A stretch of DNA of 58,427 bases from an uncultured Acidobacteriaceae bacterium (lineage in GTDB: Bacteria > Acidobacteriota > Terriglobia > Terriglobales > Acidobacteriaceae), in the NCBI GenBank assembly GCA_964246195.1, contig CAXTPY010000001.1:4099-62525 (forward strand), in the 5' to 3' direction. A model generated the notes under the pieces. It searched no databases, had not been told where the DNA came from, and saw nothing but the letters and a program-made list of their open reading frames with translations. Within the stretch, counting starts at the first letter, position 1. Each line of letters begins with the position of its first letter. This document shows positions 1 through 58,427 of the stretch, one piece after another. The translations under genes were made by a program, and so were the position numbers.

Positions 1-567
1 CACCGGATGGAGCCGTATAGCGTTCACCCAGTGCCAGGCGAGGACGTCGAAGAGAGTCTTCTCGTAAATTGGGAACCAGTTGTAGACAGTTCTCCGACTC
101 GTAGTGAGAGACCGGTTGACACTCCAAGGAGACGATCGAGCGCGGGTGGTTGATTCTTCCGCTCGAATGCCGATGCAGTTCACGATGATTCTGTGGGGCA
201 AGCTACGAATGAATTTTTCGATCGGACCCCGCCTCAGATCCGACGTGCATTGCCGAAATTGTGGCGAGGGGAACATACCGCGCCGTTCCACCATCTCTAA
301 GTAGGTTCGCTTTGGATTGCGGACCACTGTTAGGTCTAGGCCAAATTCGGCAGACCGCAATCTTGCCCAGTCTGCGGCTGAAATGGGCGATTTGTGTTCA
401 AACCCTGTGTCGGCCATCACGGCATAGGTAGGGCGTTCCGGAAATTTCTGACGCACCAAACCCAGCATTCTTGTCGAGTCTTTGCCGCCAGAGTGGTTCA
501 CTATGAATGCGACATCGCCACCGTGTTCTTGCGTCAGGCAACATACGTCTTCCATTTCGTTTGTCAT
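1..567 (-). CDS. PAPS reductase / PP-loop family protein (CysH/DndC-like); 3' part runs off the window
   Basis: Not in the ORF track. Manual translation from ATG 567 (AAGGAG RBS): MTNEMEDV...VNHSGGKDSTRML...ADTGFEH...RQCTSDLRRGPI...CIGIRAEESTTRA...NWFPIY. SGGKDS PP-loop, DTG and GIRxxES motifs; frame open to position 1. Confidence 0.88.
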   Translation of the reverse strand, partial: MTNEMEDVCCLTQEHGGDVAFIVNHSGGKDSTRMLGLVRQKFPERPTYAVMADTGFEHKSPISAADWARLRSAEFGLDLTVVRNPKRTYLEMVERRGMFPSPQFRQCTSDLRRGPIEKFIRSLPHRIIVNCIGIRAEESTTRARSSPWSVNRSLTTSRRTVYNWFPIYEKTLFDVLAWHWVNAIRLHPV

Positions 568-819
568 TTGCGAGCTCCTTCTCTCTTGTAAGTGCATTCC
601 AAACGCGGATCTTCATGCTGATCTGCCGATTCGCCGTACCAACTGCGCACACAAGGGGATAGTCAGGTTGTAAGTGACTCAACTCTCAACGCTTAGAAGG
701 CGAGCAATCTGTTCAAAGGGATGCATTGTCACGGCAATGGGACGTCAAACGCCGCGCATCAAACAGGTGTGGGGAAGGAGTTCGCTTGTGAGCGGGTGTT
801 GACCAATGGAGATAGAACA

Positions 820-1590
820 TTAGTCAGCAAAGAGCGCGCGGAAGGGCACAACTTCCGAGCCTTCAGCGACGAGAAGAGTGTTCGCATCGAGCAGGTCCCG
901 ACGAAAGGATTCGCAGAGAGCGATCCCGATTCGCTTCGCTACACCTGTCATTTCGAGAGCGAGCAAATACAGAATATTTCGATCGGAAGTGAGATAAAGC
1001 ACGACCTCCACAGTCTGGTCGCGGCCAAGTGTCTCCCGAATCTCCTTGTATCGAGCAGAGGCCTTGGCGGTTCGCTCATACTCGATCGCAAAGATTTGCA
1101 ATTCATTCTCAAACCAAATTTCCGCGATTGCGTCGTAGTCCTTCGCAACTCGACTCTCCAGAACCAAGTTTCGAGACGCTATTTCAAGTTCACCTTGCCA
1201 GGACCGAAGCATGCCTTGCCTCGCCAACGCCAGCCGTATATTGACCAGTTCCATGGCATGTGGAACTTGATTGGGGTGAATAATCCGTTCGGTTGTGGAG
1301 GGCAGGGAAAGGAGGTAGTAGCCTCTTGACTCAAGAACTCGCAGCCCGAGTGCCGTAATTGCGAAGATCGGTTGACCACGAAATCTGTCCTGTTTGAAGC
1401 GTTGGATCAGGTGGTGTTTCTCCAGCCGACTCACCCGCCAGTGAACTATCCTGCGCATTTTCTCGGTTTCATCCAAGATAAGAAGCTCGCATAGTTGGTC
1501 GAACGAAAGGGCTCGCGCATTTCTGACATGCAGCAGAACTGGTATATCGCGCTCATCGGAGATCGAGACATAGCCCTTGAAATATCTCAC
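820..1590 (-). CDS. Replication-relaxation (Replic_Relax-like) protein: wHTH plus PD-(D/E)xK-like domain
   Basis: N-terminal HTH-like region (LSFDQLCELL...RLEKHHLIQR), H-x-x-E segment (HAMELVNI), DYDA...FAIEYERTAK; downstream of virD4. Confidence 0.7.
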   Translation of the reverse strand: MRYFKGYVSISDERDIPVLLHVRNARALSFDQLCELLILDETEKMRRIVHWRVSRLEKHHLIQRFKQDRFRGQPIFAITALGLRVLESRGYYLLSLPSTTERIIHPNQVPHAMELVNIRLALARQGMLRSWQGELEIASRNLVLESRVAKDYDAIAEIWFENELQIFAIEYERTAKASARYKEIRETLGRDQTVEVVLYLTSDRNILYLLALEMTGVAKRIGIALCESFRRDLLDANTLLVAEGSEVVPFRALFAD

Positions 1591-2123
1591 CGCGGCGCTC
1601 CTCCGTCGCTATCGGTAAGCTGAAGGCGGGTGCATGTTGTATCGAGCTGCCACCTGCCCAATTCACCTAAGACCCATTCGCCCGCTGCCATCAACATCAT
1701 TGCCTCGTACCTTGGGCCGCGCAAACTGATAGAGATCGGCTGAACTCCAGACGACCGCCAACCTGGTTTGCAAAAATGGATTGCCCCATGTTCAGTGGAA
1801 TTGAGAGTGACGAGATACGTATCTGGAGACGCCTTGTTCACCAACCGCTCAAATAGGAGATGAAGTCTCCCCGCAACCAGGTTTGGCCCAGAACAAAGGA
1901 ATGTACATCCAATGGCACGCGCGAGGAACTCGGGATTGAATCCGCTCCTCCCGTTGAACCGGATATGGCCGGGGTAGATAGCGCTGTGATGGAGACGACG
2001 GCCGCACATGAGAGCAGCAGCATTGAAGTATGCAACACTTCGCCGAAAGCAGTAAGGGTCGGCGCTAACGGAGGAATGCATCGACCACCAGTTGGTTCCG
2101 AAGTTGACTACGCGAACATGCAT
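1587..2123 (-). CDS. Hypothetical protein (~178 aa), coupled to the Replic_Relax gene
   Basis: Probable ATG 2123 (MHVRVVNFGTNWW) with GAGGT RBS; 4-bp overlap with the downstream gene. Confidence 0.65.
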   Translation of the reverse strand: MHVRVVNFGTNWWSMHSSVSADPYCFRRSVAYFNAAALMCGRRLHHSAIYPGHIRFNGRSGFNPEFLARAIGCTFLCSGPNLVAGRLHLLFERLVNKASPDTYLVTLNSTEHGAIHFCKPGWRSSGVQPISISLRGPRYEAMMLMAAGEWVLGELGRWQLDTTCTRLQLTDSDGGAPR

Positions 2124-2782
2124 ACCTCGATCTCCGCTGTGAGGATGATGAGGAGGGAGCGCGTCTGGAGCATCCTCTCTGGTTCTTGAAGATAGTGGAG
2201 GAACCAAGAACGTTCAAAGACGAACTTCGGCAATGGCAGGCTGCGATCGTAAAAGTACGTCAGGAGCTTGTCGAGGTCCACCATAGCCCGTATGAAAGGG
2301 AGGTCGTTCGTGCATTTAGGGCCCAGCTTTCCTCGTAGATAAGCCTCCCAATCCTCTCCATTAGCGCTCCCTGCACAAGCTGCCTTATACACGCTCCAGA
2401 GCGCAAAGTAGGGATTTCTCTGCTTCAAATGATCCCGAATCTCCCGCACCCGTTCCTGGGGTGATGCGACCAAGACTGCATCAGTCTGAACCACTTTGGG
2501 ATGAACCTGGCTGAACAGAAACTCGGTAAGCGCAGCGTAGATGCGTTTATTCAAAGCGTCGAGGTGGGTTGTACGGTCAGGATCGTGCAACTTGTCGATG
2601 GATTCCAGTTCCTTGCTGAACTGTGAGGGAAAGGTCTCATTGCGGACTCTGTAGAAACTCTTGAACAACTCCGTGCGGCCCAAAGCGAGTGCATAGGACC
2701 GCCCGGCGGCGGGAATGTGCTCGCTTACATAGGAGAGCCATTCGTGATGGTTGGTGAAGTCAGAGGGTGTCTTATCGCTCAT
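2108..2782 (-). CDS. Hypothetical protein with an internal two-fold repeat
   Basis: Probable ATG 2782 (MSDKTP); packed in the operon; the two halves are similar (see findings). Confidence 0.7.
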   Translation of the reverse strand: MSDKTPSDFTNHHEWLSYVSEHIPAAGRSYALALGRTELFKSFYRVRNETFPSQFSKELESIDKLHDPDRTTHLDALNKRIYAALTEFLFSQVHPKVVQTDAVLVASPQERVREIRDHLKQRNPYFALWSVYKAACAGSANGEDWEAYLRGKLGPKCTNDLPFIRAMVDLDKLLTYFYDRSLPLPKFVFERSWFLHYLQEPERMLQTRSLLIILTAEIEVCMFA

Positions 2783-2792
2783 GAAAATCCTT

Positions 2793-3566
2793 CTAGGCGC
2801 CTTTGAGTGACGCATTGCGGCGCCGCTCCTGATCGAGCAGGAGGGTCGTCTGATTAAGACGCTGTTTAAGATTCTGTTCGCTGTTCTGCAGCGCTTCGAC
2901 TCGCCGCTGTAGCAGAATGCTCGCCTGTTGTGGATCCATTGGCAGACCGCCCACTGTCTCGTCAGGTCTGTCTATATTGAGACGTAGCTGGGTCGGATCT
3001 CCATTGAATCCCTTGTTTACCGACTTCGCAGTTACCTTCTGAACGTTCTTGTTCAAACTCCCGCTCCCTTCCTTCGCCGTTTCCGATGTTTGAGCTTTCA
3101 GCATCAACTTCCGCTCCACGTCACCATTGTGCGTCTCTACCAGACGATTGAACTGATCAGTGCGACGGGCGATTTCGATGCGGTCGCTCACTCTCCCGTT
3201 CCAGAGCTCGGCGATCAGGGCGGCAGCGATTACTTCCTTCTTGTCGGCGGAACGCCACTGCAATAAGACTGCGGCGACCGCCGTCGTCAGCAGAAGAAGT
3301 GTGACGACGTTGGACCAGAAGTACAAATCCTCAACGGTCTGCTCCACTATGGCGTCTCTTCCAGTCTGCATCGAGGAGCCATAATCATTGCCGTTCGCGT
3401 TAATCTTGTCGAGAACGTAGTCGAAGAAACCCCGTTTACTATGGGTTGGCTGTGCAGGGGATGCGGGCGGCTGGCTCTGAATCTGTCCAAAGCTGGTTGA
3501 TTCAAGAAGAAAAAGAATGAAGAAAAACGCCAGAAGTCGTAGCGCGAAGGGACGTTGCATGCTCAC
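2793..3566 (-). CDS. Hypothetical membrane protein with signal peptide, one TM segment and C-terminal coiled coil
   Basis: Hydrophobic N-terminus, TM (VVTLLLLTTAVAAVLL), heptad-like tail; overlaps the virD4 stop codon. Confidence 0.75.
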   Translation of the reverse strand: MSMQRPFALRLLAFFFILFLLESTSFGQIQSQPPASPAQPTHSKRGFFDYVLDKINANGNDYGSSMQTGRDAIVEQTVEDLYFWSNVVTLLLLTTAVAAVLLQWRSADKKEVIAAALIAELWNGRVSDRIEIARRTDQFNRLVETHNGDVERKLMLKAQTSETAKEGSGSLNKNVQKVTAKSVNKGFNGDPTQLRLNIDRPDETVGGLPMDPQQASILLQRRVEALQNSEQNLKQRLNQTTLLLDQERRRNASLKGA

Positions 3567-5356
3567 TCTCCAGAGGTAAAATCGAGCGACACGCCCGCTG
3601 TTCTTCTGCGGCGCTGTTTGCGGTTTTCGAGGTCTTTGAAACGCAGATTGACTCCAAGCTCAGGATCGATGTAACTGTGCATTTTCGGATATAGGCGCGG
3701 GGACAGACCTTCCAGACGGAAGCTTGGAGCGCGGCGAACATGGAGGTGTGCGTGGCGTGTACCCTCCCGGCTATCGACCATGAGGACCTCCATCTGGCCG
3801 ACTGGAAGGTTCTTGATGTGCTCCTCCCGAGCACGCGTCTCCTTCATTTCGCTTTCACTCCCCGTTCCGGTTTCGGTGTACTTGGCAGAGAAGATTCCTG
3901 TTCTGCGGACCGCCAGGTTGCGCCGTTTCGTCGCGACCTTGGCCGAAGCTTTCAGAAACCACTGTGCTGTGTTCTCCTCTGAAACATTCATGATCATTTT
4001 CGTTCCCGGCGCCGAAGATACCTCGTCCGAAAACGCCTGGCTGACTCTCTGTAATTGGGGGAGACTTTGGAACGAAAATAGAAACGACACTCTGGCGCCG
4101 CGGGCGGTCTGAAGGACCTGAGTAAATCCGGGATAGGCAAAGGGAGCGAACTCATCGAGGATGACGGAGAACAGTGGTTCGTCCGCATCTCTGTCGGCAG
4201 GGGACTGCGCGTATCGTTTGCCAACCATCAGTTGAATGTTCTGTAGCAGGATTTTCCCCAATGCTTCTACCGCACGTTGATTGCGGTTTGTGTTGAGTGA
4301 AACAAAGAGGATAAGGTCGTCCTCAAAGACTTCGTCAAGTGTCAGCAAATCCTGGTAGGAGCCGGTCACAATCGACAGCTCATCCTCAAGGAAGCTCAGC
4401 AATTCATTCAGGAGTCCTTGAATCTTTTCTACGCGCTCACGGTCGGCGAATGATCGCTGCAACATGCGCACAGACATTTCGAAGTTGAGCCGCCTTTGCA
4501 TCGAAATGTTCGGCAAAGTGATGAGTCGGGCCTTCGCAACCTCGATCTGCTCCTGGAGCACCTTTTCGTCGAGCGCCATTACGAGGACATCGTAGATATT
4601 GAAGAGCCTTCCCGTGTACTGCAAGATGCGAACGAGGTCAGAAAGATAGGCCTCCTGGTGGCCTTTGAAGAAATCCTCTCGCAGCCCGAACGATCGGAAG
4701 ATAAAGTTGACATGTTCCTGGTAGGCGTCGTCGAGTGCGTAAAAAGGGTTGTAGCGCACAGACTCAGATGGGTGTGTAGGATCGAGGACGCGGAGATCCT
4801 GAAGCCGGCCGGCCGCCTCGATATGTGGTAGCAGCCGGTCCAGGAACTCGCGCTCGCCTTTGCCGTCGAAGATGATCATCGGCATCTTCCGCGAACCAAA
4901 CCGCCGCTTCAGGTCCTGAGAGATGATGTTTTCGAGGAAGGTCGACTTACCGGCTCCGGTGCCGCCCACGATAACACCATGCTTCATTCTCACTGGGTCA
5001 GGCCACAACCAGGCTTCCTTGTGTACGTTGTAACCGAGCAACGTGGCGGCGTTCTGGTTGGCCTCAGCAGCGATCGACGCATCCTTTGATCCGGCAACGA
5101 AGAGCGGTGGATGCGGCCAGTTCGCCTCCCGCTTGGCCCTTCTGCCAACCAATTGCGCAACGACGAGACCACCTCCGAGGAACAGGATGGCGCAATACAT
5201 GAAGATCTCCGCGCATTGTTGGTTGCGGAGATGCAACCGAGAGACCGCGACATACCAAACGAATCCGATCACGGCACAACCCATCAACATGAAGACAGCT
5301 ACGAGGTCATGCGGTCCTTGCTGTTGAGGATGTGCCCGATCCGAATATGGGCTCAT
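3563..5356 (-). CDS. virD4: Type IV coupling protein (VirD4/TraD/TraG family)
   Basis: Two N-terminal TMs, Walker A GGTGAGKS, IFDGKG, RYNPF, Walker B VILDEFA, ARGARV and FQSLPQL motifs. Confidence 0.92.
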   Translation of the reverse strand: MSPYSDRAHPQQQGPHDLVAVFMLMGCAVIGFVWYVAVSRLHLRNQQCAEIFMYCAILFLGGGLVVAQLVGRRAKREANWPHPPLFVAGSKDASIAAEANQNAATLLGYNVHKEAWLWPDPVRMKHGVIVGGTGAGKSTFLENIISQDLKRRFGSRKMPMIIFDGKGEREFLDRLLPHIEAAGRLQDLRVLDPTHPSESVRYNPFYALDDAYQEHVNFIFRSFGLREDFFKGHQEAYLSDLVRILQYTGRLFNIYDVLVMALDEKVLQEQIEVAKARLITLPNISMQRRLNFEMSVRMLQRSFADRERVEKIQGLLNELLSFLEDELSIVTGSYQDLLTLDEVFEDDLILFVSLNTNRNQRAVEALGKILLQNIQLMVGKRYAQSPADRDADEPLFSVILDEFAPFAYPGFTQVLQTARGARVSFLFSFQSLPQLQRVSQAFSDEVSSAPGTKMIMNVSEENTAQWFLKASAKVATKRRNLAVRRTGIFSAKYTETGTGSESEMKETRAREEHIKNLPVGQMEVLMVDSREGTRHAHLHVRRAPSFRLEGLSPRLYPKMHSYIDPELGVNLRFKDLENRKQRRRRTAGVSLDFTSGE

Positions 5357-5589
5357 CGCGCTGCTCCCACAGTGAAGTAGAAGAACACCACCGTCATGGC
5401 AGCAATGAGAACCGAAATGAGGATCAAAAGAGGACTCGGCCTCCAGCGACCGCGTGCATCCAGAGGTTTCAGATCGTCGGACAGCGACCGAAGTAGTGCA
5501 TCCCGCAGATTCGATTCGGGGTCATTGCCGTAGAGAGACCGGAGCGCGATACGCACTTCATAGGACGAAACATGCCCTAGCGCGTCCAT
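5353..5589 (-). CDS. Small protein with C-terminal TM helix, coupled to virD4
   Basis: 78 aa, hydrophobic C-terminus, 4-bp overlap with the virD4 start. Confidence 0.65.
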   Translation of the reverse strand: MDALGHVSSYEVRIALRSLYGNDPESNLRDALLRSLSDDLKPLDARGRWRPSPLLILISVLIAAMTVVFFYFTVGAAR

Positions 5590-5591
5590 GA

Positions 5592-6437
5592 CTACAGAAC
5601 GGCCTCAACCGTGAGCGGCCGGTCCTGGGCAGTGCCGAAGTTCAATTGATAGATCTGAGGAGGATTCCCTTGTGAACACTCGATGCTGACCACACCTGTC
5701 GTCTTCTGGCCTGGTGGAAGATCATGGCCGAGGGAATCTGCCTGGACGACGGTCAAGGTTGATCCCGGCTTCGTCTTGAAGAAGCCGAAGGTCTGCGCAG
5801 AAAGCTGATGGTTACGCAAACCCAGCAGAGAGATCGGAAGTTGTGTCGGCAGCGGAGCCGAGACGTCGGGGGTTGTTAAGCGAAACGGAGCATTTGACTG
5901 GTTGCTGATGGAGTAGCGGATATAGAGCTGGTCCTTCGAACGATATACCTGCTCGATATCGACCTGTACCTGGCCAACCGTGTGCTTTCCAGGGTCATGC
6001 GCTATATCCTGGACTCCCATCATGGCCTGAGAGAGGACCAGCGATGCGATCTTATGAATCTCTGCGTCTGTGGGCTCGGTAGAAGCGTGCGCAGCCATGT
6101 GAGTATCGGCCGGAGGTTCGTTACGAATGAGCACATCCATAGTGGCGAGCTGACCTGCGGGATCAAGCTCGTAGCTGAGCTGCCGCGACGCTGTCCACAC
6201 GAAGAGGTTGGTTGAAACCTTCTCTCGGAGCGGCATGACGAAGATCTTATCGTCGTGACGCTCCACCTTGAAACTGTCCGGGTCGGCGACGGCGAGTGTC
6301 GTCACTGGCTCCCCAAATTGCAGAACGGTGAGGTGATTGAGCGATGTCTGAACGTGACAGATCTGGCTCAGATTGGTAGTCTGCGCCCCAGCAATCGCGA
6401 CCGCGAGAGCAAAGGGGATGATAATGAGCGTCTTCAT
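5592..6437 (-). CDS. VirB9/TrbG/TraK-like T4SS core protein (paralog 2)
   Basis: Signal peptide from ATG 6437 (GAGGAGG RBS); TVLQFGEPVTTLAVAD...KIFVMP...TNLFVWT resembles the VirB9 N-domain and the 21251-22213 protein. Confidence 0.7.
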   Translation of the reverse strand: MKTLIIIPFALAVAIAGAQTTNLSQICHVQTSLNHLTVLQFGEPVTTLAVADPDSFKVERHDDKIFVMPLREKVSTNLFVWTASRQLSYELDPAGQLATMDVLIRNEPPADTHMAAHASTEPTDAEIHKIASLVLSQAMMGVQDIAHDPGKHTVGQVQVDIEQVYRSKDQLYIRYSISNQSNAPFRLTTPDVSAPLPTQLPISLLGLRNHQLSAQTFGFFKTKPGSTLTVVQADSLGHDLPPGQKTTGVVSIECSQGNPPQIYQLNFGTAQDRPLTVEAVL

Positions 6438-6470
6438 AGCGGCCTCCTCGGGCGCATGATCCAAAATGGA

Positions 6471-6506
6471 AAGGAGAAGCCAAGCCAGAGGCTTTAGCTT
6501 CTCCTT
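6471..6506 (-). terminator. Intrinsic terminator-like hairpin after the polymerase-like gene
   Basis: AAGGAGAAGC-C-AAGCC-AGA-GGCTT-TA-GCTTCTCCTT stem-loop, followed on the minus strand by TCCATTTT. Confidence 0.55.
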
Positions 6507-6511
6507 GCCGG

Positions 6512-9091
6512 TTAAGAGTGTTCGAGTGATCCCGGAACACTCGTGTTTTCGAAGATGAGCGAACGCTTCCCCTTGTACTGAAAGAGAAAGACCTTCTTCT
6601 CGCCATCGGGGCCTTCTGGATTGACGATGCGTTCAACGAGCCAGGCGCGTTGCTCACTGTCAAACCAGACGTAACCGTTGATGACCCTTGGAAGGCGTAC
6701 TCGAACCCGCTGACCGCCGGTGACCTCTGCGAAGGTATCGACAACCTCTTGCGGAAACGATTGGAAGAGAACAGCGCCGGAACCTGTGCCACCAGTGACG
6801 ACAGTGTTCATAGCCTGTGCCCATGCCCGTCGATTCTCCTCCTTGCCTTGGGCCCAATAGTGCACGAACAGGTGGAGCGAATTGAACTGATCTTTCGCAT
6901 CTTGCTCGTGTTCCCAGAGCGCCGATTGTGCCTTGTTGCGCGCAATCACCGCGGACCGCTTTTGTTCCTTGTCCTCGCTCTTGCGCACGGCCTCCCATAG
7001 CGCCTGAGCGTTCTTCAGTTGCAGTTTGACCTCTTCCTCGCGCTGCACAATCCGGCTCGCAATATCTGCATAGATCGAATTGACCAGTTGGCACTCCTCG
7101 AACATCTCCTTCGTGACCGGTTCGCCAGAGAAGAGTCCGCGGAAGTCCTCGATCGACATCTTCTCTTCGAAGCTGCCGCCTAGTTCTCCAGGAAGAAAGC
7201 CAAGCTCCTTGCGTAGAACGTTGTAGAGCCTGCCAACCTTGTCTGTGTCCGCAACCTCAAGAAAGGCTGGTAGATCCGAGACCCTGCGCTCACGTTTATG
7301 CCTGAGCCAAGGGGCTTGTGCTACCTCTTTCCGGATTTCGCTGACCACAGATTCATCAATCCCGACCCGGTGTTTCAACGAGTCGAGTGCGTTTTGCAGT
7401 TGCTGGACGAGCTTGTAGGCCAGGTCTGGACGTCCCGCCGCAAGACACGAGGTCTTCAGATCGGTGATGGAACCGATACGATTCCCGCGTGCCTTCATCG
7501 CAACCAGGTACACATTCCACCAGGGAGATTTGGCCTTTTCGTGCTTCGTCTTTTCCTGCTGGAACTTCTCTCCGTACGCAACCCGTCCCGCAATAAACTT
7601 CGGGTACTGATCGGACGGCATCACGCAGATGGTGTCGAAGTCGAAGTCACCGCCATTCTTCTTCGCCGTCTCCGAATGAAGGATGTAAGTCCCCTCCATG
7701 CGAAGCTGACGCTCAAGAATGTAGGCCACGATCGTTTCGTCGAGGTCGGGCACACCTAACGCCTTTTTGAGCGCCGGGATGAGCTCGTCGTTGTTGACAT
7801 GACGGACAGGCAGCAGGTCCTCTTGCATCCGAATGGGATAACGGATGCAGAGGCCGTGTTCTGCCGTCAACGATGTAATGGAAGTGTCCTGAGGTATCCA
7901 GTCCGAGGCCGAGAGAACTTTCCCGCGGTACTCGATCAGGACGCCATCATCCGCGAGAGCGAAGGATGGCAACTTCAGATCACCACCAGTGCAGGTACGA
8001 AATGCCCAACGTGCCAACTTTCGGTTCAGCTGATTTGCAACGTAGGGAAATTTGATGCTGGTTCCACTACGGTCAGCCAGAAGTACAGCTTCCGCAGGCT
8101 CCCATCCTTCCGAAGCAGGATTATTTTCCTGGTCCAGAACGTCAGGGTCAAAGCTGGCATCTTCGTCGATCGTCGTAACCTCAGACTTGCCGATCACTTC
8201 GAACAACGATTCGTAGTCACTTTCGTCCCAGGCTTTCCTCACTTTGCGAATCCGCTCGATCGCTCGAAGCATGATCTCGAACTGAAGGGCCTCGTCCGAA
8301 GCGTGTTCGATCAAGGTGTAACTCGACCCGAACTCCGATACGCGGGACAACTCCTTGATCCCGAGAATCGCTGGACCAGAGAACATCCTGCCCGATGTGC
8401 CCAGTTGCGGAAGGAAACGAACTCCGCCCTTGAGAGAAGGCTTGCAGGCACTCTCCGGCAGAATGATGTCGACCTCGAGCTTGTCAGCTACGCGATCGCT
8501 CATTGCCTTCAACGCACCTTTTGCCTGCTTTGGTTCGCGCGCATCGAATGCCAGCCGAAACTGACAAAACCGATTTGTGCCGGTCTTCAGCTTCCGGTAA
8601 AGGGATTCACGCACCCAGCCTCGGCAATCGTTGGTGCCAAGGTCGTGATCCTTGACGACAACGATGTTAAGGTCGGGCTCCTCCACCATCAGCTTGCAGT
8701 CGGAGACGAGGATCGCGAAGTACACGATCGCTGCCTCGGGCCAATGCTGAAAGCGCTCAGCAATCTGCTTCGCATGCGCCTGATCGACGAAGTAAAACTT
8801 GCCATCCTTCGCCGAACCACTCGCACCCGCGAGCTTGTAGTCGACCCCACCGTATACGAGCTTCGCCATGCGGTTTTCGACCACAGACTGCTCGTACGGC
8901 GTCAACTCATGCGGTACACTGACACGTGCTACCTGGATGCCGGGATAGATCTGCGCGAGGAGCTTTCCCTCGAGCGTATCCTTGCGGCCCAGTTTGCTTT
9001 GCTTGCGAGTCACTTCTCCAGACGCATCGATCTTCAACTCTAGGATGAGCTGGTTATCGATGGCCGTGTTCTGTGTCCTATTCGCTGTCAT
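6512..9091 (-). CDS. Single-subunit two-barrel RNA polymerase homolog (cellular RdRP/QDE-1/YonO superfamily), ~859 aa, catalytic loop GGDFDFD
   Basis: ATG 9091 with GAGGAG RBS. Motifs in order: ASGSAKDGKFYF, GTNDCRGWV, CQFR...KGAL, IILPESACK, IRYP, NGGDFDFD (DFDFD at 7634-7648), IGSITD, QNALDSLK, APWL, VGRLYN. Confidence 0.8.
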   Translation of the reverse strand: MTANRTQNTAIDNQLILELKIDASGEVTRKQSKLGRKDTLEGKLLAQIYPGIQVARVSVPHELTPYEQSVVENRMAKLVYGGVDYKLAGASGSAKDGKFYFVDQAHAKQIAERFQHWPEAAIVYFAILVSDCKLMVEEPDLNIVVVKDHDLGTNDCRGWVRESLYRKLKTGTNRFCQFRLAFDAREPKQAKGALKAMSDRVADKLEVDIILPESACKPSLKGGVRFLPQLGTSGRMFSGPAILGIKELSRVSEFGSSYTLIEHASDEALQFEIMLRAIERIRKVRKAWDESDYESLFEVIGKSEVTTIDEDASFDPDVLDQENNPASEGWEPAEAVLLADRSGTSIKFPYVANQLNRKLARWAFRTCTGGDLKLPSFALADDGVLIEYRGKVLSASDWIPQDTSITSLTAEHGLCIRYPIRMQEDLLPVRHVNNDELIPALKKALGVPDLDETIVAYILERQLRMEGTYILHSETAKKNGGDFDFDTICVMPSDQYPKFIAGRVAYGEKFQQEKTKHEKAKSPWWNVYLVAMKARGNRIGSITDLKTSCLAAGRPDLAYKLVQQLQNALDSLKHRVGIDESVVSEIRKEVAQAPWLRHKRERRVSDLPAFLEVADTDKVGRLYNVLRKELGFLPGELGGSFEEKMSIEDFRGLFSGEPVTKEMFEECQLVNSIYADIASRIVQREEEVKLQLKNAQALWEAVRKSEDKEQKRSAVIARNKAQSALWEHEQDAKDQFNSLHLFVHYWAQGKEENRRAWAQAMNTVVTGGTGSGAVLFQSFPQEVVDTFAEVTGGQRVRVRLPRVINGYVWFDSEQRAWLVERIVNPEGPDGEKKVFLFQYKGKRSLIFENTSVPGSLEHS

Positions 9092-9323
9092 ATTCTCCTC
9101 ACTTGTCTGGCGTTTCCGACAAAGTGACAAGACTGGCTGACGCCGGTTGCTTGTCTCATCGCCTGGCCGCCCGGGTTAGGGGTGGGTGTGGACCGAACCA
9201 GGCTCGAGAGTGCAAACCGGGTCAGCGGAATTCCTCATCGCGCGTGCGACAAGGCGTCAAAGGAGGCCTACAGGGACCGTTTTCAGGTATGTTTCCTCTT
9301 TGAATCCGTGCTGACCTTTGGCC

Positions 9324-9623
9324 CTACTTAGGTATGGGCCGCTTCACCAAGATTGGAGATCCTCCTTGCATCTCTGCCTCCGCCTTATAAGCGAGGACGG
9401 AATAGATGATTCCGTCCTTCGACTGAAACGCTTTGATAAGCGCGTCGCCCTCGCTGGGAACCTCCAGTCCCAGCTCGGGTTTCGCGACCGTCGATCCATC
9501 CTTGGCCAGGAAGTATCGAACGACCTCTTCCGTCTGCTGGCGCGCTTTGCGGCCCCGTTTCGGCTCGCCAGCCGTTCCAGCGTTCGGCTGCGTCTCAGGA
9601 ACTTTTGCTGCAGTCTCCATCAC
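9324..9623 (-). CDS. Small hypothetical protein (99 aa) coupled to virB8
   Basis: AAAGGAG RBS, overlaps the virB8-like stop codon; basic KRGRK patch. Confidence 0.7.
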   Translation of the reverse strand: MMETAAKVPETQPNAGTAGEPKRGRKARQQTEEVVRYFLAKDGSTVAKPELGLEVPSEGDALIKAFQSKDGIIYSVLAYKAEAEMQGGSPILVKRPIPK

Positions 9624-10363
9624 TGGTCTCCTTTCTTTCTGGCTTCATCACGACCGAGAAGGGCGTCCGGCGCGGAAAGGATGCGGTCTCGACGTTCGCC
9701 GTCGATGGGACGTTCGTTATACTCCGCGATCCAAAGCCCATCTGGGTTTGTGTCGGATCTACGGTCCGCAATCAGGCGCACGCGGTACTGGTTTACAAAG
9801 TGGTCGGTCGATTCGGTCCCCTTCGAAAGATGGTGGACATCCTTGACGCCGAACACCAGATAGGTGAGGGGCTCGCCCGCAACCGCGTCCAATTCGCGCA
9901 GATGGAATACCGACTCGATCTGATCGTCATCGATCTTGCCGCGCGTATTGTCGTCAGTCATCGCCTTGATTGTGTCGGCGCGCAGGTTGCGGGTCATCAT
10001 ATTGAGGCTGTCGGCCCAGCGTTCATCGACATCGGCGGTCGAATAGTTTAAGTAACTCGTAAGGAAGCGCTTCACGAAAGCCTCATCGAGAAATTCGTCC
10101 GTGCCTGCTGTTGCGGCATCGCTGACGCCACCCCTTACCGATTTACCAAGGACCATGGCATCGCCATTGGGGCCGATGCGGATGACAGTTGGCTGCTGTA
10201 GCCGCACAAAGATCGCGAAACCGATCGCAAGCAGCGCAACGGGGACAGTCAGGAAGGCGAGCAGCCATGCTTTGTTCGCATTTGCCTTGAGCGCTCCGTC
10301 GACTTCATAGTATTTCGGCGCTGCCGCCGCAATTCGATCTACTGTCACCGTATTGGTCTTCAT
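9620..10363 (-). CDS. virB8: VirB8/TrbF-like T4SS protein
   Basis: Single N-terminal TM, then PTVIRIG, FVKRFL...Y and C-terminal NPDGLWI (VirB8 NPxG motif). Confidence 0.82.
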   Translation of the reverse strand: MKTNTVTVDRIAAAAPKYYEVDGALKANANKAWLLAFLTVPVALLAIGFAIFVRLQQPTVIRIGPNGDAMVLGKSVRGGVSDAATAGTDEFLDEAFVKRFLTSYLNYSTADVDERWADSLNMMTRNLRADTIKAMTDDNTRGKIDDDQIESVFHLRELDAVAGEPLTYLVFGVKDVHHLSKGTESTDHFVNQYRVRLIADRRSDTNPDGLWIAEYNERPIDGERRDRILSAPDALLGRDEARKKGDQ

Positions 10364-10377
10364 GAATCCTCCTGTCG

Positions 10378-11802
10378 TTATTCGGAACCCCTGGTCGCGT
10401 TGCCTGCCAAAGTGCGTGTTGTTATGCGCGCGGCATGATAGGCACCCCAGGTGCCAAGGTTGTAGCGGTGAACACTTGGCCCTTTCTTCGCCATCGCGGT
10501 TGGCCGCATACCACCTCCCGCCCTGCCGCTAACACCGATGGACGATTCGCCCCTAACGCTTGAAATCCCAACGTTGCTGTGCGCTACATCCGCAGCAGAG
10601 TCCGAACTCTCGTCCCCCCCCATTGCATCGCTGAGAAAGCCTCTGATCTGCTCGGCGTGACCCTCCGCGGTAGGCTCGCTACCGTAGGAAGGGAAACCGC
10701 TCTTTGATTCACTGCTTGCAGAGGTGGCTGCCCTGGGAGACTGCTGGGGTGGCGCCGGTTGATGGGCACCGGCCGATGTTGTTAGTGGTCGAGCCGAGCC
10801 GGCGCTTGCACCCGCACCCGTTGAAGACGCCCCTGCAGGACTTCCGGTACCCGCGCCACTTCCTCCGGCAGCCAATCCTGCTGCTGCTCCCTCTACAGCT
10901 GCAGCGCCTACAGTCAGAGCCGTTACGGCTGTCCCTACCATCGCAGCGGCGGTACTTCCTACATCGCCGCTCACGATCCTCTTAGCAATAAACGGGATGA
11001 TGGCAATCGACAGAGAGTAGATGATGCTTGCCGCACCGATCAGGAATGACCCCTCGAGATTTCCCAACCCTCCCAGGAAGTTGTTCTGGTTGAGCATTTG
11101 CCCGACCTGGCCCATCTGGACCGCGCTGAGCAGAGCACCAAAACCTCCATACAAGATCGGCCACGCATTCCAGATGAAGACATTTTCGACATACGCCTTG
11201 GCAATACGGTTTGTCGCTCCAAGCGGCATGAGCGCAATCACGATCGGGCCAAAGATATACAAGACCGAACCATAAAAAATGTAGAAGAAACCGAAGATCG
11301 CGATAACGAATGGATAGAGAATATAAGCGACCAGAATCAGGAGACCGTCGATCAGACCAGCCATGGACCCTGTGACGAGTCCCCACATCTGCTGAACTCC
11401 ATCCTGGCTGTACTGGGTACTGATATCGGTCTTCCAATTGTCCAGAAGATTGCCGAAGCCTGTTGCGTTGCCAATCCAGTTTCCTCCATTCACAAAGCCC
11501 TGGTTGACCGTGGTAAAGATGGCGCTGTAGTTCATCACGACGACGGCTGTAACTATGTATTTGATAAGGCTGGGTCCCAGTCCGCGCACATCGCCGCCGT
11601 GCAAGGCAGATTGGTAGACCTGCCAGAGAAAACCAACGAGAAGTATCACGTAGGCGACGTCTTGCATGCCGGAGGTGATGCTCGTGGAGTTGATTCCTGA
11701 CACGGCCTGCGTCAAAAAACTCTCAAACAAACTCAACTGCGTCCCCTGAAAGAATGCGAGAGCCGCGATGCCGGAATGGATGTGAAAGATCGAAAGCATC
11801 AT
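10378..11802 (-). CDS. virB6: VirB6/TrbL-like polytopic T4SS protein
   Basis: Multiple TM segments, FGPIVIAL motif, Gly/Ala/Ser-rich tail typical of TrbL; lies between virB5-like and virB8-like genes. Confidence 0.82.
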   Translation of the reverse strand: MMLSIFHIHSGIAALAFFQGTQLSLFESFLTQAVSGINSTSITSGMQDVAYVILLVGFLWQVYQSALHGGDVRGLGPSLIKYIVTAVVVMNYSAIFTTVNQGFVNGGNWIGNATGFGNLLDNWKTDISTQYSQDGVQQMWGLVTGSMAGLIDGLLILVAYILYPFVIAIFGFFYIFYGSVLYIFGPIVIALMPLGATNRIAKAYVENVFIWNAWPILYGGFGALLSAVQMGQVGQMLNQNNFLGGLGNLEGSFLIGAASIIYSLSIAIIPFIAKRIVSGDVGSTAAAMVGTAVTALTVGAAAVEGAAAGLAAGGSGAGTGSPAGASSTGAGASAGSARPLTTSAGAHQPAPPQQSPRAATSASSESKSGFPSYGSEPTAEGHAEQIRGFLSDAMGGDESSDSAADVAHSNVGISSVRGESSIGVSGRAGGGMRPTAMAKKGPSVHRYNLGTWGAYHAARITTRTLAGNATRGSE

Positions 11803-11809
11803 GATGGTC

Positions 11810-12706
11810 TCACTTGCTGGTCAGCGCTCCCGTGATGAGGCCGTTGTTGTTTGTGCTGTCTGAGGTCGCGAGTTTCGCAATCTCGCTTTGGTTGGCCAAG
11901 TCGATGCTGCGGGTTCTCATCAACTCGGCGAGAGCCTCCTGGGTATATGCGTTGGCACGCACCACCCACACATCAGCCTCTGCTTCAACAATCGGAGCGC
12001 TGCCGGGGGCGGCCTGCTGGATCTGCTGGCCCATCTGGGTCGCCTCAGTGAGTTCAGCCTCCGCTAGCGCGTCGATCTGGAGCGCGCGCTTCATCGCATC
12101 CTGAGCCTGAGCGTCCGTCATGTCGGTCATCGTCCGGACTTGAGGCGACGCCGAGTTCTGCGCCATCACTACGCCATACACCGATTGATACTGGGAAGAC
12201 ACGGTCGGCACATTGCTCGCGTTGCGAGAGAGCAGTGTGGTCTCGAGGCTTTGCGACTGCGGCAAGGTGGCGCTTGAGACGCTCACATGAAACATGTTGT
12301 TGATGTTGCTGAACTGGCCTTCGAGCTGTGTCACCGAGCTCTTGGCCTGATTGATGACCGTCAAGGGATACATCACCTGCTGTTCGTAACTGGAGATGCT
12401 CTGCTCGGATTGGTTGATGGTCTTGAGAGGAGCCGCCATATAGGTGCTCATAAGCGACTGCATTTTCTGCAAGGCCGCTATGATCGCTGCCATGTCGATA
12501 CCGAATTGGCCGTTCGCACGAGTCGGCACGATGAGCGGCAGGGCAAGCGCCACCATCGCCGTCTTCAAGAGGGTTGGCCGATACCAGGGCCGCCGAGGCT
12601 GAGTGGCTTCGATGTCAGGCGCCCTCTTAGCGGGCTCCGGTTGTTCTTTACGCCGCCAGAACAATGGTTTACGCAACTTGGTTGGGCTTTTCTTCGAGTC
12701 CGTCAT
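11810..12706 (-). CDS. VirB5/TrbJ-like exported helical protein (paralog 2)
   Basis: Signal-like segment (…ANGQFG), Gln-rich helical body, similar to the upstream paralog; probable ATG 12706. Confidence 0.62.
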   Translation of the reverse strand: MTDSKKSPTKLRKPLFWRRKEQPEPAKRAPDIEATQPRRPWYRPTLLKTAMVALALPLIVPTRANGQFGIDMAAIIAALQKMQSLMSTYMAAPLKTINQSEQSISSYEQQVMYPLTVINQAKSSVTQLEGQFSNINNMFHVSVSSATLPQSQSLETTLLSRNASNVPTVSSQYQSVYGVVMAQNSASPQVRTMTDMTDAQAQDAMKRALQIDALAEAELTEATQMGQQIQQAAPGSAPIVEAEADVWVVRANAYTQEALAELMRTRSIDLANQSEIAKLATSDSTNNNGLITGALTSK

Positions 12707-12717
12707 AGCGATTCTCC

Positions 12718-13569
12718 TCAATGGCCGGTAAGTGCTCCGGTGACCATACTGTTGATCCCACCGGATGCGGTGTTCCTACTCTTCACGAGCGCGTTGTCAT
12801 GGGCGATACGGCCTGCCTCTTGACGTAGCTCTGCCGCAAGCATCTTTTGGATGAAGGCCTGACACCGCAGATTTGCGACCTGGGCCTCTGCCGTCAGATA
12901 CGGATTGGAGCCCGGGGTACTCGTGGCTACCTGATTCTCCATCTGATTTGCGGCCTGCAGGGTGGCGTCCTGGCCTTGGTCGGCGATGAGCGTGGTTTTG
13001 AGATTCTGCTGGCCCAAGGCGTCATCCATGTCGATCATCACGCGGTCCTGCGGCGAGGCTGTGTTCACTGCTGGGATAGCTCCATAGTTGGCCGTAAAGC
13101 TCGTCTGCAGCGATGGGATCTGAGTCGTGAGGCGGCTGTGGAGAAGGCTTTCAAACTGCTGAGGACCAGCCAAGGTCGCGCTAGAGAATGGCGTGTTGAA
13201 GATCTGGTTCATGGCGCTTCGATAGGTGTTGATCGAGTTCGAGACGAAGCCTCTCGCCTGGTTGATTGCCGCAAGCGGCCACACTGTCGCCTGATAGAGC
13301 TGCTGGACTTGCTGCTGAATCTGGTTGATTGCCTGAAGCGAACTCCCCATATCGCTTTGGATCGAACTGAAGATCGAGTCGAAAATGCCGAGGAACTGTC
13401 CGTGGGCCTGTCGCGGTACTGCCAAACACGACTCCGCAACGAGGACGGTTATCATGGCTCTCTTCTTCCAACGAGATTGCTTCAATGCCGTTGGCATTGA
13501 GGATGGCTCTGCGTCGGGGGGCAGGTGACTGACGAGTTGCTCGGTCGTGGGTTTGATGGCTTCGTTCAT
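12718..13569 (-). CDS. VirB5/TrbJ-like exported helical protein (paralog 1)
   Basis: ATG 13569 overlaps the virB4 stop (ATGA); …AHGQFLG, PLAAINQA, SSATL, ASPQDR, PGSNP shared with paralog 2. Confidence 0.62.
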   Translation of the reverse strand: MNEAIKPTTEQLVSHLPPDAEPSSMPTALKQSRWKKRAMITVLVAESCLAVPRQAHGQFLGIFDSIFSSIQSDMGSSLQAINQIQQQVQQLYQATVWPLAAINQARGFVSNSINTYRSAMNQIFNTPFSSATLAGPQQFESLLHSRLTTQIPSLQTSFTANYGAIPAVNTASPQDRVMIDMDDALGQQNLKTTLIADQGQDATLQAANQMENQVATSTPGSNPYLTAEAQVANLRCQAFIQKMLAAELRQEAGRIAHDNALVKSRNTASGGINSMVTGALTGH

Positions 13570-16214
13570 TTGGATATCACCTCCTGCATCTGTCCGGAGA
13601 CTTCTACGGAGAGGGGAGGAATCTCCGCGAGTCCGCGCGGATATCGCGAAGCAAGCGCTTCGTACGCTTGGATCAAAGGGAGTTGCAGGTGTTGGTTTAG
13701 CCACCATCTCCGATAATTGCGCTCACGGGCATAAGTCGTCGTGATCCAGTAGTCAACTGCGCTCGGAACAATCCGAATCGCATGGGTGGACTCAGCCTTC
13801 TCGCCAACCGCAATGAGGAACTCCGCGCTATGGCCTTTCTTCGGGTGAGCGAATGTCTTGATCTGGTTGAGTGCTGTTTGATTGAGGTGGACGTGGTCGC
13901 GCAGCGCTGTCATGTCGCCCGGCTGTTTGCCGATGATCTTGGTCGTTGCGTTCTTGACGATGCCGGCCCCGTGCTCGTTCGGACGATCCGGCGTGCCTAC
14001 GAAATCTTCTGGCGTCTGGCTAATACCCCACACGCTGGCATTGCGCTTCCGAGCCGTGCGAAAGAGCTGGACAACAACGCTCGCCAGAATCGGGGATTCG
14101 AGCAATGCCCAGCACTCGTCGAGCAGCACAATACTCGGTTGTCCGGTCGATCCAGACGCCCGATAAGTTGCTGTATGAGCGATGAGCAGACTCATGGCCC
14201 GTTCCAGACGCGGATCATCCTTCAGCTTTTCCACGTTGAAGTAGAGCCAAGGATTGTTCAACTGAACGGTCGTTGGCCGGTCGAAGAGGCGCGCATAGGG
14301 CCCTTCATCCACCCAGGCACGGAGCTTCGTCGAAGCCATCTGGGCCATCGCGTTGATCTTCTGATTGCGGTCCCGGTCCTGCCAATGCGCCAGTTCCGCC
14401 GCGAGGTCTCCGAAAAGCGGGACCGGGTTCGAGGTCTTCGCGCTGCAGCGCTTATAGGTGGAGGCAATCGCTTCGAGCAGGACGCTGTCGAGCAGGTCGA
14501 TGTCCAGGTCGGGAGGTGTGTTCTCCCCAAGCATGTGCCGAGTGAGATTCTTGAGGAACGAAATCTGGTCGTTGGAGGGCTTGGTCTCTCCTCTCGTAAG
14601 ATCCCAGGGGTTGATGGTCTGGTCGCTGTCGAGCGACATCTCGATCATTTCGCCGCCCATGAGTTCTACTAAGGGTTGATAGGAATCGCCGCGTTCAAGT
14701 ATGGAGATGAGAGGATTGCCGCGGGCCGCCATCAGCAACATCTGCTGCGCAGCGAGAGTTTTGCCGCCGCCGCTCTTGGCCATCAGCAGGCCGTTCGCGT
14801 CGGAAAGGTCAGGATCGAACATCGAAAAGGGGATGAGCTGCCGATAGGGTGTCTCAAACAAGATCAGGGGGCTACGGCGAGTCCCAGTCCACGGCATCTC
14901 GACAGGGACAAGATCGGCAACGTTGGACGTGAGCATGTCCTGGTCTCGCTTGTCTGGCTCGGCCATACCGGGCAGTGTCCCAAGAAAGATGCGCCGCTTC
15001 GCAATCGTCTCCATCACCCCCTTCGCACCATTCATATGCGTGAAGGCGTTCAAAACCTCCTGCGTTCGATTCGCAAGCTCGCGTTCAAAGCGTTCCAGGT
15101 CACCAAGGGTGACTGCCTGCTGTGAGGTCCGCACGACGACAGATAGGCTGAGCTTTGCCGTCTTGAGAGAAGAGGAGATAATGTCCCGCTGGATCTGTAA
15201 GAGCTGAGCCTGCGCTACCTCGGCTTCAGGATTGGATTTAAAGTTGCCATTCGCGTCCTTCTGCGCGGCGGTCATCTTCTGCAGGCGCTTCTTATACCCC
15301 TTGAGCACCTTCACTTGATCGGGGATGACGACCTGTCCGCTGATGACCACAGGAAAACCGAGGGTAGAGAAGTTCTGCAACATGCCGGGGAATGTTGCGT
15401 CAGGCAGCTCTTTGAGACTCACGACGGAATAAAGATATCCATCGATGTTGATGTAGCTCTCGGTCTCATTGAGGATGCTCGACTGCGTTGCCTGCTCTCG
15501 TGCGCTGCGATACTCGAACATCTCGTCGCCAGGCACATATGGACGACGGTCGCGCCTGGACGGGTGCTGGGAATGCTTAAGTTCCTCGAATAACCCCTGC
15601 GTCGATAATCTCCTGGGACCTAGATTGGCTGCCTCCATCGATCCCTCGATGCCCCGGAGTATCGACTCGAATTCCGCTAAGTAGTTCTCATGCTCCCTAC
15701 GGGTCCGCTGGATTGCCTTCTTCTGGCTCACGGTGAAGCCGCCAAGCTTCCGGTTCTGCTGTGCGGAGTGGTACAGCTTGGCGTGGGTGCGCGGGTCCCA
15801 CACGAGATAGATATGGAGACGATTCTCGAAGTAAAAGCCGTTGTGCTCCTTTTCCATCCACATCCTCATCCGATGTGCATCGAGCGCCATGACCTCCGGC
15901 TGTTCGCTGCGCTGTTGCTGGACGTAGCTGTCGAGGAGGTCGCCAAGATGCTCCGAGATCTCATAGCGAAACTGGAGCCGCATGCTGACGTCGGGAACGC
16001 TGCGAAAGAGGGCTTCGAGCATGGACTTCGTCTGGTTTCGGTCGCCGTCGGTAGCAAAGTAAGCAAGGATGCCTCGTAGTTCATAACCAGCCACGAATGA
16101 CCCATTGGTGCGCACCATCACGTTGTCCCCAGCGGGCAGGTCGCGCAGGGGCAGTAGTTCGCAGACAGCAGGCGACTTGAGCCTTTTCTCGTGCTGCTCG
16201 TAGGTCATTGGCAT
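13566..16214 (-). CDS. virB4: VirB4/TrbE/TraC family T4SS ATPase
   Basis: 882 aa; Walker A AKSGGGKT, INPWD, Walker B LLDECW, RTARKRNAS and ISQ motifs. Confidence 0.93.
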   Translation of the reverse strand: MPMTYEQHEKRLKSPAVCELLPLRDLPAGDNVMVRTNGSFVAGYELRGILAYFATDGDRNQTKSMLEALFRSVPDVSMRLQFRYEISEHLGDLLDSYVQQQRSEQPEVMALDAHRMRMWMEKEHNGFYFENRLHIYLVWDPRTHAKLYHSAQQNRKLGGFTVSQKKAIQRTRREHENYLAEFESILRGIEGSMEAANLGPRRLSTQGLFEELKHSQHPSRRDRRPYVPGDEMFEYRSAREQATQSSILNETESYINIDGYLYSVVSLKELPDATFPGMLQNFSTLGFPVVISGQVVIPDQVKVLKGYKKRLQKMTAAQKDANGNFKSNPEAEVAQAQLLQIQRDIISSSLKTAKLSLSVVVRTSQQAVTLGDLERFERELANRTQEVLNAFTHMNGAKGVMETIAKRRIFLGTLPGMAEPDKRDQDMLTSNVADLVPVEMPWTGTRRSPLILFETPYRQLIPFSMFDPDLSDANGLLMAKSGGGKTLAAQQMLLMAARGNPLISILERGDSYQPLVELMGGEMIEMSLDSDQTINPWDLTRGETKPSNDQISFLKNLTRHMLGENTPPDLDIDLLDSVLLEAIASTYKRCSAKTSNPVPLFGDLAAELAHWQDRDRNQKINAMAQMASTKLRAWVDEGPYARLFDRPTTVQLNNPWLYFNVEKLKDDPRLERAMSLLIAHTATYRASGSTGQPSIVLLDECWALLESPILASVVVQLFRTARKRNASVWGISQTPEDFVGTPDRPNEHGAGIVKNATTKIIGKQPGDMTALRDHVHLNQTALNQIKTFAHPKKGHSAEFLIAVGEKAESTHAIRIVPSAVDYWITTTYARERNYRRWWLNQHLQLPLIQAYEALASRYPRGLAEIPPLSVEVSGQMQEVISK

Positions 16215-16405
16215 GGTCTTAATCCTTCCCGCGCCGCCTTCGGTTCGACGCCTCGTAGTCCTTGTTCTGCAATTGGAGCAAGTGGAGCGAAGTCCTCATG
16301 GAATCGGGCTGCGAAGAGGACACTCGCAAAGACTGCCCGGGCTGCTTCGAGGTCGAGATGTACGTCGACTAATCCATCTCGTGTCCTCTCAATCGAAGCT
16401 TGCAT
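16205..16405 (-). CDS. Small hypothetical protein between virB3 and virB4
   Basis: 66 aa filling the gap, with RBS and overlap of the virB4 start. Confidence 0.55.
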   Translation of the reverse strand: MQASIERTRDGLVDVHLDLEAARAVFASVLFAARFHEDFAPLAPIAEQGLRGVEPKAAREGLRPCQ

Positions 16406-16408
16406 AGG

Positions 16409-16753
16409 TCACTCCTCGTCTCCGGCGATGTAACTCTGCGTCAACTCCGAATCTCGTTCAAGTGCGCACCATGCTTTCGGAGAGAAGAATGAGCGGACCA
16501 AATCTGTGAGGTAACCACGGGGTCTGCCGTACTTGAACAAGATCAGGAACGGGAAGGCCAACGCCGGGACAACGAACTCCATGAAGATGTTGAGCGGCAT
16601 TCCAAAGACATGTGCGGTGTCTCCAACGAAGTGCGCCAGCAGGTTCATCAGCGCGGCCAACGCAAGCACAAGAATCAGGTCTTCGAACTCAAGGCCCAGA
16701 AACGACACCTTCGTATTGAGGTTGCGATGAACTGGCGTCAAATCGAGACTCAT
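16409..16753 (-). CDS. virB3: VirB3/TraL-like membrane protein
   Basis: 114 aa, PVHRNLN...FLGLEFEDL, two TMs, GRPRGYL; located just upstream of virB4. Confidence 0.75.
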   Translation of the reverse strand: MSLDLTPVHRNLNTKVSFLGLEFEDLILVLALAALMNLLAHFVGDTAHVFGMPLNIFMEFVVPALAFPFLILFKYGRPRGYLTDLVRSFFSPKAWCALERDSELTQSYIAGDEE

Positions 16754-16757
16754 GGAC

Positions 16758-17213
16758 CTACCCTCCGACTCCGTGCGCTTGTGTTACCAGCGATTCGGCC
16801 AGTCGCATCATGCCCGAAACCATGAGGGCAGCGACCGCGGCGACGAACTTCCTGATCCAAGTCGAACCCGGATAGATCTCTGAGACCACACCGCCCATGT
16901 GCAGGGCCATCGCCGCCAGTTGCGTCAAGGCGAACATGGGGAGGATCACGTTGGCCGTCCAGTTGACCAGGCTCATGCTTGCCATCCAAAAGGCGTCAGC
17001 ATTGGTGGGACCGGCGTTCTGGACGAAGCCTTCCAAAGCGCGAAGCATTCCCGAACACATCAACGACGCGAACCCTCCATAGAGGAGGTGTTCGAAGGGG
17101 CTGCTCTTGCTGTAGCGATAGACAGCGCCCGCAAAGAACATCCCGGCCATCGTCGGCATGATCGTGTTCCCGGCCCAGGATGCGAGGTTCGTGATTGCGC
17201 CGTTGAGACTCAT
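16758..17213 (-). CDS. Membrane protein made of two tandem VirB2/TrbC pilin-like repeats
   Basis: Repeats NLASWAGNTIMP...LMCSGMLRALEGF and SLVNWTANVILP...LMVSGMMRLAESL. Confidence 0.7.
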   Translation of the reverse strand: MSLNGAITNLASWAGNTIMPTMAGMFFAGAVYRYSKSSPFEHLLYGGFASLMCSGMLRALEGFVQNAGPTNADAFWMASMSLVNWTANVILPMFALTQLAAMALHMGGVVSEIYPGSTWIRKFVAAVAALMVSGMMRLAESLVTQAHGVGG

Positions 17214-17223
17214 CGTTGGCTCC

Positions 17224-17886
17224 TCATGCCGCCATGGCTTGAAAGAGTGTGAGGAGACCGCTCACACTCAGGAAAGAGATCGCTGCAAAGACCAACCGCG
17301 TCCAAGGTCTGTGCCTGACAAAGTTGATGACTGCTCCTACACAGGCAAGTCCGGCTGCTGCCGGCATGATCTGCCCCACCAGGTAATTCCATAGGGAGGC
17401 AAGCATGTCGGTTGTCGCATACTGGCTACCGTCGTTCCATCCCTGCATGAGCTGCATCGTCGCGGACAGCGACATCAGGAAGAGAGCGGCTACGATCGAA
17501 GCGAGAGGATTCTCCCCTCCGGCTCCATCGAGGCAAGCCTTGAGAACGAAGTACGCTGCCAGGACCGGAACGAACTTCGCGACAACAATCTGGTTGACGA
17601 AGTTCGTAAAGATCGTTTGCATGCTCGCGAGCCAACTCGTGCCGATCGACCCGCTCCCCGACGGGACCGTGATGCCTTGCGCCGCAATCCAGGACAGAAG
17701 TTGCGGGAGCGTCAGAAAGACGACAGTCCACAATATCCACTTCCCAACTCTTCCATTGACATGGAAGTTCGTTCCTCCTTCATGCCGCAGGCTCACTCCC
17801 GCCGCTGCCAGCGTACAGAACGCAGCGGGAACGGCGAGACCAAGCAGCAACTGAAGGAGGTCCGAAAGGAATTGCGGCACAGGCAT
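17224..17886 (-). CDS. Membrane protein with two to three tandem pilin-like repeats
   Basis: ATG 17886 (AAGGAG RBS); the repeat SLWNYLVGQIMP...FLSVSGLL is clear, and two earlier hydrophobic hairpins are similar. Confidence 0.65.
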   Translation of the reverse strand: MPVPQFLSDLLQLLLGLAVPAAFCTLAAAGVSLRHEGGTNFHVNGRVGKWILWTVVFLTLPQLLSWIAAQGITVPSGSGSIGTSWLASMQTIFTNFVNQIVVAKFVPVLAAYFVLKACLDGAGGENPLASIVAALFLMSLSATMQLMQGWNDGSQYATTDMLASLWNYLVGQIMPAAAGLACVGAVINFVRHRPWTRLVFAAISFLSVSGLLTLFQAMAA

Positions 17887-17896
17887 CGCGGGCTCC

Positions 17897-18331
17897 TTAC
17901 TGAATGCCTTGCGCTTGCATGATGAAGCCCTCGGCCATGCGACCGAGACCGGAGATGACCATGAGAGCCACACCGGTCACTCCCCAGCCCATGTATCCAC
18001 GGCCGCTCTTGAAGTGCCAACCAGCGACGCCGAGGCAGGCGACGGCGATCACCGGAGCGATGACATTGCATCCCCAGTTCACGATGTTGAGGACAGTGCC
18101 TTCAACGGTCGTCGCTTGCTGGCCCTGTACAGCCTGACCGAACTGCGGAGATGTTCCCAGGTTCTGTGCAGTCGCAGCGAGAGGCGCCACAAGGTTACCT
18201 AAGAGGATGAGAGCCAGAGCGATCATCAGGGCCACGCGGACCCCATTGCTCTCTTCTGGACGGTGGATGACAGTTGCGATTGGTATGGCGGACACTTCGG
18301 AGCGTCGCCAGAAGGCTGGTGCGGTTCTCAT
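17897..18331 (-). CDS. VirB2/TrbC-like major pilin with long leader peptide
   Basis: ATG 18331 (AGGAG RBS); leader ending in ...PLAATA/QN, then NIVNWGCNVIAP plus two hydrophobic helices; first gene of the virB2-3-4 operon. Confidence 0.68.
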   Translation of the reverse strand: MRTAPAFWRRSEVSAIPIATVIHRPEESNGVRVALMIALALILLGNLVAPLAATAQNLGTSPQFGQAVQGQQATTVEGTVLNIVNWGCNVIAPVIAVACLGVAGWHFKSGRGYMGWGVTGVALMVISGLGRMAEGFIMQAQGIQ

Positions 18332-18616
18332 ACGTTTTCTCTCCTGGACTCGGCTGCTCTTGGCCTCCGCGTCGAAACAGAGAATGTGGCGAAATGGAAA
18401 CTCGGTCAAATGTCCAAAACAACGATCTGGAGGGTGGATTGTGAAATATCTTCAGTCGTTCGTTCGATTTGGATCAGTAGAGATAAGGAGAGCAATCTGG
18501 AGGAAGAAGTGTCCCAGTTTCCGGATTGGCTCGATACAGGACAAAGAGCTAAAATCTTCATCTGTCAGGAATTCTGAGCCTGCCGCGGAGAGTCGCCAGG
18601 TTCAAGGACGACGAAA

Positions 18617-19069
18617 ATGGCATCTGTTCATCTACAGAACCCATATCGATGCGATCAGTGCGGAACTCCAGATATAGTGGCGGTCCCTCTTCTGTATCAA
18701 CAGGGAACGCGAACGTATTCCGGCACCTTTCATCACGGAAGTAGTCAGTCATACTCCGCGCAAGTGGCAGCACCGCCGCAGCCTCGGAATTATGCGCGCC
18801 CCTTCTTTCTATGGGGATTCGCGATCTACGTCGCCTGCTTTTTGGTGTATGGTGGGGTCAGTGCGCACTTCAAACACCCGAACGATGCGAGCTTAGCATC
18901 GCTAGTCGCGTTTTTTCTGCTCATGGGACTGGCATGCCTATTAGGTTTGGTGTTCAACCTTCGTAGAATTTCCCGCTATAACCGGGAGGTCTACCCGGGG
19001 TTCCGTTGGGATTGGGAACACACTTATATGTGCCGTCGCTGTGGAAAGTTCCAACTTATTCCCTCCTAA
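18617..19069 (+). CDS. Small 2-TM protein with a split zinc ribbon (N-terminal CDQC, C-terminal CRRC)
   Basis: 150 aa; transcribed opposite to the tra genes. Confidence 0.75.
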   Translation: MASVHLQNPYRCDQCGTPDIVAVPLLYQQGTRTYSGTFHHGSSQSYSAQVAAPPQPRNYARPFFLWGFAIYVACFLVYGGVSAHFKHPNDASLASLVAFFLLMGLACLLGLVFNLRRISRYNREVYPGFRWDWEHTYMCRRCGKFQLIPS

Positions 19070-19278
19070 CCGACCACCGCATGATTCTAGGGACCCTGAA
19101 GAATCCGCGGTCATTTTCTGGGATGCCATTCAGTCTCCAGGCCAATATGGATATCCCAGAAAACAGCCTATTGGTCATACGCCCCAAGCGCATATTGGGT
19201 AATCGGGCTCTCGTGTAGTGATCATCTGCAGCGTTCCTTGCTCAGGCCATAATGGGCAAGAGACCTGCAATTGCTTGA

Positions 19279-19414
19279 CTGCGGAGTGGGACATACGGCC
19301 TAACATTGGCTCAACTGCGGAGTGGGACATGCGTGCTGACATTGGCTCAGCTGCGGAGTGGGACATACGGCCTGACATTGGCTCAACTGCGGAGTGGGAC
19401 ATTGGGACTGGCAT
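19279..19414. repeat. Four direct repeats, 36-bp period, invariant core CTGCGGAGTGGGACAT
   Basis: Cores start at 19279, 19315, 19351 and 19387; ACATTGGCTCA follows in the first three units. Confidence 0.95.
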
Positions 19415-19578
19415 TTGCCCGAATACAAAAAGAGCTCCGCGGATCGGTTTTTGATCGAGCGCGGACTAAGACGTTGAAACGAGTCATACTGAGTCAAGAA
19501 TCGATCGGCGGGAGCTATTTTGTTTCAGAATAGTTGGGCCAGACCATCAGCGGTTGCTTCAGGGTTATTCTCAGGACT

Positions 19579-19662
19579 CGCTGTCCCGATGTTTTCGGCA
19601 AGTCGCTCGCGGAGCATGTCACCCTCCGAGAACGCTGCGCTGTTGTTGTTGCCGGCGATCTG
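19579..19662. repeat. Exact 84-bp direct copy of virB10 internal sequence 20076-20159
   Basis: CGCTGTCCCGATG...GCCGGCGATCTG is identical at both places; flanks are unrelated. Confidence 0.95.
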
Positions 19663-19882
19663 TCACCGATCTTCCTTCTCGAATTCGAACCTGTTCTGCC
19701 CAAGATAAAGCGAAGTCAGGCGGGGTGGCATTGTGGATCACAGCAAGTTCGTCAATGTGGGGAATATCTTGCCTCACCTCCACGGTGAGGCAGCCGGAGC
19801 GATCGGTGCCCGAAACAGGTTTTGGGTAAATCATTTCTGCTCGGTTACTACCTCACTGTATTTTCCTAGGCTCGGAGCATGG

Positions 19883-19910
19883 AAAAGCCCCAGCCGGGAG
19901 GCGGGGGCTT
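19883..19910 (-). terminator. Intrinsic terminator after virB10
   Basis: Minus strand reads AAGCCCCCGCC-TCCC-GGCTGGGGCTT-TT, about 25 nt after the stop codon. Confidence 0.65.
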
Positions 19911-19934
19911 AAGTGAAAGGAGAACAGCGGTTGA

Positions 19935-21236
19935 CTAAGGAGTTGCGGAAGTCACTTTATGAAGTTGAGCCTGATTCTCCTCATGCTTCGTGAAGACGAT
20001 GTAAATCTTTGTATCGGCCGGTACTGAGACGACAATGCGGCTGTTCGCGTTCAAGTTCATGACCTCCGAATCACCCGCTGTCCCGATGTTTTCGGCAAGT
20101 CGCTCGCGGAGCATGTCACCCTCCGAGAACGCTGCGCTGTTGTTGTTGCCGGCGATCTGGGCGAGGACGGAGCCCATTCCAGAAGCTGCGCGGACGAGAA
20201 AGTTCTTGCCGGTGTTTTTGCCCGAGACGTCTCCCCTAATTGGTCCGAGGTCAAGACCGGTTCCGATGGCCTCAATCTTCTCTCGTGCCCCATCCAGTAG
20301 TTCAATCTCGTCAAACTTCACGCTGACGAGTCCGCTGCGGTCAGCCTGCTGGAGTTGTCCGTAGACGCGTGCTCCTGCGGGGATAATGACCTTGTCTCCG
20401 ACCGCATAGGTGTATTCCACGATCGCGACCACGGGAGCCTGCACGGCGCTCGAGATCTGAGTTTGAAGCTTCGCCTGGATACGGGTTCCCGGCGTCATCT
20501 CGAGCAGGGACGCGACGATGTCATCAGAGCGGGTCGTGGTCGTCGCAGCCTGGCTTTGAGCTTGGCTTCGAACGAAGACGAGCGACGGCTCCTTGAGAGC
20601 GTTTTGCTGTTGCTGGGTTTGCGAGGCCGATGCAGGGGTAGCTTGGCCGTAGGGTTGCGGATCTTCCCACTTCTGCTGAGTGTCCGCGAACGATGGAACG
20701 TTGCCTAGAGAGCTCACCGCTGTCGTCTTGGCCACAGTGGGCCCCTGAGTAAGATCAGCGCTTGCATTCGTGGCCACACGTCCACCTAAAGTCCGGGTGC
20801 GCCGGATGTCGTTGGGGCCAAGTTGTCCGCTTGAATTGTCGGGAGCAGGGAGGCGAACGGTCTCCATAACAGGGGTCACGCTGCCTTGCGAGTGCTGCGT
20901 CGACTCCTGCTTCACCCCCTGAGCAGGCTGAATCCCGGCCGTCCGCTTTTTCGGAGACTTTCCGACGATAGCCGTGAAAACAAAGAAGAGCACCGCAATC
21001 CCCAGCCCGCAGCCTAGCAGGAGGAGCTTGTTTTTGCCTATTCCATCTGTTCTCTTCGCCCCGAACCGGGTCGCAAGATTTGGCGACGCAACCGGTGTCC
21101 ATCCATCTTTGCTCCCGGGAGCAATTGAGTCAGCTGTCGCAGCTTGTGGCGTCGTCTGCAAGTCTGCGGGTTCGATCGACTCATCAAGCTGCATTGGTAG
21201 AGTTCGGCTGCCGTTCCTGTTGGCATTCATATGCAT
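19935..21236 (-). CDS. virB10: VirB10/TrbI/TraB-like core protein
   Basis: N-terminal TM, Pro/Gln/Thr-rich linker, PGTRIQAKLQTQISS...PVVA...IIPAGARVYG and a C-terminal VPADTKIYIVF. Confidence 0.88.
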   Translation of the reverse strand: MHMNANRNGSRTLPMQLDESIEPADLQTTPQAATADSIAPGSKDGWTPVASPNLATRFGAKRTDGIGKNKLLLLGCGLGIAVLFFVFTAIVGKSPKKRTAGIQPAQGVKQESTQHSQGSVTPVMETVRLPAPDNSSGQLGPNDIRRTRTLGGRVATNASADLTQGPTVAKTTAVSSLGNVPSFADTQQKWEDPQPYGQATPASASQTQQQQNALKEPSLVFVRSQAQSQAATTTTRSDDIVASLLEMTPGTRIQAKLQTQISSAVQAPVVAIVEYTYAVGDKVIIPAGARVYGQLQQADRSGLVSVKFDEIELLDGAREKIEAIGTGLDLGPIRGDVSGKNTGKNFLVRAASGMGSVLAQIAGNNNSAAFSEGDMLRERLAENIGTAGDSEVMNLNANSRIVVSVPADTKIYIVFTKHEENQAQLHKVTSATP

Positions 21237-21250
21237 CGCTACCGTCCTTT

Positions 21251-22213
21251 CTATTGCCCATAGCCCTGGATGGGAGGTGTGAACGGCAGACGAATCAAAA
21301 TCGGCTGGTCTACCTGGTCTGCTTGCGCGATCTGGAGAAACAACTTCTCCGTCGATTCTTTGAAGTTGGGGCGGTCAAAGACGACAACTCCGTCGGCGCG
21401 GCCGCCGGGCTCGAGTCTGGTCTTACTCAGCTTGAAGATCCGAATCTCGAGTTGATCGGAGATGATGCCCCTGCCTTCTTTTTTCTTCTTCTTTTCGAGC
21501 TTGCGTCCGGTGATCTGAATCTGCGGCGGAACGATCTCTACGGGTTGATCTGAGCTGTTGAAGACGGAGTAGGCGATGACCGTTTCGTTGTTCCACTGCC
21601 GAACATCACCGATCGAGGTCTCGATCTGTTTGCCGTCCCACTTCGTCCATTTGGGCGCGTTGATACGTTTCTGCTGTTCGAACTCCTGATCAAGAGCCGA
21701 TGGGACGACAGAAATTGATAAAGTCTGCTCATCCGTTGCGTTTGGGTGACTCCGCGTGTCCGCGAGCTTCGGAGAGACGGGCGAGGGCGCGTCCGAGTTG
21801 ATCAGGAAGCTCCGCGAGGCTCGGTACTCGATGAAGAAATCAATCGGTTGCGAGTCACCCTTAGCTATACCGTCACTCATCAACTCCAAATTCACATGCT
21901 GACCGGACTTGGTCGCGATGAGAAGGTTGGACTGCGCAGGCTCCTTCGTGATGGGCTTGATGTAGATGTAGTCAGCTTCCCCTTCGCTGTGCTCGGCCTT
22001 GAAGGATCCGGGACTTCCCAAAATAATCGAGGTCACTTCCTCCGGCATACGAATGGTCGATTCAAATTCGGGTCGCAGATGCAGGATGGTTATCTCATGT
22101 GGATCGATGGTGATCGTCGCAACGCGTGCGCTTGTCGGTTGGTCCGTTGCATAGATCCGCATCGGAAGCAGGATGGCGATCGGGATTATCCAGCGTAGTC
22201 TCATAGTGTTCAT
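21251..22213 (-). CDS. VirB9/TrbG/TraK-like core protein (paralog 1)
   Basis: Signal peptide; ILHLRPEFESTIRMPEEVTSIILG...IYIKP...SNLLIAT; directly upstream of virB10. Confidence 0.72.
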   Translation of the reverse strand: MNTMRLRWIIPIAILLPMRIYATDQPTSARVATITIDPHEITILHLRPEFESTIRMPEEVTSIILGSPGSFKAEHSEGEADYIYIKPITKEPAQSNLLIATKSGQHVNLELMSDGIAKGDSQPIDFFIEYRASRSFLINSDAPSPVSPKLADTRSHPNATDEQTLSISVVPSALDQEFEQQKRINAPKWTKWDGKQIETSIGDVRQWNNETVIAYSVFNSSDQPVEIVPPQIQITGRKLEKKKKKEGRGIISDQLEIRIFKLSKTRLEPGGRADGVVVFDRPNFKESTEKLFLQIAQADQVDQPILIRLPFTPPIQGYGQ

Positions 22214-22683
22214 CTCCTCGGCGACCTCGCAGCCGCACTCTTCCGGATCATGTATTGCCGTCGCACGGCCTGGACGTAAGCGATCACATCAGGATTGCGA
22301 TAGTTCAGTTGCTTCTGCCCGATCCACCGGTCGCCGGCGTAGTAGGCGGCCACGACCAAACGCAGATCGCCATGGAACTCCCACATCAGCGTGGTGACAT
22401 ACCTTGTCCCTGCGGCGATGTTCTGATCGACATCGAACGGCTGGTAAGCGCCGAAACGCCTGGCCGTCGCCGGCATCAGCTGCATCAACCCCATGGCACC
22501 TTTGCTCGAGACGGCATCAGGATTCCATCGCGATTCGACGTCAATGAACGCGGCGATTAGCTCCGGCTCCACTCGGTAGTAAGTTGCGTAACGCTCGACG
22601 CATCGTTCTGCATTGGAGGGGGTTGGTTCAGCACACGCCACTCCGCTCAGCATGAGGAGAAGTAAGGGAAGCCAACATTTCAT
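22210..22683 (-). CDS. Lytic transglycosylase (SLT, VirB1-like)
   Basis: VESRWNPDAVSSKGAMGLMQLMP, NIAAGTRY and AAYYAG motifs; signal peptide. Confidence 0.93.
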   Translation of the reverse strand: MKCWLPLLLLMLSGVACAEPTPSNAERCVERYATYYRVEPELIAAFIDVESRWNPDAVSSKGAMGLMQLMPATARRFGAYQPFDVDQNIAAGTRYVTTLMWEFHGDLRLVVAAYYAGDRWIGQKQLNYRNPDVIAYVQAVRRQYMIRKSAAARSPRR

Positions 22684-23600
22684 CGTTGTGGCCCTCCCGA
22701 GAGCGCTATCTTCTCCGCAAAGCGCGCGCCGTCGTCCAGTAGACTCTTGAAGCCTTCGCGCAGGAGCAGGTGACGTCGGTCCTTTTCCGTCTTCGCCAAG
22801 AAGGGCAACAGAACATCACGAAGGGCTTCGGTCACATGGTCAGTTCCGAGCAGTTGTAGTGCATTGGCAAAGTCGATCATCTCGGAGACGGACGGGGGTT
22901 TTTCGAGCGAATAATTCCGAAAGGAGAGAGCAATGCCTGCCATCTCTCGATGGAATTCGGCATCTGCGTGGGGCGTACGGCTGGCGATGATGTCCGCTTC
23001 CCGCTCTGGCGTCGGGTGTTCGACGCGTACGTAGAGACTGCGCCTCCGAATTGGATCGCCAAGCCTGCGCTCTTCATTGCTGGTGAGCACAACGAATGGA
23101 ATACTCTTTGCTTCCACGGTGCCGAACTCAGGAATGGAGAGCTGCCAGGCGGAGAGGATTTCTAACAGCATTGCTTCAAAACCGTCGTCTACCTTGTCAA
23201 GTTCATCGATGAGCAGGACACAAGGCCGTTCGCATTCTAGCGCCCGCATCAGGGGTCCGGGGCGGAAGAAGTCCCGTCCCTTCAGACTCCCTTGGGCCGC
23301 CTGCCAGCTCTCGTGCTGCCCCTTGGAGAACTCCATGTAGAGTCGTTGCAGCCCCTCATCGAACTGCCCGATCGCCTTCTCTTCGGTCACACCGCGATAG
23401 CACTGCAATCGCTCTACATGCGTGTCAGCTGCGGCCGCAACTGACAGCGCCAGTTGCGTCTTCCCACTGCCGGCTGGCCCCTCTAAAAGAAGGGGCTTCC
23501 GGAGCTTGGCGGCCAGGAAGACGACCTGGATCATCACGGGATCAATAAAATAGCCCGTCGAGGCCAGTTTCCGGGATAGGTCTTCGAGCGAATCAAACAT
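22680..23600 (-). CDS. MoxR-family AAA+ ATPase
   Basis: PLLLEGPAGSGKT, RLQCYRG, LLIDELDK, LTSNEERRLGDPIRRR; probable ATG 23600. Confidence 0.9.
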   Translation of the reverse strand: MFDSLEDLSRKLASTGYFIDPVMIQVVFLAAKLRKPLLLEGPAGSGKTQLALSVAAAADTHVERLQCYRGVTEEKAIGQFDEGLQRLYMEFSKGQHESWQAAQGSLKGRDFFRPGPLMRALECERPCVLLIDELDKVDDGFEAMLLEILSAWQLSIPEFGTVEAKSIPFVVLTSNEERRLGDPIRRRSLYVRVEHPTPEREADIIASRTPHADAEFHREMAGIALSFRNYSLEKPPSVSEMIDFANALQLLGTDHVTEALRDVLLPFLAKTEKDRRHLLLREGFKSLLDDGARFAEKIALSGGPQR

Positions 23601-23874
23601 TGCTGTCCCTCCGCAGACCGGAGGGAGCCGTAAGCGAGTCAAACGCGAGTCTTTCGCTTCGTTCTCGAAGGGTCTGGCGCAGGTCATACGCGACCTGAAG
23701 CCATATCACAGCCGCGGACGCAACCCAAAGGCAAAGAAGCCCAAGCAGGACGGTCTTGGCGAATATATCTGTCGCGAATGCCTTCCAGATCACAGCGCAG
23801 TAGTAGTCGCATGCAGCCACATCAACCATTGTGAGTACAACTGCGATGGCTAATCGTTTTGCCCACCTTCTCAT
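23593..23874 (-). CDS. Small 2-TM hypothetical protein
   Basis: ATG 23874 with AGGAGG RBS; overlaps the MoxR start. Confidence 0.6.
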   Translation of the reverse strand: MRRWAKRLAIAVVLTMVDVAACDYYCAVIWKAFATDIFAKTVLLGLLCLWVASAAVIWLQVAYDLRQTLRERSERLAFDSLTAPSGLRRDSNV

Positions 23875-23977
23875 GAACCCTCCTCCTAACGCGGACCAAG
23901 AATGGGGCGATTCCAAAACTCGGTCAAATTTCCGAGTTCGGCGCCTGTGGAGCGGGGAACTAGGTTTTCTATATTGA

Positions 23978-24253
23978 TCAGGACAGTCCTTGCAGACGTC
24001 TATGGACACGCTGTGCGATCCGCTCTGGAATTCGCAAAGAGGTGTAACCTCGCCTCACTTTGGTCCGCTGGTGAGTGATCGTGATCACTCCCGGCTCTTT
24101 GATGAACAGACGCCGGATCGTGCTTTCGCTGAAAAACCAGAGTTTCGATAGCTGGGCAACGGTATAGTGCCTCTCAAATGCCTGGAGACCGGCCGATTTC
24201 TGCTGTGGCTCGGGACCGGTAGAAACGTTCAGGATGTTCTGTCCTAGTTCCAT
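23978..24253 (-). CDS. Excisionase/MerR-like HTH DNA-binding protein (candidate recombination directionality factor)
   Basis: HYTVAQLSKLWFFSESTIRRLF...LRIPE winged-HTH pattern; close to the integrase; probable ATG 24253. Confidence 0.72.
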   Translation of the reverse strand: MELGQNILNVSTGPEPQQKSAGLQAFERHYTVAQLSKLWFFSESTIRRLFIKEPGVITITHQRTKVRRGYTSLRIPERIAQRVHRRLQGLS

Positions 24254-24541
24254 GGGGCAACTCTCCTGATTCAGATAGCGCGGATCGGAGGACCAGTGTC
24301 GTCCGAAGATTTCTGCGGCACCGTCGGAATCGCGCGACTCAGATGTAGATCGAGCCCAAAATTCGGTCAAGCCAGTCCGTCACAGCGGAGCGAATGGAAG
24401 CCAGACACGATTCAACGTCGTGGGTCGCAGAGGATGGCGGCTTCAGAGGTGCCTTTAGGACGGCAGCCGCGACGGAGGAAGGAGAGCGTTACGTAGAATA
24501 TCTGTGAGGGCTTGTATAACAGGCTTTGAGGAGATGGCCGG

Positions 24542-25468
24542 TTGGGTGACGAATCGACAGCGCGTCCGGCAGACACTCCAGGCTTGAATCGCAGCCATGA
24601 GCATAAGGAGGCATTGCGCCGAGCTGAAGGCGTACAAGAAAGTGAGAGGCGTGCTCGGATGGTCGCCATGCTTTACGAGGAAGAGGCCGAGCTGGACTTT
24701 ATCTACGCCTTCGAGAAGACAAGGTACCTGGTGCTGAGCGGGTGCCGGGATGAGTGGAATGACCCTCAGCTGAAGCAATGGGACGGTTATCTGCGAGAGT
24801 ATCGTCGCCGCGTGGCCATGGAAGGCCGCACCATCGAACTCTGCTTTAAGCTGAATCATGAAGCGGGGCACTCGGAATTGAGTGAGCAGAGGCGATTGGC
24901 GGCGTCCGAGTTCGGGATTGCTGTGGATTCCGCTCACGAACGCGGAATCAGCTCATTTGCCGTCGAGCAGATTCTCCGTGAAGTGTGGCTGGATGCAGTC
25001 GTCAAAAGACCGTCAGGCACTGAATGGGATCCGACCGATCACCATCGCTTCGATCATATCGACATGGCTCCCATTCGAAATCTCTTCAACCAGGTCCACG
25101 ACGGTCTGATTCAGTGTGCCCGGAGTGTTTCAATCGGTTCCTTGATCACGAAGCGCATCGAGAAGATCAAAGCGGCGCGCGCGACGGCCGATACGTGGTT
25201 CGGGAGGGCGCCGGCTCCAGGTCAGGAGGGAGATCGCGAGAAGCTCTTTGTTCTTGAAGAGATCCATCACGCGGTCTCGCAAAGTGAACAAAGAGGCGTA
25301 CCGCAGGATGTGGTCGAGTCGATGTTGCTGCGCTCCTGGGTCCGCATGCTCGTCTTCAATGAACATGAAGACGAGCAGTTCTTTCAGATCCTCGACCAAC
25401 ACTGGAACGAGGTCCACGCGGCGTTTCAGCTTCAGATGACAAGTCACTCCGGTCGACTCGTTCAATAG
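24542..25468 (+). CDS. Hypothetical protein with an internal helical repeat, convergent with the integrase
   Basis: 308-aa ORF, start uncertain; ends 3 bp from the integrase stop codon. Confidence 0.65.
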   Translation: MGDESTARPADTPGLNRSHEHKEALRRAEGVQESERRARMVAMLYEEEAELDFIYAFEKTRYLVLSGCRDEWNDPQLKQWDGYLREYRRRVAMEGRTIELCFKLNHEAGHSELSEQRRLAASEFGIAVDSAHERGISSFAVEQILREVWLDAVVKRPSGTEWDPTDHHRFDHIDMAPIRNLFNQVHDGLIQCARSVSIGSLITKRIEKIKAARATADTWFGRAPAPGQEGDREKLFVLEEIHHAVSQSEQRGVPQDVVESMLLRSWVRMLVFNEHEDEQFFQILDQHWNEVHAAFQLQMTSHSGRLVQ

Positions 25469-25471
25469 TCT

Positions 25472-26908
25472 TTAAGCGCTTCTGCGTTTTCTGGCTGGAG
25501 TCACTAACTCTAATCCCCGCTGTTTGACTGGTGAGCGTGAAGCTCTGGGAGAGCTGCTGTCCGGCCCCTTACCTGAGGGTTCGCCTACCTTCCACGCGTT
25601 GCGCACACTCTGCTGGAGCTGGAGTTGCCTTGCTCTAACAAACGGTGAGTAGTGCCTCTCTGTCACCTTCACCGACGAATGCCCGAGAAGCGTCGAGACC
25701 TGATCGATAGGAACCTCGGCGAGCAGCATCTCGACAGCAAAGGTATCCCTGAACATATGGGGATGGCATCGCTTTCTCTGGCCATCGAGCTTTCGGATGT
25801 CGGCCAGCTCGAACAGTCGGCGATAGCTGCGCTGCCAGTCGGCTACTACACTCTTGGGCAGACCGTTGCCGCTCCAGAAGAAGTATCTCCCGTTAGGCCT
25901 GGGGCCGTCCGGGATGCTTATCAGGGCCTCGACGACGTACGGGGGGAGCGGCACATAGACGCTCTGCCCGGTCTTGGCCTGATAGAGCAGAAGGCTGTCG
26001 CCCTCGAGACGGTGACGTTCGAGCGTGACCGCGTCGCGTATGCGAAGTCCGCTCCAGCGCATCAGAAGCGTCAGAGTGCGCAGGCGTGCACGAGTGTCGT
26101 CGATCGAGATGTAGCCGCCGCGAGGGTCCCCGTAGATGTAGGTCGTGTCGATGATTTTGTCGAACTCATGGCGCGTGAAGTAGTCGGTGGGGACGTGCTT
26201 GGGCCTGATCTTGCTGAGTGAAAGCGCTGGATTCTGGCTGATGAAGTTGCGGCGGAAGCACTCCCAGAAAAAACCGATGACGCGGTCCTGCTTTTTCGCC
26301 TTGACCACCGCTCCTTCATGCCAGGTGCTGCGGAAGGAGATCAGCGCATCGAGGTCGACTTCGTCGAGATACTCGAGGCCCTCTGTCCTTGTCCAGGGGA
26401 GGAATTGCTTCTCGAAGGTTCGTGCAAGCTTCGAGATAGTGTCAGGCTGAAGGCTGCGGCTGCGAGCGTCCGTCATGTAGGCATGGACGGCCTTCTGGAC
26501 GGTGACTCTCTCCTTCTGCCGCCCAGAGGGATAGACCAGAGAGCGCGGCGAGCGATCCGGCTGGCTCCATGTAGGCGGAAGACCGGAAGGAACACCTGGG
26601 GAGGACGGAGGCTCATCTGACGGAAGCGGCTGCGCCGGTGCAGCGTGGGGAGGGAAGGCAATTGCAGGAACCACCTCTGGGACGGCGTCCGGGCTCACAC
26701 CTGACAGCGGAAGTCCCTTTGCCAGGGCCTCTTCGAGCTTTTCTCTGTGCTGTTCGGCCTCCTCCCAGATCCGGGTCGAAGCGCTGGTGCGGAAGTATTC
26801 TTTGTTGACCTGCCCACCGACCCATTTGGGGCAGCTGCAGCGGCGGCAGAGGCGGTCGCGTTTGAATTTGCAGTTGGACGAGTGACGAGTGAAAACAGAA
26901 AGGACCAT
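25472..26908 (-). CDS. Tyrosine recombinase/integrase with an N-terminal His/Cys arm-binding-like domain
   Basis: SGLRIRD, KTG, HMFRDT, LGHSS and RHY catalytic motifs; N-terminal RH-x3-C...C-x2-CxCPKW; ATG 26908 with GGGAGG RBS. Confidence 0.95.
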   Translation of the reverse strand: MVLSVFTRHSSNCKFKRDRLCRRCSCPKWVGGQVNKEYFRTSASTRIWEEAEQHREKLEEALAKGLPLSGVSPDAVPEVVPAIAFPPHAAPAQPLPSDEPPSSPGVPSGLPPTWSQPDRSPRSLVYPSGRQKERVTVQKAVHAYMTDARSRSLQPDTISKLARTFEKQFLPWTRTEGLEYLDEVDLDALISFRSTWHEGAVVKAKKQDRVIGFFWECFRRNFISQNPALSLSKIRPKHVPTDYFTRHEFDKIIDTTYIYGDPRGGYISIDDTRARLRTLTLLMRWSGLRIRDAVTLERHRLEGDSLLLYQAKTGQSVYVPLPPYVVEALISIPDGPRPNGRYFFWSGNGLPKSVVADWQRSYRRLFELADIRKLDGQRKRCHPHMFRDTFAVEMLLAEVPIDQVSTLLGHSSVKVTERHYSPFVRARQLQLQQSVRNAWKVGEPSGKGPDSSSPRASRSPVKQRGLELVTPARKRRSA

Positions 26909-26982
26909 CGGGCCTCCCACTTCAGCTGGAGTGTTGCCCGAACACTGAAATGGGTCAAAGAAACGGGAGGCGGTGTGCGCAA

Positions 26983-27012
26983 CGTACAAATTACGTACAA
27001 ATCGCGTACAAA
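26983..27012. promoter_or_regulatory. Three CGTACAAA direct repeats, 11-bp period (putative integrase arm sites)
   Basis: Copies at 26983, 26994 and 27005, between the integrase start and the ssrA 3' end. Confidence 0.6.
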
Positions 27013-27071
27013 AAATCGCCCCGTATTCTGGCCCCAACTGGTAAGTTATGGAGAATAAAGCTACTTAGTGA

Positions 27072-27426
27072 TGGTGGAGGCGGCGGGAGTCGAACCCGCG
27101 TCCGAAACTACCGTAAACAGAGAGCTTTCATGCTTTTTCCGGGTTCATTTTTGTCTCGTCACCGACGCTTAGAACGGACGAAGATGCGGCGGCGACCAGC
27201 CTGATCAATCTCGTCCGACCCGCTCAGACGGAGCAGGGAAGACCAGCCTACTGTGCGACGATCGGTACAGGCCCGTAGGCGAAGCTTGAGCGATCGGCTA
27301 CTTAGTTAATTAAGCAGCAAGAGCCAGGTTGTTATCGGCACTTATGATTTTGTGAGCGATTACGGGTGTCCACACCCCGGCATGCCTCTCTGCCTCAAGC
27401 AATCCCGTCGAAGCCGTGACGCCCCC
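27072..27426 (-). ncRNA. ssrA: tmRNA; tag peptide (A)ADNNLALAA*
   Basis: 5' GGGGGCGTCACGGCTTCGACGGG, 3' GGTTCGACTCCCGCCGCCTCCACCA, tag frame 27339-27310, 355 nt. Confidence 0.97.
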
Positions 27427-27476
27427 ATCTGGAGCTGGCACCAACGATGCGTTGGGCGCTGCAAAGAACTATCTTG

Positions 27477-27482
27477 ATTATA
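27477..27482 (-). promoter_or_regulatory. Putative -10 element (TATAAT) for ssrA
   Basis: Perfect TATAAT about 50 nt upstream of the mature 5' end in GC-rich DNA. Confidence 0.45.
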
Positions 27483-27671
27483 ACGCTGGCAGGTCGGAGC
27501 GTAGATGGATCGCAGGGATGCCGGCGAAGGGCCGCGCGGTAGGGGAGTTTGGACGGCCGGTGGGGTGGAGGCCGAAGTTCCAGTGAGGGCTGCGTATTCG
27601 GTCGATGGTCCCGTTGCGGGGATTTTTGCGCGGAGCGGTAGCGTCTCCAGCCGCGGTAAACTGGAGGCATC

Positions 27672-27908
27672 ATGAGTGATTTTGAGACTCAACTGAAGGC
27701 GCTCGAAGCGGTGGTCGACCGGCTCGAACACGGCGACCTTTCACTCGAGGAGTCGGTAACGCTGTTCGAACGTGGGCTTCAACTCTCCGACTCCTGCAAG
27801 CAGGAGCTGGAAGCTGCGGAGGGCAAGATTCAGGTGTTGATCGATCGCGGACGGGGGAATCTCGAGGCGCGGGATCTGGATGTGGCAACTGGCCGGCCGA
27901 AGCCTTGA
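27672..27908 (+). CDS. xseB: Exodeoxyribonuclease VII small subunit
   Basis: FETQLKALEAVVDRLEHGDLSLEESVTLFERG...LEAAEGKIQ. Confidence 0.95.
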   Translation: MSDFETQLKALEAVVDRLEHGDLSLEESVTLFERGLQLSDSCKQELEAAEGKIQVLIDRGRGNLEARDLDVATGRPKP

Positions 27909-27948
27909 TGGAGGTCTTCGGCTTGGCATGCGGGGACGCGACCGCGCT

Positions 27949-29175
27949 CTACATCCAGGCTCTGCGCTGGCCGCTCGACCCTCTCTCGACGTGCGCCTCA
28001 GGCCATCCGGTGGCGGATTCGATGACGGTTTGAGCCTCGGCCACACTATTTCTTCCTGCGGCTTTCGCCCGGTACAAGGCCTCATCGGCCTGCTCGACGA
28101 GGAGATGCCAGTTGAGGCCGCAGCGCACGGAAGAGCTTACGCCGAAGCTGCCGCGCACCTTGATTCCCTGATCTCTATAGCGGACGGTCATGGACTCGAT
28201 GCCTGCGCGGAGGCGTTCGGCGACGAGCAAAGCTTCTTCCATGGAGGTGGCGGGGAGGAGCACGCAGAATTCGTCGCCTCCCATGCGGGCCACGGAGTCG
28301 AACTCGCGCACGGTATCCTGCAGGACATCGGCAACGCCCTGCAGGACGGCGTCGCCGCATCCGTGGCCCATGGCGTCGTTGATCTCCTTGAAGCCGTCGA
28401 GGTCGAGCAGGAGGAGCGCGACCGTTCCGAGGGTGCGTTTGCAGCGGAAGATCTCACGCTGGGCGAGCCGCTTGAAGGCCCACCTGTTCAGCAGGCCAGT
28501 GAGTTCGTCTACCTGGGCTCGCCATAGCAGCTCCAATCTCTGCTTGCCCATGGAGATGAGGATGAAGCCGAAGGCGACGGCCGCGTTGGCGGCGAGCGAA
28601 CCTAGCATCACGACCCACTCCATCTCGGTCGATGCTTCGACATAGCCGCGCGAGCCGAAGCGCGCGGTGACGGCCATGCGCAGGAGATAGAGGAGAGAGA
28701 ATACGGAAAGGGACATGCCGGTGAACCATCCCGGGGCACGGAGGCCTTCGCCGGAGAAGCTGAAGACGACGGAGGCGGTGAGGGCGGCCTGCATGCCGGT
28801 TGCGGCGCTGGACATGAAGAGCTCGACCGGGTAGCCCGTGGGGCGTTCCAACTGGTAGAGGGCGGCGAGGGCGACGGCGCCGACGAGCCAAAGTTGCAGC
28901 CTCCAAAGCAGATTCGCTTTATCCAGCAGTTCGGCGAAGCTGCGGTGCAGCATGGCCATGCCGGAGGCCAGGAGGAGAGGACCGGCCAGTCTTCCGGCGC
29001 CCATCCATTCTCCGGCGAGCAACAGCAGCCCGATGCCCGCGGCGCGGCTCAGGTTGGAAGCTGCGAACCATGTAGCGCTTCTCCGCCCTCCACTGATTCT
29101 TCCGCTTACCGCCATCAGCCCCGCATACAGACAAAAGAACAACAGGTTCGCTACATTCAGTGTGAATCGGTCCAT
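27949..29175 (-). CDS. Membrane-bound diguanylate cyclase
   Basis: Multiple TMs; DELTGLLNR, DLDGFKEIND...GHGCGD, RxxD I-site (REFD) and GGDEF. Confidence 0.95.
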   Translation of the reverse strand: MDRFTLNVANLLFFCLYAGLMAVSGRISGGRRSATWFAASNLSRAAGIGLLLLAGEWMGAGRLAGPLLLASGMAMLHRSFAELLDKANLLWRLQLWLVGAVALAALYQLERPTGYPVELFMSSAATGMQAALTASVVFSFSGEGLRAPGWFTGMSLSVFSLLYLLRMAVTARFGSRGYVEASTEMEWVVMLGSLAANAAVAFGFILISMGKQRLELLWRAQVDELTGLLNRWAFKRLAQREIFRCKRTLGTVALLLLDLDGFKEINDAMGHGCGDAVLQGVADVLQDTVREFDSVARMGGDEFCVLLPATSMEEALLVAERLRAGIESMTVRYRDQGIKVRGSFGVSSSVRCGLNWHLLVEQADEALYRAKAAGRNSVAEAQTVIESATGWPEAHVERGSSGQRRAWM

Positions 29176-29710
29176 TGCCGACGTCCGCTCCTGACGATCT
29201 CTTACATGGGTATAGCTTACATTTTGATGCTTCGGGGTCGATGCCTATTGTTTGGCGCGGGTTCTTATTTCGTTAGGGGAGTTCTGGCGGGCTAGTTAGA
29301 GGCGGCCATCTTGCGCTGGGTGAGCACTTCCGGTGTTCTTCAAGATGTCGCTTCGAGCTCGTCGATAGCCTAGGTTTCGGGGGGCAGGCGGTGCCGCGGC
29401 ATCTCTGGTGGGATTTGGCCAGACCGTGACGAGGTGAAAGGCGACAAGGAAGCGCGGCACTGGAGACGTGTGTTGGAACCGTATAGTTGTATGAATTCAC
29501 AGACCGAGCAACGCCTGGGTGTGAACAAACGACACACCCCATCTTAGAATGGGAACAGCGGGCTCGCGAGAGGAACAGGCGTGAGGCGTTGAGGAGACTG
29601 CGCTGGATGGCATCTGCCATGGTAAAGCGCATTAATTCGCACAGTTTCCGGAAGTCAGGTGAAGTGAGATGGTTTGGCAGGCTACCTGCAGTCCCACCAG
29701 GAAGTCGGTG

Positions 29711-31204
29711 ATGGAAAAGATCCTCATGGTAGGGATGACCTTCAGTTTTTCGTGTGGCGTGGCTAAGGCCGGTGTTCCGAGTTCGGGATGCTCGGAGCCG
29801 ACGACGACGTCTGCGCTCGAGCGTCAACAGAGGGCCCAGGCGGCGCTGGACAGGGGATCGTACGGGTGGGTGCAAGAGGAGCTGAAGTCGTATGTGGCAG
29901 TCCATCCGGAGCAGTGCGAGCTTCGCTTGTTGCTGGGTAAGGCGTATCTATACAGCGGGCGAGACCGTGCTGCGGAACGGCAGTTCGCGGAGGTTCTCGC
30001 GCGGGATCCTGCGAACGAGACGGCGTTGCTGGAGTTGGGAAGGCTGAACGGATACCACTCCAGGTATGCGCAATCGAACGCTCTGTACAAGAAGCTTTTG
30101 CAGATCGATCCCGGGGATGAAAACGCCAACATCGGGCTGGCAAGGAATTTGATCGACACGGACGAGATGGAAAAGGCGCGTGCGGCTATCAAGGCGGGAC
30201 TGGCGGCCCACCCTAACAGTCTTCGGCTACAGGAGCTCCAGGACCAGATCGCGGAGCAGGAGGACGAGATACCGCAGGTCGCGACAAAGCCGCTTCGGAC
30301 GCGACGCACGAGCTTTCAGGACTGGACCTACATCATCACGGATTCGGTGGGCGATAGCATCTTCGAAAATCTTTCACGATCGGAGGAGCAGTTGTCGAAA
30401 CGGGCCTTCGTTCACGTGACCACGCGAATCAGGCACTTATCCTCACAGGGGGGGATTGTGGAGATACCCGATCAAAACGCCGAGAGCGAGGGTGGCCCGA
30501 CGATCAGCGGCACTACGTTTGAAGCGGGCTTGCGCCTGGACTATCACCTGACCAAGTGGTTGAATGCTTCCGGCGGCGTGGGCGGCGTGCGCTTCAATAA
30601 TGGGAGTTATAAGGGGCTCTTTCGGGGGAGCCTGGAGGTGCATCGGGGATCGTTCCTGTATTTCAAGTCAACCTATCTCAGAACACCTGTAATTCCCACG
30701 CAGGATGCGGAGACGTTCCACTTGACCTCGCAGGGTGTGCGCAACGATTTCGACTGGACGCCGCCGCAGTGGCGGGTGCACTCGAGTTTTTCCGAGCTTC
30801 AGTACTCGGACACCAATCGGCGCCACGAGCAGGACCTGGATACGCTGCGCTGGTTTGGCACAAGCCACGTTGGATTGGGAACGGGTTTCAGCCTGGATCA
30901 TCTGGCTTTCGACCAATTTTTAAATCACGGTTACTTCAGTCCGGGCGATTACTTGAACTATATGGGGGCCGCCAGTGTCCGTGTCCAGCACTACCACCAC
31001 TTCAATGGGGAATATAAGGTGAACTTAGGCGCGGAGTCGATTGAACCTTCACCGTTCCGGTTCGTGTACGAGATTTCCGCGGAGAATATGCTGCGTTTAG
31101 GCAAGTGGGATCTTCACGCGAACTACACGTTCGACCACGCCACGCAGTCGACCGGAGCCTTTCAGACTAACTTTACAAGTCTTGGGGTGAGATATGCGTT
31201 CTGA
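29711..31204 (+). CDS. TPR-repeat protein with a C-terminal outer-membrane beta-barrel-like domain
   Basis: TPR helices in the N-half, alternating beta strands, terminal Phe (LGVRYAF); start uncertain (29669-29735). Confidence 0.8.
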   Translation: MEKILMVGMTFSFSCGVAKAGVPSSGCSEPTTTSALERQQRAQAALDRGSYGWVQEELKSYVAVHPEQCELRLLLGKAYLYSGRDRAAERQFAEVLARDPANETALLELGRLNGYHSRYAQSNALYKKLLQIDPGDENANIGLARNLIDTDEMEKARAAIKAGLAAHPNSLRLQELQDQIAEQEDEIPQVATKPLRTRRTSFQDWTYIITDSVGDSIFENLSRSEEQLSKRAFVHVTTRIRHLSSQGGIVEIPDQNAESEGGPTISGTTFEAGLRLDYHLTKWLNASGGVGGVRFNNGSYKGLFRGSLEVHRGSFLYFKSTYLRTPVIPTQDAETFHLTSQGVRNDFDWTPPQWRVHSSFSELQYSDTNRRHEQDLDTLRWFGTSHVGLGTGFSLDHLAFDQFLNHGYFSPGDYLNYMGAASVRVQHYHHFNGEYKVNLGAESIEPSPFRFVYEISAENMLRLGKWDLHANYTFDHATQSTGAFQTNFTSLGVRYAF

Positions 31205-31258
31205 GGGTACTTGGCGTGGGTGCTCGTATTGTTTCGTGGAGAGTAGAGCGGTGAATGC

Positions 31259-32584
31259 ATGAACGTTCTTGTGATCGACGACGACGTTTCGATCTGCCGC
31301 TTTCTGGAGACGGCGGTGGGCGCAGCGGGTCACACCTGCCGCACGGCGCATACGCTGGAACAGGCGGCGACTTTTCTCGATGAATATACGCCGGATCTTG
31401 CGCTGCTGGACTTGTATCTGCGGGAAAGCAGCGGTCTGGATGCGCTGCGCTACCTACGCGCCAACCACAGCGAGTGCGCCATCGTGATGATGACGGCTCA
31501 TGCGAGCATCGAGACGGTGGCGGGATCGATGCAGCAGGGAGCGGACGAGTATCTTGGAAAGCCGGTTCGCCTGAAGGACCTGCTTTCTTTGTTTAAGCGC
31601 TTCGAGAAGAGGCCGAGCGAGGACAGGCCGGAGCCTCTGCCTCCGATGCCTAGCGCGATCGTAGGCAATAGCAAGGCGATGCTCGAGGTCTACAGGCTGA
31701 TCGCCCGGGTGGCGCCGAGCGATGCGAGCGTGCTGCTGATGGGACCGAGCGGCTCCGGGAAGGAGATGGTGGCGCGTGCCATTCACACGTACAGCCTGCG
31801 GTCGCGCAGCCCCTTCATGGGGGTGAACTGTGGCGCTCTTCCGGAGCAGATACTGGAGAATGAGCTGTTTGGGCATGAACGCGGGGCCTTCACCGGGGCG
31901 GACGCCGCGACGCAGGGGCTCTTCGAGGCGAGCCGCGGCGGAACCATCTTTCTAGATGAGATCACGGAGACCAGCCTGGCCTTTCAAGTGAAGCTGCTGC
32001 GTGTGCTGCAGGAAGGCGAGATACGGCGGCTCGGCTCTACCAAGACGATCCAGACCGATGTGCGTGTGATCGCGGCCACAAACAAGCCTATAGGGGCGCT
32101 GATCTCCTCGGGAGGATTTCGCGAAGACCTGTATTACCGGCTTGGGGTGGTCACTATCTCACTTCCGCCGCTGGCGGACAGGCGGGAGGATATACCTTTG
32201 CTGGCGCAGTTCTTTTTGGATAAGGCGAATAGGAGCAACTCACGAAACACCTTCCTGACACCTGCCGCTTTGGAAGAGCTTGCGGGGATGCCGTGGCCTG
32301 GGAATGTGAGGGAGTTGGATAACTTCATGCAGCGGCTCGCTATATTTTCCGTCACGGAACAGGTGGACGTGGAGGACGTGCAGGAGCAGTATCTTCAAGG
32401 GGGCACGCTGCTGCAGCAGTTGGAGGCGGCGCCGATCAGTTTGAAGGACGTCGAGAAGGACCAGATCGTGAGAGTGCTGAAAGATACGGGAGGGAACCGT
32501 TCGCTCGCGGCAAGGCAGCTAGGCATTGAGCGGAAGACGCTGTACGTGAAGGCAAAGCGGCTTGGAATCGACTTGAAGCTATGA
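31259..32584 (+). CDS. Sigma-54-dependent response regulator (NtrC family)
   Basis: Receiver domain, GPSGSGKE, GAFTGA, FLDEI and Fis-type HTH. Confidence 0.96.
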   Translation: MNVLVIDDDVSICRFLETAVGAAGHTCRTAHTLEQAATFLDEYTPDLALLDLYLRESSGLDALRYLRANHSECAIVMMTAHASIETVAGSMQQGADEYLGKPVRLKDLLSLFKRFEKRPSEDRPEPLPPMPSAIVGNSKAMLEVYRLIARVAPSDASVLLMGPSGSGKEMVARAIHTYSLRSRSPFMGVNCGALPEQILENELFGHERGAFTGADAATQGLFEASRGGTIFLDEITETSLAFQVKLLRVLQEGEIRRLGSTKTIQTDVRVIAATNKPIGALISSGGFREDLYYRLGVVTISLPPLADRREDIPLLAQFFLDKANRSNSRNTFLTPAALEELAGMPWPGNVRELDNFMQRLAIFSVTEQVDVEDVQEQYLQGGTLLQQLEAAPISLKDVEKDQIVRVLKDTGGNRSLAARQLGIERKTLYVKAKRLGIDLKL

Positions 32585-34941
32585 GCGACGCGCGCATGGG
32601 GAGCAGGCGTCCGTGGTGGGGTACGAGCCTTGCGTTGGCGCTAGTTTGTTTTTTTCTTGCGCTTTCGTCGAGCCTGGCTGGAGCGGTGGTGGAGATCGGG
32701 AAGCGTGCGAACGACAGTTTTTTTCGGATCAGAAACCGGCACGCGGGTATTTCGCCTGTGATTATCGTGGCGATCGATGACGCTGCGCTCGCGGAACAGG
32801 GCCGGTGGCCGTGGCGCAGGAGCCAGCTTGCGGAGCTTATCGACATCATCGCTGCGGGGCGTCCGAGGACGATAGGGTTGGACGTGCTGCTGAGCGAAGC
32901 TTCGGACGCGCACGAAGACGGTTTGCTGGCGGCATCGCTGGCGCGGGCGGGCAATGTGGTGCTGCCAGCTAAGATCACGACGTCGCCGGCGGGATCTTTA
33001 TGGATCGAGCCGCTGCCTATTTTTTCGCGAGCCGCGCTGGCGATTGGGCATGTCCATGCAAGCCTCGATGAGGATGGTGTGTGCAGGCGTCTGCCGCAGG
33101 CGGAGATGTCGCTCGATGGGCGTATGCCGATGATGGCTGAGTTGGTGGCCGAAGGGGTACAGGCGCAGAGGGGAGGGGCGCATCGCGATACAGGGATGGA
33201 GGTGCTGCAACCGCGCGAAGTGACCATCGACTACCGTGCTCTTGCGAGTTGGGGCGAACCTTTTCGCGGAACATTTCCTGCAATCTCCGCAGCGAGCATC
33301 TTCGAGGGCCGGAGGTACGATTTGCGCGATAAGACGGTGCTGATCGGATTCGCTTCGAGCGGCCTGGAAGATGAGCTCCTGACGCCGCTGCGGTACGGCA
33401 AACCGTCGCCTGGGATCGTAATTCAGGCCAACATGGTGGACACGCTCCTGCGCTCTCGAGTGATCCGGAGGGCGAGTCCGCTGGTTCAATGCGCGCTACT
33501 GCTTTCGATCTGTCTTCTAGGGAGCGCTGTGATGAGGCGGCAGAACTCACTTCGGGGCGGCGCATGGGTCATCCTGAGCGTGGCAACGACCTATGCGGTT
33601 GGGTACGTATGCTTCGTTCGTTGGGGGATTCACTTCGAGCTTGGACCGGCGTGGCTGGGAGAGCTGCTGCTTGTGCCACTGGGGCAGTTACAACATATTC
33701 TATTGCTCCAGGGGGCCATAGGGAAGAACCTGTTCAACCTGCAGGTGCAGGCTGAGGGTCTGCCGCTGCATATTGCGGGCTCGCTGGCGCCTCAGCTGGA
33801 CTCGATAGCGACAGCTTCCGTTCTGACCAGCAATGAGTCCAAGCTGGAGCTTATCTCGCGGATTGACGAGCAGATTGCGATCGTGTCGGCGTTTCAGCAG
33901 GTTCTGCTGGGGAGCATGCGCGATGGCATCGCAGTGTTCTACGAAGAGGGAAGGCTGCTGTTCGAGAACACGGCGTGGAGCCACTTCGTTGCGCTCAGCG
34001 GCTGGAAGCCAACGGAGGCGTGGGGGGAGTTGTTGAAGGCTCTCTCCGCGACGAGTTCAGCAGCCGCGGGGCGGGTCTCTCCGGATCGAGAGGAAGCAGG
34101 CGGGACGGGAAAGAGGAGCGATAGCGAGATTCTCATAGCCGGTCGTCTATGGCGTATCTCGATGGCGGTGCTTCCTTCCGTCGCTTCGATCGACAAGCCG
34201 CTGTGCATGGTGCTGGCGGCTGACCTGACGCCACAGATGGAGCGGGATCAGGCGCGGCAGCAGGCTCTGCAGTTCATCACACACGAGCTGCGTACGCCTC
34301 TGGTTTCGTTGCTCGGGTTCGCTGAGTTGCTGCAGCATTTTCCGGAGCAGGCGAAAGAGGCTGGGGCGGCCGATGTGATTCAACAAGAATCCGAACGTCT
34401 GATCGCGCTGACCACGATGTTTCTCGAGTGCCTGAAGCTGGAGACGTCGCTTCCTGTAGTCAGGCCGATCGAGACCGATATCGAGGAGGTGATTCAACAG
34501 ACCTCTTCTATCGCGCGTTCGCTGTGCAGCGCCTCGCACCGACGCTTGGTGATCACAACGCCACGCGGCGCTACGCGGGCCAATCTCGACCCCGCGATGA
34601 TGACCGGGGCGTTGTTGAACCTGGTGGGAAATGCCGTTAAATACGGGACGGAGAACACCGATATCGAGATGAGTGTGGAGCTTGAGAATGATGCGGTCGC
34701 ATTCGGGGTGCACAACCAGGGCGCTCCCATTCCCGAGGAGGAGATTCCGCGGTTGTTCACTCCGCAATATCGCATGACGGAGAATACAACCGGGCGCACT
34801 GGCTGGGGGATCGGCCTGGCCTTCGTGAAGCGTGTAATGGATGCGCATGGCGGAGAGGTGCGTGTTACCAGCGATGGCGTCGAGACCTGTTTCAAGTTGC
34901 TTCTGCCTGTCACCTCGTCGTTGAACGGAGCCCGACCATGA
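32581..34941 (+). CDS. CHASE2-domain sensor histidine kinase
   Basis: IIVAIDD...GRWPWRR...DEDGVCRR (CHASE2), TMs, HELRTPL, NAVKY and GWGIGL. Confidence 0.93.
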   Translation: MSDARMGSRRPWWGTSLALALVCFFLALSSSLAGAVVEIGKRANDSFFRIRNRHAGISPVIIVAIDDAALAEQGRWPWRRSQLAELIDIIAAGRPRTIGLDVLLSEASDAHEDGLLAASLARAGNVVLPAKITTSPAGSLWIEPLPIFSRAALAIGHVHASLDEDGVCRRLPQAEMSLDGRMPMMAELVAEGVQAQRGGAHRDTGMEVLQPREVTIDYRALASWGEPFRGTFPAISAASIFEGRRYDLRDKTVLIGFASSGLEDELLTPLRYGKPSPGIVIQANMVDTLLRSRVIRRASPLVQCALLLSICLLGSAVMRRQNSLRGGAWVILSVATTYAVGYVCFVRWGIHFELGPAWLGELLLVPLGQLQHILLLQGAIGKNLFNLQVQAEGLPLHIAGSLAPQLDSIATASVLTSNESKLELISRIDEQIAIVSAFQQVLLGSMRDGIAVFYEEGRLLFENTAWSHFVALSGWKPTEAWGELLKALSATSSAAAGRVSPDREEAGGTGKRSDSEILIAGRLWRISMAVLPSVASIDKPLCMVLAADLTPQMERDQARQQALQFITHELRTPLVSLLGFAELLQHFPEQAKEAGAADVIQQESERLIALTTMFLECLKLETSLPVVRPIETDIEEVIQQTSSIARSLCSASHRRLVITTPRGATRANLDPAMMTGALLNLVGNAVKYGTENTDIEMSVELENDAVAFGVHNQGAPIPEEEIPRLFTPQYRMTENTTGRTGWGIGLAFVKRVMDAHGGEVRVTSDGVETCFKLLLPVTSSLNGARP

Positions 34942-35702
34942 TGCTGCATTTCACGAAGGCGATACTCGCTCTTACTCTGCTGTATGCGCCGGCGCAGGCC
35001 GGGCCCGGTCCGGGGGTGGACGCGCTGCCGGGCGGAGCCGTTGTCCTGGACATGAGCGGTAAAGTCTCCGCTCATCGCCCGGATGGAAGCAAGCTGGCGC
35101 TAACCAGGAACAGCGCTCTGCCTAGTGGGAGTGTGATCGAAACGGGAGCGGACGCAAAGATACTATTCCGTCTCGAAGACGGTAGCGAGATCCTGCTGCA
35201 GCCGAATTCGAGGGTGGCATTGACCCAGGAGCAAGCGGGGACGAGCAAGACATTGCTCGAACTTTTTCTAGGAAAGCTCAGGGCGGTGATCACCAAGCGT
35301 TTCACCGGCCAGCCATCGTTTCAGCTAGGGACTCCGAGCGCGATCGTCGCGGTGCGCGGCACACAGTTCGATGTGGAGGTGAATGCGCACAAGGTGACTG
35401 AGGTCGATGTGCAGCAGGGCGAGGTTCAGGTTATGGGGCGGAACGCAGTGGATCGAGCGGTGCTGCTGGAGCCGGGGTTCTCTACGCGGGTGGGGATGGA
35501 TATGGTACCGGAGCCTGCGATTCGGACGAGCAAGATTCGGGCAGATCCGAGAGAGGAACGGGAGACGAAGGCGAAGAAGCCGAAGGGTGCTCACGGCGAC
35601 CGTCAGCAACCGGCCCAGTCTTCGCCGGAATCGGGCCACGGAACAGAGCCTGCAGAGCCCTCGGAGCCGGCGCAACCGCCGCAGCCTGCAGACCCGCATT
35701 GA
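34938..35702 (+). CDS. FecR-domain exported protein
   Basis: IETGADA...LEDGSEI, TPSAIVAVRGTQF and VQQGEV; signal peptide. Confidence 0.88.
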   Translation: MMLHFTKAILALTLLYAPAQAGPGPGVDALPGGAVVLDMSGKVSAHRPDGSKLALTRNSALPSGSVIETGADAKILFRLEDGSEILLQPNSRVALTQEQAGTSKTLLELFLGKLRAVITKRFTGQPSFQLGTPSAIVAVRGTQFDVEVNAHKVTEVDVQQGEVQVMGRNAVDRAVLLEPGFSTRVGMDMVPEPAIRTSKIRADPREERETKAKKPKGAHGDRQQPAQSSPESGHGTEPAEPSEPAQPPQPADPH

Positions 35703-35902
35703 AGGGAGAATGGGAGACGTATCGGGGCAGGGCCGGGGTTCGACTTGGCGCGCGCGCGACTGCTAGTTTGAGGCCGCCTGGATACTTGCCTTCATTGGGG
35801 TGCGGGGATGCAGACGTGCGGTGGCCGTGGGTTCTCGCGCCGCAGTCCGCCACTCTAACAAGGCACGAACACAGGCATAAATACTTAGAGCAATCTGCGT
35901 GA

Positions 35903-35973
35903 TGGTGTAGAGCCTGCTAACTCAGATTCCCTCTGGGAATGACAAGAAAGAATGGGAAGGCAACTCTACACCA
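35903..35973. repeat. REP-like extragenic palindromic element
   Basis: 10-bp inverted repeats TGGTGTAGAG/CTCTACACCA enclose the hairpin ATTCCC-TCT-GGGAAT, between convergent genes. Confidence 0.5.
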
Positions 35974-36019
35974 CTGCGACGTTGCTGTAGAACCTGCTTA
36001 AAAAATTGGACTAAGATTC

Positions 36020-37090
36020 TCAGAGGTCCAAGGAGCGACCGAGTGTGCTGTCCACGTTGAGTGCCTGGAGTACGGGAGTTTCACCGAATCGCGTGTAGTG
36101 CAGCGCCGTGATACGGTCTGCTTCAATTCTGAGGCCCGGGGGCGGCCATGCTTCCAGCCCCAAACATGCCATGTCTTTTCGGCGCAGATGTCCTTCGGGC
36201 CGGATCCAGACGACGGTTTGGAACTGGCCGTGTTCTATCGGGTGGAAGTCTTCGGCCACTAGCTTCATTGGGTCTTTCATTCCGAGAGATCGTAACGCGC
36301 CTCCTTTCAGGAGGTCGGGCCAGCGGATGCGGTCAGCGCACGGTTGCGTGAGCAACAGGACCCGGACACCGCGACGGCCTTCCTTCATCTTTGGCAGGGA
36401 CTCTCCGAGGTGCTGGGTGCGATTCATAAACTCAAGTTGCGGGGCGGGGGAGGCGCGCCTTGTGAAGGTGATGGCGCTGATGCCTCCGTTGGATTGCTGC
36501 AGTCGGGGTGACTTGGAGGCCGAAAAGCCCAGCGCGACGCTGAGCAAGACTTGGATAGCCATGCCGTGGCCTACGACGAGTATCGTTTGTCCGTGCCTCC
36601 AAGATAGGGTATCGTCCCAAAATTGCCGCGAGCGGGCGAACAGTTCTTGAAGAGGAGAGAAGGGTTCGGTGACGGCACCTTCGCCTTGAGATGTGGTGGG
36701 GAGCTGGAGCAGGTGGGGAGAGGCTTTCCATATTCCATACTGGACCGGGCGCTGCTCACGGACTGCTTTGAGGGAGAGGCCCTCCCAGCCGGGCAGGTGG
36801 ACCTCTCGAAGCCTATCGTCGAAGATCAGTGGGGGAGCTTCCTTGCCGGCATGGAGGAAGGCGGCTTCGATCTCTTGCGCGGTTTGCTTGGTGCGCTCCA
36901 GGGGACTCGAGAAGACGGCATCGAACCTCGTCGAACTCAGGTAGAGGCCGCAGAGGACGGCGGCTGCTTTGCCTTTGGCGGTGAGCCTAGGCTCGTTTAG
37001 ACTTCCTTGGAAGCGCGCCTGCTCATTGAAGTCGCTTTGACCGTGGCGCACGAAGAGGATGCGCGTGACGGGGTCGTTCTGGTCCTGCAT
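36020..37090 (-). CDS. Histidine phosphatase (phosphoglycerate mutase-like)
   Basis: VRHGQS, SSPLERT, LREV and VGHG motifs. Confidence 0.92.
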   Translation of the reverse strand: MQDQNDPVTRILFVRHGQSDFNEQARFQGSLNEPRLTAKGKAAAVLCGLYLSSTRFDAVFSSPLERTKQTAQEIEAAFLHAGKEAPPLIFDDRLREVHLPGWEGLSLKAVREQRPVQYGIWKASPHLLQLPTTSQGEGAVTEPFSPLQELFARSRQFWDDTLSWRHGQTILVVGHGMAIQVLLSVALGFSASKSPRLQQSNGGISAITFTRRASPAPQLEFMNRTQHLGESLPKMKEGRRGVRVLLLTQPCADRIRWPDLLKGGALRSLGMKDPMKLVAEDFHPIEHGQFQTVVWIRPEGHLRRKDMACLGLEAWPPPGLRIEADRITALHYTRFGETPVLQALNVDSTLGRSLDL

Positions 37091-37094
37091 GCGT

Positions 37095-38945
37095 CTATAC
37101 CCCTACCATGGTGGGCTGGTCGACGTAACCGGCGTCGAAGCTTCCAAGGGCGTAGACGCGTGCATAGGATCCTCCGAGCGCCATCAATTCCTCATGCGTG
37201 CCCCGTTCTACGATTTCGCCGTCTTCGAGGTAGAGGATGAGGTCGCACTCGCTTGCGGCCTGCGGATCGTGGGAGACGAGGAAGGTGGTGCGGCCGAGGC
37301 TAGCGTGTTTGAGGGCAAGCGAGACCTCGCGTTCGTTTCCGCGGTCTAGGCCGGTAGTGGGCTCGTCGCAGATCAGGATGGGGGCCTGGCGCACAACCGC
37401 TCTGGCGATCGCGACGCGCTGCTTCTGACCGCCGGAGAGAGCGGCACCGCGCTCTCCGGCCAGGGTGTCGTATCCGTGAGGCAAGGCGGAGATAAACCCA
37501 TGGGCGTTGGCGATCTTCGCTGCCTCCACGATCTGTTCTTCGCTGGGGTGGGTGGCGCCATAGGCGATGTTCTCTCGCAGAGTCGCAGCGAAGAGAAGAC
37601 TGTCCTGAAGAACGACGGCGATCTTCGAGCGGAGGCTGTCGACTTTGAAATCGCGGAGATCGTGTCCATCGATGCGGATGCTGCCTTCAACAGGATCGTA
37701 GAGGCGTAGAAGCAGGTTGACCATGGTCGACTTGCCGCTACCTGAGGGGCCTGCGAGCGCGATCCTCTGCCCGGGCTTGACTTCGAAGTCAATATTCCGC
37801 AGCACGCGATGGTCGGGGGCGTATCCGAAGGAGACGTTATCGAAGCGAATCGTCCCGGCAAAGGAGGGAGCTTCTACGGCACCTTCTCTGTCGCGGATCT
37901 CGGGTTCGGTCTCCATCAGTTCGACGATCCGTTCTCCGGAGGCGAGCGCTTTTGCAATTTGGCCGAGGTACTTGGCCAACTGCCGCATGGGACGGAAGGC
38001 TGTTCTGAGATAGCTGATGAAGAGAATGAGATCGCCGGGGGTAAGCTTATGGGAGAGCACCATCTGAGCTCCCAGGCAGAGGATAGCTGCTGTGGTGAAG
38101 GCTACCGTGAGTTCGGCGATGCGCTCGAGGCCGGCGGTCAGCTTCTGGGTTTGATCGTTCTCTGTCTGATTTTTGAGGATTTGGCTGGAGAAGAAGCTGG
38201 AGAACCTTGTCTGGAGGGAGAGCACCTGCACGACACGGATGGACGAGATGGTTTCAGCCGTGGTGGTGGCCATTGCGCCTTCGCGCTGGCGCTGACTGCG
38301 GGAAGCTTCGCGAATGCGTGTGGTGAGACGGGCGGTGGACAGGAGGAAGAGAGGGATGGCGAGGACCGATACGGTGCCGAGTCTCCAGTTCAGGTAGAAC
38401 ATGACGCCGAGCATGGCGAGGACATTGGCGAAATTCGTCGCCAGGGGGAGCGCGGAGGTCACGATGACCTCACGCAGCCGGTCTACGTCCGAGGTGAGGC
38501 GCGAGATGAGATCGCCGGTACGGTTTCTGCTGTGAAACGACAGGGAGAGGTTCGCGACGTGCGTGAACAGGTTGCCGCGGATGCGCGTCATGATGCGAGA
38601 TGCGGCGCGGGCCAGCAGAATGGAGCTGAAGTAATCGGTCACCGCCCCGAGGCTCGCGATCAACACCATGCTGAAGGCGAGGGCGATGAGCAGAGTGACC
38701 GGATGGGCGAGTGGGAACCATGAGGGAAGTGCAGCCTTGTGTCTTGTTTTGCCGGCGAGGAAGAGGAAGTTGAAGATGTACTTCAATGGCCAGGGCTCAA
38801 GCGTCTTCAAGGCAACGGTCGTGATCATGCCTAGGATCGCCAGGGGCAGAAGCCGTTTCTCTTTCGAGATCTCAGGCCAGAAGACTCGGCCTAGACGCAA
38901 GGTCTCGGGGATGATTTTGCTGAAGGGAATTTGACGTTTGATCAC
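37095..38945 (-). CDS. ABC exporter, fused permease/ATPase (MsbA-like)
   Basis: TM domain, GPSGSGKST, LSGGQKQR, ICDEPT; probable GTG 38945 overlapping the upstream stop codon. Confidence 0.94.
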   Translation of the reverse strand: MIKRQIPFSKIIPETLRLGRVFWPEISKEKRLLPLAILGMITTVALKTLEPWPLKYIFNFLFLAGKTRHKAALPSWFPLAHPVTLLIALAFSMVLIASLGAVTDYFSSILLARAASRIMTRIRGNLFTHVANLSLSFHSRNRTGDLISRLTSDVDRLREVIVTSALPLATNFANVLAMLGVMFYLNWRLGTVSVLAIPLFLLSTARLTTRIREASRSQRQREGAMATTTAETISSIRVVQVLSLQTRFSSFFSSQILKNQTENDQTQKLTAGLERIAELTVAFTTAAILCLGAQMVLSHKLTPGDLILFISYLRTAFRPMRQLAKYLGQIAKALASGERIVELMETEPEIRDREGAVEAPSFAGTIRFDNVSFGYAPDHRVLRNIDFEVKPGQRIALAGPSGSGKSTMVNLLLRLYDPVEGSIRIDGHDLRDFKVDSLRSKIAVVLQDSLLFAATLRENIAYGATHPSEEQIVEAAKIANAHGFISALPHGYDTLAGERGAALSGGQKQRVAIARAVVRQAPILICDEPTTGLDRGNEREVSLALKHASLGRTTFLVSHDPQAASECDLILYLEDGEIVERGTHEELMALGGSYARVYALGSFDAGYVDQPTMVGV

Positions 38946-40327
38946 GCTAGACCTTCCCTCTGGGTGGTATTGCTCCTCTGGTCGGCGGGGGCGACTCCGA
39001 TCTGTTCCTGAAAGACATCCCATACGGAAGCAGCGCTGGTTCCGAGGGAAAAGGTTCTCAGGACCCTCTCTCTGGCCCTGTCACCCATGCTCCGCCGCAG
39101 TTCCGGTTGGCGCAGTAGAAAGGTGAGGGCTTCAGCGAGAGCGGGCACATTCTTTTCCGGCACAAGCAAGCCATTCTCCATGTTGGTCACCAGCTCGCTT
39201 ATGCCGGATACGTCGGTCGAGATTACGGCCACGCGCTGCGCCATGGCTTCGATCAAGACGTTGGGAATACCGTCGCGGTCTCCGTTGTCCGTCACCAGGC
39301 AGGGCAGAGCGAAGACGTCGGCATGCCGATACAATTCGGCAACCTGATCCTGCGTCATCTTGCCTTCGATGGCAACGCACTCGCGCAGCCCTAGGTCGCC
39401 GATCATCGCATCGAGTTCGTCTCGCAGAGGACCGTAGCCGACGATGAGGCAGCGAAACTTCACTCCGTTGTTTTTGAGCAGATGGCAGGCTCGAATGAGA
39501 TACGAGAAGCCCTTCTTTTCACGAAAACGCCCTACGCTCAAGATGAGGGGGACGGCAGAGGATTCGGGCTCGCCGGGCTTGTCCCTCCGTTTGCCATCGA
39601 AGAGCGTGAGGTCGATGCCGTGGTAGACGCATCGGATCGGGGTGTCGCTGCTCGACATGTCCTGCAAGTGGCGTCGATTGTATCCGGTGCAGGTTAAGAC
39701 AAACTCCGCGTCTCGCATTTTGCGGTCCAGTTCTTCCGGGTTGGACTGGTAGATGTCCCGGGCATGCGCGGTGAAGCTGTAGGGAATGCCGGTGAAGCCC
39801 TTGATCAGCTCTACGACCGTTGTTGGAGCGTTCGCAAAGTGGGCGTGCAGGTGCGTACATCCGGCTTTTTTTATCTCCCCGGCTAGAAAACCGGCCTGCA
39901 TGACCTCTTTCATCCGCTGATATCCCGGACGCCGCAGGTAGGTCCAAATGGTGCGGAAGTACGCTTTTGGGTGGCTGAGAAGAAGGCAGGCGTGACGGTA
40001 GATGACCATCACCGCGCCGAGGGGCCGGGACCGGCGGCCGAGAGCCAGAGCGTAGGTGACCTTCGCCTGGACCCTCTTCACCGCGGGATGAAAGTGGGTA
40101 TCTTCGGGTCGCCTGAGAGAGTAGATGTGCAAACGCGCGCCAAGCTCCTCCATGCCCAGGATTTCGTTGAGGATGAATGTCTCCGAAAGCGCGGGATACA
40201 TTCGGATGACGTAGGCGATCTTGGGCAGTTTGGGGTTGTGCTTGGATGCTGCTACGTGAGCTACCCGGTTGGCGGCTCTGCTGTTTCGAATGACGTCCTC
40301 TGTATCTAGTGTGGCTGTCAGTTTCAT
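38942..40327 (-). CDS. Glycosyltransferase family 4
   Basis: YPALSETFILNE, HLHAHFA, VGRFREKKG and DGIPNVLIEAMA. Confidence 0.93.
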   Translation of the reverse strand: MKLTATLDTEDVIRNSRAANRVAHVAASKHNPKLPKIAYVIRMYPALSETFILNEILGMEELGARLHIYSLRRPEDTHFHPAVKRVQAKVTYALALGRRSRPLGAVMVIYRHACLLLSHPKAYFRTIWTYLRRPGYQRMKEVMQAGFLAGEIKKAGCTHLHAHFANAPTTVVELIKGFTGIPYSFTAHARDIYQSNPEELDRKMRDAEFVLTCTGYNRRHLQDMSSSDTPIRCVYHGIDLTLFDGKRRDKPGEPESSAVPLILSVGRFREKKGFSYLIRACHLLKNNGVKFRCLIVGYGPLRDELDAMIGDLGLRECVAIEGKMTQDQVAELYRHADVFALPCLVTDNGDRDGIPNVLIEAMAQRVAVISTDVSGISELVTNMENGLLVPEKNVPALAEALTFLLRQPELRRSMGDRARERVLRTFSLGTSAASVWDVFQEQIGVAPADQRSNTTQREGLA

Positions 40328-40750
40328 CGCTCGTTCTCCAGGGCTTACTAAGGCACGTTTGGGGCCAAAAGGGTATTTGGTAATTCCGAGTTATTCTGCG
40401 TGTTTCTGTAGATCCAGGAGCTCTCGGGCACTTGCCCACTGTGTTGTTTTGACACATCCAGGACCAAGGGTAAGGTCCCCGTCAAAATCTGGGCACACTC
40501 CTTCAGGGGCCGGATTCGGCAATACCCTTCATCCAAACCGCGGCCACCGGTAACCCAACACGGGTTCCCGATGGGGTCATTCTCTCCAATCAGTGTGTTG
40601 GTTCGACTCAGCGGGGGCTCTGACAAGATTCCATATCATATTGATTATAAATGACTTGACGCCACCATTTTGTTGGTGCCGCAACTGCTATAGGCATAGT
40701 GCGAGCCGTCAAGGCAGTTCGCGAACCGGACGAGTCGGTGAAAGGGAAGT

Positions 40751-41983
40751 ATGGCGAAACGAATCATGTTTTACTGCCAACACGTGCTGGGAATGGGTCA
40801 TCTGGTCCGTAGCACGGAGGTCGTGAGAGCTTTGGCGCAGGATTTTTCGGTGCTCTTCGTCACCGGCGGGGAGATACCTGCTGGCTTTCAGATTCCCGAG
40901 GGCGTTCAACTCCTGGAGCTTCCATCACTTAAATCCGATGCGGAGTTCCTGGACCTGCAATCCTGCGATTCGACCTGCAATGTCGAGCAGGTCAAGACAA
41001 TGCGCCGCGACTTGCTTCTTCGCACGTTCGACGACTTCCAACCGGACGTGCTGGTCACAGAGTTGTTCCCGTTCGGGCGCAAGCAATTCTCCTCCGAGTT
41101 GCTTCCTGTGCTGGAACGCGCCCATGATCCGGGCAGGCTGGGCAAGACCCTGGTGGTATGCAGCCTGCGCGACATCCTGGTAGCTAAGAAAGCTCAAGCG
41201 GAATACGAGGAGCGCGTCTGCAACACCGTCAACACCTTCTACGATCTAGTGCTGGTCCACGCCGACAGCAGGTTTCAGAGGCTCGATGAGACGTTTCTTC
41301 GGGTCCAGGACCTGATGTGTCCTGTGGCCTATACAGGGTATGTGGTCCAGGAGAATCCGGCCGAAGGTATTCGCGAGACTCTTCCCCCTCAAACCGCAAG
41401 ACCGACGATCGTTATCAGCAATGGGAGTGGACAAGCACCTAGCGGGCATCTTCTTCTTGAAGCGGCGCTGGGAGCTGCGGCATTGCTTGAGGATCGTATT
41501 CCTCACCAATTCCAGATCTTCGCCGGCCCTTTTATACCGGAGAAAGCGTATCAGCGGCTCGAAGCTCTCGCCGCGGAGGCGAGGAATGTTTCGCTGACCA
41601 AATATACCCCTCACCTGCCGGAATACCTGGAACGTGCGGACCTTTCTATCAGCATGGCCGGGTACAACACAATTATGGACATACTTTCCTCCGGCGTCCG
41701 GGCACTGGTCTTTCCTTTCACCGGTGGAGGCAATCAGGAGCAGACGATCAGGGCCCAAAAGATGGCAGAGAAAGGCGTTCTGACCGTGCTCGAGCAACAC
41801 CAACTGGAGCCTGAACATCTTGCTGCCGCGATTCAGAAGAGTCTACTAAGCCGACCTGTCCGAATTCCGTTCGACAACCAGGGGGCCGCAAACAGCAGCC
41901 TCTTACTACGGGAATACTCGGAGCAGCACAGTGAGCCTTTGCTACTAAACCCAGACAGCGTGGCTGAACAAGCCATCTCCTAA
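40751..41983 (+). CDS. GT-B glycosyltransferase (COG4671 / GT28 C-terminal-like)
   Basis: YCQHVLGMGHLVR, ELFPFGR, LRDIL, SMAGYNT and EQTIRA. Confidence 0.88.
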   Translation: MAKRIMFYCQHVLGMGHLVRSTEVVRALAQDFSVLFVTGGEIPAGFQIPEGVQLLELPSLKSDAEFLDLQSCDSTCNVEQVKTMRRDLLLRTFDDFQPDVLVTELFPFGRKQFSSELLPVLERAHDPGRLGKTLVVCSLRDILVAKKAQAEYEERVCNTVNTFYDLVLVHADSRFQRLDETFLRVQDLMCPVAYTGYVVQENPAEGIRETLPPQTARPTIVISNGSGQAPSGHLLLEAALGAAALLEDRIPHQFQIFAGPFIPEKAYQRLEALAAEARNVSLTKYTPHLPEYLERADLSISMAGYNTIMDILSSGVRALVFPFTGGGNQEQTIRAQKMAEKGVLTVLEQHQLEPEHLAAAIQKSLLSRPVRIPFDNQGAANSSLLLREYSEQHSEPLLLNPDSVAEQAIS

Positions 41984-42031
41984 TGCGCAACTAGACCCAA
42001 GCGAAGTAGAAACCTGAGAGAAAGAAGCCCT

Positions 42032-43279
42032 ATGCGCCTATTAGTTTACTCCCACGACACCTTCGGTCTCGGCAACATCAAGCGCATGCTTGCTATCTGC
42101 ACTCACCTGAATGCCTCCACTCCCGACTTGTCTGTGCTGATCGTCAGCGGGTCGCCGATGCTGCACAGCTTTCGTGTCTCTCCGGGCATTGATTACATCA
42201 AGTTGCCTTGCCTGAAGCGATCGGAAGCAGGGCATCTCGGTGTCCGTTTCCTGGATATGGAGGTGAAGCAGGTTGTAAGTCTGCGGAGCCAGCTAATACT
42301 CTCTACTGTGATGAGCTTCAAGCCCGACGTTGTTCTCGTGGACAAGAAGCCGGAAGGTCTGGCAGGCGAGTTGGAGGCCAGCCTCCACTACATCAGGCGG
42401 GAACTCCCGGAGACTAGAACTCTCCTTGTGCTCCGCGACATTCTGGATACGCCTAAGAGCACGATTCAAGCCTGGAAGGAACGAGACAGCTACAAGACGG
42501 TGGAATGGTTTTACGATGATGTGCTTGTTCTTGGGTCGCGGCAGATATTCGACGCATGCGAGGAATACCAGTTTCCCGCGGCGATCCGGCGCAAGATACG
42601 ATTTTGCGGATATGTAGCGCGGGAAGCGCCTGCTAGATCGCGAGAGGAAATTCGCCGGGAGTTGGGCATTGCTGAAGACGAGAAGCTCGTTCTGGTAACA
42701 ACCGGGGGGGGGGAAGATGGTTTTCATATATCCTGCGCAGCGATTGAAGCTTTGAAGGGTCTTCCCGTGAAAGCCCGGGTAAAGAGCTTGATCGTGGCTG
42801 GACCAGAACTCGCTCCGCAGCGAAGACAAGAGATTCATGCAGCGGCACGGTCCTGCCCGGGCATTAAGGTCGTGGATTTTCTGAGCGACATGATCAGCTA
42901 CATGAATGCGGCAGATACGGTGATTTCGATGGCCGGCTACAACTCAATCTGCGAACTGCTGACTCTGGGAAAGCGAGCCATCATCGTGCCTCGTGTAGCT
43001 CCCGTAGAAGAGCAGAAGATGCGTGCGGAACGCATGGCCGGACTGGATATCTTCCGCGTAATACTTCCTGAAGATCTTACCCCCGCCGTTCTATCGGGGG
43101 CATTAATAGAGCAGTTCGCACGGTCGCAAGGTGACGAACGCCATTGCGTGGGTGTGGACATGGGCGCGCTACCGAGGATCAGCGAAATCCTAGTAGGACC
43201 GGCTTCCCGTAAGCCGATGGACCGGAGTTACTCCATGATGATGTCCCTGCGGAGCATGCAGCCCCTGGCCTATCTGTAG
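42032..43279 (+). CDS. GT-B glycosyltransferase (COG4671-like paralog)
   Basis: YSHDTFGLGN, LRDILD, GGGEDG, SMAGYNS and EQKMRA. Confidence 0.88.
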   Translation: MRLLVYSHDTFGLGNIKRMLAICTHLNASTPDLSVLIVSGSPMLHSFRVSPGIDYIKLPCLKRSEAGHLGVRFLDMEVKQVVSLRSQLILSTVMSFKPDVVLVDKKPEGLAGELEASLHYIRRELPETRTLLVLRDILDTPKSTIQAWKERDSYKTVEWFYDDVLVLGSRQIFDACEEYQFPAAIRRKIRFCGYVAREAPARSREEIRRELGIAEDEKLVLVTTGGGEDGFHISCAAIEALKGLPVKARVKSLIVAGPELAPQRRQEIHAAARSCPGIKVVDFLSDMISYMNAADTVISMAGYNSICELLTLGKRAIIVPRVAPVEEQKMRAERMAGLDIFRVILPEDLTPAVLSGALIEQFARSQGDERHCVGVDMGALPRISEILVGPASRKPMDRSYSMMMSLRSMQPLAYL

Positions 43280-43388
43280 ACAGGAGCAGGTGGCCGAATA
43301 CGATTCAGGCGGTTTCAAGCCCTGGCGAGTAGATGGACGTAGGACGCATGGGTATTGCAATGAAGGTTGATTGGCAAAGGAGAACTGT

Positions 43389-44423
43389 ATGAGAATTCTA
43401 GTTACAGGAGCGGCGGGGTTCATTGGCTTTCATTTGTCTCAGCGTCTACTGGCCGATGGACATGAAGTGTTCGGTCTGGATAACATGAACGATTATTACG
43501 ATGTTAATCTGAAGAGGGCCAGGCTTGCGCAGCTTCAGATCCATCCGCGGTTCAGCTTCGAGGTTCTCGATCTGGTGGACGCTGAGGGTATAAAAAGGTT
43601 TGTGGGAAACTCCCGTCCAGAGATCGTGGTGAACCTCGCGGCGCAGGCCGGCGTACGCTACTCCATGGAGAACCCATCCGCCTATGTGAACAGCAACATC
43701 GTAGGCTTCGTCAATTTATTGGAGGCTTGCGTACGCAGCGGTGAAGTCAGCCACTTCGTCTTCGCGTCTTCCAGTTCCGTCTACGGAGCTAATGTCAAAG
43801 TTCCATTCCGTGAGTCTGATCCTGCGGACCATCCAGTGTCTCTTTACGCTGCCACGAAGAGATCGAATGAGCTTCTTGCTCACTCGTACAGCCACCTCTA
43901 TGGGCTGCCAATGACCGGACTTCGCTTTTTCACCGTATATGGTCCTTGGGGGCGCCCTGACATGGGGTACTTCAAGTTCACGGAAGCTATCATGTTCGAT
44001 AAGCCGATCGAGATATACAACGAAGGTCATATGCAACGCGACTTCACTTATATCGACGATATAGTGGAGGGCATTACGCGTGTGATGGCGCATCCTCCTC
44101 AACGAACCGTTGCCGAACAAAACCCAGAAGGTTCCTTGAGTAATGCGCGCTGCAAAATTTACAATCTTGGGAATCATCAACCAGTCGAGTTGATGAAGTT
44201 CATAGAAACCATCGAGCGCGCCACGCATAAAGTTGCCCATAAGGTCTATCTTCCCATGCAGCCCGGAGATGTCGTATCCACCTACGCAGGCATGGACGAC
44301 ATGTATGAAGCAGTTGGCTTCCGGCCTACTACCTCCATAGAGGAGGGATTAGGCAGGTTTGTGGACTGGTACAGAAGTTATTATTCGGCACTGCACTCTG
44401 CGGCATCGTACGTCGCCGCATGA
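43389..44423 (+). CDS. NAD-dependent nucleotide-sugar epimerase (UDP-glucuronate 4-epimerase-like)
   Basis: TGAAGFIG, LAAQAGVRYS, YAATK and RFFTVYGPWGRPDM. Confidence 0.93.
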   Translation: MRILVTGAAGFIGFHLSQRLLADGHEVFGLDNMNDYYDVNLKRARLAQLQIHPRFSFEVLDLVDAEGIKRFVGNSRPEIVVNLAAQAGVRYSMENPSAYVNSNIVGFVNLLEACVRSGEVSHFVFASSSSVYGANVKVPFRESDPADHPVSLYAATKRSNELLAHSYSHLYGLPMTGLRFFTVYGPWGRPDMGYFKFTEAIMFDKPIEIYNEGHMQRDFTYIDDIVEGITRVMAHPPQRTVAEQNPEGSLSNARCKIYNLGNHQPVELMKFIETIERATHKVAHKVYLPMQPGDVVSTYAGMDDMYEAVGFRPTTSIEEGLGRFVDWYRSYYSALHSAASYVAA

Positions 44424-44777
44424 TCTCTGCGGATTACTGCACATGAGCCAACGGCGCGCGGGTGCCAAGCCGGGATGCAAATCAACATTTTACATTGCGG
44501 AGAGAGCATCTTCCATGGTTTATACTCCTATTTGCTGTTGATTCCCGGGCGGATTGCGGTATCTTCTGGCACTCCGGCTATACCTGTCATTGCAAGCATT
44601 TGGGGCTCTGTAATCGTTTACGCCAACATACCAGCAACAAACATAGAATCCAAAGGTGCCACGCTGAGACCCTCGATCGTTCGCCGCATGCTCTCTCCGG
44701 TTAGCTTCATGCCAGCCAGGGGTGACGGTACCTGTATGGCTCCTTACCGGAGGCTTGAATCCTGGGGGTACATAACC

Positions 44778-47729
44778 ATGCCGCGCACCTCCCGATGTAT
44801 TCACTCGTCGTTGCTTCTGCTTGCTTTGCTGAGCTTCCATTTCGCTTTTGCGCAAGCGACGCCTCAAGCCGCTGGGGCCGTCCACGGCCGGGTGGCTGAT
44901 AGGTCGGGCGGAGTCATACCAGATGCGACTGTGACCGTGACTTCATCGGATGAATTAATACACGTCACGTCTACCACGGACGCACTCGGCACCTACCATG
45001 TCCGCGGGCTGGCTCCTGGCAAGTACAACATCGTGGTCGATGCGCAAGGATTTTCCCCACAGACCCTAACTGGAATAGTTATCGCGCAAGGCGAGTCCAT
45101 GCGGGCGAATGCTCTTCTTGATGTCAAAGCGGTAAACGATGAGGTTGAGGTGAACTCCGATAGTCTGACAATCGATACTTCGCCTGAGAACAATGCAAAT
45201 GCGGTTGTCTTGAAAGGACGGGACCTGCACGCGCTGTCGGAGGATCCAAACGAACTCGCCAATCAGATTCAGGCTTTGGCCGGTCCATCTGCGGGTCCTA
45301 ACGGCGCAGAGATTTATGTGGATGGATTTACCGGAGGTCAAATTCCGCCCAAGGCTTCCATCCGCGAGATCCGCATCAATCAGAATCCTTTCTCGGCGGA
45401 GTATGACAGGCTGGGTTATGGGCGTATCGAGATCCTAACCAAAGCAGGATCGAATAAGCTGCACGGCGATGTTTACCTCCGTGGAAATTCGTCGGCATTT
45501 AATTCCCAGAATCCCGTACTGAACAGTAATCTGCCGCCGGGGGCGTCCCCAATCAAGGAACCTGGCTACTACTCTTATTATGTCGACGGCAATGTGGGCG
45601 GCCCGGTGAACGGGACGTCCTCTTTCTTCACCGATGTCTTTCACCGTAACATCCAGAATGTCAAGGTCGTCGATGCCATTGATCCCGCGAGTATATCCCT
45701 GAAGACACCTAACGGAACTCCCCTAAACGAGAGCGTAAGCAATCCAAGGTCGCGCCTCGATGTGAGCGGCCGCTACGATACGCAGGTAGGCCAATCCAAC
45801 ACTCTGTCTTTCCGCTACTCCTTCTACCGCAACACCAGGAATAACGAAGGCGTGGGTCAGATATTCCTTCCGCAGCAAGGATACGATACCAGTTCTACAG
45901 AAAATGACTTTCAGATTAGCAATAGTACCGTCATTGGAGAAAACTTCGTCAACGACGCAGGCTTTCAGTACAGCCGCATACGCCGCTCAAGAATCGCGCA
46001 GCTGACCACGCCGGAGGTTAGTGTGCAGGGTGTGTTCGTCTCCGGAGGCAACAGATCTGGAACCGTGCGGGACAACCAAAATGACTTCGAATTGCATGAT
46101 TATTTAACGGGCACCAGGGGCAAGCACCAACTCGCCTTAGGCGGCCGACTGCGCACCTATAGCGATGCCAATTTTAGCAATGCGGGCACCAACGGAAGTT
46201 ATATCTTTCAGTCGGCTTTGGCATATCTCAATCGTGCTCCGCAGCAGTACCAGGTCACCGAGGTTACGAATAATCAGTACACAGCACGCTCTACTCTGTA
46301 CGACGGCGCACTGTTTTATCAAGACGACTGGAAGGTCAATCAACGCTTTACCTTGAGCTATGGTCTTCGTTGGGAGACCCAGAACTTCATCAGCGATAGA
46401 AGCGACTTTGGGCCTCGGCTCTCTCTTGCATACGCTCTCGGAAAATCCCACCGCAAGCCTAAAACCGTATTGCGTGCCGGGTACGGATGGTTCTATCAGC
46501 GCTTTACTGTCCCAAATAACGCCGGGTCTTCTGGAGGCACGCCTTACATAACCCAGACACTCCACAACAACCTTCCCACCGATCCAGCCGCTCCCTCCAA
46601 CCAACAGATCTTCATCGTGAATAGTCCCGCGTACTCTGAAAGCAGCCCCGGGAACGCGAACGCTCCCGCCAGTCCCGTCTTCTCCAACGCAGCCGTGGCC
46701 TATAACACTATCGCACCGGATTTCCGTGCCGCACTGGACATGCAAGGCGCAATCGGAATCGATCAGCGGGTATCGAAAAGGATTACTGCGAACGTCACCT
46801 ACCTGTATAGCCGGGGAATTCACCAATTCTTTACAAACAACATCAGCGCGCCGTATTTTTCGGCTGCTTCGGGAACCTATCCCGGAGCTCCTCTAACGTC
46901 GCCCTCCAGCAACATCTACCAGTTCCAATCCGGGGGCGTCTACAGACAGGACCAGATCGTGTCGACTCTCAACGTTCGCCTACATCGCGTCCGCCTGGTC
47001 ACTTACTACACTTACGCCAACGCCAAAGGAGATACTAGCGGCGTGTACCACTTTCCATCCGACGCGCATAACCCTGGACTGGACTATGGGCGCACACCGT
47101 TTGGTATAGCGCACCGGTTTGTTCTCTCAGGAGATATTCGCGGACCTCTCGGCATAGGCATCTCTCCTTTCGTGCTGTTTAACTCCGGTACGCCGTATAA
47201 CATCAAGATTGGCAGCGACCTTACAGGAAACAATCAGTTCAACGCCAGGCCAACGTTCGCCAATCCTGCAAACGGGTGCGCAAAGCCCTTGGTGCCCTAC
47301 GGAGGCTACTGTCTCAATCCCAATCCCATAGGAACCTCGGAGAAAATCATACCGTACGGCCTAGGTACGGGGCCCGCCAACCTGCGCTTCAATCTCCGCC
47401 TACGCAAAGTGATCGGATTTGGACCTATTCTTGGAGCATCTACTGGAGGCGCGGCAGGGAGCACATCGCACCCCGGTGATGTGAGCACGCGGGGGTTGAC
47501 GGGAAGTACAGGCGGGCTCGGGAATATCTCAGCGAGCGTCATGCACAGATACAGCTTCACGGTCTCCGCCTATGCTGTCAATCTCTTCAATAGCGAGAAC
47601 TTAGGTGTACCCAATGGGACGCTCACCTCGCCGTTTTTCGGGAAGTCGCAATCGCTTGCCGTGGGGACCTTCGCATCTCCAACGGCCGGCAGCCGCAGCA
47701 TATTCTTGCAAGGTACCCTAAGCTTTTGA
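44778..47729 (+). CDS. TonB-dependent receptor-like outer-membrane protein (carboxypeptidase-regulatory-like N-domain, Oar type)
   Basis: GRVADRSGGVIPDATVTV, NPFSAEYDRLG, YQDDWKV...LSYGLRWE, terminal Phe; probable start 44778 rather than 44475. Confidence 0.9.
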   Translation: MPRTSRCIHSSLLLLALLSFHFAFAQATPQAAGAVHGRVADRSGGVIPDATVTVTSSDELIHVTSTTDALGTYHVRGLAPGKYNIVVDAQGFSPQTLTGIVIAQGESMRANALLDVKAVNDEVEVNSDSLTIDTSPENNANAVVLKGRDLHALSEDPNELANQIQALAGPSAGPNGAEIYVDGFTGGQIPPKASIREIRINQNPFSAEYDRLGYGRIEILTKAGSNKLHGDVYLRGNSSAFNSQNPVLNSNLPPGASPIKEPGYYSYYVDGNVGGPVNGTSSFFTDVFHRNIQNVKVVDAIDPASISLKTPNGTPLNESVSNPRSRLDVSGRYDTQVGQSNTLSFRYSFYRNTRNNEGVGQIFLPQQGYDTSSTENDFQISNSTVIGENFVNDAGFQYSRIRRSRIAQLTTPEVSVQGVFVSGGNRSGTVRDNQNDFELHDYLTGTRGKHQLALGGRLRTYSDANFSNAGTNGSYIFQSALAYLNRAPQQYQVTEVTNNQYTARSTLYDGALFYQDDWKVNQRFTLSYGLRWETQNFISDRSDFGPRLSLAYALGKSHRKPKTVLRAGYGWFYQRFTVPNNAGSSGGTPYITQTLHNNLPTDPAAPSNQQIFIVNSPAYSESSPGNANAPASPVFSNAAVAYNTIAPDFRAALDMQGAIGIDQRVSKRITANVTYLYSRGIHQFFTNNISAPYFSAASGTYPGAPLTSPSSNIYQFQSGGVYRQDQIVSTLNVRLHRVRLVTYYTYANAKGDTSGVYHFPSDAHNPGLDYGRTPFGIAHRFVLSGDIRGPLGIGISPFVLFNSGTPYNIKIGSDLTGNNQFNARPTFANPANGCAKPLVPYGGYCLNPNPIGTSEKIIPYGLGTGPANLRFNLRLRKVIGFGPILGASTGGAAGSTSHPGDVSTRGLTGSTGGLGNISASVMHRYSFTVSAYAVNLFNSENLGVPNGTLTSPFFGKSQSLAVGTFASPTAGSRSIFLQGTLSF

Positions 47730-47734
47730 TCCCT

Positions 47735-47761
47735 GCGCAGCCGCAACGAATGTGGCTGCGC
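47735..47761. terminator. Hairpin between convergent genes
   Basis: GCGCAGCCGCA-ACGAA-TGTGGCTGCGC. Confidence 0.55.
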
Positions 47762-47801
47762 CTGCAATCCGCAGGACGGTAGGGTACTTCGATCCCACGA
47801 G

Positions 47802-49883
47802 CTATTTGGTAGAGCTCTTGCTGAGCCACTTAGCTGCGAGAGGCTTGTCGGAGAGGGCTTTGATGAAGACTCCGCCCACTACACTGCGTGCCTGAAAGCC
47901 CACCTGCTTGCCGGTTTTGGTGTCGTACCAGTCGGTCATCGGAACCCGGGTGGGGGTCTCGTTCGACCACCTGTAGATGGGATCTACGAGCGCATTGAAA
48001 GCCGCAGGGTCGTCGGCAAGGGTCGCCGTCCAAAGCTCCCAATCCAACTTGGTGTAGTCCTTGCGGCTGTCGAGCGGTAACCCGTATAGCTGTAGCTTCG
48101 TCTGGTAGAAGTCGATTTCGCTCTCGCGGACGCTCTTCGGGAAGAGGTTATAGTCGAGCACCTTGTCCCAGACGAGATTGTACTTCTGGCTCCAGGTTCC
48201 GGGGCTGTCGAAGGCTAGCTTGTAGTGGTCACCTTCCTTCGCGAGACCGGTCCACTTCTCAGCCATCTGCTTCGCCAGCGCGCTGTACCGCTTTGCCTCA
48301 GCCTCATGGTGCAGGATCCGAGCGAGATCGGCATACGCCGCCAAGGCATCGATGGCTTTGATGGAGAGGTTGGCATTATGTGCCAAGTGACCGGCGAAGT
48401 CGTCGGTAGAGAGTTGATTCTCCGGGTTCAGGCCGTTCACGCGCAGATACTCAGCCCACTGCGTCAGTTGGGTCCAGAAGCGTTCGGCCAATACGGTGTT
48501 TGCTTCGCTTCGTGCGAGGGCATCCACCAAGATCAGGAGGTTGCCCGATTCCTCCACGGGCATTTGGTTTTCAATCGTTCTCTCGCCGCCTCCATACTCC
48601 TGCCCATTCGCTAGCGGATACTGCCCGAGATCGTGGGGAGCGAAAGGAAAGCGCCAGCGGTTCGGCATAGCCGCATACTGCAGCACAGGCAGCAACTGGG
48701 CCTCAAGCAGCTTTGGATTGAAGAAGAGAAAGATCGGCGCGGACGGGTAGAGAACGTCCACCGTGGCGATGTCGCCGTTCGAGAAGTTCTCTTTGGCAAA
48801 GAGCATTGGCGTGCCCGTCGCGTCCGAGACGAGCACGTGGGCGGCGATCGACTGGCGGTAGGCCAGGGTGCAGAGCCACGCATAGTGCTCGCCGGCGGAA
48901 CGCGTCAAATCCTCGGTCAGCTGCTTGTCAAAGCTGACGCCGCGCGCCTCGAGCGCAGGATAGTCGCGCGCCGCTTCGTCTAGCATCGTCGCCACCGGCT
49001 TGTTGTTGCGCTGCCAGTAGGGCCTCAGATTCTGGCCCAGCAGCTGGATCGCGTAGCCCTCGGTATAGCTGACGAGCAGGTGCCGCGAGACTAGTTGCCC
49101 ACCGACGGAGCCAAACGGGAAGGCGACGGCAAGCTCCGGCGCGGACCGGGCCGACGCGACTGGACCGTCCATCTCGTCTGCGTCTGCCAATTTTCCGACG
49201 TTCGCGAAGGTTAGCTCCGGATGGGTACTGATGCTGCTTTCCGATGGTTCGCCATCGGGTACGGCGAGGTGGAAGTATCCCCAGTCGATGCGCAGATCGT
49301 CACCGGACCTGTTGAGAAGTGCCTGGTCCCGCGTGCCCACGGAGAGCACGGTGGTCTCGGCGGTGCGGTGCCGCGCAAACACGACCGGCTGGTGGGTCAT
49401 GCTGACGGCAATTTCCGAGCTCGCGGCCAGTAGGACCGAGACGTCATGCTGGCCGCCATCGACCGCATGCACGGTCCATGTCACGTAGGTTACAGGACGC
49501 GAAAGAATCTCGAGATCGTCCAGGAACGCCGGGGTAAAAAAGGTGAGATCGATCTGAACGCCACCGCCCGTGAAGCTGTAGAGGGTATGCGTTGCAGTCA
49601 GCCGCATGGAGCTCTGCTCCAGGGGAGGCACGCTTCCTGGGTCGCGTCCCATGATACGGAAGGGCTTGCCATCCACACGCACCAGCCCAGCCAGAGGCTG
49701 CGGGCTTCCAGTCCAGTGCCTGGTGGGAGAGTCGGTCAACTTGTCGGTGTTCGACCACACGCTGAAGTACGGGTTATGCACGATGAGAGGCGTCATTGGC
49801 GGCCGCTCGTTCTGTTGGGCGCTGGAAGCACAACTGCCGGCGAAAGTCAGCAGCGCAAAGAGCATGGAGACGCGGACCAGCAT
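47802..49883 (-). CDS. Glutaminase-A-like exported protein (DUF5127/DUF4965/DUF1793, glycosidase-like fold)
   Basis: PLIVHNPYFSVWS, KENFSNGDIATVDV, HDLG, MPVEESGN, TDDFAG, SQKYNL and TKLDW. Confidence 0.85.
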   Translation of the reverse strand: MLVRVSMLFALLTFAGSCASSAQQNERPPMTPLIVHNPYFSVWSNTDKLTDSPTRHWTGSPQPLAGLVRVDGKPFRIMGRDPGSVPPLEQSSMRLTATHTLYSFTGGGVQIDLTFFTPAFLDDLEILSRPVTYVTWTVHAVDGGQHDVSVLLAASSEIAVSMTHQPVVFARHRTAETTVLSVGTRDQALLNRSGDDLRIDWGYFHLAVPDGEPSESSISTHPELTFANVGKLADADEMDGPVASARSAPELAVAFPFGSVGGQLVSRHLLVSYTEGYAIQLLGQNLRPYWQRNNKPVATMLDEAARDYPALEARGVSFDKQLTEDLTRSAGEHYAWLCTLAYRQSIAAHVLVSDATGTPMLFAKENFSNGDIATVDVLYPSAPIFLFFNPKLLEAQLLPVLQYAAMPNRWRFPFAPHDLGQYPLANGQEYGGGERTIENQMPVEESGNLLILVDALARSEANTVLAERFWTQLTQWAEYLRVNGLNPENQLSTDDFAGHLAHNANLSIKAIDALAAYADLARILHHEAEAKRYSALAKQMAEKWTGLAKEGDHYKLAFDSPGTWSQKYNLVWDKVLDYNLFPKSVRESEIDFYQTKLQLYGLPLDSRKDYTKLDWELWTATLADDPAAFNALVDPIYRWSNETPTRVPMTDWYDTKTGKQVGFQARSVVGGVFIKALSDKPLAAKWLSKSSTK

Positions 49884-50044
49884 TACACAACCCCCGACAC
49901 CAAAGACATCCTGAGCGCGAAGAGCATGGGATTCAGCGTTTATCTTAGTTCATGCGCATTGTTGCCATGCTATGGCCGAATCTCGCCTTTGCGTTTCCTC
50001 TCAACTCTTCCGCAGATTCCCCAGCTGACGTTTATGGACAAGTT

Positions 50045-50488
50045 TTAAGCGTGCGTCCCACCTGCCGACGCAATCTGTTCCTCGGCCTGCCGGGTCACCG
50101 CATTCGCGTCATCATACGCGTCGCCGTTATCACCCGCCTCACGCCACAGTTCAGAGCCTCGCTGCAGCTCCTGTTGAGCCTTGGCGACGTCGATCTCCTC
50201 CGGCCGAAGCGCCGTCTCCGCCAGGATCGTCACCCGTTCCGGCAACACCTCCACAAAGCCCCACGCAACGAAAAAACGCTGCTCCCCAGCCGGACCCCCG
50301 TGCAGTCGAACCTCACCCGCCCCCAACTCCGCGAGCAGCGGAGCATGCCCATACAGCGCCTCCAGATACCCCGACATCGACGGCAGCTCTACCGCTTCCG
50401 CCAAAGCATCTAGCAGCACCCGGTCCGGCGTCACCAGACGCACCGCAAGCAGACCCGGGTGATCCTTCATTGTGGTTGACTCTGCCAT
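50045..50488 (-). CDS. atpC: ATP synthase F1 epsilon
   Basis: VRLVTPDR, GHAPL and GFVEV; follows atpD. Confidence 0.95.
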   Translation of the reverse strand: MAESTTMKDHPGLLAVRLVTPDRVLLDALAEAVELPSMSGYLEALYGHAPLLAELGAGEVRLHGGPAGEQRFFVAWGFVEVLPERVTILAETALRPEEIDVAKAQQELQRGSELWREAGDNGDAYDDANAVTRQAEEQIASAGGTHA

Positions 50489-50489
50489 C

Positions 50490-51971
<1,482 letters not shown>

Positions 51972-53063
51972 CTAAAGCGCAGCTGCTCCGCTCACAATCT
52001 CGATAATCTCTTTCGTGATCGCCGCCTGTCGCACACGGTTCATCTGCAGCGTGTACGCATCGATCATCTCGCCCGCATTCTTGGTTGCGGCATCGGTCGC
52101 CGTCATACGCGCCGCATGCTCCGCCGCCGCACTCTCGAGCAGAGCATGGAAGAGCTGCGTCGTAACATACCGCGGCATCAAATGCCGGAACAGACGCTCG
52201 GGAGACTGGTCGAAGATATAGTCCACCTCCGCCGTACCGAACTTCTTCGCCTCCTGCTCCATCGTCGACTCTTCCGGCTCGTTGAGCGAAACACCGGCAG
52301 CCTGGGCAGCACGCCCAGCCGCCTCGCGCTGCTCTTCACTCATCACCTCAGCCACGGTAATCTCGTGCGAACCCAGCTTCTGTATAGGCAGCAGCTTCTC
52401 CACGACAATCCTCTGCGAGATCACCGACTTGAACTCGTTGTACACCAGGTATACCGAATCGATCTCCGCCCGCTCATACCGTTCGATAATCGAGTGCGCC
52501 ACCTCCGACACCCCGCCGAAGTCCAATTTCAGCAGCAGGTCCATACGCTCCGCGGCCACCTCGATCGGCGCCGCACGGTGCCGGATCGTCTCATAGTGCG
52601 TCGACAGGTCGTTGTCGTAATGCTCTTCCTTCCTCTCGTAGTTTGCCGCGGGATAACGCCGCTTGTAGAATCCGATCGCCTTCTTTCCAATCGGCTCCAC
52701 ATCGACATTCTGCCCCTTCCCTCGCCGCGCGTCGATGAACCTCTGGGCGGCCTTGCCTATATTCGAATTGAAGCCGCCGGCGAATCCCATGTAGCCCGCG
52801 ATCACTACCACGAGCACATTCTTCTCCTCCCGCTGCACGAGCAGAGGATGCAGAATCTCGCCCGTCTGCTCGTTGTAAAGATCGGTTCGCCGCACCAGCG
52901 ACTCCAGCACGTTCGAAATCATCTGCGCGTACGGTCGCGCCAACATCGCCCGCTCCTGCGCGCGCCGCAGCTTCGATGCCGACACCATCTTTAAAGCGCG
53001 CGTGATCTGCCGCGTGTTCTTCACACTGCGTATCCGCCGCCGGAGATCGAGGACGTTAGCCAT
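51972..53063 (-). CDS. atpG: ATP synthase F1 gamma (long, with insertions)
   Basis: RIRSVKNTRQIT...KMVS and RQAAITKEIIEIVSGAAAL. Confidence 0.97.
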   Translation of the reverse strand: MANVLDLRRRIRSVKNTRQITRALKMVSASKLRRAQERAMLARPYAQMISNVLESLVRRTDLYNEQTGEILHPLLVQREEKNVLVVVIAGYMGFAGGFNSNIGKAAQRFIDARRGKGQNVDVEPIGKKAIGFYKRRYPAANYERKEEHYDNDLSTHYETIRHRAAPIEVAAERMDLLLKLDFGGVSEVAHSIIERYERAEIDSVYLVYNEFKSVISQRIVVEKLLPIQKLGSHEITVAEVMSEEQREAAGRAAQAAGVSLNEPEESTMEQEAKKFGTAEVDYIFDQSPERLFRHLMPRYVTTQLFHALLESAAAEHAARMTATDAATKNAGEMIDAYTLQMNRVRQAAITKEIIEIVSGAAAL

Positions 53064-53065
53064 AC

Positions 53066-54712
<1,647 letters not shown>

Positions 54713-55258
54713 TCAGGCCTGCGCTGTCATCAAACTCTGTTTCAACCGATCGAGCTGAGCGCGCACCGACCCGTCATACACCATCGACCCGATCCGGACC
54801 ACCACCCCTCCCAGCAGCGCAGGGTCTTCACGATACGTTACCTTCGCGCGACTACCGGTCAGCTTAGCCACCTCTGCCTCCAGCTCCGCCCGCTCCTCTT
54901 CGCCCAGCCGCCGTATGCTTATAATCTCCGCCTCCGCCAGCCCCTGCTCCGACTCCACGATCAAGATATACTCCGCCAAAATCGACTCCAGCTCGTACAG
55001 CCTTTGATGGTCCGTAATTACTGCCACAAAGTTACGTACCTGCTTATACATCCCGATCCGCGCAGCGATCGCGTCCAGCACCTTCAGCTTTTGCGGTGAA
55101 GGGATGGAAGGATCCATCAAGACCTCGCGCAGCTCCCTGCTGCCCGCGAACGTGCCCGCAAAGTCCCGCAGCTGCTGCTCGGCGGCGTGGGAGTCCAGAT
55201 GCAGGGAGGAGACAGCACCGGCTAAAGCATGAGCATAGCGAAGGGAGAGCACGGACAT
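54713..55258 (-). CDS. atpH: ATP synthase delta
   Basis: RYAHAL and DPALLGGVVVRIG...DGSV. Confidence 0.95.
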   Translation of the reverse strand: MSVLSLRYAHALAGAVSSLHLDSHAAEQQLRDFAGTFAGSRELREVLMDPSIPSPQKLKVLDAIAARIGMYKQVRNFVAVITDHQRLYELESILAEYILIVESEQGLAEAEIISIRRLGEEERAELEAEVAKLTGSRAKVTYREDPALLGGVVVRIGSMVYDGSVRAQLDRLKQSLMTAQA

Positions 55259-55974
55259 CAGTTTCTCCCGTCCTTCGCGGGATCGTCCGTCAGGCGCCGC
55301 GCAAAGGCCTGCACCAGCGCCCGGTCCATGTCTACCGAGACCACCAACCTCCGCGCCGCCTGCTCCACGGCCAACTCTGCCGCGTACCTCTGCAGCTGCC
55401 TGCGCGCGTGGGCAGTAGCCGCTGCGATCTCCTCCTCCGTGCTCTCCAGCATCTTCCGCTTCTCTTCTTCGAGCGCGGCTCGGGCACGTTGCTCCTCGGC
55501 CGCCGCATCGTGATCCGCTCGCGCCTTCATCTCCGCGATCCGGTCGTCCAGCTCACTCAATCTCTCCTCCACGCTGCTCAGCCGCGCGCCGGCCTCCTCG
55601 GTCGCGGTCCGCGCATCGACCAGATGCTTCTGGATGGCGGTGTTCCGGTTCCGGAACGTCCGTGGAAGCATCCTCCCCAGCATCCAGGCCAAGAGCGCCG
55701 CCAGCACGAAGAAGTTGCCCACCTCAAAGGTTGTCGCCGACTGGTCCACGCTCATCCCGAACACATGTCCCAGCTTCGCAACCGCAGCCGAATGCTTGTA
55801 CGCCTCGTTCTGGTCTTCTTCCTGCTTGTTCTTCTCCGGCGACTGCGCCTCAGGAGTACTCCCATTTGTCGCACTGTCAGTCCTGGCCTGGCCGCGCACT
55901 GCATGCGTCCCGCTGAACAGCGAGGCAACAAGCAGCAGCAGATGCAGATATCGATTAAGCCGGCGGCCCTTCAA
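55258..55974 (-). CDS. atpF: ATP synthase F0 subunit b (N-terminally extended)
   Basis: TM followed by RNTAIQKHL and a coiled coil; operon position. Confidence 0.88.
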   Translation of the reverse strand: MKGRRLNRYLHLLLLVASLFSGTHAVRGQARTDSATNGSTPEAQSPEKNKQEEDQNEAYKHSAAVAKLGHVFGMSVDQSATTFEVGNFFVLAALLAWMLGRMLPRTFRNRNTAIQKHLVDARTATEEAGARLSSVEERLSELDDRIAEMKARADHDAAAEEQRARAALEEEKRKMLESTEEEIAAATAHARRQLQRYAAELAVEQAARRLVVSVDMDRALVQAFARRLTDDPAKDGRN

Positions 55975-56438
55975 CGCGCCACCTCCCGCGCGGTCGCAGT
56001 CTTCGGCAGCACCGCGCGCAATACCTGCGCGCTCAACTCCGAGTTGGCGCTCTGAATTTGCTGCTGGGCTGCAGCCGAACTCTGCTCGATCTCCTGCTTA
56101 GCAGCACGCAGATGCTCCTGCGCAGCGCGGCGAACATCATCGAGGACAGCCTCGCGCTCGCCAGCCCACAGCTTGAGCCTCTTCTCCCGCGCATCCGATA
56201 TCGCCGCTCTCGCTGCCCGAAGCTTATCCTCCACTACCTGCGTCTCGGCCTCCGCCGCAGCCAGCGCGCCGCGCGCCTGCTCCACCGCGCCGCTCGTCCT
56301 CGCTCTCCGCTCCGCCAGTAAGGAGTCGAGCGGACGCCGCACCAGCAGCCCATACGCGCTAACCAGCAGCAGGAACAGCACCATCGTCGGCACGGAGCCG
56401 AGCACAAGATCACCGAGTTGGTGCAGTATGAGGTTCAT
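55971..56438 (-). CDS. atpF: ATP synthase F0 subunit b'
   Basis: TM plus RPLDSLLAERRAR and a coiled coil; first gene of the operon. Confidence 0.85.
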   Translation of the reverse strand: MNLILHQLGDLVLGSVPTMVLFLLLVSAYGLLVRRPLDSLLAERRARTSGAVEQARGALAAAEAETQVVEDKLRAARAAISDAREKRLKLWAGEREAVLDDVRRAAQEHLRAAKQEIEQSSAAAQQQIQSANSELSAQVLRAVLPKTATAREVAR

Positions 56439-56762
56439 GGGAGAGTCGCAGGTCGGAACCGCTTACGTCAGTACACTCCCCTGGGAGGAAATGCTTGGTG
56501 GGGAGAATTAGGTCCAGCTTTCGCTACAGCGGTACATCTAGTTTTAGCAAGGGGATTGAGCGAGTGTCAAACAGGCCCTGACCGTATACCGCTCACGTAG
56601 TCCGATTAGCGGCCGCCGCGACAAGTGCGCGACAATTATTGGAGATGCCTTGAGCTTTGCCTCGCGCGGGGCTACCATAGCACAACCGCCAAGACCCGTT
56701 CTGGGTCACATGGGCCGCACGTTCCGGGACACTACTTCCGCTCCCCGAATTGGCGGCCCGTG

Positions 56763-58265
56763 TTACGTTTCCGCCCCCGCCTCACGCTCATAGTATCGCC
56801 GGTAGCGCTGCAGCAGCGAGATCGGCCCCTTCACCAAGGCATGCACTAGGTTCCCCTCGAAGCGCTTCGCCTCGAAGATCGCTCCAGCCTCAAGCGCGGA
56901 CAGAATCGCTCCCTCCCGCTGCGGAATTCTGAACCTTTGCTCCACCACCGGGTCCTCCACCAACGCCTTATCGATCGCCTCCAGCAGATCGCCCAGGCCC
57001 GTCCCCTTCAGGCCCGAGACCTCGATTGCCCCCGGCGCAGCCCCACGCGCCTGATCCTTTGCCAGCACCCGGTCCATCTTGTTCCTCACCTGCAGCACAG
57101 GCTTCCCCGCTACATCCAGCTCCGCCAGCACACGCTCCACCTGCGCGCGCTGCTCCCCCGCCATCTCGCTAGAAGCATCCTGCACATGCAGCAGCAGCTC
57201 CGCCCGTTCTACTTCTTCGAGCGTAGCGCGAAAGCTCGTCACCAGCGTATGCGGCAGATTGCGTATGAACCCCACCGTATCCGACAGTAGAATTTTCCTC
57301 CGCGAAGGCAACTGCAACTCCGCCAGCTTCGGATCGAGCGTAGCGAACATCCGCGACGACTCCAGCACCCCCGCCGCCGTCAGCGCATTGAACAACGTAC
57401 TCTTGCCCGCATTGGTATACCCCACTAGAGCCACCACAGGCACCGGCACCGCCTCCCGCCGATGTCTCTGCTGTCCACGTATGCGCCGAACCGCCTCCAG
57501 CTGCTCTTTGAGGTGATCGATCCGAACATTGATCCGCCTTCGGTCCGTCTCGAGCTTCGTCTCGCCCGGCCCCCTGGTTCCAATCCCGCCGCCAAGCTGT
57601 GACATCGCTTTGCCCCGTCCAGCCAGCCTCGGCAACTGGTACTGCAACTGGGCCAGCTCCACCTGCAGCTGCCCCTCGCGCGTTCTCGCGTGGCGTGCGA
57701 AGATGTCCAGGATCAACTGCGTCCTGTCGATCACCCGACACGGCAGTTCCGCCTCCAAGTTGCGCAGTTGCGACGGCGTCAGGTCATGATCGAACAGCAC
57801 CACGTCGCTTTGGCACGAAGCAACCGAGGCTGCGATCTCCTCCACCTTGCCTCGGCCCACCAACGTCGCCGCATCCGGCCGCGCTCTCCTCTGCACCTGG
57901 GTCGCCGCCACGATGGCTCCAGCACTCCTGGCCAGCTCCTCGAACTCCGCCATGGACGAGGCGAAGTCCAGGTCCTCTCCCGGCTCCTCCGCAGACGGCA
58001 ACGCCTCGCCCTCCACTCCAGCCGGATCAAACCCACTCAGCTCTGCACTCGCTTTAGGATCTCCCAGCACAGCAGCTGCCTTCCTGGCCTCCCTCGCCGC
58101 CGCGCCCACCCTGCTCCGCTCCCCCGTAAAGCGCACCGCTACCAGGACCGCGCGTTCCAAGCGGTCCGCCCGCCGCTCCGCAGCCGCGTTCGAAGCGCGC
58201 TTCTGCTCCACCAAGCTCCTGCGCCTGGGGCCGGCCTCTACCGTCTCATCATGTTGTTGAGCCAA
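56763..58265 (-). CDS. hflX: Ribosome-associated GTPase HflX
   Basis: [40 protein letters not shown] and NKMD. Confidence 0.97.
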
Positions 58266-58267
58266 CT

Positions 58268-58427
58268 CTACCCATGCCCCCCCGCCGATCCACCGGAGCT
58301 CGGCGCCGCGGCTCCCACCGAAGGCACAGCCACACGATTCTCCGCGCGCGGCGGAGCCTCCCCATGCGTCCCCGCCCGCCCGCGCACCCCCGTCGCGATG
58401 GCATGCGTGAAGCTCAACTGCTCTTGC
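58268..58427 (-). CDS. hfq: RNA chaperone Hfq, 3' part only
   Basis: Manual translation [19 protein letters not shown]...* resembles Sm2 (QLIFKHAIST) plus a disordered tail, in the usual hfq-hflX order. Confidence 0.7.

Follow-up and report, generated by a model that had tools for sequence, protein, structure and literature searches.

To our knowledge, the characterised systems of bacterial conjugation use the RNA polymerase of the host. The polymerase of eukaryotic RNA interference (RNAi) is considered to derive from prokaryotic RdRP-like enzymes. The eukaryotic enzymes QDE-1 (Neurospora) and RDR2 (plants), both of the family PF05183, are single chains with two barrels. The two-barrel polymerases of phages include SPbeta YonO, gp64 and gp96 of Thermus phage P23-45, gp62 of P74-26 and gp66 of crAss-like phi14:2, and among these YonO and P23-45 gp64 are DNA-dependent RNA polymerases (PMC5467207; 10.1101/2022.12.01.518664). 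RdRP-like proteins are also annotated on cyanobacterial plasmids, for example WP_281010132.1 (Pseudanabaena pPg_05), WP_015179628.1 (Oscillatoria pOSC7112.02) and WP_251960805.1 (Nostoc), none of them characterised; we infer that these are the cyanobacterial proteins meant in the literature on prokaryotic RdRP-like enzymes (PMC5467207, PMC3417536).

The window analysed here, the whole stretch of 58,427 nucleotides, contains an 859-aa ORF on the minus strand (ATG at 9091, stop at 6512; 872 aa if the in-frame TTG at 9130 is taken as the start). As stated in the preliminary description, it lies between a virB8 block and a virB9-like/virD4 block, Pfam placing VirB8 upstream and CagX/VirB9-like and VirD4-type proteins downstream. 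The features of the element are as follows.

1..597, minus strand: PAPS-reductase-like ORF, cut off at the window edge
820..1590, minus strand: Replic_Relax/MobC-like relaxase (Pfam and NCBIfam profiles)
3563..5356, minus strand: VirD4-type coupling protein (Pfam, E 8e-11)
5592..6464, minus strand: VirB9/CagX-like protein, first gene past the hairpin (Pfam, E 2.7e-11)
6463..6506, minus strand: strong hairpin with T-rich tail, immediately downstream of the polymerase stop codon; of terminator-like or stabilising character
6512..9091, minus strand: predicted single-chain two-barrel RNA polymerase, 859 aa, metal-binding loop D482-F-D484-F-D486
9092..9323, minus strand: conserved multi-stem leader of the polymerase gene, 232 nt, no Rfam family
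9324..9623, minus strand: conserved 99-aa ORF between virB8 and polymerase, no known family, N-terminal basic patch, 139 loci
9620..10363, minus strand: VirB8-like (PF04335, E 4e-4, under the Pfam cut-off)
10378..11802, minus strand: VirB6/TrbL-like (Pfam)
11810..13707, minus strand: two conserved related ORFs without family match, putatively VirB5-like by position only
13566..16214, minus strand: VirB4/TraC-type ATPase (profile matches)
16409..18409, minus strand: four small hydrophobic ORFs, putatively VirB3-/pilin-like by position and composition only
18376..18409, minus strand: promoter-like motif, copy 1, before the pilin-virB8 operon
19935..23687, minus strand: VirB10, second VirB9-like protein, lytic transglycosylase and MoxR/MadB-type AAA ATPase (profile matches)
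23894..23927, minus strand: promoter-like motif, copy 2, before the AAA-virB10 operon
23978..24370, minus strand: small HTH protein (HTH_23, E 0.03), excisionase-like by position
from 24370, minus strand: promoter-like motif, copy 3, before the small HTH protein
25472..27037, minus strand: tyrosine integrase (profile matches)
27072..27426, minus strand: host tmRNA, its 3' end adjoining the integrase
contig 2056-3000, left of the window: AEP primase, with promoter-like motif, copy 4, before it at contig 3059
contig 635-1117, left of the window: SSB

Since an integrase at an attachment site, a relaxase, a coupling protein, VirB4 and mating-pair genes are all present, the element is an integrative conjugative element; its attachment site is likely the 3' end of the tmRNA. 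An inverted near-copy of this end at 287-307 lies within a coding frame and was taken as chance, and on the left the contig breaks off 4 kb beyond the window, short of the far end of the element. Nearly all genes of the element are on one strand. The relaxase carries the pattern D..E-x-E-R-x2-K-x3-R-Y, which we take to be that of MOB_C; it scores above the cut-off of PF13814 and far below that of NF041423, even at E 1e-8. An Atlas search with the 99-aa protein gave no usable match. The preliminary description recognised no primase, which is correct for the window and not for the element, the AEP primase gene lying about 1.1 kb past the left edge. A role of the polymerase as substitute for a primase is not supported, and was rejected as its main function, because the element has this AEP primase-like gene and SSB of its own.

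All RdRP-like motifs quoted beforehand were found in the translation, in the order claimed, and the proposal that the element encodes a single-chain two-barrel polymerase agrees with the predicted fold and with intact catalytic residues. The AlphaFold2 model (pLDDT 87.9, pTM 0.84) contains the two predicted double-psi beta-barrels (DPBB) that define the two-barrel superfamily. Its top PDB match is QDE-1 (E 3.6e-13, TM 0.46), with RDR2 also among the best; these enzymes score Z 18.8-22.8 over about 600 residues. The highest score, Z 22.8, spans 606 residues at 5.4 A, and the first unrelated chain reaches Z 9.7. P23-45 gp64 matches with Z 17.1 (523 residues, 4.4 A), gp96 with Z 12.3 and phi14:2 gp66 more weakly with Z 8.3 (E 4e-6), and residues of about 10-790 in the model align to QDE-1, RDR2 and gp64. 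Eight residues, D155, R179, K191, R417, P419, D482, D484 and D486, are each present in 76 of 76 aligned homologues; judged by motif order, they appear equivalent to the eight invariant residues of QDE-1, D709, R738, K743, R962, P964, D1007, D1009 and D1011 (PMC2919709). The protein is very probably an active RNA polymerase, and its template is probably DNA.

Pfam gave no family for the protein at E 0.01 and no match for five distant homologues at E 0.05; the curated cut-off of PF05183 was not reached, a correction to the preliminary description. NCBIfam, PHROGs and PDB sequence searches gave no match to the protein; three homologues matched the unnamed phrog_34895 weakly, and the Atlas neighbour cluster consists to 46% of PF05183, a weak assignment by the tool's own recognition score. 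No significant similarity to YonO was detected (hhalign E 0.71, hmmsearch score -2.5 bits). The term 'YonO-like' therefore fails by sequence and stands in the broad literature sense, in which a single chain, both barrels and cyanobacterial homology place the polymerase in the 'YonO-like' or prokaryotic RdRP-like group (PMC5467207, PMC3417536). A phage origin is unsupported: neither a set of 50,697 phage records nor IMG/VR contained a matching sequence, with no phage genes nearby and a type IV secretion context instead. No fused long form was found among candidates of 1820-5000 aa, which is weak evidence.

Within a family of integrative conjugative elements of acidobacteria, the polymerase gene belongs to the fixed core. 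It was found in 34 of 301 sampled genomes of this abundant soil acidobacterial family (about a tenth), with two copies in Telmatobacter bradus DSM 23630, and in 32 of the 37 genomes with this VirB4 clade; the cultured Tunturiibacter psychrotolerans X4BP1 is a further carrier. In 119 of 121 loci virB8 lies upstream of it, and the synteny of the locus (119/121 and 116/121) holds down to 42% identity. The gene is under purifying selection (dN/dS 0.069 over 13 close loci), and its patristic distances correlate with those of VirB4 and VirD4 (r 0.97-0.98), with conflicts like those of VirB4 versus VirD4. These results support a fixed place among the type IV secretion genes, and the predicted barrel pair, the three conserved aspartates and the association with such genes, on which the original proposal had been staked, were all found. 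The one fully readable relative lacking the polymerase (G453) is also without virD4 and relaxase matches. The gene is missing from a sister type IV system, whose VirB4 is 30-34% identical and whose relaxase is of the MOBH type, so that conjugation in general does not need this enzyme.

The four copies of the promoter-like motif share TTGAC[CT]GA[AG]TTT, a spacing of 17 nt and a -10-like hexamer; four copies in 31 kb compare with 0.008 expected from composition and 0.04 from the host rate. The motif is absent before the leader and before the virB9-virD4-relaxase block of this element. Past the 17-nt spacer, an invariant A occupies the sigma-70 -11 position, and polymerase-less relatives keep TTGACA-17-TAYTTT; for these two reasons the motif is unlikely to be the enzyme's own promoter. 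The suggestion of host-independent tra transcription is likewise weakened, since the mating-pair operons begin at this motif of sigma-70 geometry and relatives without polymerase retain it. A simple promoter/terminator scan of 5300-10500 gave nothing above chance, and also missed the 3' hairpin.

We tentatively prefer the interpretation, with a probability of roughly 0.45, that the polymerase transcribes element DNA, namely the unit of leader, polymerase gene and hairpin together with the coupling-protein/relaxase block that follows. The host polymerase would start the integrase-side and mating-pair operons. The mRNA of the polymerase would be stable but little translated, its ribosome site being predicted to lie hidden in the leader. 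On induction a second stage would follow, in which the enzyme drives the DNA-processing genes, by analogy with YonO on the SPbeta late genes. In favour of this second-stage transcription, priming has another candidate in the AEP primase, present in 72 of 74 loci; the conservation and synteny of the gene, the absence of the promoter-like motif before the unit and the block, the hairpin past the stop codon, the joint lack of polymerase, virD4 and relaxase matches in G453, the RNA-library contigs described below and the DNA-dependence of YonO and gp64 also speak for it. Against it count that the analysis revealed no candidate promoter for the enzyme, that the sister type IV system does without the gene, that copies in 5 of the 34 genomes carry stops or splits, and that one genome (G497) has no polymerase in the slot, yet carries virD4 on another contig.

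The preference of the closest folds for single-stranded templates, reported for QDE-1, RDR2 and, as a weaker fold match, phi14:2 gp66 (PMC9508822; 10.1101/2020.03.07.982082), counts against second-stage transcription and favours a polymerase acting on single-stranded DNA or on RNA. In the former case, the polymerase would act on the transferred or displaced strand of the element, beside AEP and SSB and possibly after passage through the channel. Its products would be early transcripts or RNA primers/R-loops, formed either in the recipient or while rolling-circle copying proceeds. QDE-1 and RDR2 as nearest folds, the efficient copying of single-stranded DNA by QDE-1 and gp66, the orientation of the genes on one strand, the adjoining virD4 and relaxase genes and the suggestion (PMC3417536) that prokaryotic RdRP-like enzymes encoded by selfish elements act in priming all fit such an activity. 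We consider it somewhat unlikely, given that a separate AEP is nearly always present, that the proteins show no clear C-terminal transfer signal (over the last 25 residues the net charge has a median of +2, and 29 of 76 reach at least +3), and that the mRNA strand of the leader folds better than the opposite strand, and better as RNA, unlike a hairpin promoter on the template strand.

The leader occurs once per element and is not a repeated element. Covariance models of Rfam on 1-28000 detected tmRNA models only (E up to 1), and the leader model gave no match before the cyanobacterial copies. Its last hairpin is predicted to cover the ribosome-binding site. The central strand of the leader has two alternative pairings of near equal energy (mean 1.5 kcal). 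An on/off switch was nevertheless rejected, the opening of the ribosome site being unchanged between them (6.4 vs 6.6 kcal). At the other end of the unit, a hairpin of -18 kcal/mol or lower follows the stop codon in 129 of 137 polymerase loci, as compared with 3 of 107 for virB4; in a distant clade it has no clear T tail, so that it may stabilise the RNA rather than terminate it. Across the polymerase gene the sense strand shows a folding excess of -2.4 kcal per 120 nt, against -0.57 for the antisense strand (13/13) and -0.29 for virB4 (12/13), and much smaller with DNA parameters. Divergence at fourfold sites is 0.455, against 0.60-0.61 for three neighbours, and lies below that of virB4 in 1070 of 1077 and 45 of 45 pairs, which are not independent. 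Codon bias from high expression was excluded as the cause (index 0.444 vs 0.455 for virB4, with three ATP-synthase genes as a rough reference), as was an antisense ORF (414-aa frame, 7799-9043), the stop density being like that of virB4 and virD4. In a single study, contigs of four rRNA-depleted libraries span relatives of the polymerase gene and leader, strand unspecified, with little or nothing outside 6569-9773, and four DNA-like runs cover virB4 and pilins as well. This coverage neither ranks genes nor shows a separate transcript, because the runs, contigs from one study each, were retrieved with the polymerase stretch and share only 5-12% of its words.

The gene-wide folding and low synonymous change are unexplained by second-stage transcription from element DNA and count against it. 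They would suit an RNA-dependent enzyme with its own structured RNA (leader, gene and 3' hairpin) as template or regulator, whose antisense or amplified RNA would give transfer a memory, a silencing device or a switch; the structured ends of the unit and RdRPs as top folds point the same way. We regard this as unlikely, since every prokaryotic two-barrel enzyme tested in the literature consulted is DNA-dependent, YonO strictly (PMC5467207), and a long-lived mRNA or more recombination in the polymerase gene would explain the same signals, mosaic elements such as that of G671 (VirB4 95%, polymerase 66%) being present. It is quite improbable that the polymerase copies its own leader-gene-hairpin RNA, as an RNAi-type RNA-replicating unit inside a conjugative DNA element that times or remembers transfer. 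The hidden ribosome site and insulating hairpins would also fit a harmful product, that is, a polymerase outside transfer, serving defence, exclusion or addiction (e.g. phage-triggered RNA synthesis), silenced by the leader and co-inherited in the operon. A DUF7673 gene replaces the polymerase in two relatives, and some cyanobacterial relatives lie outside transfer clusters, in line with such a role. It is very unlikely in view of the fixed position across 42-95% identity and the co-divergence with VirB4 and VirD4, unlike mobile defence cargo, and of the variable slot that this element has elsewhere, between virB10 and the pilins.

A dedicated two-barrel enzyme as a core transfer gene likely implies an unstudied RNA-synthesis step in bacterial mating. 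T. bradus DSM 23630 offers a small, culturable-host model for prokaryotic RdRP-like enzymes, and both the leader, as a cis element, and the promoter map lend themselves to testing. In the literature we found neither a published description of this polymerase gene nor a characterised integrative conjugative element with such a gene.

Among known systems, the nearest annotated relatives are the cyanobacterial plasmid proteins (23% over 544 residues, profile score 183 bits), of which the Nostoc protein is the sole relative to match PF05183, at E 4.8e-5, just under the cut-off. They share the RYP motif and, as DFDGD, the metal loop that is DFDFD in 60 of the 76 aligned homologues. They too are on mobile DNA, on plasmids, whereas the polymerase described here is in tmRNA/tRNA-integrated elements; two of the three copies examined are outside a visible transfer cluster, and the Oscillatoria copy has a weakly TraC-like ATPase at 4.5 kb. 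QDE-1 and RDR2 share the single chain, the two barrels and the invariant residues in equal order, but they are only 11-16% identical, and the acidobacterial enzyme is on a bacterial mobile element, with no RNAi partners seen and no direct Pfam match. YonO is close in size (839 aa) and its RxP and DxDxD align, but the phage polymerases sit in phages and the acidobacterial one in a conjugative context. With integrative conjugative elements carrying a MOB_C-like relaxase, the present element has in common the tmRNA-end integrase, VirB4/6/8/9/10, VirD4, the MobC-like relaxase, AEP and SSB; in contrast to them, it has a MoxR/MadB-type AAA ATPase at the expected place of VirB11, two VirB9-like genes and a polymerase unit within the transfer genes.

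The integrative conjugative element at the tmRNA gene carries a candidate single-chain two-barrel RNA polymerase among its transfer genes, arranged as follows.

Right side: tmRNA 3' end, tyrosine integrase, small HTH gene
Next leftwards: AAA-SLT-virB9-virB10, then pilin-like genes-virB4-virB6-virB8
Leftwards from virB8: 99-aa ORF, polymerase, second virB9-like gene, virD4, three ORFs, MobC-like relaxase
9092..9323: leader, the folded stretch before the polymerase start
9091 to 6512, minus strand: polymerase ORF, 859 aa
6463..6506: 3' hairpin after the polymerase stop
Left of the window, same contig: AEP primase-like gene (PF22548, E 7e-24)
Left of the window, same contig: SSB gene

The AEP gene was found in 72 of the 74 loci having 4 kb beyond the relaxase. 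The contig end downstream of ssb (G000:C1:1-560, source genome) resembles the beginning of a group II intron with its reverse transcriptase. A MoxR/MadB-type AAA ATPase (22680-23687; NF047784, E 4e-65, below the cut-off) is grouped with SLT, virB9 and virB10, and that of the sister type IV system lies between virB10 and virD4, the place expected for VirB11. The stretch that separates virB10 from the pilin operon holds a 36-nt unit repeated in four to five head-to-tail, iteron- or operator-like copies (19268-19447). A near-exact 87-nt duplicate of part of the virB10 3' region (19576-19662 and 20073-20159, spaced 497 nt) is possibly a scar or an assembly artefact. The plus-strand 308-aa ORF flanked by the HTH and integrase genes (24542-25468) matches no family and is a candidate regulator. 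At 287-307, within a PAPS-reductase-like frame, 19 of 21 positions match, in inverted orientation, the attachment sequence at the tmRNA 3' end (27058-27078).

The polymerase motifs listed in the preliminary description are all present in the translation, in the order described. Its observation of a two-barrel polymerase within the transfer region is confirmed, while its interpretation, that the element's own enzyme serves transcription or priming, is borne out only in part. The protein matched no family in Pfam, NCBIfam or PHROGs, and no sequence in PDB. It is one member of a large family without a name (1332 matches among 7997 scored candidates; 561 representatives at 50% identity), of which all matches bearing a taxon name are from Acidobacteriota. 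Eight invariant residues are defined for two-barrel polymerases in PMC2919709; their candidate counterparts, assigned by motif order as D155, R179, K191, R417, P419, D482, D484 and D486, were each conserved in 76/76 aligned sequences (29-86% identity, chosen from 244 proteins and full-length representatives). The metal-binding loop reads DxDFD in 60 and DxDGD in 13 of the 76, and dN/dS for the gene was 0.069 (13 loci).

The AlphaFold2 model (pLDDT 87.9, pTM 0.84) matched QDE-1 of Neurospora (E 3.6e-13, TM 0.46) and plant RDR2 among PDB structures, followed by the phage enzymes P23-45 gp64 (3e-7) and phi14:2 gp66 (4e-6); every listed match with E up to 0.001 was a single-chain two-barrel polymerase. 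By a second aligner, RDR2 (Z 22.8; 606 residues, 5.4 A), QDE-1 (Z 20.8; 473 residues, 3.7 A) and gp64 (Z 17.1) all exceeded the top unrelated chain, at only Z 9.7. The top matches among viral models were phage proteins labelled RdRP.

We propose, with a probability of about 0.45, that the polymerase is a DNA-dependent second-stage enzyme, with activity predicted on its own unit and on the DNA-processing block, and repressed through the leader. It would copy the leader-gene-hairpin unit and the DNA-processing block from DNA, and the leader would keep the polymerase held down. Against this proposal, the nearest folds are of the QDE-1/RDR2 type, which favour single strands; that the polymerase transcribes or primes on single strands is a less probable but serious alternative. 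Priming was the role guessed for RdRP-like enzymes of selfish elements in PMC3417536.

The leader (232 nt before the start codon) folds better than 200/200 shuffles (z -3.65). Among 25 non-redundant leaders of 30, five being excluded as longer or divergent, the mean folding z was -5.0 on the mRNA strand versus -3.4 on the other, the mRNA strand being lower in 23. The predicted cost of opening the ribosome site exceeded 3 kcal in 22/25, for leaders alone without control genes. The automatic consensus, from an imperfect alignment, retained just 10 pairs, 4 with two-sided changes, along with several changes from C-G to U-G. The leader model gave one match, directly before the polymerase gene, in 66/68 genome loci, and a weak match or none in the deepest branches; no Rfam family matched the leader. 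Within 60 nt after the polymerase stop, 129/137 loci have a hairpin with an energy of -18 kcal or lower, against 3/107, 16/109, 25/140 and 24/126 for four neighbour genes. The hairpins of distant relatives lack a clear T tail, which counts against the second-stage enzyme.

Folding also extends into the gene, where the sense strand showed an excess of 2.4 kcal per 120 nt over synonymous shuffles, compared with 0.3 for virB4 and 1.1 for virD4 (polymerase higher in 12 and 11 of 13 loci, respectively); the excess was far smaller under DNA parameters. Fourfold-site divergence was 0.455, versus 0.60-0.61 for the neighbours. These RNA signals along the whole gene are left unaccounted for by the second-stage proposal. 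An RNA-templated action of the polymerase on its own RNA appears unlikely overall. In four rRNA-depleted libraries of one study, relatives of the polymerase gene and of its leader are represented among the contigs, with neither strand nor level readable.

A promoter for the polymerase was sought and none was found, a further point against the second-stage enzyme. The promoter-like motif TTGAC[CT]GA[AG]TTT occurs at 24370, 23927, 18409 and C1:3059 (chance expectation 0.008-0.04), each time upstream of an operon and in its coding orientation, with three further copies in 2.2 Mb; no copy stands in front of the leader or of the virB9-virD4-relaxase block. A looser form lies upstream of AEP in 65/85 loci and of the first pilin-like gene in 56/85, and the copies carry an invariant A at the position of the sigma-70 -11 base. 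We read the shared motifs as host-type promoters, perhaps under a shared regulator. Two back-to-back copies also occur in a second small integrative region (G000:C67:8796-10789) with a virB9-like gene fragment and an integrase, which may be a satellite or remnant.

Among the retrieved loci whose flanks reach 1400 nt or more, some records being present twice and kin not independent, virB8 was located upstream of the polymerase in 119/121 and virB9 or virD4 downstream in 116/121; this order is still kept at 42-50% identity. Among 301 family genomes, 34 carry the polymerase and 37 a VirB4 of the element's clade (43% or more identity; a 48-residue fragment in G533 excluded), 32 of the 37 having both; the genomes include an unpublished one, G560. 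In the other five, the contig stops before the slot in three, and a DUF7673 gene replaces the polymerase in G453, where neither virD4 nor relaxase was matched, and in G497, where virD4 is located elsewhere; the relaxase search, run without a positive control, matched 0/5. The polymerase was absent from 4/4 loci of the sister system, which has another relaxase. Tree distances of the polymerase agree with those of VirB4 and VirD4 across 32 loci (r 0.97-0.98), with several supported conflicts like those for VirB4 versus VirD4. That the polymerase is defence or addiction cargo seems the least probable of the explanations. In G607 (L166:11855-20000), a half element has polymerase-virB9-virD4-relaxase-AEP directly after tRNA-Thr, without the upstream virB4-virB8 block. 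In G428 (L169:6009-12879), genes for DUF6573, AEP and a PLD-like protein separate a distant 1089-aa polymerase ORF from virB9, the primase here lying next to the polymerase. An Rhs protein that carries a bacterial Ntox44 domain is encoded beside one sister system (L163:17589-19868).

YonO of phage SPbeta showed no detectable similarity to the polymerase (E 0.71), and a search of phage records gave zero matches. From 72,556 plasmids came 19 matches, all cyanobacterial (best E 1e-17); the family profile scored three of these plasmid proteins at 183, 78 and 68 bits, and one cyanobacterial relative matched PF05183 (E 4.8e-5). On NC_019730.1 (L195:1497-12832), a plasmid typed as conjugative, a weakly TraC-like ATPase is encoded 4.5 kb downstream of a cyanobacterial relative; judged from this plasmid, the association with transfer genes may predate the acidobacterial family. 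A full-text literature search on two-barrel or RdRP-like polymerases and conjugation, with subscription papers mostly outside its scope, returned no paper on a polymerase-bearing element; earlier surveys, figures or supplements could already list the family or its transfer-gene context. Because cyanobacterial proteins were already grouped with YonO and eukaryotic RdRPs, and such enzymes placed in selfish elements, in PMC5467207 and PMC3417536, the enzyme class is already known, and what is new is the acidobacterial branch and its conjugative context.
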